Source: Eledone cirrhosa
Lineage: Eukaryota
Direction: 5' to 3'
Length of the DNA stretch: 64,000 nt
Assembly: GCA_964016885.1 (NCBI GenBank)
Contig: OZ024742.1
Span: forward strand, 238,700,001-238,764,000
How positions within the stretch are numbered: position 1 is the stretch's first letter; each line of letters starts with the position of its first letter. Position numbers and translations under genes: made by a program. The notes beneath the pieces were generated by a model, which did no database searches, was not told where the DNA came from, and saw nothing but the letters and a program-made list of their open reading frames with translations. Shown piece by piece: positions 1-64,000 of the stretch.

Positions 1-1189
1 GTGATAGTGCTGGAGTTATGATAAAATGCTCCCAGTATACACTGTAAAGTTGTTGGCATTAAGAAGGGCATGCAGCCGTAGAAATCTAAGCCAGAAACAG
101 AGAATACAAGTAAATGTGATTAAGTGACCAATCGTTCCTCAGAACATGACAACCCATCTAACCTAAGCAAGCCTAGAAAACAGACATTAAATCATAAGTG
201 CAAAGACCCAGAGCAAATAGGACAAGACTTATTTTTGATGATGGTGCCCCAACATGGCCATGGCCAATTGTCTGACAAAGGGGTAAGTTATAATCTGGCA
301 TTCTAATGAGTTTATCTTTGCCCTAGACTAGTACTTTATTTTTCAACCCCAAGAGTGAGATTTGAACCCCAAATGCTAAGAACTGAAACAAAATACTGGT
401 GGTTGGTAGGTCACAGCAGGATTTGAACTTAGAATACAAAGAGCCAAAATACATACCACCTTAAACAAGTTCTTTATTTATCAACCCCAAAAGAATGAAA
501 GGCGAAGTTGTGGGATTTGAATTCAGAATGCAAAGCGACAGAAAAAATACCACAATTGCTTTTTGACCACCTCTCTAACACCTCTACCAATTCTCTGCCT
601 TAGTGTAGGTGTAAATATAGATTTCTAATTTAGGCACAAGGATAGCAAAACATTGGTGGAAAGGCAAAATAGACTAAAATAAACCCTAGTACTTGATTAG
701 TACTTCATTTTATCAATCCCAGAAGAATGAAAGGCAAAATTAACTTTGGTGGGATATGAACTCAGAATATAAATAGTCAGAACATATACCACAATGGCAT
801 TTTATCTAATGCTATACCAATTCTGCCAATCCACTACCTTTGTGTAGAAGTAAATATTAATAAATGTGTCATCATTGTTAAAGGTGAGGTTAATAGGCTG
901 AAGAATTATTATCCTATTAACAACAATTCATCAGAGATAGTTAAATATGACAATTAAATATTTAATGGTTTCTAATTTTGGCACAAAACCAGGGGGTTGA
1001 TTATATCGACTCCAGTACTTGACTGCTACTTCATTTTATTGACCCCCAGCAGGATGAAAGGCAAAGTTGACCTCAGAACATAAAAGTGTGCAATAAATTT
1101 TATCCAGCACTAACAATTCTACAAATCCATATTTAAAGATAAAAAAATAATTAAAATAACTCTTTCTTTTAGTTTTTATTTTATTTGAT

Positions 1190-1378
1190 AATAATTGTTT
1201 CTACTTTTGGCACAAGGCCAGCAATTATCCCAGTGCATTACTGGTACTTTATTTTATCGACCCCGTAAGGATGAAAGGCAAAGTTAACCTCGGCGGGATT
1301 TGAACTCAGAATGGTAAGGGCCGTAACTATGCGTCAAAGCATGGTGTCTGACCCTCTACCGATACTGCTAATCCATAA
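1190..1378 (-). mobile_element. SINE copy (same family) between AAT tracts; older degenerate copies at ~330-1130
   Basis: Near-identical to the 20805 and 34657 copies; the core motif aggatgaaaggcaaagtt recurs several times upstream. Confidence 0.85.
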
Positions 1379-3989
1379 TAATAATAATAATAATCTGTTC
1401 TTTTTGGTTAAAATTCCTGGCTTTTGCCTAGGAGGTTACTTAGGTTTGATTACTGACAAAGGAACAGAATTATTTTGGATGATGGTGCCCCAGCATGGCC
1501 ACAGCCAATTATTTTATAAAATAGGTTAGATACAATCAAAGTGAGAATACCATTATCATGAAAGATTTTCTAAAAGACAGTTTCTGGAATGAGAGTCAAT
1601 GCTGTATATACAGCCATATTCCATTAGTAAAAAATGCCATAAAATATATATTTTATAATATTTTTTGAAAATAGTTGCAGATCTATCTTAAAATAAATAT
1701 TAATATGCTAAGTGTTGAAATTTCTTTTAGAAAATTCTTTTAAAATAATTTCTTGAACTAACTCATTTGTAACCATATCATAATGTACTGCACGTTTAAA
1801 TTTTAGAAAAATCTAGAATTTGGAGGGGTTACAAAATAAATAACTTTCTAATATTATGTTTAGAACATAACCAAAAAAAAAAAAAAATCTTACAAGTATA
1901 GATTTAAATTTAAATAAGAACATTAACTCTTAACACCCTGTAATGATTTAGCAGAAAATATATAAAAATGGGCTTGTTAATTCAAATGTTTAGAGAATCT
2001 TTATTAGAGATCATTGTGAAAATTTGCAGTAAAGTAAAGTAAAGATTTAAATTTTGAATGTGATAGAGTCATAGTGCTGTTTTGTACTTTTGAAGAAGGT
2101 CTTGAAATAGCAGCCAATCTGTCTTAAAATATATTTTAATCTATATGTAGAAATTTCTTTTTTTTAAAAATACTATAAAACAATTTTTGTGACCATATTT
2201 CTTATGAATTATACTTCGAAAAATCAAACATTTGGAGGTGGTTTTGTAAAATAGATAACTTTTCTAATATTATATTGGTGTGTAGGACATAAAAAAACAG
2301 TATCGAACTATAATAGATTTAAATTTAAATGTGTAAAATACATTAAGACAGATGGTATTGTTTCATAGAACCAAGGTGGTGTTGAGTAGGCTAGTATGAA
2401 AGGATTTAAGGTATTATTATTATTATTTTCTTTAAATATCAAAGTAAAATAGTAAAATCTGATAAAAACTAACAGGTAAGGGTCTGTGCCAGTAAATAGG
2501 CGACTGTTGTAGATTGAAGCATTGTAGCATGTGTAGAAAATATATGCTTTTTTTACAAGGTTACATCAATACAAATAGAACATTAAATATTAATAATAAC
2601 AGCAACAAAGGAAATATTTAATTGGTCCTTTATAGAGAAAATATGTGGCTTAGTGATTAAGATGTTGGACTCATGATCGTAAGGTCATAGGTTCAATTCC
2701 TGAACAAGGCAGTATGTTGTGGGAGTTGTGACTGACAGATGGTATCAACAATGGAAAAACCAATGGAAACCTTGTTCCCTTTTGATTTGGGGAAATATCC
2801 CCTTGTCAAAATATTTAAAGGAATCAGAGCACATATTTCCAAGTTGATTCCTTTCTTTGACAAGAGGATTTTTCTCTGAAATATAGTAACGATCAATAAA
2901 ATATTTCCAAAGTAACATTTCGATACCTTTTTTATTGTTATTTTTAATATTTAATGTTCTATTTGCATTGCTGTGGCCTTTTAAAATATAAAAAACAAAC
3001 TATTTTCTAAGTATAAAATGTTTGCAAAGTGGAATAAATTAAATTTATTGTCAGGACAAGGGAAGATTTAATGGTTTGGAGTAGAACCTAAAAAATAGTT
3101 ATGCTGTGACAAGGGTTAATATATTAAGACAATGTAACAACAGTGGATTGCTTTCAATAAATAGGCTAGATGTGATACAGAATGGAATGAATGTGAAAAC
3201 TTCACCAAAGGAAATACTTAACTGAGTGACGAAATATATCTCAGTTGAGTATTTAACACCATTCTGGTTTCAATTAAACTTTGTGTATCTAGTTTAGAAT
3301 AGGTACACATATGCTGTGCATGTTGTAAGCGACAACAAGAAAGATTAAGGACATCTGGCTGCAAAACATTGCCTCAAAAAGTATGAAGCCTGTCATGGAG
3401 TCTGCTTGGCTGGTCTCTGTTTTAGCAGGGAAAAATGACCTTAAAAAGAAGCCCATGATTAGTATGGAGCCCATTTTGGAAAAATGGTCTTAAAAGGCTT
3501 GTATTTTGGCATCAACCATGGAACATTTATCCAGCATAGAGACCAGATCCTCTGATTTACATGTAGACAAAGAATATGTAAATTTTCAGTGCTAGATATG
3601 AACTGAGAGGAAAAGGTTTTAAAGCTGTCTTTGCTTAAGATTTCGGTTAGAAAGGAAGCGACAGAGTTATCCCTACATTAGGGCTTCACTCACTGGCTGA
3701 TCAAAGCGTGTGATATAAAAATGTTTTTAAAAAATCGTCCCCACTCCCCACAACCTGAAACAAACAAACTGCATACCCAACTGGACAGTTTATTTGTTTT
3801 AGTTTTTGTTCATCTTTGGCTTTAACAAAAGATTGCATTAATATATAATATATATCATCATTGTTCAACGTCCATCTTCCACGCTAGCATGAGTAATATA
3901 TATATATATGTGTGTGTGTGTCTGTGTAGATATCCATAGATGAAAGATCAAGGATAACACTACTCAATCTGTTGCCAGAGAGCTTATTT

Positions 3990-4458
3990 AGTATAAACAG
4001 TTTTATACACTTAACATTTATGTGCTACCATTGGTTTCGGGGTCCAGTTATGGTCACCATTGTGTATTGGAGGAGGCACTTTTAAAACTGGCCCTTCGTT
4101 CAGGCATGTGGACAAAGATATGATCTGAGAAGTGATCCTCCCTTGACGAATCCTTCCTCCAAACTGTGGAGACCTTTATATTTGAAACAGGGGAGATAAA
4201 TCTGGCTTGGAATCTATATTAATTTTTCAAGTTCTCTAGAGTTTTTTGTTTTTTGTCTAATCAAGCAACCAAGGTAGGTGAGGAGGAAGGATTCATTGAG
4301 GAAGAACCACTTCCCATTTTATATTTTTGTCTGCATGCCCAAAAGAAAGGCCAGTTTTTAAAGTGCCTCCTTCAATACACTGTGGTGGCCATAACTTGAC
4401 CCCGAAATCAATGGTAGCACATAATATATGTTAAGTGTTTGGAACTTTGTTTATACTA
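3990..4458. mobile_element. Inverted pair of Penelope-like terminal repeats with degenerate hammerhead cores
   Basis: Arms ~3990-4160 and ~4281-4458 are diverged reverse complements. The left arm (minus) reads CTGAACGA-gggccagtt...aactggaccc-cGAAAccaatggta. Confidence 0.6.
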
Positions 4459-4650
4459 TATATATATATAAATATATATAATTTTAAATGTGCATGTATT
4501 CGTTAAATATAGTATAAAATTTCCAATAATAGACATACTTAATGCAATTGTATCGATGAAACGATTTAACGAGCAAAGTCCTTTTGTCAGATAATTGTAG
4601 CAGCACTAATCAAATTTTTTTTTTAAATGTTTTGTTTGTTTTTTTTTCAA

Positions 4651-4841
4651 TTAATTTAAGCCAATTGACTCCATACAGCCACTGTTACCCTGTAATGACA
4701 AGCCACCTATGATATAGAGCCTGCCATCATACATAATATAAGCACATGAACTGTGTGAGCTAGGAATATCTGAGAGAGTTGACCAGGTACCACTAGTAGG
4801 ATCATAACATTCCACTACACTCAATGGTTGACCCAAATTTC
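4651..4841 (-). CDS. KLHDC8: KLHDC8-like terminal coding exon
   Basis: Acceptor gaacag|GA; GNLGQPLSVVECYDP...W...LYIIGGLSLQG...GLN*. The five exons sum to 1026 nt = 341 aa + stop, with all four introns phase 1. Confidence 0.9.
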
Positions 4842-5331
4842 CTGTTCGAAAGAAACAAAGAAAGAAAAAAATAATTAATAATCACAAGATATCAATTTAA
4901 AAAAAATAATTATGTAATAATTTAATTAGCTACAAAGAAGTTGCTTAATACAAAATCTTTCCTTTACTGATTATCCAGTCTAGAATCAGTACACTGTAAA
5001 CCTGTGTGTCATAAGAGACTAAAAGGGTTGGTATCAGGATAGGCATGTGGCTGTAAAACATTGCTTCGAAAAGACCTGTCAAGCCCATGCTAGTATGGAA
5101 AAGTTGATAATGATAGAACTGAAACTGGAGCTCTTAAAAATAAAATAATAATAATAATGAAATTATTGTGTAAAGTGCTCAGGTGCACTACAACTCATCA
5201 AAGGTGCATGTATAGATTATTAAAACACTCAAGAAACCTCCTAAGAGATGTAACCCCATAGAAGGCTGGTTAAACTGGCATGGGGTACAAGCCATATCCA
5301 CAACTACAACAAACAATATTTCAGTACTTAC

Positions 5332-5424
5332 CAAATCCACCAGCGCATACAATTTTTCCAGCAATCATACCAATTGCAAAGTCCCCTCTCTTGGTAGGCA
5401 TCGGGGGACAGTTCACCCAGCTAT
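5332..5424 (-). CDS. KLHDC8: KLHDC8-like coding exon 4 (not in ORF track)
   Basis: Acceptor ttacag|AT; NSWVNCPPMPTKRGDFAIGMIAGKIVCAGGFG; donor G|GTAAG; 93 bp. Confidence 0.9.
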
Positions 5425-6325
5425 CTGTAAATAATTAACATATCAACACCAATATTTTATTATTAACAATGGCATAACAATTAAAAAAAAGTTAATTATG
5501 TTCTTTAATGAGGATTAATGTAGGATTGATAGGTGACGAATTGGCACAGAGTTTAGAATGTCAGATGAAATGCTTTGGTTTCTTGTATCCTGACTTCAAA
5601 TCCCACCAAGGTCAAGTTGGTCTTTCATACATTCAAGGTCGATAAAAAAAGTACTCGTCCAATCCTGGAATTGATTCTTCCTCCACATCCTTTCTCTCTT
5701 CTTCTGTAGAAGATATTGGCTGTGTTCAGACCTGGAGAGATGGGTTCTACCAGGTTTTAAAAAATGCCCAAGAAACACCATATGTTGCTACAGCACACTG
5801 ACTCCACCAGGAGTTACAGGTACAAAGAAGAAAGAATATACGATTGAATACATAGCGCATTTATCCTTTCTTGTATTTTTTACTGTTTTATTGTGTGTGT
5901 GTGCGTGCATGTGTGTGTGCATGTGTGTCTATTTAAAATGTTGGGAGACCATAAATTAACAGTATTCATATAGGATAAAAAGGACTCTTTAGTCTTGTTG
6001 AAGATATAACCTTCTGAGTGATGGTGTCATGATAAAATGCATCCAGTACACTCTGTAAAGTGATTAGTGTTATGAAGGACATCCAACCATAGAAACCATG
6101 TCAAAAATGAAATGTACTGAACCAGATGTGATCCTCCAATACATCTATGAAGATAGTTACTTTGAATAAGAACTGATTTGAACCATGAAGACTTGTTCAT
6201 CCTATGCCAATATGGGGAACAGACGGAAAGCAGACATAAGGTTGATAAGTGTGACAGTTCAACAAAACATTTTTTTGTTTTTCCTTTGAGTAAAATCAAT
6301 AGAACTCGTGCAATAAAGAACTTAC

Positions 6326-6532
6326 TTTCTACAATGTTATAACATTCCAAGATATTTGAGAATCCGTCCTCTGCTTTTTGATTTAACCCTCCAACACTGA
6401 AAATATGCATGTCGTCAGTAACATACATAGCAAAAACTCGTTTTGACGGGATATTTGGTAAAGCCTCCCATTTATTTGAAGAGAAGTCAAACTTTTCAAA
6501 CACATCGACGGGAAGTTTTCCTTGACGTCCAC
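6326..6532 (-). CDS. KLHDC8: KLHDC8-like coding exon 3
   Basis: Acceptor cattgcag|GT; GGRQGKLPVDVFEKFD...WEALPNIPSKRVF (KLHDC8A recalled as GGRQSK...FPNIPYKRAF); donor A|GTAAG; 207 bp. Confidence 0.9.
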
Positions 6533-6929
6533 CTGCAATGAAAAAAACAAACTGCTAACCTTTCATAACCACATACTAAGATGGGCATGGTGAAATACCT
6601 TTTACCTTTTCATTACCATATATCTAAAGTGTGGTTAGAAAAAGCTACCTCACTTACCGCTTTCACAGGCGCCGCTAAATCCCATGGCTGGTTTCTCCTC
6701 CCCCACGTGCGTACAATCCAACTCGTTAACCGGGAGCTGCAAAATTGACATACACCATGTTCCTGATCACCCTAGAGAGAGGCCGACCTGCTTGCCCTTC
6801 CGGTCGAGCACTCCTCAGCTTCCGGCCACCGCACACCACACCATACCCCTCCCCCAAGGATCAATTTCCCCCTTGTCATGCTGCATATGAAAGTCTGCTG
6901 TCCAGGTTGGTGGTTTGCGACTTCTTTGC

Positions 6930-9668
6930 AATCTCCACAGTGTTGGGGGCGGCACTTTGGGTTTCCTCTTCCTCGTAGTCCGTTGACATCCAGAACATGA
7001 CGTGGTACTCCGTCCATGGACACATTGTTCTGGGAATTTACGGCCGTCACCATTCCCCTTCCCCATTGAGATGTGCAACGTGCATCTGGGGTCTTAACCC
7101 AGACTTCTTCGCCCACCTGCACGAATGCATTCTCTCTCCCCACTGGCCATTGTGGTGGCGTGCACGGGTGCCGCCACTCGTATCTGAATACTGCTCTGTG
7201 TGGCACCGATTTCTCAACCTGTCCCATCCGAAGAGACATGTACCAGAACACTGCCTCCATTGGTGAGATGTGGCCCCGCTCCGCCATTGCTTTGATCGTC
7301 CGGTGGTGTCGCTCCACGATTCCATTTCCGCTCGGCCTGTACGCTGCTCTGAAGAAACGGTCCACCTTCCATCCATCGAGCATCTCCCTCAGCGCCTCCA
7401 AGCGGAATGCTGCGCTGTTGTCCATCAGCAGTTCGTCCACAGGGCCTTGCTCCAAGAACACCTCCCTCAACGTTCGCATGATTTCCTCAGCCGTTCCAGT
7501 CTTCATCTCCCTCCATATTGCCATCCGTCCCGGTCCACAGTCGACCATCGAGAGGTACGTTACCTGTCAGTAGTGTGTTACATCCACCGCCAATTGCTTC
7601 CAGTCGCAATCCACCGGGAGGCTTCCCGTTTCGTGCACACCCGGGGTGGGATCAATGGACTGACATCGGACGCAGCCTCTAACCACTCTTTGAACACTGT
7701 GTCTGTTAACATCTGAGTCGATTCTCCTGGCTAGGAACAGAGTCCTATCCACTCCCATGTGGTGCATGTCATACAACCCTTTCAGAACCGACTCGGTCAG
7801 CCGACACACGGCAGCTATCTCCTCTTCTACCTCCTCCGGCGCTTCCATCCAGGCTTTCTTCACCCTGGTTAAAACGCCCGCCCTATTTTTCTCTGAGGGC
7901 ACGAAAACTACGCTCAGCCTCAGGTCGAACTCGGTGGCCAGCTCTCCTAAATTTCCTAGGCGGCGCTTTATCAGCATCTCCGCCGCCCCTCTCGTTTGCA
8001 CTCTCTTCTCACTGGTGAGCACTGATCTCACCTATCCGAGTACAGTAGCCGAGTCGGTGCGTATCTCGATGGTGCGCAGTCCCGACCTCAGGGCGAGGTT
8101 CACCCCTCTCAACACCGCGTCCAGTTCGGTCACATTGATCACATTGATGTGGTTGCAGTCGTCCTTCTTCCTAAGCCAGGCTGCATCCTCGACCTCAACA
8201 CCTCCTATCTCTAACATGACACCCAGCACTATGCTGCTGGCATCGCACCATACGGTCCCGCTCTGCGATTTGGGAACATAACAGTGTCCCCGCACTGGGT
8301 CGTCGGCCTTCACCCTCTCCACGATCTCCTGCATCATGGCCACCGTCCTCTCTCATACTCTGTCACTCCAAGTCACCCCTCCCGCTCATCTCTTGACATA
8401 GCTGCATAGGAGCCACCCAGCAGTCGGGTAGTGACCCACCAACTTTCCACACGGCGAGAAAAGCTCCCAACTACTCATACTTGGGCCCAGTTCTGGAACT
8501 TCATTTCCCCTCTGGAATACTAACACTCCCGTCCTGTCTCGCCGTAGCCTAAGTGCCAGCGCGGCTCCTGCCTCCAACGCTTCTGACGGCTTCGCAGCCA
8601 GTCCATACCCCTGTAAATGGCTCATGACCTCCGCCGCCGACACTACAGACTTGTCCACTAGGATGTCGTCAATGTAGGAATTAGTGGCCCTCTTCATCTT
8701 GTCGGCCTTTCCCAGAATGGTCTTGAGGACCGCCGCCATGATCTTCGGTGTGGAGCTCAGCCCGAATCTGAGCCTGGTCAGACAATATGTCTGGCCCTTA
8801 TACCTGACCAGCTGATACTGCCAGAGCTTCTCATCTATATGCAATATAAAGTATGCCGACTTTAGATCTACGATCGCGGAACCCCCCCCGTCATGTGTTT
8901 CCACTCACGTAGGGTTTCCCCACAGACCTCGCCACCAGTGTGGCATGACAGGTGCTCGTTCAGCTCCTGAAAGTCCAGTACCAGCCTCACCTTGTTCTTC
9001 GTGGGTTGCGCCACCGCCTATAACGACAATACTCCGCACTTCTCCTCTTTCCAGGGAAGCAGTATGCCCTCCTCAATCCATCTCTCTACCTCTCGCTCGA
9101 ACTCGCTCCTGTCTCCCTTCAATGTGTGTTGATAGCAGCCCACTTTGGTCTTCAGTGTTGGTGGTTCTCCCTTCCAGTACCACTCAACAACCCATCGCTG
9201 CCCATCGAACACGGCCTTGAAGTCTTTGTCCTGTACAGTGTAAGTAGAGTATTTCTCCTTGTGGGCCTTCTGGTTCTCCTGTCGCGTACTTACAGCGCAT
9301 ACCGATGCGGCGCCGCCAAATGACACACTGACGTTGTTCACTGTGACGCCTCCTAGATTGCCCATAACCACGCCGATCCCATCCACCACGTTGTCGACTA
9401 CGATGGCAGAAAGCCTTATTTTCCTTCCCCGTACCGCCATCTCCACCTCACTGCGACCTCGGCAATCAATTTTCCTACCGTCGACTGCCTTTACGCTGCT
9501 CTTCCCTCTCCACGTCTGCGCCACCCCCACGGTCACCAGTGTCATCGTACAGCCCGTGTCCATGAGAGTTCGCTGTGGCTTTCCCCTCACGAAGACTTTC
9601 ACCACGGGCAGTGCCTCTACTCGTAAGGGGCAACTACCGGCGCAGTAGTTCCTCTTGGATCGTTTCCC
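6930..9668 (-). pseudogene. G1 pol (protease, RT, RNase H, integrase), disrupted
   Basis: LMDTGC (PR), DLKSAY and YIDD (RT), WCDASS..ELDA..TDS (RH), HHMG..CVRC, DVTH, MDN, VER (IN), spread over several ORFs by stops and frameshifts. 3' boundary approximate. Confidence 0.9.
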
Positions 9669-10354
9669 TGGTTGCAGCTAGTAGTGATGTGGCCTGGTCG
9701 CTTACACCGGCAGCATATTTTTTCCAGCCTTGACTCTCTACAGTCTCTCGCCATGTGCGCACCCTGGCACCTAAAACAGCGACCGCATGCCGTGGTTGCC
9801 TCCCTTTCACCATTTTGCTGCCAGCTGCATTGGGCCTCTGTAATTGCTATCGCCGCGACACTCTTCTTGGCATCTTCTGCTATGATGCGGGCTTGCTCCA
9901 CCAGTGCACGCATCTCCATTTCTTTGTAACCTGGGACTTGCTGCAATTTCACCGCTATGTCGTCTGGAAATCCATTTATGAACGCCAACCGCACCGTGCG
10001 TTTGCATTCCACCTGATATCCAGCCAACATGGCCAATCGCCGTATTTCCGCTGCGAAAATGTCAACGCGTTCACCGTTCCATCTAATTCTTGCCAGCTTA
10101 GCAAAAGCGGCTAACTGTCGCTCCGCGAACGCTTCCATCATGTGCCTCTCAATCTTTTGCGCATCCCTTTGGCTGTGTCCCTCCATCTCTAGGAAGAGTG
10201 CCAACGCGTCCCCCTCGAGGTACAGTGCCATGAGGCCAACCACATCTATCTTCTGTAAGCTTGCGACCAGCCAGACTTTTCGCAGCCAAGCGACAACATC
10301 GCCTTCACCGGTAAATGCCCTAATCGCTTCGCTCATTCGTAGTCTCATCACCAT
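9617..10354 (-). CDS. G1 gag (245 aa) with two CCHC zinc knuckles
   Basis: CFRCQGAHMARDC and CCRCKRPGHITTSC; open frame. Confidence 0.85.
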   Translation of the reverse strand: MVMRLRMSEAIRAFTGEGDVVAWLRKVWLVASLQKIDVVGLMALYLEGDALALFLEMEGHSQRDAQKIERHMMEAFAERQLAAFAKLARIRWNGERVDIFAAEIRRLAMLAGYQVECKRTVRLAFINGFPDDIAVKLQQVPGYKEMEMRALVEQARIIAEDAKKSVAAIAITEAQCSWQQNGEREATTACGRCFRCQGAHMARDCRESRLEKICCRCKRPGHITTSCNQGNDPRGTTAPVVAPYE

Positions 10355-11294
10355 ATCCTAATTTTGTCTTGCGGTAAGTAATAAAAAACAACAGACTCCT
10401 CTCTGTTTTTCCAGTAGCTTTGTTTTCGAGAAAGTTCTTTTTTTTTTTTATCAATCAGATCTCAGTTTCCAGTGCCGAAATAGCTTGTGGTTAGAAAAAG
10501 CTACCTCATTTACCGCTTTCGCAGGCGCCGCTAAATCCCATGGCTGGTTTCTCCTCTCCCATGTGCGTACAATCCAACTCGTTAACCGGGAGCTGCAAAA
10601 CTGACGTCCACCATGTTCTTGATCACCCTAGAGAGAGGCTGACCTGCTGGCCCTTCTGGTCGAGCACCCTTCCGGCCAAGCACCCTTCCGGTCAAGCACT
10701 CTTCCGGTCGAGCACTCCCCATCTTCCGGCCACCGTACACCACACCATATCCACATAAAGGACACTGCCAGTGTGTTTCAAATATTTTTTTAAATAATCA
10801 ATAATTTGGAGGGATTTCATCATATAACTAATTTTCTCATTATTTTTCTGGTGTTTGGAACATAAAGGTTCTGACAGAAAACTAAAATGGAAGGTTTTTA
10901 GATAAATATAAACACTTTAATTCTTTTGTTACTATACTTCTAATGAAATAAACTACCTGTGTATTGAATTAGATTTCTCCATAACTTTTGACTAAATAAA
11001 ATAGTCTGATAATAACAAAGTGTATAAACCTACTGAATGGAATAAGATGGGCATCATAGTCAAAGTTATGGTGAAATTTTCTAATTCATTATAAAGCTAG
11101 TATTTGGAATATAACTTAAAGGTTCTTGCATAAAATTATGATGGAAAGATTTTAGATAAACACTTTAAAATACCCAGTTTTGTATCATAGAAGCTGGGGT
11201 GGTTTCAGGTGATTTGGTATCAAAATAGTTAAATGTTTGATAGAGTAACCAAAAAATCTAATAACATGGTTGACGGTAATTTTCAAAAACTTAC

Positions 11295-11459
11295 CTATTA
11301 CATAGAGTTGGTTATCTATAAGAAATGAGAAGGTTGCATATCGCTCAGTCGGCATCGGAGGTAGACTTGTCCAAACATTTTTCTCTACATTGTAAGACAT
11401 GAAATAGTTACGAGGGTTTCCATCTGCTGACATACCACCAACAACAATTACATTACCAT
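11295..11459 (-). CDS. KLHDC8: KLHDC8-like coding exon 2
   Basis: Acceptor ctccatag|AT; DGNVIVVGGMSADGNP...WTSLPPMPTERYATFSFLIDNQLYVIG; donor G|GTAAG; 165 bp, frame preserved. Confidence 0.9.
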
Positions 11460-12464
11460 CTATGGAGAAAATAGAGAATAGAATAATAGAGTTTCCATAA
11501 TATTGTTTGTTTTATATAGAAATACAGCTATTTTATACACACACCCCACATAAACAGCACAAACACATACACAAATAGACACATATACACAAAAACACAT
11601 GCAAATATAAATTAAAAATTACAATTGATTCTTTTCTCTGATTTTTAAAACTATAAAAATCACATACATACAAGCATACATCATCATCATCACCGTTTAA
11701 TGTCCATTTTTCCAGGCTAGCATGGGTTGGACGAGTTGTCCTATTGTGAGATAGGCCAGGACAGGTGACCATGACTTGCTCATACAGAACTGATTTTGGT
11801 TTGGTTTCTACAGCTTGATGCCTTTCCTAACTCCAACTATATTTATAGTGAGTACTGGGTGCTTTTTTCCGTGACACCTACAGAATCACTTTACAGTGTG
11901 GGTTGGGCGCTTTTTTGTCATGTCACCTACACGATCACTTTACAATGTGGACTGGGCACTTTTTGTTGTGTCACCATCATGACCACTTTACAGTGTTGGC
12001 TGTCATCCTTCATACACATACCAACACAATCTCCTCTCCTGCACACTGCATCTGATTCCTCTTATGCCTAGTTTCTCTCTCAGTTGTTTATGTTTTGCCG
12101 TTCACATATATTACATATATTACTTTTACACATCCATTGAAACATGCAAGCTTCATTTATTTCCAATCTTCACAGCGCCTAGTCCTCACTACTATGCAAT
12201 ATTGTTGTTCGTATCCATGAATCATACAATCTGTTTTTCATATATGTACAGATATATGTACTTTATAAACAACAATCAAAGAGTGTTTAGAACATTTAAT
12301 CACTTATGATCATTTCATCCTAGCACAAGGCCAGAATCATCGGAGTATATAATAAAGGTTGAAACACAGATATATCAGAAGTTTGTCAAAATTGTATATG
12401 TGTGTATATATTTCACCATCTTTATGTCTGTTTTTCCACACTTGCATTTATATATATGTATATA

Positions 12465-13070
12465 TCTATATATATAAAGCTGTGGTTGTCTGTCTGTCTA
12501 TCGATTTTTGGCACACATCTCCTCTTAGAATCTCTGACGGAATTGCACCGAAATTGCTATACTTGTACATTGAGCCCTAGCGAAGACATTGACCCACCCT
12601 ATGTGACGAAATCGAATCTAATGTATCGATTTTTGAGCGTAAGTGACGAGTTATTTCCCTTTGTTCTGTTTACATTGAGCGTCTTACGAAAATTACGCTG
12701 GCTTTCTCAGCGTTTAAAATGACATTAACACAATACACGAACAGTTGTCGAGCCAGCAAAATTTTGACCTGCAAAATTCATCAGTTCGAACACTAAGCTT
12801 CCGTTTTGCTTCATTTCCATTTAAAAGCCTTTTAAAACAATATTTTTACTTGAAAACAAGTCTATTTAAAGACTACGTAAAACAAGCAAATATTTCGTAA
12901 AAAAAAGCAAAAATTATATAAGTTTATTTAAAATATATCTATCTGTAAATTTCGTTAGGCGTGCAGACAGACAGTCGTGCAGACAGACTTTAAGCCAAAA
13001 AAGAAACTTAACATTGTAACTTTAACACAGCTACTGAGCGACCCTGAGCAACGCCGGGCTTTACTGCTAG
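12465..13070 (+). mobile_element. Non-autonomous Helitron
   Basis: A|TCTATATATATAAAG...gtctgtctgtc at the 5' end; subterminal GC-rich hairpin-like ccctgagcaacgccggg, then CTAG|T; no TSD. Confidence 0.8.
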
Positions 13071-13607
13071 TATATAATAAATGTAATCTGAGTTTTTCGA
13101 ATATTAATAATATTCGATTCGTTTGCAATTATGCAAAGCCATGTAAGTAGAATGACCCCGTCATTCTTGCTCTTGTGTTGGCATGTAAACAGAACTGCAG
13201 ACACTAATGTTTCTGGGTGATTACCCTTCATCAGTACAGTATACTGCTTACCTGCCAACTGTCAGAGCTAGTGAAAATATATGATATTTTCTAAAATACA
13301 CAGTGATTGATCAGTCTGATTTGCATATTAGCAGACTGGCTGATCAGCCAGATTTGCATATCAGCAGATAGGCCAGTCAGTTTCCTGTACACGAGCAATT
13401 GATGGCCGGTTTTGCCATATTCAAATAACAAACAAATAGTTCATCGCTTTACATGGCTGAATACAATAAATGTAATCTGAGTTTTTCGAATATTAATAAT
13501 AATACTCGATTTGTTTGCAATTATGCAAACAACCTCTTTAAAGCCATGTCAGTAGAATGACTCGTCATTCTTGCTCTTGTGCTGACATGTAAACAGAACT
13601 GCAGACA
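13071..13607 (-). mobile_element. Terminally redundant non-coding element with hammerhead ribozyme (retrozyme / Penelope pLTR-like)
   Basis: ~13075-13203 is repeated at ~13466-13607 (offset 404 at the cleavage site); contains the hammerhead and two octamer sites. Confidence 0.7.
13194..13240 (-). ncRNA. Minimal type I hammerhead ribozyme
   Basis: ACUGUA-CUGAUGA-aGGGU(aauc)ACCCa-GAA-ACA(uuag)UGU-C/UGCAGU: all three stems and the catalytic core are present. Confidence 0.75.
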
Positions 13608-14244
13608 TATGTAAATGTGTGTGTGGGAGGGGGTGTATATATATATATATATATAATGGAAAAATTTGAACAGGAACAAAACAGAGAGGCAGTACAACGA
13701 ATGTTTATTAATTTCACACATATATATATATGTTTGCATGTTCTTCGCACGAGGCTTAAATTCTTGTCAGACTTCAATGACCTGCGCGTGTATTATTTTT
13801 GGCGGTAGCCTCCTCCTCCCATTTTCGGGATAGTGTGAGATTTTCTTTAGAACTGCTCAACTTACAACCTAACAGCTCCTTCTAGCACTGATGGTGATTA
13901 TCGCTAAATATTGATGTTGATTTAGTTATCAATATTAATATTATTGGGCACCCACTGAAGATTTGTAAGAGTCCACTTGCATAAGAATCCATGGATCTTA
14001 CACAAGTTTCTACATAACTTGGTATTATTTCACCCACCATGTAGAAATCTTATAATGAAACGATTCGTTTGGGAAATGAGTTATTTAATATATCTCATAT
14101 AAAATAATACAGCCAATTATCCACACAATACAATATAGTTAGCACCCCAAACGTTTAATTGGGAATATACTCCGGTATTTCCTAATGTTTGTTGAGCGAG
14201 TTGGAAATTGGTCGGAGTATCGCTAATAGCTTTCTCCGTTTATG

Positions 14245-14289
<45 letters not shown>

Positions 14290-14414
14290 ATATATAATGA
14301 TTATTTCATTTTGTTAGTTAATAGCAATCTCATTATTCATTGTTTTAATGCCAACTAATGCCAGCATGAAAATGTGAACATTAATGATGACATATTACTA
14401 TTAATATTATTGAT

Positions 14415-14850
14415 TGAGGTGGAAGCCACACTTCTCATCAGCACCATTGTGGCTCAGTTGCGTTGATGCACGTTTGTTAATTTTGAAAAAAAAATTATTT
14501 AAAAAAAAACATGGATTTTGTTACCGAATTTAAAGAATGCAGCGAAAGATCTGAGAGATAGAGAGAGAAGAGTCGCTATCACCAGCTGAAGCAAGGACTG
14601 AGGAAGGCAGTGTCTCTATAATGGAGACGGAATTTTAAAAAATTAAATCCATATTTAAACACAAAATAACCAGCAAAACAGTAAATAATGCCAGCACTAC
14701 CAAAGCCAAGTTATCTTTCGCTAGTGCCATGAAAACTTCTTTTTCTAAAATCACATTCTCTGAAGAAGAAGCATAAGCAAGGAGATCTAGATAGGCTCCA
14801 TAGGCAAGGACTTGGTTACTGGATGATGAACTCCTCATTCCTAACAATCA
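14415..14850 (+). mobile_element. 5' fragment of a LINE-like (probably L1/Tx1-type) element
   Basis: Shares 5' end (tgaggtggaagcca), gagtcgctatcaccagctga and tctctataatggaga with the opposite-strand copy ending at 16284. Confidence 0.5.
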
Positions 14851-15099
14851 AAGCCTATAGAAACCAGATTAGTGAATTAGTTAACAAATTTTTCTGTTTT
14901 TTTTCTTTTAACGTTGGACAGAAGGCTCTGAGATGATTAGTTGAAAGACAAATATGGCAAACACATCTCCCAGTGGTCATCATCCTACCCTAATGGAGAT
15001 GTATTTGCTCGGGAATGGCATCTACATTCCTTTGCGTGATTTGGCTGAGGATTTCAACCTCCCTCACTAACCAGTTTTCTTTTTTAGTCTGGTAGATCT

Positions 15100-15579
15100 T
15101 GAGAATTTTCAATGACTGCTATTATTAGTCAAGGAATGGTTATTTCAGGCAACACCTGTTGTATATGGATCCTTAATAGTTTCTGTCTGCAGTAGTAAAG
15201 GACTAGCAAGATCTCGTTACTTTGTAAGGGTTTCAGGGAATGAGATTTTGCTTTTTGTTCTGTAACAAATCTCACCTCCGCTTTACCAAAACCCTTGTCC
15301 CTTTGTATGAAAGTTGTTTTATTCCATATGGAACCTAAAGCTTTCCGTAGTTGAGCCTCTGTTACTATTTCCACCTCCCTAGTTTTTAATCCAATAATAT
15401 GATGACCGCTGGGTAAAGAATTGTCAAGAAATCCCAGTAGAGGAAGACCACGAAAATTATGGGCGATGTGGTGAGAGCTGACCTCAGATCGGAGGAGATC
15501 GCGAAGGACCGTGACAAATGGAGAGATGCTGTGCTGAATAGGACCCATGCCACCCTTGCAAGCAGGGAAAAGCGGACGT

Positions 15580-15633
<54 letters not shown>

Positions 15634-15997
15634 GTCTGACATTTCGTATATTGGATGGTTTTGCTAGGAGTGTTGAAGTTTACAATGTGACCATCTCTTT
15701 CCAGCAAAAAAATAAGTTTTCATGGTACGAGCAAAAGATTTGGTAGTAATGACATTATTTGTTGGTTTACTGGTTGATTAGTTGCCGTTGTTTTCATTAT
15801 TGTCTTTTTTCGATTTTATCGCTGCTGTTGTTTTTGTTGTTGTTTTCATTGTTATTCATGTTGGATGCGTTTCCAATATCATTCTATATGTTTAAAACCA
15901 TATTATTTAAAATAATATAGTTTTGTTTTCTTTTTAAATCTATCTCCATTATAGAGATGCTGTGTTCCTCACTTTTCGCGTCAGCTGGTGATAGCGA

Positions 15998-16029
<32 letters not shown>

Positions 16030-16284
16030 ATGAAACCTCTCACTGTGTTCTCCATGCTCGGTATCGGAAACGGTGTATATAACTTTTGAAAAATATTTTT
16101 ATTTTTAAATAAACAAAATTAACAAAGCCGACATCCTGTAGGGGGTGTTGCATCAACATAACTAACCCACCTGTGAGAAGTGGGTCTGTTGCTCCAAACT
16201 CTAAAACAAAAGGTTAGAGACAGTCAAAACAAACAAAAACAACACAAACTTTACAGACTGATGTGAAGCATGGCTTCTACCTCA
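15100..16284 (-). mobile_element. 5' UTR + ORF1 fragment of the same LINE-like family, interrupted by an RTE-type 3' end with (GAT)n tail (~15458-15632)
   Basis: ORF1-like peptide ...KALGSIWNKTTFIQRDKGFGKAEVRF...LRIHIQQVLPEI; homologous to 14415-14850. Clade assignment is tentative. Confidence 0.5.
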
Positions 16285-16354
16285 GTAGTCAAAACAAAAA
16301 CACAAAAAAAAATCTAATAATTATTTGTTAGAGATTCTGTATAGAAAATTTTAC

Positions 16355-16724
16355 CATGAACAATTGCAGGAATTCCTAGTAGACTTTCTTTCAAGCTCTC
16401 TCCCACAGTCCACTTATTTGTATCAACATCAAAGATCTCAACAGAATCAAGGGGTTTCTGAGTTTCAGAAACACCACCAAGTACAACAATTTTGCTGCCA
16501 ACAGCAACAGTTGCAGGCCCTGCTCTTTTGGTTGGAATTCCAGGCAAGACTTTCCAGGAATTGGCTTTTAAATCATACATTTCAAAGTTATCTAGTGGTT
16601 TGCCACGCATGTCACAGCCGCCAACTACATATAACTTATCACCAACGATGACAGGTGTTGAAAATACACGTTTTGATGGCATTGGGAGGTGGATTTCCCA
16701 TTGCCTTGGTTCTGTAGCTGCCAT
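16355..16724 (-). CDS. KLHDC8: Kelch domain-containing protein 8-like, coding exon 1
   Basis: ATG at 16724, with an upstream acceptor (ttgcag) ending at 16754. Translates MAATEPRQW...LYVVGGCD...W...IVVLGGV..., with kelch GG/W motifs resembling the KLHDC8A/B N-terminus. Donor CATG|GTAAAA, phase 1. Confidence 0.9.
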
Positions 16725-18369
16725 AATGGATTTATGTTCGACAAACTAAATAGCTGCAATGACAGAAAATACAAAATACAATAGCAATCTTATAGAAATT
16801 GTCAGCACAAGGATTAAATCATAGTCATCGCAATTTACCCCTCCTTATATAAAACCAGCTGAAAACACCACTGGTTCTATATGCAGTGATGTGTGCTGGG
16901 GATGACTGACAGGGCTGTAGCTCAAGCCCCCACAATATTTAAAGGATTCCAAACAGATTTTTTTAGCTACCATAAATAATATGCAAGGGCCCTGATAAAA
17001 TGTTCAACCAAGAGCTGCATGCAAGCTTATCCACCCCTAGTTCTATGTTAGAAAGCTGTTTGTTTTAAAGTGTTTATATCCATATTGTTACCATATTTTT
17101 AATGAAAGACACTGCCTATGATTTTCAAACAATTTTGGAAATATTTAATAAAATAACTAACTTTCTCATTATTAAATTTATGTTTGGCACATAACATAAC
17201 AAAGGTTCTTAGATAAAAATATGATGGAAGGTCTTTAGATAAATATAAACACTTTAAAACAAACAGCTTTATATTGTAGAATGACTCGTGATTTCAGGTG
17301 GCTTAGTATATGAATGTATGGTTCCATGACTCCTGGGGAAGTTGTAAGGGCACCATATTGACATGCAGCATTGCTAGGGTATTTTTAATACCTGTTGGAG
17401 CCATCTCCTCTCCAGGTCTGAACACAGCAGATTTCTTCCAGAGAAGGATAGAAAGTGAGAAAATGGGAGCAAGAAAGAAGAAAAATCGACCCCAGTACTA
17501 AACTGGTACTTTTTTTTATCAACCTAGAATGGCTGAAAGGTTAAGTTGACCTTGGTGGGATTTGAACTCAGAAAGTCGAAACAAATACAACAAAGCATTC
17601 TATCCAACATTCTAACAACTTTGTCAATTCTCCACCTAGGCTTGGTATAATAAGAGTTAAATACATTTACACAAAAATCGTGTCCTTTGAAAATGTTTGA
17701 ATTATTCTTTATTTCATAGTGTGTGTGTGAGTGTGTGTGTGTGAGTGTGTGTGTGCGTGTATTTGTTCAGTAAATGTTCTTCTAATTCAGCATGTTTAAA
17801 TCATGACTAAGCTAGCACTAAAATTACTATTTGACTGTTAAATGCAGCAATTGAAATAAATGTTTTTTGCTTATTTAAATGTCTAGATGATGATGGTTGG
17901 GTGACAAAATTCCTGTAATTCCTAGTGGGAGGGAAAAGAGAGGGAGAACTGCGCAGAAGTAGTGAGAGCTGATCTCAGAATGCTGAACCTCACAGAGATG
18001 ATGATGAAGGAATGTGAGAGTGGAAAAAAGTTGTGCTGGAGAAGACTTATCCAACATGCAAAGGCAGACATAAAAATTATGAAAAAATAAGAGCAAATGA
18101 TGATGAGGTGGTTTTATTTTAAATATATTCAGATAAAGTTTTAAAGTATGGGGATTATAAGACTATATATGCCTTTTGTTACCATATGAAAGATAATGCA
18201 ACAATTTTCAAAGAATTTTGAAGATAACCAAGAATTTGGATGGATTCTCATTGTGAAGCTGATGTTTGAAACATAACTTAAACCTTCTTACATAAAGTTA
18301 TGATGTAAAGTTTTTAGATAAATATAAACAGTTTTGTAAAATAGAACCAGTGTTGTGAAAACTGAGACA

Positions 18370-19045
18370 CTCATCCTCTCAAGGAAGTCTGTGCAGTGCA
18401 CTCTACATGTAAATAGAGTTCCACTGAAGCAGTTCAAGCATTTGGGGCCATATTGATGAGCGATGAAAGACAGGAAGCTGAATTAAGTGCAAGAATTGCA
18501 GGAGCCAGTGCAGTAATGCACCAGCTTCAGCATTCGGTCATCAGAAGAAGGGAGGTAGGTTTAAAAGCCAAAATCGCTATCTTCAATTCGGTATTGTGCC
18601 AACCCTTACCTATGCCCATGAATCTTGGGTAATGACTGAAAGAATACGATTGTGAATACAAGCGGCTGAAATGGGGTTCCTCCAAAAGGTCTTTGGAGTA
18701 ACATTACTCGATAAAGTGCATAACTTGGAGATCAAAGAGTCACTCCAGGTAGAGCCACTATTTCTCTGAATTGAGAGATCACAGCTCCGATATTACGGGC
18801 ATGTGGTTAGAATGTCTCAGGAAAGAATCATTGGATAGATTTTATGGGCCAAACCAACTGCCAGGAGACTCAGGGGTAGACCCTGAGCAAGATGGTTGGA
18901 TAACATCCATGAGCTTGGCTGGTCTCGCTTGGGGATCCAGCCAGATCAGTTGGAGTAGTTGCTTCTGACAGGATCTGTTGGAAGGAATGTTTAAGGACTC
19001 TACTCCAACAACCCTCTCAGGAATAAGTGGGTGAAGAAGAAGAGA
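18370..19045 (+). mobile_element. RTE-clade LINE 3' fragment
   Basis: Decayed KQFKHLG...ELSARI...LTYAHESW...IQAAEM..L...LRYYGHV motifs and GAA-type tail; same family as 27320-28838. Confidence 0.85.
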
Positions 19046-20529
19046 AGAACCAGAGGCGATTTAAAGCAGTTTGCTATCAAAAGATATAACCTAGTGTTAG
19101 GAAGCTAACAAAGGTCCTTAAATAAAAAAAATTATGATGAAAAGTTTTTAGGTAAATATAAAACACTTAAAAATAGTTTAGTTGTAGAACAAGGAGCAGT
19201 TTGCTATCCACAGGTTAATAATTTTAGTAAAAATTGTAAAATAAGAATGGTACAGGTCAGTGAAACTAGGAACACATATACAGCTACCTCTTAATCAAAA
19301 TACATCAGTTTTTGACATACCATATTATCATGAACCTGTAACTCCAGATTGAGTTGTAAGGGCACTGTAGTGATATACGTTGTATCTGGGGAATTTAAAC
19401 CTAGTGGAGTCCACCCCTCTCCAGATCAGAAGAGAGCCAATCTCTTCCAGAGAAAAATAGAGGGAACAAGAGAGAGAAAGTGAGAAATAATGATAGAGGA
19501 AGAATTGATCCGAGTATTGGTGTGATTTGCACCCAAAACGTAGAGAACTAGAACAAATGTTGCAAAGTATTCTATCCATCATTCTAATGACTGCTAATTC
19601 ACTGCAGACATACCACAGCATTTTAATTTTATTTACTTCCCTGTTAAATACAGTTATTTTGAAGTATGGTGGCTTGTATATTTTCCCATTTCACTGAAAT
19701 GTCGTTGACCCAGATAATTATATCCAGCAGTGACTCGCAAGTTTAGAAATTCAGTAGATTTTTGCCTTATCAAGGAAAAGTGTGTTTAAATAATCTATAC
19801 TTATAATTATCTATGTTCTGAGTTGGTGATGAATCAAAGTTTGTTTGTAGTTGACAATTTCTATACAACAAAACAGACAATTTGCTTTGTAGCCATGTGG
19901 TTTTGTGTTCAGTCCCCTTACACGACACCTTGACCAATGCTTTGTGAAAGAAATTTAGTAGACTGAAACTGTGCAGAAGTCCATCTTATATGTATAATTT
20001 TTCCTCACACAATTCTACCCAACAACAAAACAAGCCTTAAACTAGTCAAAATGTATCACACAAAATACAATTACCAAGTTAATCATCATCATCAACAGTT
20101 AAATAAAATTAAAACCATAACAGAAAAAAAAAGCTTTGAACAGGGATCTTAGTTCATACAGTATCAGTGACATGATACAATATATATAATCTTTCCTTAC
20201 ACAGCTAAATACAACAAACCTAAACTAGCCAAAAACATGTGTGTGTGTGTGTGATTTACATAGAAACCACTTGACAACTGGTGCTGATTGTTTATATCCT
20301 GCAACTAATTAGTCTGACAAATAGAGATTAATAAAATATGTACTGGGGCAAGATCGACAAATGTGACTAAAAAAATCCCTTCAATGCAGTATCCCAGCAT
20401 GGCTTCGACCTAATGACTGAAACTAGTAAAAGAGTAAAAGAATAATATATCTTCTAAAACTAGGTTGGGGGCAGGAATCATAGTATAATTGTTTAGGTTC
20501 CAGTCTACCCTTATCAGGTAAGCCAGTGT

Positions 20530-20759
20530 TTAAATCCTTTTGATATCAAATCACTGAACCTACCCCTGATTCTACAATACAATGCTGTTTATTTTAAAGT
20601 ATTTATATTTATGTAAAAACCTTCCATCATAATTCTATGTAAGAAGTTATGTTCCAAAAATCAGATAAATACTGAAAAAGTTATATTACAAAATTCCTTC
20701 CAATTTTTGATAATTTCCATAAATGATTTGTTAGAAATATGGTAATCAAAAAAGGTTAA
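20530..20759. mobile_element. piggyBac-like MITE (~230-250 bp). Related copies or fragments near 6600/10760-10930, 11040-11290, 17050-17310, 18170-18350, 19050-19220, 26710-26959, 59950-60145, 63230-63452
   Basis: TTAA-flanked ends ttaa(c)ccttt...aaa(g)ggttaa and shared internal motif ccttccatcataatt...ttatgttccaaa. Confidence 0.65.
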
Positions 20760-20804
20760 AGGCATTCCACCATGCACTTCTCATTATTTTTCTTCAGACA
20801 TAAT

Positions 20805-20971
20805 TGTTTCTACTTTTGGCACAAGGCCAGCAATTACCCAGTACATTACTGGTGCTTTATTTTATCGACCCCGTAAGGATGAAAGGCAAAGTTAACCTCG
20901 GCGGAATTTGAACTCAGACCATAAAGGGGCGTAACTATTTGCTGCAAAACATGGCGTCCGACCCTCTCCCG
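20805..20971 (-). mobile_element. Young SINE copy (same family) with 19-bp TSD
   Basis: TSD ATTTTTCTTCAGACATAAT at 20786-20804 and 20972-20990. Confidence 0.9.
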
Positions 20972-23719
20972 ATTTTTCTTCAGACATAATGTATCTAGAA
21001 CTACATTATTCAATATGTTGAGGTGGTGAGATGTGATTTGTGGAGAATTGTGGTTCTTTTTCTAGTATATCAGAAGACCATATTGTTGACTCATTGTGAA
21101 ATATTTATTTGATGTCTGCAGTTACTCTTATCTCTTCGAAAAGCAGTTAAGAGGTTTTTAAATTTAAAAAGCAGGCATGTCTGTGTGGTAAAAAAAACCT
21201 TTGCTTTGCTGATGATAGGGTTTCTAGTTTGATCCTACTGTGTGGCACCTTGGACAAGTGTCTTCTATCATGGCCTCAAGATGACAAAATACTTCATAGT
21301 CAAATTTGGTAGATGGAAACTATGCAGAAGCCCTTTAATGGTCAAATTCCTGTTCTCAGGTGCAAGACTAATCCATTGCCAGGCTTAAAACTACCACCTA
21401 GCCCTTGGGTGTGTTTAACAGAATCCATTCTGTTGCAAGCATTAGAGCCAGGTATCTAGCCTTAATACTAACTTCCTCCCATCTTCCCACCAGTCTAGGT
21501 GACCTTTAAAAGAGTCATGAGTGCTTCATTTCTTCCTCTAGCAAAGCAATTAAAAATATATGGTACTCTAGTTAAATTACTGTTATCATATTTAATGAAG
21601 TTAACTAGAAACAATTAGACACTGATTGGCCAGCTGACAATTTCAGTATAGAAAAGTTGTTAGGCATTTAATGGTATTAAACAATGTTAACCCTTTTATA
21701 ACTATTTAAGTTTTAAAATAATCCAGATTTAGGAGGGATTTAATATAATAAACTTTCTTCATTATTAATGTAAAGATTAGAACATAAGATCCTCACAGAT
21801 GGTTTATATTTAAATACGAACACTTCAAAGTGAATATTTTTTATATCATAAACTGCCTTAGGTAGGTTGGGGGTAAGTAGTATGACACTAATATGAGAGC
21901 AACCATATGGTGGTACAAAGTTCGCTGAACACATTACTTAATTTGAAACCTGTATTTTATCAGCTACGAAGGTCTAATGAATCTACAATACTGATAAATA
22001 AAAAGATAGGCATTGTAATAAAAGAAAAATTAAATTTCTAAGTTCTAAAAGAGCTTAAAAATTTAAGATGTAAGCTATGGGATTGTGCAATTTTTTGTTG
22101 TTGTTGTGTAAAGATGTTGTCTTGATACATTGTCTAACTCAGATTACACTATCCAATGTGTTTTTCCTTTTCTTTTAAGACAGTAGTGTAATTTTAAGGT
22201 GGCAAATTGGCAGAGTCATTAGAACATCAGATAGAATGCTTTGCAGTACGTGTTTTGGCTCTCTGCATTCATTCCCATGGAGGTTAACTTTGACTTTCAT
22301 CCGTTCGAGGTCAATAAAAAAAGTACCAGTCTAGTATTGGGGTCGATTCTTCCTCTATATCTCTTTCTCACTTCCATTCTCTCACTCTCTATCCTTCTCT
22401 GGAAGAAATTTGCTGTATTCAGACTTGGAGAGGAGATGGGCTCTGCCAGGTTTTTAAAAAATGCCGTAGTTACGCCGTACTCCTACAACTCCCTCAGAAG
22501 TTATGGGTCCATACATACAGTAATTTGAAGGAGATTTAGCTACTAATTTAAGCAGGTCAAGTGACTATGGTGAGATTCCAATTTTTGCTATGGTGTAAAT
22601 TTAAGGGACAAGGCAATTAAAATCTAGTTAAAATGAGAAAATATCAAATATTTAGACAAAACCCACTTCCAAGCTATTTTTGTAATTTTGTTATAACATG
22701 AATTGTTTTGCATGAGCTTGCCCATATGCCCCCTAAATTATTTGTAAATGGTGATGATATTCTATCATAAGAATATGCAATAAGTAATCTTGAATTGGCG
22801 AAATAGATCATCATCATCATCATCTTCGTTTAACGTCCATTTTCCACGCTAGCATGGGTTAGACGGGAGTTGTCCCACTTGAGGCAAGGTTGGTCGGGTG
22901 ACCGTGTCTCGCTCATATGGCAGGTTTTCTACAGCTGGATGCCCTTCCTAACACCAACCACATTTACAGATGTTGGCAGCAAATGCTGTGATCATTAACA
23001 TCAACGTTAAATGTCTATTTTCCATGCTAGCATAGGTTAGATGGGTTATCACGTTATAAGGGTAGACAGGTGAGGTAACCATATCTTGCTCATATGATCT
23101 GTGTTTAGGATTAGCTGAATGCCCTTCCTAATGCCAATCACACAACAATGTGTACTGATAGCTTTTTTGTGGCAAAATTTAAATAAAAGGATTGGATCCT
23201 AATAAGTATTGTTGTTGCACACTGTAAATGTGGTTGGCGTTAGGAAGGCTATCCAGCTGTTGAAAACCAACCCCAAAACACCCAGCCCACACTGAAAAGT
23301 GGATGTGTAAAAACATGGCGAAAAGCACCCAGCACACATTGTCTATGTGGTTTACGTTAGGAAGGACATCCAGCCGGAGAAAACCAGCCAGAAACTCTCC
23401 TATATGAGTGAGACACCATCACCCAACCCAACTTGCCTCTAATTGGGATAGATGTTAATGATGCTGATGATGATTTTGTAGTTGATAGAATAGCTGGCAG
23501 TTTTAGATGAGGTTGTTACCATGCCTTATTGTTTGGAGTCAATATATTCTCTCAATCATTAAAATAATTTTGTGAGCACTGGAAATTTATTTGCTTATAC
23601 ACAGCATTGAATTATGCAAAGTAGTTGAAAAGTTTAAAATAGGACATTGCAAACTCTTTAGACTAGAAGACATTTTATTAGAAAATCGATAAAGATATAA
23701 AGAATTAAAGGTATTATTT

Positions 23720-24386
23720 AGAGAACACCACACTTGATTTCAGGGGGAAAAACTTTTTGTCCTGTTTTTTTTTTCTCTCCGTGTGCTATCAACTAATCTA
23801 ACCTCCAAGATGTTAGCAATCAAACTTTTTTTCAGAGTTTTCCCAAGGACCTTTTTTTTCTTCACATCAATAGGATCTCTAAACCAGTCAGAAACGACTA
23901 GATTTGTAGAAAAAGTAGGGTGAAAGGGTGCAAAAAGACCATTGGAGATTTGCAGATCTACACACTCAAATTTGGTGGGAAATAATTATCTTGCCTCAAT
24001 TTTTTATGGACCTCTTAGATGCTTGTAATAGAGGTTTTTTCCTGGGTTAGGGTTAGGTTTTTCATTTTCTGGGGGAAAAAAAGTGATTGCAAGCATCTAA
24101 GAGGACCAGAAAAAAATCAAGGACAGATAATTATTTCCCATCAAATGAGAGTGTGTAGATCTGCAAATCTCCAATGGTCTTTTCGCACCCTTTCACCCTA
24201 CTTTTTCTACAAATCAAGTGGTTTCTGACTTATTTGGAGGTCATATTCGCTGATAACACGTGAAAAAAAATGGAGAGAAAACTCTGAGGAGTTCTCTGGG
24301 AAAAAAGTTGATTGCCAGAATCTTGGAGCTTAGATTAGTTGATAGCATACGAAAAACCGTGCAAAAAAACTTGCGGCGTGTTCTAT
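23720..24386. mobile_element. Foldback / long-TIR non-autonomous DNA element
   Basis: ~23780-24029 is the diverged reverse complement of ~24086-24351; outer ends agaacac...gtgttct; short spacer containing GGGTTAGGGTTAGG. Confidence 0.75.
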
Positions 24387-24559
24387 AAATTCATGGAATT
24401 AAATTGTTTTTCATCATCAATACTATGTACATACCTTCACGTATGTGTATGTGTGTATGTATGTATGCATGCATGTATCATTGAATTGGACCGATTTAGA
24501 AAATGAGATTCGTTTTCAATTATACCCACATATTTAAATTCCTGTTTATTTTGATTTGT

Positions 24560-25140
24560 TATTTCCGCATCCATCCCCTCTTGTCCGGGCTCGGTTAATG
24601 CCCAAAGATGCCGCCTGCATTCTCATCTCTCCAATTCTCTCAAAAGCCATACAAGAAAAGAATGCCTGGAGACCAAACACACAGACCTGTCCCGAATGGC
24701 AGAGAGGCTGCGTTGACATGGCTCCAGAGCTCAAGCAGGTTCTGGCCAACTGGACAACATCAAATGCAGGCCTTCCTTCAGGCGGAGCAGTCTGGCTAGG
24801 ACCAACACTGCCTCCGAGCCGATTCACAAACAAACAGCAGTGCATGGCTCAATTTGGTGCCCTCCTCATCAACAGGTACACTTCTTGATGACAAGTGCAC
24901 TCGCATCGGAGTGGCCCAATGCCTCTGAGTGTCTAAGTCACACAACTGCCGTTGTGGGGCTGTCGTTGACATGTTTGGCCTGCACTGACTGACAGGCGCC
25001 AGAGTGCAGGCCGGTTCCCGTGACATGCCTCTCTCAATGACATATTGAGAAGATCGGAACGTCAGCAGCTTGTCTGAGGAAGGAGCCCCGCTAGGTAGGG
25101 TGGCTGCTGCAGTGGGTGTCGCTAGCCATTGATCTCGGAA
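24560..25140 (+). mobile_element. Fragment of an RLE-type (CRE-like) non-LTR retrotransposon C-terminus
   Basis: Frameshifted reading AWLNLVPSSSTGTLLDD..RIGVA..L...HNCRCGAVVDMFGLH....SAGRFP.HASLNDILRR, the zinc-finger/RH motif preceding a restriction-like endonuclease. Confidence 0.7.
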
Positions 25141-25777
25141 ATGATTTGCAGAATCGTCCGTAATAGGCCCAGAGCCTCATTACCTTCTGTGGCTCTAGAG
25201 TTCTTGCTTTCCCCCTCATTTTTGGTTTATTTAGTCCTTTCCCTGCTTTCCCATGCAGCCAAGTCTGCCCTTCTTTGCCCCTTCCCCCATTTTATCATAA
25301 CTTAATTTTGCTTCTTTCTTTTTCATATTTATGTAATCCTTAATGGTTTTAAAGCCAACTTTATGAATATTGGTAATGTTATTTATACAACTGTGAATAA
25401 TAAATAAAATAGAAAATGTCAAACATTTGGGGCGTTAAATACCAAGATCGCCGATAATAGTCAGTTTGGAAGTATTATTGAAGAAAATGAAAATATCTCA
25501 TCCAATTCCCTGAATATATATATATGTGAAAAGATTTAGGACACCGACAGCTGAGCTCAGCCATCGGGGTCCTGAATCTTTTCATATTACCCACTTTACT
25601 ACCCCAAGTATCGAGTACTCTGGCGGGTTATGGTCCACCTGGTATCTTACCACACCCTCTCTGATATATATATTTATTCAATTGAAGAAAGTTGGTTAAA
25701 AATCTGCCGACTTATTTTTTTACAAACGTGAAGCACTCCATGGTTTTTGTTCATCCGGAGTTATATTATAATAGTTT

Positions 25778-25813
<36 letters not shown>

Positions 25814-27319
25814 GCGCGTAATAAATCCAGTGAACCGAGAAAAACAATATTTTCTTCAAAAGAGATCTCTTATCGATAATGAATAGATATCAGTTTGTAA
25901 TGGATATTTATGTTGGGATGGATACACTGAGTTCGATAGACAATAATGGATAGAGTATCAATAATATAATATTAGAGACAATAAAGGCGTTGTCAGGTTA
26001 AGGGACGAAATAAAAAAAATTAACTGGAATGGATGATGAAAGTTATTTAAAAATGAAAATAATAATAATAAAGTTAAAAGTATGCAGATGAAAAATATTT
26101 GTTGCATTAAGTATATAAACACAGCCAGTATGTGCGAGCGTGAAATAAATAAATATTTTTGTAGGTTTCAAATATGAAACAAACAGTAAACAAATGCTTA
26201 TAGATTATTGTATTTTCCAAACTTCGTTATTATTCTTTTTTATTCTTTTTTACTGTAAAAATACATTTTCATTTTATAATTTAAATTTAAATAAAATATA
26301 TAAAAATAAGATTACCTTTTATTTCTTCTTTTTTCTAAAATACCAAATTATATTTATACAATCAATTATAAACACGGCCTTAGATATGTAAACCACTCAC
26401 ACAAACATACGCTCTATGGGTGTTTAATACATTCAAATGGAATAGTTTGAATCATAGTTGACTGATATTTTAACAAACACTCGATTCATAGAATATATAA
26501 ATTTGAATATGCATTGATGAGTAAAAAGCAAGAAATCAAATTGTTTTTACCAGGAATACGGTCTAGCAAGCCGGTTGTTGAGTACATAACAAATCATATC
26601 ACTTATTCAGAGAGAAAATGATTAAGGCATACTGCAGTATTTCTACCATTATTTTACAGTAACGCAGAAACGAATCAGCTTTATTATTTTTCATTTTCAG
26701 TTAGTTATTTTAACTCTTTTGATCCCAACACGACAAAAAAAAAAAAAAAAAAAATGCTAATTTTCAAAGACTCGTATTCATATCAAATTAAAACTTTCAT
26801 TATAATTTTATTTCAGAAATTTTTGTTAAGCAACGTTCCAACACCAGCTTACTAATGCAAAAGTTTTATGAAATACCTCCAAATTTTTTTATATTTTCAA
26901 AATTTTATGAATCGCATAGGCAGTGTATTTTATTAGAGATTCAAGAATAAAAGGGTTAAATTGGTGCAAATTATAACAAGTTGTACAGTAGACATTATTG
27001 TCACGATTCAAAGTCTGTAGTAGTCTTCTTTGATTTTTATCCTTCTCCAACTCTTTAGCATTTACATTACTCTATATTTACTATTATATTTTCATGTTAA
27101 AAGGCTTTACCTCACATAATTATCTCACATAATATCAAATCTTTGAGATTTTGTTATTATTTATTTTGAGAACAATACCTTAACATCAGTATGAGTGGCC
27201 AGTTACGGCTGGTTTGAACAGAAAGAGATGAGAGAATTGTGGCCGGTTTAAATGCTAAAGGGCTAAGGTCAATGAAATGAGTAATAGGTGTGATGTTTCG
27301 ATTCCACTGCACAACACCC

Positions 27320-28838
27320 TTCTTCTTCTTCTTCTTCTTCTTCTTCTTCTTCTTCTTCTTCTTCTTCTCCTTCTTCTTCTCCCCTCCTCCTCCCCCTCCT
27401 CACCATCATCATTTCCCCTCCTGCTCCTGTCAGAAGCAGCCGTCTCCAACTGACCCGACTTGATCTCCAAGCGAGACCAGCCAAGCTCATGGATGTCGTC
27501 CAATCATCTTGCTTGGGATCAGCCCATGGGTCTCCTGCCGGTTGGTTTTGCCCCCATGGGCATGTGGTTAGAATATCGGAGCTGTGATCTCTCAATTCGG
27601 AGAAGTAGCGGCTCTTCTTGGAGTGACTCTCTGATCTCCAAGTTATGCACTCTATCGGTCGCTTGTATTCGTGATCATATTCTTTCAGTCATTACCCAAG
27701 ATTCATGACCATAGGTAAAGATTGGCACAAATACCGAATTGAAGATAGCGAATTTGGCGTTTACGCCCTACCCCCTTCTTCTGATTACTGAATGCTGAAG
27801 TTGGCGTATTACTGCACCAGCTTTTGAAATTCTTGCACTTAATTCAGACTCCTGCCTTTCATCACCCGTCAACACAGCCCCAAGATACTTGAACTGCTTT
27901 CGTGGAACACGATTCGCATGTAGAGTGCACTGCTCAGGCTTCCTTGAGAGGGCGAGTGTCTCAATTTTCATAGCATCGATTTTCATTCCAGCCATGCAGC
28001 ACTTGGCATCAAACCTATTGAGTGCAAGTTGGAGATCACCTTTTGTCATCTGCAAATCCTAGCCGACTGATTTTACTCTCGCCAGTCGTGATATTACTTC
28101 CAGCCCGGCTGTGCATGTCAATCCTGTTCATGATAATAATGAACAGGAGAGGTGACAGTACGCACCCTTGGCTGAGTCTGACTCCCACATTGAATGGTTT
28201 CGATTTAGCACCATTTATCCGAACACAAATACTCGGGCATTCGTATAGAGACATCAGGGCAGCAAAAAGCTGACCATCGATCCCATACTCCTCCACAACC
28301 TTCCACAGCAGATCCCGAGGAACACGGTCATATGCTTTTTCAATGTCAACAAAACAAGAATATACTTCTTGGCTATACTCCCACGATTTCTCAAATACCT
28401 GCTGCAGTGTGAATATTTGGTCAGCTGTGCTGCGTCCTGGTCAAAAACCACACTATTCATCTGCTAACTTGGACTCGACAGTCTCCCTACATCTCTTTGC
28501 CAGACACTTATTCTTAAATTTTACCGGGAAGGCTTAACAAGGAGATCCCTCTGTAATTGGAACACTCTCTCTTGTCACACTTTTTTTAAATCGGGATTAT
28601 CACTTCCGATTGCCATCACTTAGGTGCCTTTCCAGAGATTCAGGCCACCTGGTACACATGACTCAGCCCTAGAATACCTTCTCTATTTAAGGCTTTTAGC
28701 ATCTCAGGCCGAAAATCAACTTCCCCAGCGGCCTTGCCACATTTGAGCTCTTTAACCTCAGCCTCCGAGAGATTAGTCACCACTCCCAGATGCACCTCCT
28801 GTACATCAGAAGATGCTAATGTGATCGGGTTTAGGAGA
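27320..28838 (-). mobile_element. RTE-clade LINE, 3' half of RT with (GAA)n tail, broken by G2
   Basis: GKAAG..PEMLK, VRLSQGCVLSPLLF, FADD, FKYLG; (TTC)n on + strand at 27320-27380. Confidence 0.9.
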
Positions 28839-31800
28839 TGTGGGGCTGCCGCGAGATAGAGGGGGGTGTAGAGCTGCCGTGGGAGGGAGATTGCCGGAAG
28901 TTGGGGGACGCCTGACCGGAAGCAGGAGGACGGGGGCGACTCGAGGGACCAAGCGGTCAACAGTGGCCTCTCGGCCATACGCCCTCGAAGGTGACGGACG
29001 TGCGAAGACAGACGCAAGCGGAAAGTACCCCCATGTGGACCAGAGAGACGCAAGGTAAGTTCGAATGCCTCCGACTACAAGCTATTTAGGCGTTTAATGA
29101 AATTTCCCATCTTTCGGCATTTTTACTCCCGGCACGGCAGCCCTTTAGTTTAGCTTTTTTTCTTTTTTGTTCCCTTTCGTGGGGTATCGTTGTTGGTTTT
29201 TTCCGATCTCGCAGGAGAGATGGCAGAGAAACTAAAATTGAATAGCAAGACTATCAAGGCTTTTAACGGCGAAGATGTTGTGGCCTGGTTGAAAAAGGTT
29301 ACATTGGTCGCCTCGCTGCAAGGCATTGACAACGTTGCTGGTTTGATCGCTCTATATCTCGACGGGGATACCCTAGCACTGTACCTCGAGATGGACGAGA
29401 GCGACCAACTGAATGCGGAGAGGATAGGACAGCGACTTAAGGAAGCGTTCATCGAGGGGCCGTACGCTGCTTTTGCCAAGCTAGACAGAGCGAGATGGCA
29501 GGGAGAGCACGTGGACGTGTTTGCGATAGAGTTACGACGATTGGCTATGTTGGCCGGATTCGCGGTAGAATGCGAATGCGCCGTGCGGCTGGCTTTTATG
29601 AACGGGTTCTCCGACGAAATCTCCGTGAAGCTCCAGCAGCTGCCCGGCAACAGGGAGATGAGCATGAACGAGCTCATCGCACAGGCCCGCGTAATAACAC
29701 AGGACACGAGGTGGAGTGTTGTAGCGCTGGCAGCGACGGAAACCATGGCAGTCGACAGCGACCGACGTATGACGAAAGGAGACCAGCCGCTGTGAATAGT
29801 CGTCCGCGTGCGTTCGGAGGCCGGTGCTTCAGGTGCCAGGGCCCGCACCTGGCAAGGGACTGCAGAGAGCCGAAACCAGCTATAGTCTGCTATCGCTGCA
29901 AGCGACCAGGCCACATCGCAAATAATTGCGACCAGGAGGCGAGTAGAGGCGCCTTTGCAGTTGTTGCCCGCAGTGGAAGCCATCGCGAGCAGTCGTGGAC
30001 ACGGGTTGCACGACAACACTAGTTGCACGACAACACTAGTGACCATGGAGGTGGTAAAAAAGTGGAGCGGGATGAGCAGTATAAGGGCAGTCGACGGCAG
30101 GGAGATTAGATGCAGAGGTACCAGCGAGGTGTCGATGGTGGTACGGGGAAGAAAGATTAGGCTTCGGGCGATCGTGATTGACCAGGTGGTGGACGGAATC
30201 GATGTAGTAATGGGCATGGACATGATTGGCTGCCTTGGAGGTGTTACAGTGACAGAAGTCGGGGTGACGTTTGGTAGCGAGAGGACATCATGTGCTGTGA
30301 GCGTGCTGGGAGAATCCACGAAGAACAGGGCGATCCAAGAAGAAAATACCATACATGACAAGGATTTCAGGGTGGTGTTCGATGGGCAGCGGTGGGTAGT
30401 TGAGTGGTACTGGAAGGGAGAGCCACCAACGCTGAAGAACAGAGTGGGCTGCTATCAACATACCCTGAAAGGAAATGCCAGAAACGAGTTTGAGGGAGAG
30501 GTACAGAGATGGATCGAGGAGGGTATACTGCTTCCTTGGAAGGAGGAGGTGAAGTGTGGAGTGTCGCCGCTGATGGCAGTGGTGCAGCCCACGAAGAACA
30601 AGGTTAGGCCGGTGCTGGACTTTCGTGAGCTGAACGAACACGTGCCATGCCACACAGGCGGTGAGGTCACGGATGTTTGCGGGGAAACTTTGCGAGAGTG
30701 GAGGCGAATGACAGGGGCCTCCACGATTGTCGACTTAAAGTCGGCATATCTGCAGTTACACGTGGATGAGAAGCTGTGGAAATATCAGCTAGTCAGGTAT
30801 AAGGGCCAGACATACTGCCTGACCAGGCTTGGCTTCGGGTTGAACTCTGCGCCAAAAATCATGGCGACGGTCCTCAAGGCCATTCTGTAGAAAGCGGACA
30901 AGGTGAAGAGGGCCACCAACTCCTACATCGACGACATCTTGGTGGACGAGACGGTGGTGTTAGCAGCAGAAGTCTCAGGCCACTTGGGAAGGTACGGACT
31001 GACTGCGAAACCGCCGGAGGCGATGGAAGGAGGAGCCGCGCTAGGACTCAGGTTGCAAAGGGATAAGACGGGCACACGAGTGTTTCGGAGGGGTAACGAA
31101 GTCCCGGAACTGGGCCCCGATATGTGTGGTAAATTGGTGGGCCACTATCCGATCGCAGGGTGACTCCGGACGGCATGCAGCTATGTCAAGAGACGAGCAG
31201 ACGGAGTGAGCTGGGCTGACAGGGTTGGAGAGAAGACAGTGGCCATGATGCAGGAAATCGGGGAGAGGGTAAAGGCGGATGACCCAGTGAAAGGACGCTG
31301 GTACGTCCCCAAATCGGAGAGCGGGACCGTATGGTGTGATGCAAGCAGCATAGCACTAGGGGTCACTCTGGAGATAGGGGGCGTCGAGGTCGAGGACGCA
31401 GCCTGGCTCAGGAAGAAGGAGGACTACATCCACATGAACGTGGCCGAACTGGATGCTGTGCTGAGAGGGGTGAATCTCGCCCTGAGATGAGGGCTGCGCA
31501 CCATAGAAATCCGCACTGACTCGGCCACTGTACTCGGATGCTTACCAGTGAGAGGAGGGTGCGAACGAGAGGGGCAGAAGAAATGTTGATAAAGCACCGC
31601 CTGGGAACTCTGGGAGAGCTAACCACTGAATTTTTTTTGCCCTCGGAGAAGAACAGGGCAGACGTATTAACCAGGGTGAAGAAAGCCTGGCTGGAAACGC
31701 CAGGGGACGCAGAGAAGGGGATAGCGGCAGTGTGTCGGCTCAGTGATTCGGAGTTGAGGGGACTGCACGCCATGCACCACATTGGGGTGGATAGGACCCT

Positions 31801-32838
31801 GTTCCTAGCCAGAAGAATCGACTCTGATGTTAGCAGACAGTGTCCAGAGAGTGGTCGGAGGTTGTGACAGACGCCAGTCTATCGACCCTGCCCCGGGCGT
31901 GCACGAGACAGGAAGCATCCCGGTGGAGCACAACTGGAAGTGATTAGCGGTGGACGTGACACACTACCGACAAGGAACGTATCTTTCCATAGTCGATTGT
32001 GGGCCGGGACGGATGGCGATATGGAGGGAAATGAAGACAGGGACTGTGGAGGAAATCGTGCAGATGCTGAGAGAGATATTCTTGGAGCGGGGCCTTGTGG
32101 ATGAACTGCTGATGGAGAACAGCACGGCGTTTCGCTCGGAGGCGCTGAGGGAAATGCTTGACAAGTGGAAGGTGAACCGCTTCTTCAGAGCGTCATACAG
32201 GCCGAGCGGAAATGGGATCGTGGAAAGACATCATCGTACGATCAAGGCCATGGCGGAAAGGGGGCATATTTTGCTAACGGAGGCAGTGTTCTGGTACAAC
32301 ATGTCTCCGGGGGTGGGACAGACCGAGGAGTCGGTGCCGCACAGGGCAATATACAGATATGAATGGCGACACCCGTGCACGGTACCACAGCAGCCGGTGG
32401 AGAGAGAGAGAGCGCATTCGTACGTTGGGCGAAAAGGTATGGATGAAGCCCCCGAACGCGCGTTGCACATCTCAATGGGGAAAGGGAATGGTAACCGCCA
32501 TAAATTACCAAAACAACGTGTCTATGGACTGTGGACGGAATGCCATGTCACGTCTTGGACGTCCGTAGAGTCGTTGTGGTGACAGACTCCGAGGAAGAGG
32601 GAAAATGAAAGTGCCGCCCCAACAGTGCGGAGATCGCAACGGAGCCTCCGCCAACCTAGGTGGGTGGCGGATTTTGAGATGGAGCAGTGTGATGGGGGGG
32701 GAGTGATCCTTGAGATCAGGGGGTCGTGTGGGGCTGCCGCGAGATAGAGGGGGTGTAGAGCTGTCGTGGGAGGGGGATTGCCGGAAGTTGGGGGACGCCT
32801 GACCGGAAGCAAGAGGACGGGGCGACTCGAGGGACCAA
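28839..32838 (+). mobile_element. Second compact Gypsy (G2), related to G1, decayed, 3' LTR truncated, inserted in an RTE LINE
   Basis: 5' LTR 28839-29079 (TGT...ACA); gag ATG at 29220; PR-RT 29955-30890; YIDD, RH and IN ORFs highly similar to G1; purine tract then 3' LTR 32727-32838, which breaks off. Confidence 0.95.
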
Positions 32839-35800
32839 TTCGTTGTATTCGTTCTGTTCTTGTTTGTTGTATTGTTGACCCATACTAATTTCTTCTCTTA
32901 TTGACTCTTTCTATATTATTCTTAGATTGAATAAAAACCTTTGATTTGGTACAAAATAATACAACAATTTTATTCAATCATGGATCCGAAAATATTCAAG
33001 AAAATTCTTCCGGATGATCCTAATGAATCCGATTATGCCTACTGGAAGAGAATGTTGGCGATCTATTTGGAAAACTTGTCTGTTCCTAACGAAAGTAAGC
33101 TGTCAGTTCTTCTGGTTCTTTGCGGAGCCAATGCTTATACTCTCATTGAAGAAGCAACATCATTCGATGAGGCGTTATCCATTCTTGATAATAAATTTCA
33201 AAAGAAAGGCTCAGCAATAATGACCCGACATAAACTACGCAACCATTGTCAACAAGAAGGGCAATCATTGGAGGCCTACATGACTGAATTAAAAGCCCTC
33301 GCAAAGAAATTCCCCACTAAACCCCTAACAGGGGAACAACATAGACAATTGTTGATTTGTGATGCGTTCGTGTCGGGTGTTTAATCCGCCACCATAAAAC
33401 AACGACTTCTGGAATCACCTGACGAAAATCTAGATAAAATATTCCAAACCGCTCTCACATTAGAACTAGCAATAGAAGACGCACAAAATCTGTCAACAAC
33501 AATATAACCGCCGTCACAACCCGTATTCGCTACTTCTTCATCAAAATGTTTCTGGTGTGGTGGTTCATATCACCAAAAATCAGAGTGCCCTGCAAAAAAT
33601 TCAACTTGCAATTTCTGCCACAAGAAAGGCCACTGGGCAACAGTATGTTTTGTTAAAAATAAGAAGGTACTAAAGAAGATAAAACACGCAGCAGTCTTGA
33701 ATAATAAGGAGGGCCCCGATGAAGCCTATGATGGCAGTAATCTTGCTGCCTGTTATAAACTTGCTTCCGTAAATCATAATACAAACCTTTTAACAATTTA
33801 TGTCAATTCACATAAAACAGAAGGTTTACTTGACACAGGCTCAGACAAGTCTTTCATTGACATGAACCTCTTGTCGAAATGGCAAAGTAAATTCAAGAAA
33901 ACTAAGAATAAGAGTGTAATTTTAGCCGACAACAGTAAACTCATAATACGAAGTACGTTTGAAACAACATTAGAATGGGAGGGCCGAGAATACCACATCG
34001 ATCTAATGGTGGTTGACAAACTCATTGCTCCAGTAGTTATGGGTCTTGATATACTTAAAAGGCAGAAGTCTTTAACAATAAAATATGCGGGGGACATGAG
34101 ACCAGTCACGATATGTATGTCAATGCAAACTCTGAATTGTGAAGAATATGATTTAATGCCTGGTATCGAAACTACAAAACTAAAACCATTATCTATACCT
34201 CCTCGAAAATACAATAAAACCAGCAATTCATTAAAACGGAAATCGACAGAATGCTTAAAGCTGGAATAATTCAACAGAGCAGAAGCCCATGGAGAGCGCA
34301 GTGCTTCGTAATAGATCAAGAAAACAAAAAACGTTTTGTCATAGACTACTCAGGCACTATAAATCGTTACACACCATTAGATTCATACCCTAATGCCATA
34401 ATCGAAGACCTAGTCAACAAAATTTCAAAATACGTATTTCTCGAAAATAGATCTAAAGGCAGATTATCACCAAATACCCATCAAATCTTCCGACTTTAAG
34501 TTAACTGCATTCGAGGCCTGTGGCCGACTATACGGATTTACCCGTCTTCCGTTTGGATGCACAAATGCCGTCCCAATTTTCCAACGAATAATGGACACTT
34601 TCATAGACAATTACAACTTACAAAATACCTACTCATACCTTGACGACATTATTATAATAGGCGGTGGATTGGCAGTATCGGTAGAGGGTCGGATGCCATG
34701 CTTTCCAGCATAGTTACGTCCCTTAACGATCTGAGTTCAAATCCCGCTGAGGTTGACTTTGCCTTTCATCCTTACGGGGTCGATAAAATAAAGTACCAGT
34801 AATGCACTGGGTAATTGCTGGCCTTGTGCCAAAAAGTAGAAACAATTATTATAATTGGCCCTTGCCATTCTGAGTTCAAATCCCGCCGAGGTTAACTTTG
34901 CCTTTCATCCTTACGGGGTCGATAAAATAAAGTACCAGTAATGTACTGGGATAATTGCTGGCCTTGTGCCAAAAGTAGAAACAATTATTATAGGAGAAGA
35001 CACAGTCGAAGAACATAACCATAACCTAAAGCAATTCATGAATGCAGCTAACAATGCAGGTATGCAATTGAATCGAGACAAATGCAGCGTTAATCAAAAT
35101 AGAATACATTTCCTTGGACTTGTCATAGAAAAAAGGTAAATTAAGACCGGACCCTGAAAGGTATAAAGCCCTTATTGACATGCCGTTCCCAAAGACGTTA
35201 AAAGAGTTGAACCGGGTAATCGGTCTTTTTGCATACTATGCTAAATGGATTAAGGGCTCTTCTAACCTCTCAGTCGTTCTTACAAAGGCAAGAAACACCA
35301 TTAATAAACAAGGTCTATCAAACGAAGAAAAATTTACTATTAATAAGATGAAGGAAGAACTCATAAAGGCATCACTGTGTTCACCCGATTTCACTACACC
35401 ATTTATAATCGAAACCGACGCATCAAATAATGCCATTGGCAGAACTCTATCACAAAATGGTCGTCCAATTGCTTTTCTTCGTAGAACACTAAATAAGTCA
35501 GAAAGAGGACATTCCATCATCGAAAACGAAGCTTGCGCAATTATAGAATGTTGTATAAAATAGAGGCATATAATCAGCGCTGTTCCACATTGTAATATAA
35601 TAACAGACCAATGATCGGTTGCATTTGCGTTCAACAAAAAACACACTTCCAAGATTAAAAACGAGAAGGTAGCCCGCTGGCGACTGGAGTTAAGCAATTT
35701 TAACCTTACCTTCTCATATAGACCTGGTTCATTAAACCAAGCCGCAGACGCCCTATCGCGCTGCTGCTCTACTAAGACGGAACACGAATTATACAATATT

Positions 35801-37097
35801 CACTGACGTCTATGTCATCCGGGGGTCACCAGACTTCTATATTATTGTAAATCAATGAACTTGGCATATTCTATTAATGAAATAAGAGAAGTTATCGCCA
35901 ATTGCAAAATATGCCGTGAATGTAAACCACAATTCTATAAACCACCCAAAGGAAGATTAATACATGCCACAAGACCCTGGGAAAGACTATCAATGGACTT
36001 TGTGGGTCCCATGGCTATCTCAAACGGTTTTCGATTTATATTAACTATAGTTGACGAGTACTCACATTTTCCATTCGCCATTCCCTGTAAAGAGATAACA
36101 ACCGACGTAGTAATTAAACATCTATTGGAGATATTCTCTATATTTGGAAAACCCAGTTCGATTCATACAGATAGGGGACGTCAATTTGAATCACAAAAAC
36201 TCAAAGATTTCTTATGGAGTAATAACATTATAAAAAGCCACACCACGCCATATCGACCCCAAGCCAACGGCCAATGCGAAAGAGTTAACGGCACAATATG
36301 CAAAGCGATAAGTCTGGCATTGAAGACAAATAATCTCAATAAAAATGGAGTAACATGATTCTAATCGCTCTGTCGTCTATCCGAGGATTGCTTTGCACTG
36401 CTACAAACGCCACGCCACATGAAAGAGTATTTTCATTCACCAGATCAACAAAGAACGGCACAGAAATACCAGAGTTGCTAAATAAACCGGGAACAACCGT
36501 GCTACATCGACGTCACATAAGGAATAAAGGTGATGATCTCACGGAAAACGTTCAACTCATCAAGACGATCTCACCCCACTTTGCCAAGGTACAATTTAAT
36601 AATGGAAGAATAGACACAGTCTCAACTACACACCTCGCACCAGCAGCATCACCACAAAACAATGGAAATTCAACAACATCGGAGTGTCAGAATAACAACT
36701 CCCCAAAAGGCGCCAATTTAACTCAACCAACAGTAATATCTACACCTGTGGCAGTTGGGAACGAAAGTATGACATCTACCGTCGATGACAATCCTACAGA
36801 GAGTGCGGAATTTAACGACGATGAATCTTCTGACACATTCTTAACCTCGAATAACACACCCCAACAACAAAGAACATGCCGAGGACGTGCTAGAGGGAAA
36901 GAATGTGATGATATGATTTGTTTTATAGCATCACTTTCTTCTCTTTGATTTGATTCCTTTTTATTCTTATTCGTTGTATTCGTTCCGTTCTTGTTTGTCG
37001 TATTGTTGACCCATACTAATTTTTTCTCTTATTGACTCTTTCTATATTATTCTTAGATTGAATAAAAACCTTTGATTTTGTACAAAATAATACAACA
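32838..37097 (+). mobile_element. AT-rich Gypsy LTR retrotransposon (G3), decayed, 5' LTR truncated
   Basis: 5' LTR remnant 32838-32966; 3' LTR 36904-37097 (TG...CA) after PPT AGAGGGAAAGAA; gag from 32980 with CCHC motifs ~33547-33650; LLDTGS protease; YLDD RT; ETDAS RNase H; IN (SMDFVGP, TDRG, CER). Confidence 0.95.
34657..34992 (+). mobile_element. Two tandem tRNA-derived SINE copies (second 5'-truncated) inserted in G3 RT
   Basis: A-box-like TGGCAGTATCGG, B-box GAGTTCAAATCC, core gcctttcatccttacggggtcgataaa...agtaccag; ATTATTATA at 34648, 34845 and 34984; excision restores YLDDIIIGEDTVEEH. Confidence 0.9.
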
Positions 37098-37101
37098 TAT
37101 A

Positions 37102-37762
37102 GGCATTGGTTAAGTTTAACGTCCTCGAAATTGAAAGTGGATTTTCTGACAAGTGAATGTGTTTTTTTGTTTTTTTACAGTGAAAGTTACGATACACTGT
37201 TTGTTTATTTACAACAGGTCTCTATAGTGATATGGTGTTAATTAGTATTGCGTGTGTGATTATTTTCTCTTATATATATATGTGTGGGTGTGTATATGTG
37301 TGTATATATATGTGTGTCTGTATGTATATATATATGTGTGTTTGTATATATATATGTGTTTGTGTCATCATCATCGTTTAGATGTTTTTACCCAAATCCC
37401 TTATCATTCTCTGTCTTTCTTATGACCCGGCCTTAATTTGTTTATAGTTGGTGCCAACTTTGGCAAGATATTACAAAAACATCTAAACGATGATGATGAC
37501 ACAAACACATATATATATACAAACACACATATATATATACATACAGACACACATATATATACACACATATACACACCCACACATATATATATAAGAGAAA
37601 ATAATCACACACGCAATACTAATTAACACCATATCACTATAGAGACCTGTTGTAAATAAACAAAGAGTGTATCGTAAATTTCATTGTAAAAAAAAAAACA
37701 AACACATTCACTTGTCAAAAAATCCACTTTCAATTTCGAGGACGTTAAACTTAACCAATGCC
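37102..37762. mobile_element. Mutator/Foldback-like non-autonomous element, 288-bp TIRs, 9-bp TSD
   Basis: Arms 37102-37389 and 37475-37762 (GGCATTGG...CCAATGCC), 85-bp spacer, TSD CAACATATA at 37093-37101 and 37763-37771. Confidence 0.9.
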
Positions 37763-37958
37763 CAACATATACGTATCCTTGTACTCATTAGCACACGACC
37801 CTAGAATATTACTCTCTGTACCCTTATATCTGTTTATCTTTATTCACTACCCCTAGCCACACAGGAATCACATTACATATAACCCGGACTAACTGGGGAC
37901 TAACTATAGTCTATTTGCACATTTCATCAGATTTTGCCACCTTCAACTTCGCATCACG

Positions 37959-38599
37959 AGTGTGAATAACTAATAATCGTTTGGTACACGCGATGATCCG
38001 ACGGATGTGGCAGCTTTCCCGACAGCACGCCAGGTACTCGGGTCGACCAGCCTTCCTTGAGTGCGTGCTTGGAAAAATAAATTTCCCCTTCTTTCGGTAA
38101 GCGAAAATACTCGGAACGGCTGCGTCGCCCTGGGGCCCTGTCGGACTTGGAACCCGCCGCGACACCGGCTATTGACCGCTAAACAGTACCTTTAAATTCT
38201 AGGCTTAATCATAACTTTTAACTTTATCTTACCTCCTTCTACTAGCACTTAACTAAATCCCCCACCAGTGTGAATAACTAGTAATCGTTTGGTATATACG
38301 ATGGCCAACCGACGGTGGCGGACTTCCCGCTAACACACCCGGCGCTTAAGACAGTTAACATTCCTGGAGTGCTTGGAAAACTAAATTTCCATTTCTTTCG
38401 CTAGACGATAATACTCGGAACGATTGACACGCCGTTGGGCCTCGGGCTGGCCGGGGTCCGCAACGTTGCTGGTTATTGACCGCTAAGCATGGGCTTAATC
38501 TTTGCTCTATATTCTACCCTGAAACTTTATCGTGACTATCTATAATACACTTAAACTTTTTCATAACAGCCTCCTTCTGTAAATTCTTTAACTAAATCT
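37959..38599. repeat. Diverged tandem duplication of a ~310-330 bp unit with GC-rich core
   Basis: Units start at 37959 and 38267; shared blocks agtgtgaataacta.taatcgtttggta, ccgacgg, gtgcttggaaaa.taaatttcc, aatactcggaacg, tattgaccgctaa, ggcttaatc, aactttatc, ttaactaaatc. Confidence 0.85.
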
Positions 38600-38905
38600 A
38601 ACAACAACAGACGTACAGTAGTATGTATATACATACATACATGCACACATATATATATGTACGTATGGGTTTACCGAACATTTAGTATAACGTCTGTATA
38701 CATATATGTATGTAGGTATACATACTTATATTTAAGTATCAGCCGTACTAAGAGTGAGAAATGAAATTTTATTTTTTCCATTTATCGTTTTCGGTACGCC
38801 CAGCCGACTAACTCACTCGATATGCAAATTAGGCTGCTCAGCCGTTAATATGCATAAGGAAAGTATATACTTTCAAACGTTCTATCGACTAACAGGAAGG
38901 TATAC

Positions 38906-38944
38906 GGTGCTGATGACAGCTAATAAGCTAGAAACTAGTTCATC
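38906..38944 (+). ncRNA. Minimal type I hammerhead ribozyme with palindromic stem III
   Basis: GGUG-CUGAUGA-cAGCU(aaua)AGCUa-GAAACUAGUU/CAUC; AACUAGUU is self-complementary; stem I only 4 bp. Confidence 0.6.
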
Positions 38945-39049
38945 ATTTCTTTGTCAGTGTTGAACAAAATAGCAACGATGGTTGCCGAACACTGTACGGC
39001 TAATAATTCGGGCTGTTTGTTTACAAACAAACCGAGCATTATAATACGT

Positions 39050-39950
<901 letters not shown>

Positions 39951-39988
39951 TATTAAACAAATGGAAACTATATTTATAAAACCATATT

Positions 39989-40054
39989 TATTTCATTATA
40001 CATATTTCGGGGATACCATATTAAAAATATGGCATGCCTTCTTCAGATAAAATA
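39989..40054 (-). ncRNA. Minimal type I hammerhead-like motif
   Basis: UAUUUUAU-CUGAAGA-aggcAUGCCAUAUU(uuu)AAUAUGGUAUcccc-GAAAUAUGUAUA/AUGAAAUA. Confidence 0.55.
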
Positions 40055-41076
40055 CAATATATAAACAGTTTTATAAATAATTTTGACGTACCATAAATAT
40101 TGAGCAACCGTTATTTAGGAAGCCGGTTTGGTAGTGAGATGTTTATAAATATTTAGTGTTAAGCACAGTTAAAAAGAAAGACGGAGAAAAAGAAGAAATG
40201 TATGTAAAGAAAAACAGAGAGAAATAGAGAGAGATAGGGGAGAGAGAAATAGTGAGGAGGTGAAAAAAGAGAGGCAGCTGAAGGCAACAGATGAATAATA
40301 ATAATTCATCATACAAATTGAGAGATTTAGGAGGGAGGGAGTACTGTAATTATTTAGTTATAGTGTTAAGGACAGTTAGGGAGGAGACGGAGAGAAATAA
40401 AAAATGAAGAGAAAACAGAGAGAGAGAAAGATAGAGGTGGGGAAAAAAGAAAGAGGTAGACCAAATAATAATAATTATATAGGGGGAGGTGAAAATCAAG
40501 AGAGAAATAGGAGAGAAATAAGAGAGAAACTTGAGAGGCAAAGTCAGAACAACAGATACATAGACTTAGTCGCCATGCATTTAGGTTGGCGGCGTATGAA
40601 TACTAAGAGCAATTTCTGCCCAACAGGCGAATTCGCGCCTAAATATCTATTCACCTCAGTTGCATTCCAGGTTTTGTCCTGAGAGGACTAATGCAACTCA
40701 TTACTGATTTTTATGTAGCCTACTTCACGGTAAAACTATATGTTAATTTGTTTTAAAGAGAATAAACCATTATTATATGTTTAAATATGTCTTCGCATCC
40801 TTTCACCAACTATGGAGCTTATTATTAAACATAAACACGCAGCCTACCAATTTATATCTTACTTAAGGATATCATCTCTGTCATCAAAGGAGAATGTAGC
40901 ATTACCACGGACAATACCAGTATACAACCAAATATCTTCTTTTCGGATCCTTTCTACTACCAATATTAAATGCAGTAAACAACCAAATGTAGCCTAGCTA
41001 AATGCTGATTTGTGTGTGTCTACGTGTGCGTTTCTACGTGTTTGTTTATTAACAAGTTTTTTTTGTATGTGTACGT

Positions 41077-41383
41077 CAGGGGCGTGCAACAGGCGGCCCG
41101 CAGGCCACAATCCGGCCCTCCAGACCAGCCAGAGTGGCCCGCGATGACCGTTTTTAATTTTTTCCTTGTCGGCTTATTTAGAATTCTTTTCGTAACTGTA
41201 ATACAATTTCAGTTAGTTGACCTATACTAAAGGGCTTCGCTGATAGGGTTATGTGTGTTATAATTTCCCAGCTCCATGTTATGGAAAGAAGTTGTGGGGA
41301 ATCTTTTGAATAGTGCTTAATAAATATTAATGGCCCTAATAGTTGTTCCAATTTTCAAAATCGGAATATGTTGCACACCGCTG
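41077..41383. mobile_element. hAT (Charlie/Buster-type) MITE
   Basis: TIRs CAGGGGCGTGCAAC / GTTGCACACCGCTG, subterminal ggcccgc motifs, imperfect 8-bp TSD GTGTACGT / GTGTAAGG with central TA. Confidence 0.8.
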
Positions 41384-41982
41384 GTGTAAGGTATCTAAGT
41401 ATTTCCGTGGGGATGAGGAAGGGTACTAAAAGCGGTGGGAAGAGCAGATTAGAGAAAGAGGGGCGGTGCATTAAGGTCATAGAGGGGAGATGTATTTTAA
41501 AAAAAAAAAAAAAGCCTCTGTTCTTTCTGGCGGCGCGTGTCTGGGGTGTCCGGTGCAGGAATTGAACCCATCAACGGCCAATCTGACCAATGTATATGGC
41601 CTCACACAGCGTGCACCGGGGCCCATAGACGGAGGTTGTGAAAGTGCAACTGAAAGAGTCCCTAATATGAAAAGTACGTCAGTTAAGTCCGATGAGGGTG
41701 GTGGTGTGGGTGATGAAGCTGTATGTTTGGCAGCGGGATCAGGAACAGGGATGGGGTCCAGGAGAGGAGTTGAAAAGAAGGATAAAACTGCGGACGAGAA
41801 GGTTCCTAATGTTGCGTGCGCGTTTAAAAGAGAGGGGAGGGGAAACGGGAGAGGCGGAGGATTGTCTTCTGGAGGGGCAAGGTGGAAGGGTGATAGGTAA
41901 AGGGAAATGGTTGCTGGTTGGGGGTGCTGTGGCGTAAGAGCAGAGGTATGGGTGAGGGCGTTGGCTTGTATCAGGGTAGGGG

Positions 41983-43985
41983 TGTAGTGACCTACATTCC
42001 GCGGGATCACATACATTCTCTGTGCGTTATTTGGCTCATCCCAGCCAATGACCGCCAGCGGAAGAGAATGTATCTCTACGCGCCCCGAGGGAAAAATTCC
42101 CGCGTCGATTTGAGAAATCTCTCTCTTGCATCCTGACCTCGAAAAGGTAAACAACTAACTTTCTTTCGTCGTGAAATCACTAGCCAATATGTAACACAAC
42201 AACTTAACCACGGTCTGGCAACACTTCAGCCAGTGGACCGTGCCTTCTGAAATTCTTAATTCGTTTGTTTCATTTCTCTTGGCATGTCTGCTCTACTCAG
42301 CTCTACATAGCTCAAACTTGTTAATAAATAAATTAAAACAAACCAAAGTCGTTGTCGATGTTCTTACTACCAAACTAATTACTCGTGGCGCAACTAACAA
42401 TAACACATCTTTACTTGTTAAATTGGTGACCCCGACGTGATGAATATTTTAAATACAAAATATTCCTTTTAAAATAAAAAAAATTAGCAGTATTTCAAAA
42501 AAGATTTTCGCCACGAGGAAATTTCAAAATGGCTACCACCAAGTACTTCTCTACTACCAGCCATCAGCAGCAACTGACGCAGCATAGTGTTCACCTTTGT
42601 GGTTATACCGCCGCGACTGCCACCACAACGAATAGCAGTCACCTAAAGCTTCTGGTAACACATTTACCACTACGGTGACTACCACAGCTTCGATACAGCT
42701 GCAATGACAACTTCGGCGCCATCAGCAGCAGCGACAACATTGGTTAACCACTAACCATAGACAACGCATGGTGAATTCGACTTCGATTCTACAGAGGATT
42801 ACTGTGATTTCGTTTCGATAACAACAACAACAACAACTCTACTAGCTTCCTAGTAAGAGCGATCCCAAAGAAAAGAAAAAGCGAACTTTGTGTTAAGAAA
42901 CAATTCTTTCTTTCTTTTTTTTTTTACAGGCAATGTTTGGACATTTTTTATTTTTAAAAACTGTATTATATGAAAATTCTTTTTTTTTTCTCTCTATCAT
43001 TATATATATGACTGCACGCACATTTTCTTTGCTGTTTACATGCCTGCATATGCACACACATTTCTTTGACACACACCAACATGTTGTTGTCCTTAGTGTA
43101 TGATATTCAAACGTCGTAATATTCTGCGAGATTCCTTATTACTTTGTGGAGACACCAAACATGCTATCGACACTTTGCAGCTTAACTCACCTGCACCGCA
43201 ACATGAGAATGCTAATTGCAGCTGGACTCAAACAATTTCGCATCTCGCTGCACACTCATCGTCCATAACAACCTCCGCTTGTTACTTTACCCGACTCCCT
43301 GGGAAAACAACAAATGGAACTGGACCTGTCAGCATTTCCACCATTTCTATGGATTCGCCAGAATTATGGAATTTACATTTCAACTACTACAGATTCAACT
43401 TGCTTTTTTCTTTTCAAAGCAGCCAGCCAGTTTTTCCTGGCTGCCTAGCACTTTCGGCAATACATCTGGGAGGCCGACATTTTCTCGCCTACTCATCATC
43501 TTCTTGCCAACACTGGTAAACTACCATAACAGCTTCACCCACAGCTACAACACTTACCATTAACATTTAATGCAAAAACAGCAACTTCGCCCATGTCAGA
43601 CTTTATCCGTTTTCTGTTAGACCTTTGGTGGTCACGTATAAACTACAAAACAGCTAGTCATTTGACACAGCGGCTCAACACGGCCCTTAGCGCCTCATTT
43701 TTTTCTTGCATGCATTCTTCTGTTCAATTATTTTTTTTCACTGATGTGCTCTTTCAGCATTTTTCTCTACTGATTCAATAATCTGTATCGTATTACGTCT
43801 AGAGGGGGAGTATTGTAGTGACCTACATTCCGCGGGCTCACATACATTCTCTGTGCACGATTTGGCTCAGCTCAGTCAATCAGCGCCAGTAGAAGAGAAT
43901 GTATCTCTACGCGCCCTGAGGGAAAAATTCCCACGTTGATTTGAAGAATCAGCCTCTCGCATCCTGAACTTCGAAGGAGCAACAC
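41983..43985 (+). mobile_element. Non-autonomous LTR element N1 with tRNA-Trp PBS; 3' LTR truncated
   Basis: LTR starts TGTAGTGACC at 41983 and 43814; PBS TGGTGACCCCGACGTGAT 42424-42441; PPT AGAGGGGGAG 43801-43810; no pol motifs inside. Confidence 0.85.
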
Positions 43986-44144
43986 GTACAACATGTAATG
44001 GTGAGATTTTGCACTTTGGCCTGCCTGCCTTCCTTGGGCCTGTCACAATGGCACATTCCCTTTTGTAACCTCATTTTATGTGTAACTTCAACCATACAAA
44101 TTAACAAACATTATTTGTGCTACAACAAAAATAAACATACATTT

Positions 44145-46306
44145 TATAGCGGGTTTACTGGGTTGTATGAATGTAACAAGGAATACATTGTTTGTTTGTA
44201 GATAATATTTAATTAACAATGGTAGATAGTATAGTTGACATGTCAAAGATGAGGATGGTAGAATGAAGCAAAGTTAGTAGTTACCGTTTTGATTGCCAGG
44301 CAAACGCGGCTGGCAGAGGACGCCTGGCTAAGGCCAGGCGCCTGTTGGCCAAATGAATGGCAGAGCCAAAATGAGAGGCTCTTGACCTGGTGCCGAAAAG
44401 GCAATGAGAGTTTGAGAGCTTAAAGTTGTTAGTTTTATAGGGTTCTGACCGGAAGTTGCAGAAAGGGTTCTACTTCCCGTCTAGATCCTAATCAAAACAA
44501 GGGAGACAACCGCTACATAACCTCCCGCCAGAATTTTAGTGTATAAAAATCGAAATGAAAATATGTAGCAAGTTGGCGAGAATGTTGTAACAGGCATGAA
44601 AATTACGACAAAAGAATGTTTGGAAAAATCAATGATAGATATCAAGGTAGCCAACCGCTCTTGGCCAGAGAACGACTGGACATCCCTCTATCCATCACCC
44701 AAAGATACAATGTAATAAAGTAAAAGTAATAGAAGAGCTCAAAGTTCAAATGTACAAAATATAGTTCACAGGTGTGCAATCACATGGCAGCAGGAAAGAA
44801 AGTGTGTTCCAGAGAATGAATGCAGGTGGTTTCTGTTCTGTGGTATATCGTGAAATTTCCAACCTCCGAATGGATTTTCTCACAGGGAGAGTGCTGCAAA
44901 AATAAATTCTCTGGCGTTCTGCTGGTTGTTGGTGAAGCTGTGTTGATATATTGCTGCTGCTGCTGTTGTCTCGCTGAGTGAGCGTATTCGGTGTTTAAAT
45001 TCACAGTAAAAAAAAAAAAAAAAATTTTTTTTTCTTTTTTTTTAGAAAAAATGAGTTGCGCAAAGTGCTAGAAATAGCAGCCGAAGTTGATGGTCGATGT
45101 TGAGAATGCGTTGACCTGGAAGGGTCAAGAGGCCAGCGACCAGAGAAATAAGCATTCCCAATAAATGCGCGGTTATCAACGGCAAATTTACATTGTAAAT
45201 TTATAAACCGGCAAATAGAAGAATATAGCTTAAGGCTGAAGAATCCTTGGCGAGAAATGTTATCTCTGGCGTGCGGCTATGTCTGTGAGTAGAGACATCT
45301 CTGTGAATCGAGAATTTGTGCTGCCTACACGTGCCAATACAAGGTTGAAAAAAATAATATTTCTAACGCGCGAGAAAATGATAGTGCAATTTTGAAAGTG
45401 ACAATGATGAAAAAGAAAGGCTTCACTCAGCATAATTATTGGTGTGAACTTTGGGAAAAAAAAACTTGAACGATGAAGAAAACGATGAACAAAAAGGCAA
45501 TGGTTCATCGAAAATAAATGTTCCTGTTGAAATGTTTTTTTAAAGAATATCAAATTTTTTTTTTTTTTTTTTTTGTGTTTTGAAAGAGTTCGTTGTAAGA
45601 AACGAGAAACATATATATATATCGTGAAATGTTTTGTTTTTTTTTGTTTTGAAAGTGTTCGTTGTAAGAAACGAGAAACATATATATATATTGGTGAAAT
45701 GCGACAGTTAATTGATGCGTGAGAGAAAAAGTCTGTCTGTGCGAATTCCACATGTGCGTGTGTGCGTGTCCTTGAGTATTTTCATAGTTTGTCGATTAAT
45801 TTACTGTGTATTCGTAATGTTACTCACACGAAACCAGATGTGCTATTTTTTCTTTTTTTTTTGGGGGGGGGGGGGGGGTGTGTGACCACTTATAGCGATG
45901 AACGGCTGCGTGTTCGTATCACGTCAGGGTTACCAATATAGCGAGATTACTGGGTTGTATGAATGTAACAAGGAATACATGGTTTGGTGTATAATATTTA
46001 ATTAACAATGGTAGATAGTATAGTTGACATGTCAAAGATGAGGATGGTAGAATGAAGCAAAGTTAGTAGTTACCGTTTTGATTGCCAGGCAAACGCGGCT
46101 GGCAGAGGACGCCTGGCTAAGGCCAGGCGCCTGTTGGCCAAATGAATGGCAGAGCCAAAATGAGAGGCTCTTGACCTGGTGCCGAAAAGGCAATGAGAGT
46201 TTGAGAGCTTAAAGTTGTTAGTTTTATAGGGTTCTGACCGGAAGTTGCAGAAAGGGTTCTACTTCCCGTCTAGATCCTAATCAAAACAAGGGAGACAACC
46301 GCTACA
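44145..46306 (-). mobile_element. Non-autonomous LTR element N2, complete
   Basis: LTRs 44145-44517 and 45937-46306; 4-bp TSD ATTT; PBS TGGTAACCCTGACGTGAT (45918-45935, tRNA-Trp-like); purine tract beside 44517; 1.4 kb non-coding interior. Confidence 0.92.
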
Positions 46307-46582
46307 ATTTCATCTCTAATTTCTGCTGTTGACATCATTATTATGTTACTCGTGCCCCAATAACATTTATATACTATGCTGCTAAAGGGGTATTCTGGCT
46401 GGGTGAAGTCTAACCATGTAATGTGCCTGAACCTTGAAATCATGGGTTCGACTGCACATACGACGGAGACTGACGTGATGAGGTAGCGATTGGAGTGATT
46501 AATAGAAACAAAGATATCCAGGAAGTGATGGAGACAGAGGTGGTGAAGTCAAGGTTGGGGTGGAAGGAACAGAAGAAGGAGT

Positions 46583-47075
46583 TGTAGTGACCTACATTCT
46601 GATGGCTCTTGAATACATTCTCCGTACGTTGTTTGGCTCAGTTCAGCCAATCGCTACTAGCGTAGGGAGATGTATTTCAAATTCCCGCTTCTCTTCGAAA
46701 ATCTCCCTCTTTGAATCTCCTCACCAGAAAGTAAACATCTATTGATTTTGCTCAACAAACTTTCCAAAATGTAGCTATCGAACAATTACCGCGGCCGTGG
46801 CTTCTAACTTCAGCCATAGGTCTGCGCATTCTTTTACAGCATCTTAACTTGTTTTATTTCATTTTTTATTACATGTCCTAACAGCTAACCCAACTTCTTA
46901 TCTTTGTAAATAAATTATATATCAAAAAACGTCGCAATGCCTTATGATGATATTTGCCACAACATTCCCTTGGATTGCTTTGGTTACCCTGTGATACAAT
47001 ACACAAACAATAATATTAACATCATAACAACACATATAACTAACAACTAAATACTCATTCTAAATTGGTGAACAT
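46583..47075 (+). mobile_element. Diverged LTR of the N1 family with decayed PBS
   Basis: Begins TGTAGTGACCTACATTC; ends ...taaaTTGGTGAAC like N1. Confidence 0.7.
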
Positions 47076-48659
47076 CCACTAAATAACTTCCTCTAAAGAG
47101 TCAAGCTGTACTCGGGTGAGGGACGCGGCACCGGTTCAGTTATCAATAAAACGTCTGTATAGCTCGGGAGTGGGGCTAGTGTATTGGGAAAAGATTTGGG
47201 CCTCAACATAGCCGATGAATAAATTGGCCATCTCTGTCGTCCGTTGGTACATCTCACAAGAGAAAGAGAAACAATTGAGGACGAGAATCAGCCGGCCAGG
47301 CGAATAAGGATGGAGATGGAAGGTTAAGGCGAAGGTCAAGGGAATGCTGGAGAGCTGTGTGGGATGGCAGGATGGTTACAAGGGGTTAAAAAATGGAGTC
47401 CAAGAAAGCAGAAACTAATTCTGTTGGACAATTGCACGCGGAGACGATGGGGTGTCCGATTTATGGATTTTGGGGAGGAAGTATATGGTGGAAATACGTG
47501 GTGTGTGGACGATAATGTTGGTTGCTGTGGCGGGTAGGAGTGTGGAGGTGATAAGTTCGCGTAAAGTGAAGGAAACTGATAGAGGAGTGGGGTTAGAAGA
47601 CAGGAGGCGGTATAAGAGGAGGGTTGTGGAGGTGCCGTAACGCCTTCGTTTTGTAGCGGTTGGCGCGTCATATGATCACAGCACCCCCTTTGGCGATGTC
47701 ATCATGCTGTCGGAGGGAGAGAGGTCGGCGATATCTACCCGAGAGATGTTTCTCCGTTGAAAGCGTTTCCGAAAGTCGAACCGATTCATTTCTCGATGGA
47801 AGGCGTCATCAAACGTGTCTAAGGCACTGAATTGTCTGGAGGACGGCGTCCAGTGCGATGGTCGTCCACCCAGCTCATCAAGGAGGCTAGAATTGTTCAG
47901 AGCCGGAGCGATATCATAAAAATGAGCTTGCAATTTTTTCCGACGCTTCTACGTTCAACATCGGAGTGGGTCAGAAATTCATCGCCGGAAGATGTGAGGG
48001 GCATGAAGCGCAGACCTCTACTGAGGAGTGATCGCTCAGATCCGGAGAGGGGAAGGTCGGGGGTAGAGTGACAAGTTGTGGGTTCGGTGGAGTGGAGTTT
48101 GGATCAGAAGGGTTGGATAGGGAGTTAGTAGAAGGAAGAGGGTATACTGCGGGTGCGAGTGAGGGCTAAGAAATAGGAGTGGAAAGGTGGGAAGGTGAAT
48201 GTTGGTGAGGTGCGTGTGAGTGTACTGGTGGGGTGGGATGAAAGAGAGAATTAAGCTTGCGAAGTTTGGTGAAGGTGAAGAAGTCGAAGAGTAGGTAGTT
48301 GAGGTGTAGGATGAAGAGAATTATTGAATGTGAGAGGAAAGGGCGACAGGTAGAACATAGGAGAAAGGTTTGGGGGAGGTCGCAGTTGATGGTGCAAATC
48401 TAGGACATGGTGAAACGTAGGGTGGCTTGCATAAGAAGGCAGGATGGTCTGTAGAGGATGGGCTAAATGGAGGAGAAGGAGTAGGTTGTGGGGTGGAAAT
48501 GGAGGCGAAAACTCTGCGGGATGAGATGTAGACAACTGCTGAGGTGATATGGCTGGTGTATTGGGCTTTTGCGATGACGAGGTATGACAGGCGGAGAGCA
48601 GGTTGGCAACAGAAATTATTATTTTGAGTGGAGGTGACGGAGGAAAAATGTTTGGTTAG

Positions 48660-50400
48660 GCATGTCGTGTTCATTCTCGGAAGCACTTGCTACCAGTACG
48701 TCGTTAATATACGCGTATACGAAGGGTAGATCGCGTAACACGGTGTCAATAAACCGCTGAAAAGTTTGTGCAGCGTTGCGCAGACCGAACGGCATTCGCA
48801 GGAATTCGAATAAACCGAACGGTGTTGTGAATGCGGTCTTCGGAATGTCTGCAGGCTCCATAGGTATCTGGTTATATGCACGCACCAAATCTACCTTGGA
48901 AAAGATACGTGCGCCTTGCAGAGAGGCAGAAAAATCGTGCAGGTGAGGTACAGGGTAATTATCGGACACTGTAGAATTGTTAAGTGCACGATAATCCCCA
49001 CATGGTCGCCAATCATTCTCGGTTTTATTTGGAACAAGGTGTAGGGGTGCAGACCAGTTGCTGGAGGAAGGGCGAATGATTCCGAGGTCTAGCATGTGTT
49101 GGAACTCCTGCTTGGCGATTCTCAATCGGTCTGGAGGCAGTCTCCTTGGTCGGGCAGCTGTGGGTGGTCCCTTTGTCTCGATGTGGTGCGTGACACTATG
49201 CTTAATAGGACCATCCTTAAATACCGGGCGAGTGATGTCTGGGTATTTCTGGAGAATGCCGTTGTACCGCGAAGGCTCTGACTGGCAAATTACAGGGCTC
49301 ACTGTGGATTGCGTGGTAAATATACCTCTCACAGTGAGGTTTGTGGTGGTGTCAATTAGCCTCCGGTTCTTCATGTCCACCAGAAGGTTGAAGTGGTGGA
49401 GAAAATCGGCTCCTAGGATCGGGGTCGGCAGGTCTGCCACGACGAACACCCATTGAAAACGCCGCCTCAGGCCTAAATTGAGGGTCAGAGACTTCTCCCC
49501 GAAAGTCGGAATTGACGATTGGTTCACTGCCTGCAGAAAGGACATGGTTGGGTGTCTTTTGCCCGAGATTAGTGAAACCGGAATAACACTAACCTGGGCT
49601 CCTGTATCCACGAGGTAACGGATGCCTGTCGCCTGGTCGTTAATAAAAAATAAACGACTTTTCTTTTCAGTACCAGGGGTGAACGTCGTCGCCAGGCCCT
49701 GGGTGGCATTCCGGAAAGAGCACGGGGCTTTGCACTTAGATGCCTGTGCGCCGAAATTTGTGTGATACCAGCAGAGGTTGCCAGGCACACGATTTTGACT
49801 GGGACTACTGGATCTTCGACTGTGAAAAGGCCTGGATCGACTGTTGCTGCGTCACCGGTGTGTTTGAAAGGTCAAGTTCTCTACTTGATTCGAGAGGGCT
49901 TTAATTTGACCAGCCCGCTCTCTGATCATAGCCCGCAGCTCTGAAATCTCGGCCTCTGTCGTTTGTGACATGTCCATGTTGATATTTTCTTAGGTGCTGT
50001 CTGGTTGCGCGTTCGACTCACGTTCGGGTCACCAATTGTAGCGACGTGGTTAGTCCGTCTAGTCACTACTTCTGATCAGATCTGAAGGTAGTCCTTAAAA
50101 GGACTGTTGTCGCATATAGCCCTTAAAAGAACTGTTGAGGATGGACAGACGAAAGCACAAGTTGAAAGGACGAAGCAAGGCGAGATGTAAATTCGATCAG
50201 CTATTTATTTTCACATGAAGCGACGATACGAGGTACAAGGCGTGTGTGAGTGACAAAGCGTGGCAGAGGCGAGGAACAACGATGCGCTAGCTGACTCTGC
50301 CAAAAGTCGACTGCTGAAGTGTTTGGAACCACTCTATTTATACAGAAACAATCGTTTGATGTTTAGCCGATGTGTAGGCGTTTATTCTGGTAGGTTTTAA
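48660..50400 (-). mobile_element. CsRn1-clade Gypsy fragment (LTR, PBS, deleted gag, PR, partial RT)
   Basis: CWYH...C..PC (CHCC gag motif), [29 protein letters not shown]; PBS TGGTGACCCGAACGTGA at ~50018-50034; inner LTR edge at 50037, outer edge uncertain. Confidence 0.9.
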
Positions 50401-50697
50401 GGATTCTTTTGTTTCACGTTGAAGTAGCTAGCTAACAGGTAGATGGCGCTGTATATTTCACAGATGTTATTTCCGGTGGCTGTACAAATCTGACAATTTC
50501 ATATTTTCTTATTTCTTGCTCTAACGTCATTGTTTATCCTGTATTTAGGTATAAAAGAATAACAATTTAAAAGATTACCATACAAAACTAAAAGAATATG
50601 TTTGTTTAAAAAAAAAAAAAGCTTTTATACGGTAAAATAAATTGTTGAAAGATGGATTTTGTATTTTGGGAAATAGAATAGTCTACGTTTTTATTTA

Positions 50698-50730
50698 TGA
50701 CGTCACTCTTGCGTCAAACCTGTATAAAAG
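50698..50730 (+). promoter_or_regulatory. Candidate Pol II promoter: CRE palindrome, ATF/CEBP-like site and TATA box
   Basis: TGACGTCA 50698-50705, TTGCGTCA 50709-50716, TATAAAAG 50723-50730, about 100 bp upstream of the ATG at 50827. Confidence 0.5.
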
Positions 50731-50826
50731 CAGTGCTTCTTCTGCAATCTCTTACATTTGCCGAGTTCCATTTAGCACTTCGACACCAATTTTTCTATAC
50801 AGTGGCTTAAAACTTCAGATAGAAAG

Positions 50827-51348
50827 ATGACTAGTTTAAAAGGCTATTCCCGTAGATGCACAACCAGACTACAAAAAGAAGAAAGAAGAGCAAAGAAAAA
50901 CAATCTTATAAATCCGAAATTGAAAAGCTCTTCAAAGCAATTGCAAAGTCGGGCATCGAGCAGTCATACCCGGCATAAAGGTAGCCATAGTCGAAGTCAA
51001 TCAGAAAATTCTCACCAAGCTCTTTTCAAGTCGAAAAGAACCGCAAAAGACTCCAGGGGGCATAAATGTAAAGCCACTTCGAACCGCAAGTTGCATAAAA
51101 GGAAGCGTAGACCAACAGTTCCGAAGCTGACCACCTCGTCAGAGGCTGAATCTGTGAACGCTCAAGAATTTTCAGAATCATCAGATGCTGACGGATTGGC
51201 ATCACTTTCTCCAGAGACTAGCTCTTCGAAAGGAACAGAAACAGATGATAATTCTCAGGTACATGAACTTGTATCAAATGCTTTGAATATGGACATGTAT
51301 GATAATGGAATTACAACAGAGAATACTCTGCTCGGTAGGGTCCAATAA
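50827..51348 (+). CDS. Intronless 173-aa orphan ORF: K/R/S/H-rich basic N-half, acidic S/E/D-rich C-half
   Basis: Open ATG-TAA frame in AT-rich surroundings, start context AAAGATGA, upstream CRE and TATA, AATAAA at 51368-51373. No recognisable domain. Confidence 0.5.
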   Translation: MTSLKGYSRRCTTRLQKEERRAKKNNLINPKLKSSSKQLQSRASSSHTRHKGSHSRSQSENSHQALFKSKRTAKDSRGHKCKATSNRKLHKRKRRPTVPKLTTSSEAESVNAQEFSESSDADGLASLSPETSSSKGTETDDNSQVHELVSNALNMDMYDNGITTENTLLGRVQ

Positions 51349-51558
51349 CATGTATTAACTTTAAACAAATAAACGAAAAATTTTATCAAATTTTCTCTGA
51401 ATTTATTTGTGATACCACATATGCACAAAAGGATAGAATAGTAATAACATTTTTCGAATTCACTCGGAAATTCTTTTCCCTATTTTCATTTGTAGTTTTT
51501 ATTGGCCACGAATATCTAGATATAGGTCTTTAATTTCACTAGCCATATAGGGTGCATG

Positions 51559-53355
51559 TTTAACGAAGGGTATTTTTAAGAAATTGTTGTTAGATGGATT
51601 AAGTTGTTGTTAGATGGATTAACATGATTGTTGGATGTAATAACAATAAATGATTTAGTTTATATATAAAGGTTTACTTCACTTGAGTCAAAGAACAAAC
51701 ATATTACCACGAGTTGCAAAGGTTGACAATGTTATTTTTGTTGGTTCGTGAGGCTGATTTAGTCTGCGCCAAGAGATAATGGTCTGTGGTTGACTGTAGA
51801 CCACTGTGGCTCGTAGATATCGGTGAATCTTTCACATAGCTGGTCTGTATCGCAGTGTTCCGATCTCTCTGTATTTCTGTAGACCTCTGGGGCCTGAAGG
51901 TAGCGGTGAATCTTTACATAGTTTGTTGCTAGCGTAATGCTCCGATCTCTCTGTATGTAAGGTGGGAAAATATAGGCTTTATATACCTGTCGCTTTCTGT
52001 CTCCCACCTTGAGGGGATAGCCCACGCATGAACCTGTTCACACCAAAAGGGTGGTGACCTAGAATTTTACCTTTAGGTGCCACCCAAGGTTCAAGGCGTG
52101 GACAGATTTCGCTACATTAGTTCCCTACCCAGATCGATTATAAAAGGGGTAGAGAAATCTAATTCTAGAAGCGTGTCCCAAAACACAATGTGGGTACTAC
52201 ATGTATTTCGTAGTGTTGTGTATGGATGGCTGAACGTTGGGGTTACGGTATCGGATTACGATATAACAGGACTATTTCTCTCAATGTATCATACGTAAGA
52301 TTCTCTTCCAGTGAATCGAGGTTTACGCTGACATGAGTGTGTGCAATTTTGAGTTGCATGCTTGAGTGAGTTCAAGCAAGTAGTTACGGTGGGTTGATTA
52401 TCATGTTTAATAGCTGTTGCCGTACCTCGACCAGTTGAAAAGTGATCTCGCTGAGACCCAACCGAATCCAGAATATACCATAGACAAAAACATGGTGTGT
52501 GACAAAGGAAATGATGTGTTTGATGCAAAACGTGTTATTCATACAGGCATATAATACAGTAAAACGAATAAAGAAAATAAAAATGACATTCATATTTAAC
52601 CTGTAAAAAAAAAAAAAAAAAAAAGATTTTTACAAAAAGTTCAGTTTTCTCTTTGTGATCGTTTTCTTGCTTTGTTGTTGGAAATTACGAAGCAAGTGGT
52701 GAAGTGTTTGGTAATGAGTTCAAGTGAAGTTACTGTAAATATTCCGCAGAATAGAAGTTTGGTGAGAGAAAGTTGTTTATATATCAAAGCCCGCGTGTGG
52801 TTTTTTTTTTTTTTTTAAAATCACATCCGGTTCACCAATTTAACGAAGGATATTTTCCAGAAATTGTTGTTAGATGGATTAACATGATTGTTGGATGTAA
52901 TAACAAGAATTACATCAAAAAGAACAAACATATTACCATGAGTTGCAAAGGTTGACAATGTTATTTTTGTTGTTGGTTCATGAGGCTGATTAGTCTGTGC
53001 CAAGAGAGAGAGAGATAATGGTCTGTAGTTGACTGTAGACCACTGTGGCCTGTAGATAGCAGTGAATCTTTCACATAGCTGGTCTGTATCGTAGGGCTCC
53101 GATCTCTCTGTATTTCTGTAGATCTCTGGGGCCTGAAGGTAGCGGTGAATCTTTACATAATTTGTTGCTAGCGTAATGCTCCGATCTCTCTGTATCTAAG
53201 GTGGGAAAATATAGGCTTTATATACCTGTCGCTTTCTGTCTCCCACCTTGAGGCGATAGCCCACGCATGAACCTGTTCACACCAAAAGGGTGGTGACCTA
53301 GAATTTGACCTTTAGGTATCACCTAAGGTTCAAGGCATGGACAGATTTTGCTATA
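51559..53355 (-). mobile_element. Non-autonomous LTR element N3 (TRIM/SMART-like), complete
   Basis: LTRs 51559-52116 and 52839-53355; 4-bp TSD CATG; degenerate Trp PBS TGGTGAACCGGATGTGA 52821-52837; PPT GGGTAGGGAAC beside 52116; ~720 bp interior. Confidence 0.88.
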
Positions 53356-53799
53356 CATGTATCTTGTAGACCACCGTCTGCAGAAAATTTAGACATTTTG
53401 CAATTTGTTTTATTAATAATTAAAAAAATATTCGGTTAAAATATTTTATAGCCCCCACCCCCATGTTTCTCCTCAGTAAAGAACTATCCATACAAGAATT
53501 TTACATATGTATTGTCTATCGACAATGACACGTATGCTTCAGTATTGTTTCGACCATTACAAGTCACCCCGCTCCGATTGTTTTATTTTATTTGGCTGTG
53601 CTTTTCGTGTCAGATTCGAATGAAATAAACCCATAATGAGAGAAATAGCAAGTGAATATATTTCATTTCTTTAGTAATACCAAAGGTAATGTAACTAATA
53701 ATAGTAACAATAGTAATACTTCACTTAACTGTGAGCTGATCCTCGTCACACCATCAGGAAGAACATTCAAATTGGGGAAAGAAAATGAGAGAAGAAAGA

Positions 53800-54780
53800 A
53801 AATGATTCAAACTACTTGAAATTTGGATTTATTCAAGAACCTGGTAGTGACTTGGATCCACGGCCACTTTGCCTTGTCTGTTCTGAGAATTTATCCAATG
53901 ATGCCATGAAACCTTCGAAAATCGGAAGACGCAATCAAAACACCAGAATTTAGCTAAGAAATCATTTGAATATTTTCAAAGAATGCGTGAAAGTGCTTTA
54001 ACAAAAATGACATCTTTATTAAAGGCTTCTTATCTAATAGCACTTAGGTTGCAAAAAATAAAAAAGCTGTATATGATTGGAAAAAAATTAAAGCATTACA
54101 TGTTACAAGCCTATGAAGAGGCTTTGGGAAAGCAGGCTGTCCAGAAACAAAGTAATTCCGATGTTTTCTAATACTGTCAAGCGTAGAATGGAAGACATGG
54201 CTGAAGATATGGTGAAATTCAATTCAACTTGACGAATCAACGGACATAAGTAACAAAGCACTTCTCCTTTGTTTTGTGAAGGTTGAGTGTGAAGGAGTTA
54301 CGGGAACAACTACTTTGTTCGCTCAAGCTTGCCGGGTAGAATAACTAGCTCAGATTTTTTGAAGCACTTAATAGTTATTTCTTGGAACACGGAATTAAAT
54401 GGAAAAAATGTATTGGGATATGTACAGACAGTGCCGCAAACATGACTGGGCACATGGAAATGTTGGTCACCCAGACATTTTGTCTACACACTGCAGCGGA
54501 AAAAAATATCCCCAGAACTACTCGAAGATGTTATTAAAATTCGAATATTTAAGGCACTTTGTGAAGAAATGGGCTCCCAATATACTTACCTTTTTCTTCA
54601 TGCCGAGGTGAGATGGCTTGAGTGGCAAAATACTAACCTGACTGTTCGCCCTGCACGTCAAATTATTTTTCCAGCAGCAAAATAATCTGAAATTTCAAAC
54701 TCTTGTCCGACGACGAGTCGGTTGTCAAGCTTGCATACATGGCAGATATTTTTTGGCTGTTAAATGAAATAAACAAGGAC
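53800..54780 (+). pseudogene. Decayed hAT (Buster/ZBED5/8-like) transposase
   Basis: YLKFGFIQEPGSDLDPRPLCLVCSENLSNDAMKPSK, LLKASYLIA, IQLDESTDIS, GICTD.A.NM, HAEVRWL, KLAYMADIF across frameshifts. Confidence 0.85.
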
Positions 54781-54867
54781 AACTTAAGGTGTTCTCACTA
54801 CAAGAGTGAGAAGGATGTTAACCAGCAGGTGATAACCATTGTTCAGCAGCACTCAATCACTGGTCAT

Positions 54868-55235
54868 TATGACGCAGGGTTACGGCCCTTGCCATTCTGA
54901 GTTTGAATCCCGCCGAGGTTAACTTTGCCTTTTATCCTTACGGGGTCGATAAAATAAAGTACCAGTAATGCACTGGGTAATTGCTGGCCTTGTGAAAAAA
55001 AGTAAAAACAATTATTACCCTTTGGGTAATAATGAGCAGTGGGGCAGTGGATTGGCAGTATTGATAGAGCGTTGGACAACCTGCCTCGTGACATAGGGTT
55101 ACGGCCCTTTACGTTCTGGGTTCAAATCCCGCAGAGGTTAGCTTTGCCTTTCATCCTTACGAGGTCGATAAAATAAAGCACCAGTAATGCATTGGGATAA
55201 TTGCTGGTCTTGTGCCAAAAGTAGAAAGAATTATG
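54868..55235 (+). mobile_element. Two tandem SINE copies (same family)
   Basis: Two successive B-box + core + gcacaaggccagcaatt-type 3' ends. Confidence 0.85.
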
Positions 55236-55299
55236 ACATGACAATAAGTGGATAATAGATCAAACAAGATAGCACGAATGAAAAAGTGAATACTCAATG

Positions 55300-56255
55300 A
55301 AAATTCTGATTCGAATTTCAACAAGGTAGTCAGATGGCAACATGGTTAATAATTTTGGGGGTGTTTACCAAGTCAGAGATTCAATATATCCAGGCCCAGG
55401 GAAGCAAGGCGTTCAGAGTATGGAAGATGCCTGATGGAGGGTATTTGCTTGGTTGCACGTCTCTGAACAGTTTCCAGGCGGTCAATGTTCTGAGCAAGAT
55501 ATGGATTCCAGACTGGTGATGCCGCACCATAGCTATATACAGCTTTTAATAGATAGCTGGAGAGCGGCTGACAAAGGTCTTGCTGAGTGATGCTAAGGCA
55601 CCCTCGGCCTTCTTGACAATTTTAGAGATGTGCTTCGTCCAACGCAAATCGTTGCTGATAGTAATGGTCACGTTCACAAGAAGACTTCTTGATATTAGTG
55701 TTGTGGAGGGAGTATGTGGACGCTGCGTTTTTACGCCCAAAATGCATGGTGGTACACTTGTCCACAGCCAGCTTGAGTTGCCAGTCCGTGATCCATTGTT
55801 GCATCGTGTCCAGGTCAAATTGCAGGCAAGATCTATAGTGTTCAGGATCTGTCCTTTTTATCTCAAGGTACAGCTTGATGTCATCTGCATATTTCAGTAC
55901 TGTGGCATTCTTTAAGTTGGCTCTATGTCATTAATATATGCCACAAACAAAAGGGGGCCAAGAACAGATCCCTGTGGTACACCAGATGACATCTCATATG
56001 GTGAGGAATGCTGTCCTAGAACCGTGACTACCTCTCTTCGACTGAGAATGAAGGATTTCAACCAGTTAAAAAGATCATCCCTCACACCCATTGCAGAGAG
56101 TTTTGCCATAAGTCTTTTTTTGTGGCACAGAATTGAAAGCTTTAGCAAAGTCAAGGTAAACAACATCCACCCATGAGCCGCCATCAGTGATCCGGGTAAT
56201 GTCTTCAAGAAACTCGATAAGTTGATCACAGCAGCTGGAGTTAGGGATAAATCCT
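55300..56255 (-). mobile_element. CR1/L2-type LINE RT fragment
   Basis: DVVYLDFAKAF, SGVPQGSVLGPLLF..YINDI, YADDIKLY, WITDWQL..AVDKC. Confidence 0.88.
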
Positions 56256-56334
56256 TTGAACCCAGAACATAAAGGGCCGTAACCCTATGTCAGGAGGCAG
56301 GTTGTCCAATGCTGTACCGAGTCTGCGAAAAAAT

Positions 56335-58300
56335 GTTTATTGTTGGCCACAAGGACTGAACATAGAAGACAATACAAAGAGGGGGATTTACATAAATTTG
56401 TATAAAAACAAAAGAATTAACAATACAAAAACAACAGGGGGGATATCACCATAGGAAGGTGCCCCTCTCTCCTTTAATCCCTCCAGCATACAGGCACATG
56501 GTCAGGGTAGGCCATCCTCACAACAAAAGTTGATGTGGGAGTTGCCGAAGAGAAAAGTGTCTGTCTTTCGTCCTTTCAGCTTGGTCTACCAAAGAACCTC
56601 TTTCGCTACAACCATAAGGCACAGGAAAACTGCCTGCCCTTCGCGACTAAGAAAGGCGATAGGGCAATTTTCACGATAGACTTGGTAAAAAGATGGATCC
56701 ATCCCACATGCGATAACAGCTGTTCGGCATAACTCCACAAGTCAGTAATGCACGGACTCTGGACGAGTGCATGCAGAACGGTTTTGTCATTCTGTGCGCA
56801 TCTTGGACAGGTCTGTCTGACCGCACTGATCCCCCCCCCCCCCCCCCCCCAGCAATGAGAGATTTCTGGAAGTTATCCATAGTTCCCAGCTCGAAAGACC
56901 TCTGGAACACACTGGTCAGTTCAATTTCGTCGACGCCCAAAGCCTTTCCGAGAGCATAGTTGTATTTGCCCACCACTAATTGTCTATAAAACTCTAGAGT
57001 GGAATTTCTACTGACTGCATTGCCCGCCTGGTAGAAGGCAGTGAATCACTGGCAAGATTCCAGATGCCAGACGCCCAGTCTCAGTTTCTTCTTGACTAAG
57101 GACTGCAGCTCAGTCAACGAGACGGGCCGAGGAAAGATCCGTCTCACAAAAAGCAACCATACCTGTTAACAGTTAAGAATATCTGAAGATGCCTGTAGCC
57201 TCAGCGCATGTTTGTGCATCATCAGCCATGGCACCTAGAGGGTGCTGGCAGCAGATTGACTGCCTCACCAATGGAACCTGTCCCTTCCATTAGAAGTTGA
57301 AGAACAGGCATTCCAATTTGGTGAACTTCCAACGGGCCCACTGTTGAACGGTATGAATTTGCTTCCATGTGCCGAGCTGCGATAGTTCTGGAATTGTCTC
57401 CCTTGTTCGGGTTCTTTCTCAGCAGCGCCACCATTCTTTGGCTCAGCAGCGCCACCATTCTTTGGCTCACAGAGCTGGGAATTCTGTTCTGTCACTAGTT
57501 GCAGTAGACGTCCACCAAGAAGTTGCTGAAAAAGTCTGGCATGTGTACGTAAAGCTCATAGGTCAGACCATCCAAACCAGGCGATTTACTCATTGTGGAA
57601 TCATAGTCAGTCATACTTCAGTGGGTATTATCGGCTTTTCACAACACTCCACCTCCGTGAGCCACGGCAGACCGTCTAGGAAGGGACTAAAGTCCATTCC
57701 TTGATCTGGTCCATCACTGTTCCCGAACGGTTGAGCGAAGTGCCTCTAAAAGGTCACACATCTGCTTGGAATCAACATGCGCCAGTCGTGATCCTCCAAA
57801 GACTGGATCGGGCCCATCGAATGGCTTTCGTCCCCTTGCATTTGAGAGCACGCACCCTAACTCTGACAACGTAGCCTTCATGCTTTGCATTCAAGAATTA
57901 GTTGAGGGGCAATTTGCCACAAGCACGTTGGTCCTGATGCTTTTACTAAGCACCTCGTTTACTCTATTATTCTCTATTGCCTTACTGAACTTAATGGACT
58001 ATTCTAATTGCTTTTTTTAGGGTGAAGTACCATTTGTTGTTGATGACTGCCCCTGTCAATACCCACTTAACTAATTCACTAATCCTGTCTCTAGGCTTTG
58101 CACGCCATGTTCAGCTTCCAGTAGCCGGGTCCCTGTCTATGAAGCCTATTGAAGTCGATAAAACAGATAAAAAATTTGTGGTCTGTGTAGTCGACTATCT
58201 TGAATTGTGGACATAGGTATGCTAGAACTATCTATATCACTACAAAATACCATATCTGGATGACCCGGTTTGTCCATATCCACATTGGCACATACAGGAA
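56335..58300 (-). mobile_element. L1/Tx1-like LINE fragments (internally deleted)
   Basis: C-terminal zinc-finger-like CPRCAQNDETVLHA (~56765-56810), PFLDGLP..TE...CEKPI..TEV (~57620-57690), U-rich 3' UTR near 56340-56480; 24-bp tandem duplication at ~57418-57468. Confidence 0.65.
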
Positions 58301-60289
58301 ATCTAGATGGTACTAGTCAGACAGTTGGAAACGTCTGAGCAGGTTTGCGAGGCTTTTACACTCCCCCTATCTGCTAGTCCCAGCGTACATCCACAATCCT
58401 GTTCCAGTCTCCCACTAACATTAAAGAGCACAACATTCCAAGAAAGGTCTCCAGGCGGAGTCAGGTCATTCTGTCTCTGTTGGGGCGTAGACAGCCACTA
58501 GCCTGAAAGCATGCCCTTCTCTGCCGGTCACATCCAACACCACCAACTTACCTTCTGGGTCCAAGAAGATGGCCCATATCTCGAGATCCAAACTTCACAT
58601 TGATAAATAAATAAAACAACTTCATGGTCTTCTTAGAGGGTTCTGTTTATAAATGTTTTTCTTAAGTGATTTTTAATTGAATAGAAAATTGAAATGTTTC
58701 TCCACCAAATTATTGGTATAATTTCAAATATTTTGTCAGTCAACTACTTATGGCAAGTAAAAAATACATTTCCATTTTATATTTTATATAAAATCAAATC
58801 TGTATCAATTTATTCTGTATTCTGTCTTTTATATTGTTTGATCCTTATTTCTGTGTCTATTTTTTTCCATACTTACATGGTTTGGGAAGAAACTTTTTGA
58901 GGTAGTTTTCTATGTCTTCTTGATTCTATTTGTTATAAGTATTATATATATATATGAGTGTTGCAGTTTGCTTGAAGCATTGTGGAATCGTTTTGGAAGC
59001 CTCAACAACAATGCAGATGGGTAAATCTCCGGGCAACAGAACCAGGTGGTAGGAAAATAGTCTAAAAAGTTCCCTTACGGATGCAAACAATTCCTGGCTC
59101 AGGTGTAAGGATAAGAGCATAACATTCCAAGAAAGGTCTCCAGGCACCAGGAGGAGTCAGGCCATTCTGTCCTTGTTGGGACGTAGACAGCCACTAGCCA
59201 GAAAGCATGCAAGCATGCTCTTCTCTGCTGGTCACATCCAACACCACCACAAGCATTGTGGAGTCGTTTTGGAAGTCTCAACAATGCAGATGGGTATATA
59301 TATACACACCACTAGTTGGCCAATTGGAAGAGTCATTAGAATGTTGGAGAGAATGCCTTGCAGTATTTATTCCAGCTCTCTAACCTGTCAAGGACAACTT
59401 TGCCTTTCATCCTTTCAAGGTCAATAAAAAGTACCAGTCCAGTGCTGGGGTTCATTTTTCCTCTATTTTTTTCTCATTTCCTCTGTTATTCTCTGGAACA
59501 AATGGGCTCCACCAGGTTTTAAATGCCCAAGACACACTGTAACTACAGTACTCTTACAGCTCCATCAGGAGTTAAGGATCCATCCATACATACATACATA
59601 TATACTACTAACATTTGTTGAATCACAATGTTGCAGGAAATGGTTATTTCATACAATATGGTACTGGGTGCAGTGTGATTAAGAAAAAGGTTATGAAAGC
59701 ATAACTAAAATTCTTATGTTTGAGTCTGCTCAATCAGGGCTAATCTTTCACTAAACATCTAATAAACAAAATAGAATTGTTACAAATTTGTTATATTGGC
59801 ATTATATTTCGTATGAAAATGGAAGTCAAATACAAGATTATCTAAAATAATATTTCCTTTTCAATAAAAAAATAAAAAAAATAAAAAAATTACATATAAC
59901 AATTCTTAATTTCCCTCAATAACATTAATAGTTTCACAATTATCAGTACTTTAACGCTTTTGATACCAGCACAAGAAAAATGAGTTCTGGTTCTGTAAAA
60001 CCAAGCCACCCATTTAAAGAGTTCCTAATTCGATTAAAATCTTCTAATAGTAATGAAATAATAATTATAGTAAATCTTTCAAGATTCTTCATTAATTAAT
60101 TGAAATAGAGTGTATTTTGTTAGAAATATGGCCACGAAAGAGTTTTAAACAAAAAAAAGAAGCGAAAATAAAAAAATACAAAGCCAAAACAAAAAATGAT
60201 TTTAGAAAAATATAGTTTATATCAAAATAATGAAATTATGGTGAAATAAGAAAAGAAAATGAGACAAACATTTCTTCAAATCAGTCCAA

Positions 60290-60437
60290 TTAGTATTCCA
60301 AAGAATGTGACATTTTATGACATTGCTCGGAGTTGAATTGGTTTAAGAAATATGACATTTCAGAAATTTTGAAGGTTCTGGAAATTTTTGATTTATGTTT
60401 TTTTGTTGAAAAACTCCCATACTTTGTAATATTTTGC
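60290..60437 (-). CDS. MTTP: MTTP-like terminal coding exon
   Basis: tttttacag|(T)QNITKYGSFSTKKHKSKISRTFKISEMSYFLNQFNSEQCHKMSHSLEY*; phase fits the previous exon; NSEQC matches the MTTP C-terminal NSEMC motif. Confidence 0.8.
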
Positions 60438-62628
60438 CTGTAAAAATAATAAAATATTGAAGTATTAGCAATCAGTCAATCAGGTTCCTGTAACTGGTGT
60501 TTATAATGGCATTTCAGTGGGCCTTAAAAATGCTTGGTGGAGCCCATCTCCCTGTAACTGGTGTATCCAGTTGTTAGGGCGCTACTCTAAACATTTGACT
60601 GTGTCCATCATGGCATTTCAGTTGGCCTTAAGAAATGCATCAAGTTACTCACTAAGTTTAGCCTGCCAGCTTAAGCAGTTACCAGGGTGTGATTGAAAAG
60701 TGTACCCATTGATCCCAGATATCAAGGTATTCCTTAGATCAATTACATCAATTGTCAAGTCAAGAGTACTCAAACTATACAGTCATATAAAAAGATCAAC
60801 TTGTGCTGAGAGTAGGTTATGCCTGGAGAGGAAGGTTGGCTGGTAAGAGAAGCAGAGACCGGCAGCTAAAACGATGGCTTGATAATGTCAATCTATGGAC
60901 TGGACTTTGAACTCTGCTTTGGTGATCGAACTTTGTGGAGAAAAATATCTCATGTTGATGCGCAGTCTGCGACTGGCGGAGTTTAGCGTCAAAGAAGATT
61001 GAGGTATTCTCTCTTCCTAAACACCCTGGTTTTGAGATATTTCAAATCCTGGATAAGGGTACATATTAACATTGTTTCAAAAGAATTAAAAGATAAAAAA
61101 TAAACAGATGCAATGATAGTAAAAAATCTGTTACTTTTAGAATTTGGTCCACAGTGGCTTCTAATGCTGCTTTCTTTAACATTGCATTATCATCACTGTT
61201 TAATATCCATTTTTCCATGCTGGCATGAGTAGACAAGTTGTTCTATTGAGACAAACCAGGTCAGATGACCATGTCTTGCTCATACAGAACTGATTTTGGC
61301 TTGGTTTCTATGGCTCGATGCCCTTCCTAACGCCAACCACATTTACAGTGTGTACTGGGTGCTTTTTGTTGTGGCAGAATGCTACAAATTTTTCTGGGTG
61401 GGAAATGACGACGGGCTCGGTGGAGTAGGGATTTTGGTAGCAGAAAAGTGTGTAAACAAAGTTATTGCTGTCATAACATTAAACGATGAGGATGATGATG
61501 ATAATGATGACCTACATGACTACTTTATAATGTGGGGTGGGCACTTTAATTACCTTAACCGAGTTGTTTAGCTCCTAGTGAGCTCTGATCATGTAGTGTT
61601 ACAGTTATGGCTTTCATGACCATTAGGCCAGCTAGGCAGCCACCTAGGATGCAGACATTAGAGGGATGCATTACTGAATCTTAAAGGATCAGTTTTATAC
61701 AAATTTGTACAATTGAATAAAATCTATAATAATTTCCTGATTCCAATAACATCTTTGTCATGTAACAGTATTGTGTAAATAGCCAAAACGATGGAGAGGG
61801 TTGTATGATGTTGTGACCTTTAACAAAATTTGGTGTGGGTGAGGGTTGACTAAACAGTAAAAAATACAGGATTAGTCCTTTTCTTAGTGTTGTTAGAGCA
61901 ACAAGTAACAAAAACTGTCTGTCAGCTTGCCAAAAGCTAGAGTTATTTTATTTGTAGAGCTAGCCTTGGGCAATAAATACTGATACCAGCCCTTCTTATA
62001 GCCATAACTATCCCATCTTTTTGAATATTGGAAACTACATTCATTAATGCATCCTTTTAGGACACGAGTTCGATTTGAAAGAAATTTGATCGAACAACAG
62101 AAGCTTTCTTATTGATTTGTATAATGAAATTTAAAACTATTGTCATTAGGTAGTGAAGATGATAGCCTCCCTTCATTTCACAATATTCCTGTGAATTACA
62201 GTTATTCCCCTTGACAACGAGCAGTGGAATTTTGGGACTTCAGAATTTAGAAAACTACTCCCATTCATGCTTGCAAAATATTTTTCTCTGTAAATTAATT
62301 CAACTAATGGAAAGAAAAGAAAAAGAAAAACTACTGAACTCAAACTGCCTGAAACTTTCCCTGCCCTACTGAGAACTAGAAACAGATTTCTTGTTAATTA
62401 TGATTTTTATTCCAATAAAATGGTGGGGATGATGATGATGATGATATCTGTGATTTTTATTCCAATAAAATGTTTATTTTCAAAATGGTTTGAAAGTCCT
62501 AGGCCATGTTTTTCACAAGAAATATGGTAACGAAAAGTCCCAGTGACTCTTAACTTTGAAAGTTTTCTGTTGGGTCTATTTTTCATTGAACAGATATAAC
62601 TAATTAGAGATAAAAGAAAATTACTTAC

Positions 62629-62799
62629 GTCCATGATATATGGGGTCGCATCATTCTCATACAACTTTTCACTGGCATTTTAGCAAATTCCACATCAGTC
62701 TTAAAGTCAATGTGACCTTCACCACCAACTTTAAAATCAATTCCAGCTTTGAATATCTTTGAATCCAATTTGACAGACCCATCAAATAACAAGGCACCG
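62629..62799 (-). CDS. MTTP: MTTP-like penultimate exon
   Basis: ttgtag|(S)GALLFDGSVKLDSKIFKAGIDF...DFKTDVEFAKMPVKSCMRM...|GTAAGT; 171 bp, phase 2/2; resembles MTTP VDSSFVKAGLE...VQFSQYPFLVCMQM. Confidence 0.85.
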
Positions 62800-63514
62800 C
62801 TACAACAATGAAACAGTGATTAGACAGTGATTAAATGGTGGGGATGATGATGATATCTGTGTTATATTTTCTTGTGATTTGTTCTGAGGATGAAGAGCAA
62901 CACCCATGACTCTTTGTAAAACTTCCAAGACTGATGGGGGAATGGGAGGAAGAAATTTCAAGAGATGAATTATCAACCCTAGTCTAGAAACCTTGTTGAA
63001 ATGTTTGAAACAGATTGTACTCTACTAAAGACATGCAAAGGTGAGATGATGGTGTTAAAAAGAGTGACAGGTTATGTCTGCCACTTCAAAACAAGACTTC
63101 CAAACTGTTTCAGTCTACAAAATTTAACTCACACGGCTTAAATTGGTTCTAGGCTTTGATAGACCTAATGGTGCTGTATTATTGAATCAAACCTGGAATC
63201 ACAAGATTGTGAAAAAAAACTTCTGAACACTTGATATCAAATCACTTGAATCTGCCTCTGGTTCTATGATACAAAGCTATTTATTTTAATGTGTTTATAG
63301 TGATCTAAAAATTTTCCATGATAATTTAATGAAAGAACCTTTGTTAAGTTATGTTCCAAATACCAAAATTTGCTATATTATTAAATCCAAATTCTTGATT
63401 ATTTTCAAAATTATAGACAGTATCACTAGAAATATGGTAACGAAAGAGTTAACTACATGACTATATGCCTGGCAATGTGTATACAACTTTCTGATGAAAT
63501 TAAATAAAACTTAC

Positions 63515-63669
63515 CTGTTGGTTACAACACTTTGAGATGTTCGGCTCCAAATACTATTTATCATTGAACCAGAAATATCTAGAGACAGTGCCGTCATTAG
63601 ATCAACTTTAGCAACAAGGCCATTAATAAGGTGAAGAGTTTGGTGTTCATCTTGCAAAAGTATGTTACC
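63515..63669 (-). CDS. MTTP: Microsomal triglyceride transfer protein large subunit-like, third-last exon (gene continues beyond window)
   Basis: ttgtag|GNILLQDEHQTLHLINGLVAKVDLMTALSLDISGSMINSIWSRTSQSVVTN|GTAAG; aligns by eye with recalled MTTP GLILLIDHSQELQLQSGL...DISGAMEFSLWYRES. Confidence 0.85.
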
Positions 63670-64000
63670 CTACAATAAAGAAAATCCACAAATATTTTAA
63701 TATATCACATCTTTATGAAGAGACAAGAACATGCATTTTAAGGCTATTTTCCTCAATAAAGCAGGGGTTAGCCCAACTACTTGAAATAGGGTCCTTTATG
63801 AGGCAATGTTTTACAGCTGAATGTCCTTTCGGGCATCAATGCTTATGACACAGAGATATGGTGTACCTATTCTACACCAATCATGCTAGCTTTATGAAGA
63901 ACCTTTTAAAATATTTGAAGCAACCATCTATTTGTTTATGAAGAGATGTTCAAATTTTTTAACTATCACTTTAGAGGGTGAACGAGGTGCTTTTTATCAT

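Follow-up and report, generated by a model that had tools for sequence, protein, structure and literature searches.

LTR elements of the window

The window, the whole stretch of 64,000 nucleotides of Eledone cirrhosa DNA that was analysed, carries a 4.1-kb LTR element on the minus strand (G1, 6630-10755) and a second, broken element on the plus strand (G2). Their features are as follows.

6625..6629 and 10756-10760, no strand: 5-bp target-site duplication of G1, two copies
6630..6848, minus strand: G1 3′ LTR; what comes after it is the target duplication, not the 12-mer described below
6846..6855, minus strand: G1 polypurine tract (approximate; the start of the 3′ LTR is eroded)
6985..9677, minus strand: G1 pol with protease (PR), reverse transcriptase (RT), probable thumb (DUF7047), RNase H (RH) and integrase (IN), interrupted by stops and frameshifts
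9617..10354, minus strand: G1 gag with CCHC knuckles
10474..10485, minus strand: putative G1 primer-binding site (PBS), exact complement of tRNA-Phe(GAA) nt 1-12, with zero spacer to the LTR
10486..10755, minus strand: G1 5′ LTR (TG...CA); the LTR pair is 94% identical over 182 nt and 92% over 52 nt
10498..10508, minus strand: U5 arm able to pair with the 5′ part of the site, in G1-like LTRs only (fold -14.4 kcal/mol)
28839..29079, plus strand: G2 5′ LTR, not alignable to the G1 LTR
29080..29091, plus strand: putative G2 primer-binding site (11/12; 12/12 in many family members)
29220..32582, plus strand: G2 gag and pol, broken
32727..32838, plus strand: G2 3′ LTR, split by a nested element, G3

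The alignment of the two G1 LTRs runs to exactly 10486/6630, and the 5′ LTR ends in ...ACCACA, which is followed without spacer by AGCTATTTCGGC (element strand, 10485 to 10474; GCCGAAATAGCT on the plus strand). A primer pairing with this site would read 5′-GCCGAAAUAGCU-3′, with its 3′ end towards the LTR. In G2 the corresponding site, preceded by ...ACTACA, is AGCTATTTAGGC at 29080-29091. A preliminary description of this DNA had reported that a 12-mer in place of a TGG PBS lies directly inside the G1 5′ LTR, and that G2, with an LTR that does not align to that of G1, keeps 11 of the 12 letters at the same position; both observations are confirmed here, the G1 site adjoining the terminal CA of the LTR. 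TGG is absent from the start of the site in G1 and G2, as it is in the genome copies and metagenome relatives examined.

Further features of the window are a protease-RT frame on the minus strand (48619-49851) and two sets of direct repeats (44145-44517/45937-46306 and 51601-52114/52861-53353). The nested element G3 (32838-37097) is an ordinary Ty3-type element without a TGG site; the bases behind its LTR (32967-32978) are perfectly complementary to LTR bases 32925-32936, which span an AATAAA signal, making G3 a candidate self-priming element by its sequence.

The site is complementary to the 5′ end of host tRNA-Phe

The 12-mer complements nt 1-12 of the host tRNA-Phe(GAA) genes without a mismatch, so that the resemblance to the tRNA-Phe 5′ end noted in the preliminary description holds for the genes of the host itself. 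A search for the tRNA-Phe start gave 247 matches in the 3.0-Gb genome, vs 0 for the control, and ARAGORN called tRNA-Phe(GAA) in seven of the eight loci submitted, from 12 fetched. By a rough estimate, a 12-mer would equal the start of one of ∼50 tRNAs by chance in 3 cases in a million. The duplex between site and tRNA is predicted at -20.7 kcal/mol, with no pairs contributed by tRNA nt 13-18. At the other end, the site is followed by A or G in 30/30 copies. The T needed to continue the duplex into the pre-tRNA leader never occurs there, A being the base just before the tRNA-Phe gene in all six genes listed; pairing therefore ends at the mature tRNA 5′ end. A palindromic site was considered and rejected, as self-complementarity is limited to the first four bases.

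Some of the tRNA-Phe genes lie in a tandem array (G000:C4 from 117.36 Mb, L005-L012) of ∼1.26-kb units, each with a tRNA-Phe and a tRNA-Asn, and some Phe copies of this array vary at nt 4. The G2-type variant of the 12-mer occurs in three among the first 100 of the 251 host tRNA-Phe genes listed. The single mismatch of G2 is private, in that G2 alone has the change among the G2-like copies listed, and a pattern search of the genome, with a pattern lacking the G1-type LTR ends, returned the G2-type variant in 2 of 31 matches. Because the variant is nearly unique among sites, the idea that it was copied from a rare host variant gene was not adopted, point mutation being as likely a source. A C-to-T variant of the site matches other rare tRNA-Phe genes, yet equals plain CpG decay.

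The paired 5′ strand of tRNA-Phe might serve as an anchor (for packaging, dimer formation or positioning), with priming left to the displaced CCA end, a protein or a DNA end. Established tRNA structure lends this some sense, in that pairing of nt 1-7 releases the 3′ acceptor strand. In G1, G2 and 30 leader regions, however, no 9-nt stretch complementary to tRNA nt 13-73 is conserved (three scattered matches) and no TGG stands at the LTR edge, whereas the geometry places nt 12 exactly at the required start of minus-strand synthesis. We regard the anchor as unlikely and favour nt 1-12 themselves as the primer.

The 12-mer is retained across copies with unalignable LTRs

Extended by the LTR-terminal CA, the 12-mer has 527 matches in the genome vs 1 for the backwards control. 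The first 30 of these 527 matches, on which the LTR grouping is based, fall into six LTR groups; at least four mutually unalignable groups with pol have the 12-mer, which is thus kept across elements whose LTRs are not conserved. The LTR repeat runs up to the base immediately before the site in 12 of the 18 copies fetched and 3 nt short in one, the other five having no second LTR in range; the edge accordingly coincides in 12 of 13 two-LTR copies. Searching from Gag, we found a site within 2 mismatches in 25 of the best 30 loci (exact in 13), most changes being CpG decay. No pol lies behind the site in three fetched copies, including two singletons (L033 and L040; L181, L185) in which the exact site follows an LTR-like end with no pol within 5.5 kb; such pol-less copies may be non-autonomous partners or chance matches.

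Another conserved host RNA that ends in, or contains, the same 12 bases would offer a primer for which no cut inside a tRNA is needed, and the contexts of the 12-mer were searched in part. Once tRNA-Phe genes and LTR edges are set aside, 44 scattered matches to the 12-mer are left, some of them at decayed LTR edges, vs 14 for controls, and no third multicopy family appeared among the next-base contexts searched. The match also starts exactly at the mature tRNA 5′ end, which argues for tRNA-Phe, and a different host RNA seems to us improbable.

Distant relatives carry the site, which may vary with the tRNA-Phe of the host

At the protein level, Pol has relatives in Argonauta, Aplysia, Oratosquilla, Petrolisthes, Palaemon, Hydra and Macrosteles, as well as on many unnamed contigs, the Argonauta protein being the nearest named Pol on the tree. 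A metagenome scan gave 71 loci with relatives at about 50-70% amino-acid identity. No relatives were found on viral contigs, and a protein atlas returned hypothetical clusters only, some euglenozoan on three members, which we take as a lead only.

The pattern CA-AGCTAT-NNN-G[G/T]C is present near the gag start in 38 of 43 gag-anchored metagenome loci; of the five without the exact pattern, two are truncated, two degenerate and one is changed opposite tRNA nt 7. In four further loci the site is present without a gag match. As individual cases, L093 shows one change opposite nt 7, and L108/L110 show three changes, which reflect either decay or another tRNA. Conservation across the family, which the preliminary description had put forward as a check on its reading, is thus found in the genome at large, in the Gag-anchored loci and in the metagenome relatives.

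The three variable bases of the site face nt 4-6 of the tRNA, in the acceptor stem, and are distributed as CTA (14), TTC (13), CGC (9), CCC (4) and CAC (2). A natural tRNA-Phe(GAA) gene that begins with the complement of the CTA variant was met at L169, one of seven matches; matched tRNA-Phe genes are thus this genome's and L169 (CTA), with the CGC, CCC and CAC variants standing without one. One CTA-variant element was located in annelid metagenome runs. On a quick tree with a weak backbone, from which 4 loci with short RT matches were left out, the triplet changes at least nine times among 40 rows, and CTA-variant elements also form one clade. Families of the same assembly, at 48-64% identity, share the triplet in 8 of 10 pairs vs 2.7 expected (p=0.002), although the metagenome assemblies are mixed, the pairs lack independence and 2/10 disagree. 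Conversely, sister elements of different assemblies carry different variants (L073/L054, L058/L063). These patterns suggest that the site follows the tRNA-Phe of its host, a covariation that is indirect in that this genome's is the only host tRNA-Phe that was read.

Two further traits lie elsewhere in the elements. A hairpin of 5-6 bp stands directly before the polypurine tract (window 32704-32717, L050, L054, L060, L063, L070, L072 and L096) and, as judged by eye, its pairing is kept while its letters change in many clade members. A splice-donor-like GGTAAGT lies ∼26 nt before the LTR end in the window (29054-29060), in G1-like LTRs and in several LTR groups of this genome, and is rare among the metagenome relatives.

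The elements contain no consistent complement of the site

A site that adjoins the LTR without TGG is also the mark of self-primed elements in the text available of PMC4600332, and the G1-like LTRs can form a U5 hairpin with the site. Priming of the Tf1 type, in which the site is bound by the element's own transcript start or by an LTR splice joint and its match to the tRNA is a coincidence, would account for both. Likewise, Tf1, Tj1 and sushi share with the present elements, as read here, a short primer taken from the very 5′ terminus of an RNA, together with a site beside the LTR and the lack of TGG; they differ in that the complement is found here in a host tRNA rather than in the element's own transcript, and in their chromodomain.

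We therefore looked at the complementarity within the elements. In 46 of 47 elements, no more than 9 of 12 complementary bases occur within 400 nt upstream of the site, which is the level of shuffled sequence; the exception is L089, with an 11/12 complement 327 nt upstream. Spliced self-primers reach 10/12 in 4 of 50 elements and never more, again at shuffle level, whereas the same look at the neighbour G3 gives a perfect 12-nt LTR complement. The G1 fold across the U5 edge, raised in the preliminary description as a possible alternative, is real but confined to G1-like LTRs, being absent from G2 and from the metagenome relatives, and its arm, at 23 nt from the LTR end, is too near that end for a transcript start. 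Moreover, the site is conserved whereas the LTRs are not. The better complement that the preliminary description had allowed for was thus found neither within the LTR of the element, be it contiguous or across a splice joint, nor as a third multicopy family in the contexts searched. Self-priming is largely refuted and, in our estimate, very improbable, leaving tRNA-Phe as the favoured source of the primer.

The elements are gypsy-like in layout

The TG...CA LTRs, the 5-bp target duplication, the polypurine tract and the order PR-RT-RH-IN behind a CCHC Gag are shared with Ty3/gypsy elements (Metaviridae), including the mollusc MolGy clades. In contrast to these, the clade has DUF7047, in all 47 aligned Pol proteins, and its RNase H matches the RVT_3/RNase_H profiles, whereas the Ty3-type profiles (Pfam RT_RNaseH, RT_RNaseH_2) match 0 of the 47 Pol proteins at E≤0.01 and match G3 at 4e-17. 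DUF7047 coincides with a helical stretch immediately before RNase H in a structural model (pLDDT 78) and is probably the thumb. No chromodomain is found among the Pfam matches of the 47 Pol proteins. Sequence and fold searches returned only distant retroviral and pararetroviral proteins, the best structural matches being 11-18% identical. The ‘Gypsy’ label of the preliminary description thus stands on domain order and is provisional, because the Ty3-type RNase H signature is missing. Saci2/lennie was considered as a name for the clade and tentatively set aside on comparison by description, since 4-bp duplications and Leu, Gly or Lys primers are reported there (PMC12471100, in the text available). 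The portions available of the MolGy paper (PMC6238403) hold no mention of a PBS or a tRNA.

A probable 12-nt tRNA-Phe primer

The position of the site, its exact length, its match to host genes and its conservation throughout a deep clade are established. On these sequence grounds we consider it likely that nt 1-12 of tRNA-Phe are the minus-strand primer of this clade. In the proposed mechanism, packaging would bring in mature tRNA-Phe, of which the 5′ acceptor strand, nt 8-9 and three bases of the D-stem would anneal to the site. The tRNA would then be cut after U12, at the edge of the duplex, most likely by the element's own RNase H, and RT would extend from U12 directly into the CA of the LTR. 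Finally, synthesis of the plus strand would continue to the last base of its template, the 5′ end of the 12-nt primer, and so keep rewriting the site to the tRNA-Phe of the current host. Copying of the entire 12-nt primer into the plus strand would explain both the sharp edge of the site opposite the first tRNA base, G1, and the host tracking. A primer of 11 nt with a 1-nt spacer is conceivable. The preliminary description, which had a 12-nt 5′ tRNA-Phe fragment as the primer, is thus supported as to match and conservation, while priming and the cut at U12 are our inference.

The same primer could be host-made, a 5′ tRNA-Phe fragment cut in the D-loop and trimmed to U12, which differs in the cutter only. 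On either route, a point against the proposal is that the usual 5′ tRNA fragments measure 14-16 nt, more than a 12-nt piece with its end inside the D-stem. Against a host-made fragment, the site never pairs with tRNA nt 13-16, a pairing that an end in the D-loop would favour, and the end of the match meets the LTR edge in the two-LTR copies, with the one exception given above. For a host-made fragment speak the priming of copia with a 5′ half of tRNAi-Met (PMC10275265) and the existence of 5′ tRNA fragments as a general class (PMC7472051), both as given in the portions available of these papers, together with the fact that no conserved cleavage structure was found on the element side. Specifically, no clade-wide extra pairing that would mark such a structure was found; an extended duplex between U5 and tRNA nt 13-30, for which G1 had given a hint, was tried and discarded as not clade-wide (mean z -0.11, 4 of 35 at p≤0.05). 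We assign the host-made fragment a sizeable minority of the total probability. As to the cutter, the element RNase H is slightly preferred over host trimming because the primer end equals the duplex edge, because the site never reaches nt 13-16 and because Tf1 offers a precedent.

Relation to known priming systems

The Tf1 primer is 11 nt long, and work by Levin in 1996 is said to have found that cleavage of its RNA duplex requires RNase H. In the corresponding search for a Tf1/sushi-type LTR complement here, 1 of 47 elements reaches 11/12, the others at most 9, and spliced complements at most 10/12 in 50. Canonical priming from the 3′ CCA end, as in retroviruses and most Ty3/gypsy elements, likewise uses a host tRNA and a site just inside the 5′ LTR, but here the opposite end of the tRNA is used, TGG is lacking and a cut is needed. 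That tRNA-Phe as such serves retroelements is known from IAP (PMC7472051, as far as its available text goes).

Also among the closest known systems is half-tRNA priming in Ty1/copia, described for Drosophila copia, yeast Ty5, the plant elements Osser, Bryco, Gymco-II and Bianca, and fungal Copia and Helenus (PMC6317226, PMC10886601, PMC10275265, each by its available text). In both cases, the present one as proposed, a host tRNA supplies the primer from its 5′ portion, and cleavage is needed to create the 3′ OH. According to the same portions, however, the Copia systems involve a cut in the anticodon arm, internal pairing and tRNAs iMet, Ile, Tyr or Asp/Asn, and the reports concern Copia only, whereas pairing here is with nt 1-12, from the very first base of tRNA-Phe. 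The elements lack the Copia-type IN upstream of RT, their order being PR-RT-RH-IN, and contain no complement to the anticodon arm, nt 1-12 of tRNA-Phe alone being matched.

A plant-wide survey distinguishes, in the sections available, three primer types, namely an intact tRNA, half of a tRNA cleaved in the anticodon stem, and a self-primer (PMC6317226); by sequence, the present site probably represents a further type. No earlier description of it was found in the literature searched, motif letters included, with Repbase reports, subscription journals and figure-only supplements outside the scope of the search; the available text of PMC5006619, PMC3587641, PMC3286476 and PMC8220671 does not describe it either. 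The remark in the preliminary description that this mode of priming was new to its author is borne out to that extent.

As a whole, the picture of a deep lineage of compact LTR retrotransposons in cnidarians, molluscs, annelids, crustaceans and insects with a fourth mode of priming, whose RNase H clips mature tRNA-Phe after U12, giving a 12-nt primer by Tf1 chemistry in trans, and whose every replication rewrites the site to the host, is offered tentatively, as something rather less than probable. A primer consisting of nt 1-12 of a tRNA would be the first truncated-tRNA primer outside Copia, as far as our literature search shows; it would bridge the copia and Tf1 mechanisms, give a role to a very short 5′ piece of tRNA and predict host control via 5′ rather than 3′ tRNA fragments. 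Searches for a PBS may use tRNA 3′ ends only (PMC13524379, in the text available) and are blind to such sites; therefore the whole lineage may be filed under ‘no PBS’. If the site does follow the host tRNA, it would also serve as a record of host switches.

Follow-up and report, generated by a model that had tools for sequence, protein, structure and literature searches.

A predicted self-priming site complementary to the LTR in an invertebrate Ty3/Gypsy lineage that includes the G3 element of Eledone cirrhosa

Results

Structure of the G3 element

The window analyzed here, a stretch of 64,000 nucleotides of Eledone cirrhosa DNA, contains a retrotransposon that we call G3. Its single gag-PR-RT-RNaseH-IN frame (32980..36948, forward strand) is broken by in-frame stops, frameshifts and one insertion. 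The Gag part carries two Cys/His knuckles, and the Pfam matches follow in the order PR-RT-RNaseH-IN with no chromodomain match. With this domain order inside TG...CA LTRs and with a polypurine tract (PPT, 36892-36903, forward strand) directly before the 3' LTR, G3 has the organization by which Ty3/Gypsy elements are recognized, and in a search of the PDB the Ty3 RT was the top match, with no entry bearing on priming. The 3' LTR is complete (36904-37097, forward strand, 194 bp, TG...CA) and has no pairing partner downstream. The 5' LTR is a remnant (32838..32966, forward strand), 97% identical to 36969-37097, of which the first 65 nt are gone. When 32838-32966 is aligned with 36969-37097 there are 4 differences in 129 nt, and the two copies diverge directly after ...ACAACA. 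At 32837/32838, with one base shared, the remnant is joined to what is left of the 3' LTR of G2, the element next to it, while sister copies of G3 run leftwards past 32838 with an intact U3, as seen from loose read ends at 32838. A repeat of family D2, which we take to be SINE-like, is inserted within the RT region (34660..34990, approximate edges). With its many ORF breaks, the repeat in RT and the truncated 5' LTR this copy is dead; intact relatives have a single ORF of 1189-1223 aa.

G3 is surrounded by other repeats. G2 (28820-32838) is a second Gypsy-like element with a divergent RT and a 3' LTR cut short at the G3 junction; its leader (28963-28980) starts with GTGG and can form a 5-bp hairpin. 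Just right of the G3 3' LTR, at 37241-37780, a repeat bearing an AT microsatellite lies in a large inverted arrangement, and at 48619-49851 on the reverse strand there is a retrotransposon frame with a CHCC-type Gag knuckle, presumably CsRN1-like, which served as an outgroup in the tree described below. Element G1 (LTRs at 6630-6816 and 10486-10672) has, right after its LTR end, 12 nt without TGG (10474-10485, reverse strand) that we take to be the complement of the tRNA-Phe 5' end. A site that starts with TGG lies at 42424-42441 (forward strand), with a degenerate copy near 45915-45935 (reverse strand), and is presumably a tRNA-Trp primer-binding site. Three different modes of priming were counted for this window in the initial annotation; the two further leaders do exist, and their tRNA assignments are putative.

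The G3 leader is an exact complement of the LTR

The leader of G3 is only 13 nt long (32967-32979) and consists of one A followed by a 12-nt complement of the LTR, after which the gag ATG starts at 32980. There is no TGG in these 13 nt; the short gap lacking TGG had already been read from the sequence alone and was borne out by the LTR comparison. The TGG at 32981 was considered as a primer-binding site (PBS) and rejected, as it belongs to the start codon, 14 nt away from the end of the LTR. The predicted PBS (32968..32979, forward strand) begins 1 nt after the LTR end, runs up to the gag ATG and is the exact reverse complement of 32925..32936 (forward strand), the predicted self-primer arm of the LTR, in which AATAAA occupies 32930-32935. 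That the arm recurs in the 3' LTR with its AATAAA was also part of the initial annotation, and is confirmed at 37056-37067 and 37061-37066. The window has three copies of the 12-mer (32925-32936 and 37056-37067 on the forward strand, 32968-32979 on the reverse strand), against 0.01 expected by chance, and the AATAAA of the arm is the only AATAAA or ATTAAA in the full 3' LTR.

When the LTR (36906-37097, 2 nt short of its true start) was shuffled 20,000 times with its dinucleotides preserved, 10 shuffles gave an LTR complement of at least 12 nt starting 0-5 nt past the LTR end. For comparison, self-priming has been predicted in the literature from an LTR complement of at least 10 bp starting 0-5 nt after the LTR (PMC6317226); G3 has 12 bp starting at +1. 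Folding of 32925-32985 gave z = -3.2, while longer stretches fold weakly (z from -0.55 to -1.75), so that the stretch from the arm to the ATG alone stands out. Rfam returned no match within 28000-38000 of the window.

Sister copies of the same element were sought by mapping public sequencing runs onto 32760-33200. In run X1, which may be the window's own source and is hence not independent, a contig with a depth of 126 crosses 32960-33200 without a gap. Run X5, from another organism, gave two gap-free contigs, 32912-33081 and 32912-33094, with 14 and 13 differing letters; base 32937 is G in most X5 copies, which matches the usual base after the arm in the lineage. Nothing from run X6 mapped to 32760-33200, and run X7 gave few reads. 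Since the sister copies cross the junction of LTR, leader and ATG gap-free, no tRNA site has been deleted in G3.

The complement is a trait of the lineage

Scans for distant relatives of G3 produced 86 loci. Set aside were 39 loci with no gag-start match, 5 with the start off the contig, 3 permuted contigs and one locus that was too short (L009), which left a survey set of 39 loci, i.e. 38 relatives and the window itself. These loci are not independent and were reduced to 17 families, which are 37-78% identical in RT-RNase H. When the sequence upstream of gag was searched blindly for its best 11-bp register, 27 of the 39 loci gave 11 of 11 pairs, compared with none of 468 shuffles, and 32 of 39 loci gave at least 10 of 11 pairs, compared with 23 of 468 shuffles. 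By eye, six of the seven loci with lower scores (L003, L017, L032, L040, L043 and L069) are rearranged, decayed or truncated upstream; the seventh, by subtraction L010, has an 11-bp duplex in another register. The three permuted loci that had been set aside were examined afterwards, and all have a duplex of 13-15 bp. It is clear from these counts that the complement is a lineage trait and not a deletion in this copy.

The layout seen in G3 is shared by the 17 families. The PBS starts one nucleotide past the CA of the LTR end, and this CA is intact in 16 of 17 families; the LTR ends were set by the 3' LTR copy where one is present. For 13 of the families the register was found via the complementarity search, yet it fell on the independent LTR-end anchor. 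The LTR arm has the same register throughout, ends at the position of the poly(A) hexamer and is followed by RCC. TGG is found at the PBS in none of the 17 families, where a lineage of tRNA-primed Gypsy elements would have it fixed in a PBS 0-5 nt after the LTR. The PBS takes the form of 14 different 11-mers, each matching its own LTR, and the duplex reaches 13-19 bp in many relatives. The two arms are separated by loops of 21 to 54 nt, and in the in-register families the ATG follows the PBS start at a distance of 12 to 49 nt. The suggestion that the duplex abuts the start codon is thus correct for G3, but not as a general rule. In the family of L070 and L002 the hexamer position reads GAAGA, and yet a 15-bp duplex and the stem that follows it are perfect (L070:57-138); the canonical hexamer is also missing in L013 and L010, where the duplex is kept.

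Named relatives come from Hydra, Trichuris, Caligus, several insects and Biomphalaria, and the hosts of the lineage are invertebrates. A search of a viral collection found no relative of the G3 lineage. Six loci (L081-L086) lie on contigs of bacterial MAGs, which are probably contaminated with host DNA.

Covariation of the LTR arm and the PBS

If the arm and the PBS pair with each other, they should change together. Over positions 1-12 of the 17 families, 200 of 204 cells are Watson-Crick pairs, with one G·U and three mismatches, and when the register is slid by 1-3 nt only 42-85 of 204 cells pair. A leader pairs on average at 10.8 of 11 positions with its own LTR and at 7.4 of 11 with the LTRs of other families, and none of 100,000 permutations reached the observed value. 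The same holds outside the hexamer (positions 7-11), where the numbers are 5.0 for the own LTR and 2.9 for other families, again with none of 100,000 permutations. On the tree we count at least 39 two-sided changes at positions 1-12; compensatory changes of LTR motif and PBS across subfamilies, which had been proposed as a check of self-priming, are therefore present. The duplex has a sharp boundary on its 3' side and a ragged one on its 5' side: 16 of 17 families pair at position 12 and 9 of 17 at position 17, and this fading between positions 12 and 18 means that the 5' end of the primer is not sharp.

Two explanations that do without an interaction of the element with itself can be weighed at this point. 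The complement could have arisen by chance in AT-rich DNA, or a normal tRNA site could have been lost from this particular copy; the G3 LTR does have a GC content of 27%, and the copy is truncated and decayed. A normal tRNA PBS in the relatives, deleted here, is also one of the findings that the initial annotation had named as fatal to self-priming, and it did not turn up either in the gap-free sister copies or in the 17 families. Together with the rarity of such complements in the shuffles, the count over 39 loci and the layout common to 17 families lead us to reject both the chance complement and the deleted tRNA site, whose probability we regard as negligible. Alternatively, the primer could be a small RNA of the host, be it a fragment from within a tRNA or some other species, with a chance resemblance to the LTR arm, and half-tRNA priming is indeed known from copia lineages (PMC6317226). 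The covariation argues against this explanation, since a host RNA of fixed sequence could not follow the changes of the LTR, and so do the 14 different 11-mers in 17 families that each pair with their own LTR; we consider a host primer highly improbable.

A second stem and the putative transcription start

The first base past the predicted primer cut opens a second stem. In G3 it has 3 bp (ACC/GGT, 32937..32950, forward strand) and would on its own be unremarkable (p = 0.066). In all 17 families a stem of 3-9 bp starts from the first base after the arm, with a score of 187 compared with 110.6 and a maximum of 143 in shuffles that kept the first four bases (none of 2000 reached the observed score). 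In 9 of 17 families the stem opens with a G·U pair, the next two C-G pairs are invariant, and a two-sided change of the fourth pair is seen in only two families; the invariant pairs could be a sequence motif. From the comparison it appears that wobble pairs are tolerated where the RNA only folds, as in the second stem, and are nearly absent where templated copying is predicted, as between arm and PBS.

An A is found at position -11 in 13 of 17 families, and in L047 this position has a full match to the initiator motif TCAKTY (PMC3601003). This points to a transcription start at or just before that base, which in G3 would be 32924-32926. By eye, no TATA box stands at a fixed distance across the 17 families.

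The G3 lineage groups apart from the sampled chromoviruses

An RT phylogeny had been suggested as a means to tell whether the lineage is independent of the Tf1-type chromoviruses. Our RT-RNase H tree is a quick, unrooted one, made without Tf1 itself and with only two long-branch outgroups, and in it 31 lineage rows fall on one side of a branch (SH-aLRT 100, stem length 1.07) while 24 rows of chromodomain-bearing elements are set apart by another (98). The G3 sub-branch comprises 8 rows, and the sister copies are its sole other members with DNA context. By Pfam there is no chromodomain in the C-terminal frame of the window, in L013 or in proteins P0005 and P0015, and a profile built from two sequences found it in none of 129 proteins from the homology search, compared with 31 of 150 in the comparison set. 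The seeds of the comparison set were two chromodomain elements found with a shorter RT pattern; another RT pattern matched nothing. By these two tests, membership of G3 in the Tf1/sushi chromoviruses is rejected. The tree excludes nesting among the sampled chromoviruses, and is compatible with either an independent origin of self-priming or an ancestral self-priming that was lost elsewhere. As an observation by the side, a fungal-type chromovirus (L088, about 1030-1185) shows by eye a TATA box, then a 9-nt leader complement, and no AATAAA in the arm, a Tf1-like layout that contrasts with that of the G3 lineage.

The lineage may correspond to the Cigr-1 clade of Ty3/Gypsy elements, known from Ciona intestinalis and also from molluscs. 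The single ORF of about 1200 aa and the short LTRs presumably match the Cigr-1 architecture, and the Biomphalaria glabrata protein P0104 falls inside the G3 lineage. Cigr-1 families, filed under Mag, have been listed in B. glabrata and Octopus bimaculoides (PMC6238403). The passages on Cigr-1 consulted there make no statement on its priming, and four lineage peptides were not found in the searchable supplements of that paper; we offer the assignment as a lead only.

Discussion

Above we showed that the leader of G3 and its relatives is complementary to the LTR, that arm and PBS change together and that a tRNA site is absent from all 17 families. Tf1 reportedly requires additional RNA structure at the cut. 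In Tf1 the transcript's initial 11 bases anneal to the PBS, RNase H cleaves between bases 11 and 12 (PMC7175516), and the PBS is copied into the cDNA (PMC11042837). Collectively, our data strongly support the proposal of the initial annotation that G3 was self-primed in a similar manner. In our reading the RNA's own 5' end takes the place of a tRNA as primer and the PBS is recopied from this primer, and we consider this reading, based on sequence comparison, to be probable.

In such a cycle transcription would start approximately 11-17 nt upstream of the hexamer end, and the first 11-17 bases of the RNA would pair with the site 1 nt past the LTR end, the step for which sequence and covariation speak directly. 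The short stem would then open at the next base after the arm, a feature for which there is some covariation, and the RNase H of the RT would, as in Tf1, cut where the two helices meet, immediately past the hexamer, and release a primer of 11-17 nt. Reverse transcriptase would copy just 21-54 nt to reach the cut and could then jump via the 10-30 nt that lie between the hexamer and the poly(A) site. Finally, the primer would be copied into the plus strand, as shown for Tf1, so that the PBS is rewritten in every cycle. Rewriting of this kind would explain why the changes are two-sided and Watson-Crick, and scarce G·U pairs in the arm-PBS duplex are what one would expect from it.

The position of the arm on the poly(A) hexamer calls for comment. 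Since the pairing partner follows the 5' LTR only, a duplex that masks the 5' poly(A) signal is geometrically natural, and it is plausible that arm and PBS hide this signal as a side role. Should the duplex then be seen as a purely structural stem over the 5' poly(A) signal, and not as a primer site at all? The arm does end at the LTR hexamer in most families, and retroviruses regulate their poly(A) sites by RNA structure (PMC2645353, PMC3694450). In the HIV-1 polyA hairpin and in the suppression of the foamy-virus 5' LTR poly(A) site the likeness extends to an RNA structure over AAUAAA in R (PMC2645353, PMC3694450), but HIV, which is primed by a tRNA, has its hairpin at either end of the RNA, whereas in the G3 lineage the partner strand is present at the 5' end only and is the PBS itself. 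The family of L070 and L002 is a natural control that separates priming from poly(A) masking: there, and in L013 and L010, the duplex is equally perfect despite a non-canonical hexamer, and masking is therefore at most a second role. In a mere stem, moreover, G·U should be as acceptable as in the neighbouring one, where 9 of 17 families have it at one pair, against 1 of 204 cells in the duplex; such a stem has no need to start exactly 1 nt past the LTR end when loop lengths range between 21 and 54 nt, and it would leave the element without any other primer site. We judge such a purely structural function to be quite unlikely.

A different question is whether the primer, if the element primes itself, is the capped end of the RNA. 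It could instead be a 5' fragment that is longer and leaves a tail unpaired, a short RNA terminated early within the 5' LTR, or the arm of the 3' LTR, be it of the same genome or of a partner, released by a cut past the hexamer. The identical arm at 37056-37067 and a duplex that is sharp at its 3' edge and ragged at its 5' edge fit these variants. A longer primer would be copied further, so the complement should exceed 11-19 nt; the conserved A at -11 in an initiator-like context fits a start within the arm; and cutting of the 3' copy would presumably destroy the repeat needed for strand transfer. A primer other than the cap end has a small but real probability, and we regard self-priming by the RNA 5' end as the best account of the leader.

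Self-priming is known for Tf1/Tf2, has been proposed for Tj1, Tf1/sushi and Tcn1 and is predicted for TAR copia elements (PMC4600332, PMC6317226, PMC6934838, PMC5006619). Like Tf1/Tf2 of Schizosaccharomyces pombe, Tj1 of S. japonicus, Tf1/sushi and Tcn1, the G3 lineage has no tRNA site and an LTR-complementary PBS right after the 5' LTR (PMC7175516, PMC4600332, PMC6317226), and it shares with the Tf1-type chromoviruses a core of about 11 nt and the Ty3/Gypsy domain order. Unlike them it lacks a chromodomain, forms a separate long-stemmed RT-RNase H group and has a Gag with two Cys/His knuckles; its arm ends on the poly(A) hexamer and lies 21-54 nt from the PBS in a duplex that is often 13-19 bp long, the leader to the ATG is very short and the hosts are invertebrates. 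Experimental proof of self-priming comes from Tf1 of fission yeast, and its chromovirus relatives and one copia lineage of plants are predicted to self-prime (PMC7175516, PMC6317226); for the G3 lineage the argument is a comparative one. The plant lineage in question, TAR (Houba/Osr-1), is a Ty1/copia group outside the chromoviruses for which the prediction uses the same LTR complement (PMC6317226), and it differs from the G3 lineage in superfamily, domain order and hosts. Since self-priming is predicted there as well, repeated origins of self-priming are already accepted.

Our literature search, which covered sources other than Repbase records and older subscription papers, found self-priming described for groups other than the G3 lineage. 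Whether the complement was noted earlier in Repbase or in older papers is in our estimate about evenly balanced. In any case the G3 lineage would represent a known kind of mechanism in a separate lineage and not a new kind of system. A bolder proposal, which we put forward tentatively and think somewhat more apt to fail than to hold, is that a widespread animal Gypsy lineage, present in cnidarians, molluscs, arthropods and others, came to self-priming on its own, with no link to that of the Tf1-type chromoviruses, and built its primer from the poly(A) signal. One duplex, formed after the 5' LTR only, would then both silence premature polyadenylation and become the primer, and a stacked, G·U-tolerant stem would mark the RNase H cut.

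If that proposal is true, the leader would be a two-in-one switch that escapes control via host tRNA fragments and makes do with 21-54 nt of strong-stop DNA. That the arm overlaps the poly(A) signal gives a testable answer to the question of how a very short LTR avoids that the transcript ends in the 5' copy, and the many natural variants of the lineage could be used for working out what RNase H recognizes when it cuts an RNA duplex. Annotation that demands a tRNA site misses elements of this type, which would also be blind to silencing by tRNA fragments. Self-priming in a separate and widespread invertebrate lineage would show that this mode of priming either arose again or is older than thought.

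Follow-up and report, generated by a model that had tools for sequence, protein, structure and literature searches.

A tandem pair of GC-rich units between 37959 and 38599 of the window (the whole 64-kb stretch of DNA analysed) raises the question of whether their diverged parts still pair because a structured RNA is kept there, and, if so, what kind of RNA this may be and what carries it. The original prediction, made from the letters alone, saw in the pair either tandem copies of a novel structured ncRNA or ribozyme, or repeated cis-elements of an unknown mobile element. Here, we propose from fold modelling and from copies at other loci that both units carry an RNA fold, probably under selection and not yet catalogued, which is repeated in an array within a cephalopod repeat of many copies.

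Two units with block-like conservation

Self-comparison of the window confirmed the tandem pair, with a spacing of 304-308 bp between the units (Table 1). The units are identical in 167 of the 238 aligned columns, and the block-like conservation that had been noticed by eye is indeed present, as 78 columns fall in runs of at least 8 vs 41 in shuffles (p = 0.005; for the run count p = 0.003). CpG is abundant, as claimed (observed/expected 1.27 and 1.33 in the units vs 0.68 for the window; GC of the modules 51-54%), and no ORF of at least 100 aa lies between 37028 and 41475, in agreement with the reported lack of a shared ORF. A search with the unit model found no third unit in the 64-kb window. 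Four spacer motifs, which the original prediction does not list, precede each module in identical order; their spacing differs, and one unit has them about 50 nt farther from its module than the other. The extent first given to the feature, 37959..38599, is too short for the family, which spans 37770-38599 and continues beyond both ends. Behind unit 1, this family sequence contains GTGAATAA, the complement of the unit's 3' block, overlapping an AATAAA at 37844-37839, while the copy of unit 2 is truncated at 38599, other copies carrying different letters onward.

Table 1. Features of the tandem pair, its predicted folds and the elements that cut it
Feature	Coordinates	Strand	Details
Foldback element, not module part	37102..37762		288-bp arms, 98% complementary; 9-bp target duplication
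Further family sequence following unit 1 (no third unit)	37770..37954	-	Depth 1,500-4,400
Unit 1	37955..38262	-	A-rich spacer 38262-38208 and structured module ~38207-37955
Basal 3' block, unit 1	37960..37995	-	ATCG/CGAT hairpin (loop of 11 nt) followed by TAGTTATTCACAC; counterpart in unit 2 at 38268-38303
Rod, unit 1 (predicted)	37998..38168	-	Variable 5' arm 38168-38118 with variable 3' arm 38052-37998
Apical domain, unit 1 (predicted)	38048..38122	-	Depth 21,000-33,000 in X1, the deepest part of the repeat
Near-invariant hairpin GGAAA-TTTATT-TTTCC	38071..38086	-	T5 run on minus; AATAAA on plus (38076-38081)
Basal 5' block, unit 1, GCGGTCAATA	38168..38182	-	Unit 2 match 38472-38486; possible partner of the 3' block
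Spacer motifs GATTTAGTTAA, AGAAGGAGG, GATAAAGTT, GATTAAGCC	38203..38259	-	Unit 2 equivalents 38598-38492
Unit 2	38263..38599	-	Longer spacer 38599-38499 and structured module ~38498-38263
Rod, unit 2 (predicted)	38305..38472	-	5' arm 38472-38422 with 3' arm 38360-38305
Apical domain, unit 2 (predicted)	38356..38426	-	Same layout as unit 1; pair probability 0.86-0.98; depth 10,600-18,400
Terminal-inverted-repeat element, not module part	38607..39111		Cuts the copy on the right

The pair is an internal fragment of a high-copy repeat

Reads were placed on 37770-38615 from four public runs, including two of one sample that were used as contigs. A third sample with an identical species label gave 1209 raw reads on this interval, and X4 (organism B), with one contig covering the spacer only, was left out of the analysis. 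Among the 7 runs listed, the best match shares only 0.24 of the words, and none of those listed is an RNA run, which has no bearing on expression. Organism A may thus be a different species or individual, so that differences from it mix decay with divergence. Letter differences were taken from 40 of 283 rows and loose ends from 19 of 389.

This search for further copies, a check proposed in the original prediction, yielded 1094 contig pieces from one run of a sample and 930 from its other run. Among the 1094 pieces, identity was at least 99% for 152, 95-99% for 247, 90-95% for 407 and below 90% for 288, so that 695 are less than 95% alike. Summed depth, which does not equal copy number, was about 600-8,600 outside the cores vs 10,600-33,000 on two cores of 60 nt, a core being about 10 times deeper than its flanks, and the long pieces listed had a depth of 5-16 each. 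From these depths we infer hundreds of copies of the two-unit cassette, and about 10 times more of the cores in other contexts.

Depth falls off at about 38600, where 12 X2 contigs go on with other letters, and is 0 beyond 38610. Because of this lack of depth at the right end, the 14 contigs that extend past the ends of the stretch must sit at the left end. The window thus holds an internal stretch of 840 bp from a cephalopod repeat with many copies, and the pair is no unique locus. Continuation of the family past 38599 was absent from the window (2 weak matches, 0.78 expected). We also considered a solo LTR, from TG at 38609 to CA at 37780, and dropped it because no target duplication fits and contigs pass 37770. 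The copies show CpG-type decay, and contigs span the junction between unit 1 and unit 2, the neighbouring units being kept in fixed order. Moreover, joints that skip 88-117 bases lie between the basal block and the core, which is compatible with modules having exchanged arms.

Surroundings of the copy

On its left, the copy is interrupted by the foldback element, which would be Mutator-like by the criterion of its target duplication, and by the adjoining Gypsy 3' LTR, whose end is at 37097; on its right, the terminal-inverted-repeat element interrupts it. Nested fragments of Gypsy elements and small elements with inverted repeats surround the units. A kelch gene (KLHDC8-like) lies 21 kb away, and tblastn gave five coding exons for it on the minus strand (16703-4663). 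Three of these are 67-81% identical to a cuttlefish protein and the exons 39-61% to an abalone one, so that a cephalopod is the most likely host; SINE-like repeats common in octopus may point to that group. Considering that the repeat is high-copy, with CpG-decayed copies among nested transposon fragments, repeated cis-elements of a mobile element fit best among the options of the original prediction; its structured RNA also fits, but with different helices, as described below.

Several other elements were observed in the window. Two Gypsy elements at 28839-37097 are fused via a deletion at 32838, which cuts into the 3' LTR of the outer and the 5' LTR of the inner element. One intron of the kelch gene contains, in inverted orientation (6855-10231), a relative of the outer element that is 72% identical. 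LTR-like direct repeats (373 bp, 98% identical) at 44145-44517 and 45937-46306 enclose 1.4 kb without a clear gene and may form a young TRIM-like element. A second set of direct repeats (51561-52114 and 52841-53353, 87% identical, LTR- or pseudo-LTR-like) contains an internal 83-bp tandem and, toward the 3' end, a long hairpin; its 11-13-nt start is common to the cut end at 38599-38609, and the unit model gave no match there. Further long self-inverted, foldback-like stretches lie at 23780-24351 and 3985-4462. The octamer ATGCAAAT at about 38822-38830, which we take to be snRNA-enhancer-like, stands in the inverted-repeat element, about 225 bp before the unit 2 spacer on the minus strand; by depth it is outside the repeat family and is probably due to chance.

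Both units are predicted to fold alike on the minus strand

On the minus strand, minimum-energy folding gave one layout for both units, in which a three-way junction sits on top of an irregular rod about 50 bp long. The junction is near-invariant and contains a small hairpin and the GGAAA/TTTCC hairpin. The helices TTCC/GGAA and GAGT/ACTC, which close the junction, have pair probabilities of 0.93-0.98 over both units. In unit 1 the upper rod helices CAGCC/GGCTG, TTCC/GGAA and GAGT/ACTC reach 0.93-1.00, and in unit 2 an AA bulge separates GCGGAC/GTCCGC from CCCG/CGGG, with helices at 0.91-0.96. The GGAAA/TTTCC hairpin reaches a probability of 0.95 in unit 2 and of 0.60 in unit 1, where it is weaker because of interference by an apical 4-nt insertion at 38061 that is missing from most copies. 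At the equivalent position of unit 2 (38381), 19,772 of the 19,822 depth carries the unit-1 letter. Toward the base, a helix of GTCAATAAC with GTTATTCAC is possible and would explain the invariance of both blocks, but it is uncertain because forcing it costs 2.4 kcal/mol in unit 1 and 6.2 in unit 2. A variant locus retains the 11-nt loop of the 3'-block hairpin, read by eye, with two minus-strand G-U pairs.

The covariation that had been claimed between the units appears to be present in the long rod, which the original prediction does not describe, while the hairpins listed for it are mostly not that fold. Compared to the minimum-energy rod, forcing the GTGTCGC/GCGACGC hairpin costs 9.4 kcal/mol, and the penalties when forced are 5.7 kcal/mol for CGTTG/CAACG, 2.9 for the local GCGG/CCGC hairpin, and 11.6 and 6.8 for the GCAC(TC) helix. 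Other listed pairings depend on letters that few copies have: the change at 38169 behind the GCC-versus-ACC covariation is not shared by 91% of X1 depth, the 4-nt insertion behind the AGCACGC helix (38061) by 96%, and the T at 38308 behind ACC(gtc)GGT by 98%, so that these are most likely private changes and not covariation. RNAalifold, also suggested as a check, gave on an automatic alignment a central helix different from that of the minimum-energy rod, using the invariant GCAC.

Selection on the fold

Overall, tests of selection on the fold were mixed. The arm duplex of unit 1 is more stable than its shuffles (-47.8 vs -35.6 kcal/mol, p = 0.008), that of unit 2 alone is not significantly so (p = 0.13), and neither are the cross-unit duplexes (p = 0.28 and 0.56). 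We tested 18 majority letters one at a time, 7 in unit 2 and 11 in unit 1. The 7 letters make the minus fold of unit 2 more stable, by a sum of -13.4 kcal/mol (p = 0.002), and give p = 0.28 on plus. Those of unit 1 give no stabilising on minus (p = 0.83) and a marginal value on plus (p = 0.05), a test in which 38047 and 38124, as the two sides of one pair, are penalised twice. A model of 48 pairs, built from both sequences, has 90 of 96 cells pairing vs 28-47% for slid partners; it holds 2 double changes only, a number that 123 of 500 shuffles reach. Folding z-scores were modest, from -1.1 to -2.8, with the plus strand equal or better in 2 of 4 regions, and for whole units they were -1.1 and -0.3.

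Loose ends and joints from other loci provide the most independent support for the fold, their pairings being read by eye, outside the model building and without a computed chance level. In X5, 190 reads have a loose end before 38358 and 108 reads have one behind 38419. Both ends are unlike either unit of the window; they pair nested, with 8 of 9 bp and then 4 bp, and their lengths of 49+62+34 fit one 150-nt read, suggesting a third module type whose arms have changed and still pair. In X1, the ends of 13 contigs before 38361 can pair with those of 6 contigs behind 38431, over 5, 5 and 4 of 5 bp; they are probably a fourth module type, though the two sets of ends may come from different molecules. 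In addition, the joint letters of a unit-2 variant, 38303>38066 with 38117>38456, form 6, 4 and 5-6 bp pairs.

These data bear on the possibility, which we judge very unlikely, that the units are an old GC-rich internal repeat or a SINE-like central domain whose structure is unselected, the pairing coming from GC content and local inversions. The modest z-scores and the nonsignificant covariation between two sequences are what it would give, and SINE superfamilies with a central domain between variable flanks are described (PMC4758252). The clustered conservation, the lack of a tRNA head and the further module types, whose arms pair nested with changed letters, argue against it.

The functional strand

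We regard the minus strand as fairly likely to be the functional one. The arm-duplex pattern is alike on both strands, so this test selects neither, and the preference comes from the fold common to both units, from the unit 2 majority letters, and from G-U pairing within the 5' hairpin and within a variant of the 3' hairpin. The 48-pair model has 5 G-U pairs on minus vs 3 on plus. The earlier argument that G-U wobbles favour the minus strand is nonetheless weaker than claimed, because several of these pairs (38012, 38035-36, 38467) arose by CpG decay. Judged by eye, A prevails on minus in the bulges and in the linkers of the junction, which also favours this strand, while invariant unpaired letters overall are not A-enriched (A 21, C 19, G 18, T 15).

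Against the minus strand, a few conserved positions (38426/38356) form G-U on plus where minus has A-C, the z-scores do not separate the strands, and the loop of the most conserved hairpin reads AATAAA on plus. Together with the marginal result for the unit 1 majority letters, these points are what a functional plus strand or a single-stranded DNA structure would show, either as a poly(A) signal presented in a loop for LTR-like 3'-end control or, by analogy with the homologous regions of large DNA viruses, as cis-elements for replication or transposition. We think this quite unlikely, considering that on plus unit 1 keeps the upper rod and unit 2 folds otherwise, that as DNA unit 2 has this rod in the centroid only and not in the minimum-energy fold, and that no viral match was found, in addition to the G-U count and the A-rich bulges of the minus strand.

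Possible roles of the modules

Our tentative first choice is that the units are repeated protein docking modules on the RNA of a presumably mobile element: a junction that does not vary, rod letters that are free to change and the repetition itself would suit a docking site presented several times for avidity. The module would have been multiplied through tandem duplication inside an active mobile element, and selection would have retained the junction sequence, as a protein contact, and the geometry of the rod rather than its letters, while genomic copies like the one in the window would now decay. The most speculative step, drawn only by analogy from the response and transport elements of retroviruses, is that the bound protein may load the long element RNA for export or packaging. 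Against this reading, the window, in which the copy is cut on both sides, lacks the parent element and has no ORF connected with the array. Pol III terminates at T runs; the conserved T5 run in the minus-strand core therefore argues against Pol III genes, and the modules would rather be part of a Pol II transcript.

The same T5 run bears on the idea that the units are clustered small RNA genes carried by a larger element, comparable to Pol II snRNAs or to decoys such as adenoviral VA RNA I/II, for which the spacer motifs would provide promoter or 3'-end signals. The recurrence of the four motifs in order before each module would suit such genes, as would the many module types with one common core. 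A GTT-AA(A)G motif 6-8 nt behind the last hairpin of each module also loosely resembles the snRNA 3' box, whose consensus we assume here. We nevertheless consider small genes unlikely, since the distance from the spacer motifs to the module varies by about 50 nt, the T5 run lies inside the core, and neither an Sm site nor a conserved A/B box nor a TATA at fixed distance was seen by eye.

With equally little confidence we consider that each module is an undescribed self-cleaving ribozyme that would cut the transcript once per unit into monomers of about 300 nt, like the hammerheads of animal non-LTR retrozymes. The units combine unvarying single-stranded letters at the junction with helices that can be exchanged, as ribozymes typically do; their size equals that of retrozyme monomers (about 300 bp), and the RNAalifold consensus helix through the invariant GCAC could be a second state. 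On the contrary, the CUGANGA core occurs in neither unit on either strand, no Rfam ribozyme was found at E up to 10, and neighbouring units are only 70% alike and inherited in fixed order, which fits poorly with rolling-circle multimers.

A broader reading, doubtful but possible, takes the pair as part of a polycistronic array, borne by a cephalopod mobile element, of at least 10 diverged copies of a new RNA class that would be cut into separate RNAs. In such an array an invariant catalytic or protein-binding junction would sit on an exchangeable double-stranded rod, possibly as a new ribozyme class or as a battery of decoys or guides against silencing or editing.

Large new structured RNAs are seldom found in animal genomes, and one fold apparently kept across diverged module types offers a natural variant set for covariation analysis. 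If the units are docking modules, as we prefer, they would show how an invertebrate mobile element assembles its RNA particle; if they cut themselves, they would be a new ribozyme class. Cephalopods show heavy A-to-I editing, and long imperfect rods in thousands of copies are also candidate ADAR substrates or decoys.

Comparison with known systems

The suggested Infernal check (Rfam 15, cmscan, 64 kb) gave no match at the gathering score. At E up to 10 there were 11 hits, 10 of them in the TA-rich flank and a single one in the units, a SNORA9 fragment (E = 6.5). ARAGORN found no tRNA gene, and no Rfam tRNA or 5S part lies in the units. The one CUGANGA, at 37930, is outside the units with GAAA not in reach. 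Lariat-capping, hairpin, twister, pistol and hatchet ribozymes were set aside as their defining motifs are lacking, and so were RNase P/MRP, SRP, telomerase RNA, dicistrovirus- or HCV-like IRES, T-box and tmRNA.

Pattern scans of viral contigs gave 6 chance hits, with three scans at 0. The metagenome pattern scan gave at least 119 loci, and among the matches listed none extends beyond about 20-33 bases; the unit model run on 100 of 125 metagenome loci had no hits. Prokaryote genome scans gave 0 and 1 hit, the single hit failing the model, and the best phage blastn E values were 0.2-0.8. As the viral, prokaryotic, metagenome and phage sets hold little animal DNA, these results do not limit the molluscan range of the repeat. 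The literature searched yielded no description of the repeat, Repbase, Dfam and paper supplements being outside that scope, and it may stand in Repbase or Dfam as unclassified, with its structure unnoted.

Two metagenome loci, L023 (1294-1510) and L092 (94-310), carry HEARO RNA on the minus strand (RF02033, 159 bits), and the 10-nt start GTCAATAACC of this HEARO/IscB omega RNA is common to them and to the units. In contrast, the window has no HEARO match at E up to 10, the unit model finds nothing in L023 or L092, and no nuclease ORF of the IscB, TnpB or Fanzor type lies near the units, in a copy cut on both sides; we treat this isolated 10-nt match as chance.

SINEs with a central domain and the TRIMs Cassandra, Helenus and Ajax are high-copy and non-coding with a conserved inner block (PMC4758252, PMC10886601), like the present repeat. 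Here, however, the fragment has no tRNA or 5S part and its conservation follows the fold, not promoter boxes; no tRNA, 5S or 7SL head with A and B boxes was found in the window, outside which the ends of the element lie.

Animal non-LTR retrozymes share more of its organisation. Those of a mussel are tandem repeats of about 300 bp in thousands of copies (PMC7229834), and with the Penelope-like pseudo-LTRs (PMC8557442; bioRxiv 10.64898/2026.07.22.740005) retrozymes share with our pair tandem units of about 300 bp, many copies, a molluscan host and structured RNA. The spacing of 304-308 bp falls within the retrozyme range of about 170-400 bp for high-copy tandem monomers. The pair differs by being without a type I hammerhead (CUGANGA, stem II, GAAA), by the GC of its modules, as retrozymes are below 45% (PMC7229834), and by neighbouring units that are diverged and in fixed order.

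The preferred docking reading finds its nearest counterparts in RNA export elements. The layout of the HIV RRE, a long stem with an apical junction, resembles that of the modules. More generally, retroelements have several unrelated and structurally diverse export elements of 162 to >1400 nt (PMC11379458). Those named there (MPMV CTE, MusD MTE, HERV-K RcRE and SERV-K MER11) are non-coding, strongly structured, 200-400 nt long and borne by mobile elements, like the modules described here with their predicted structure and presumed mobile element. No sequence likeness was seen between them, and those elements stand singly in vertebrate LTR elements, whereas the modules form a tandem, diverged array in a cephalopod.
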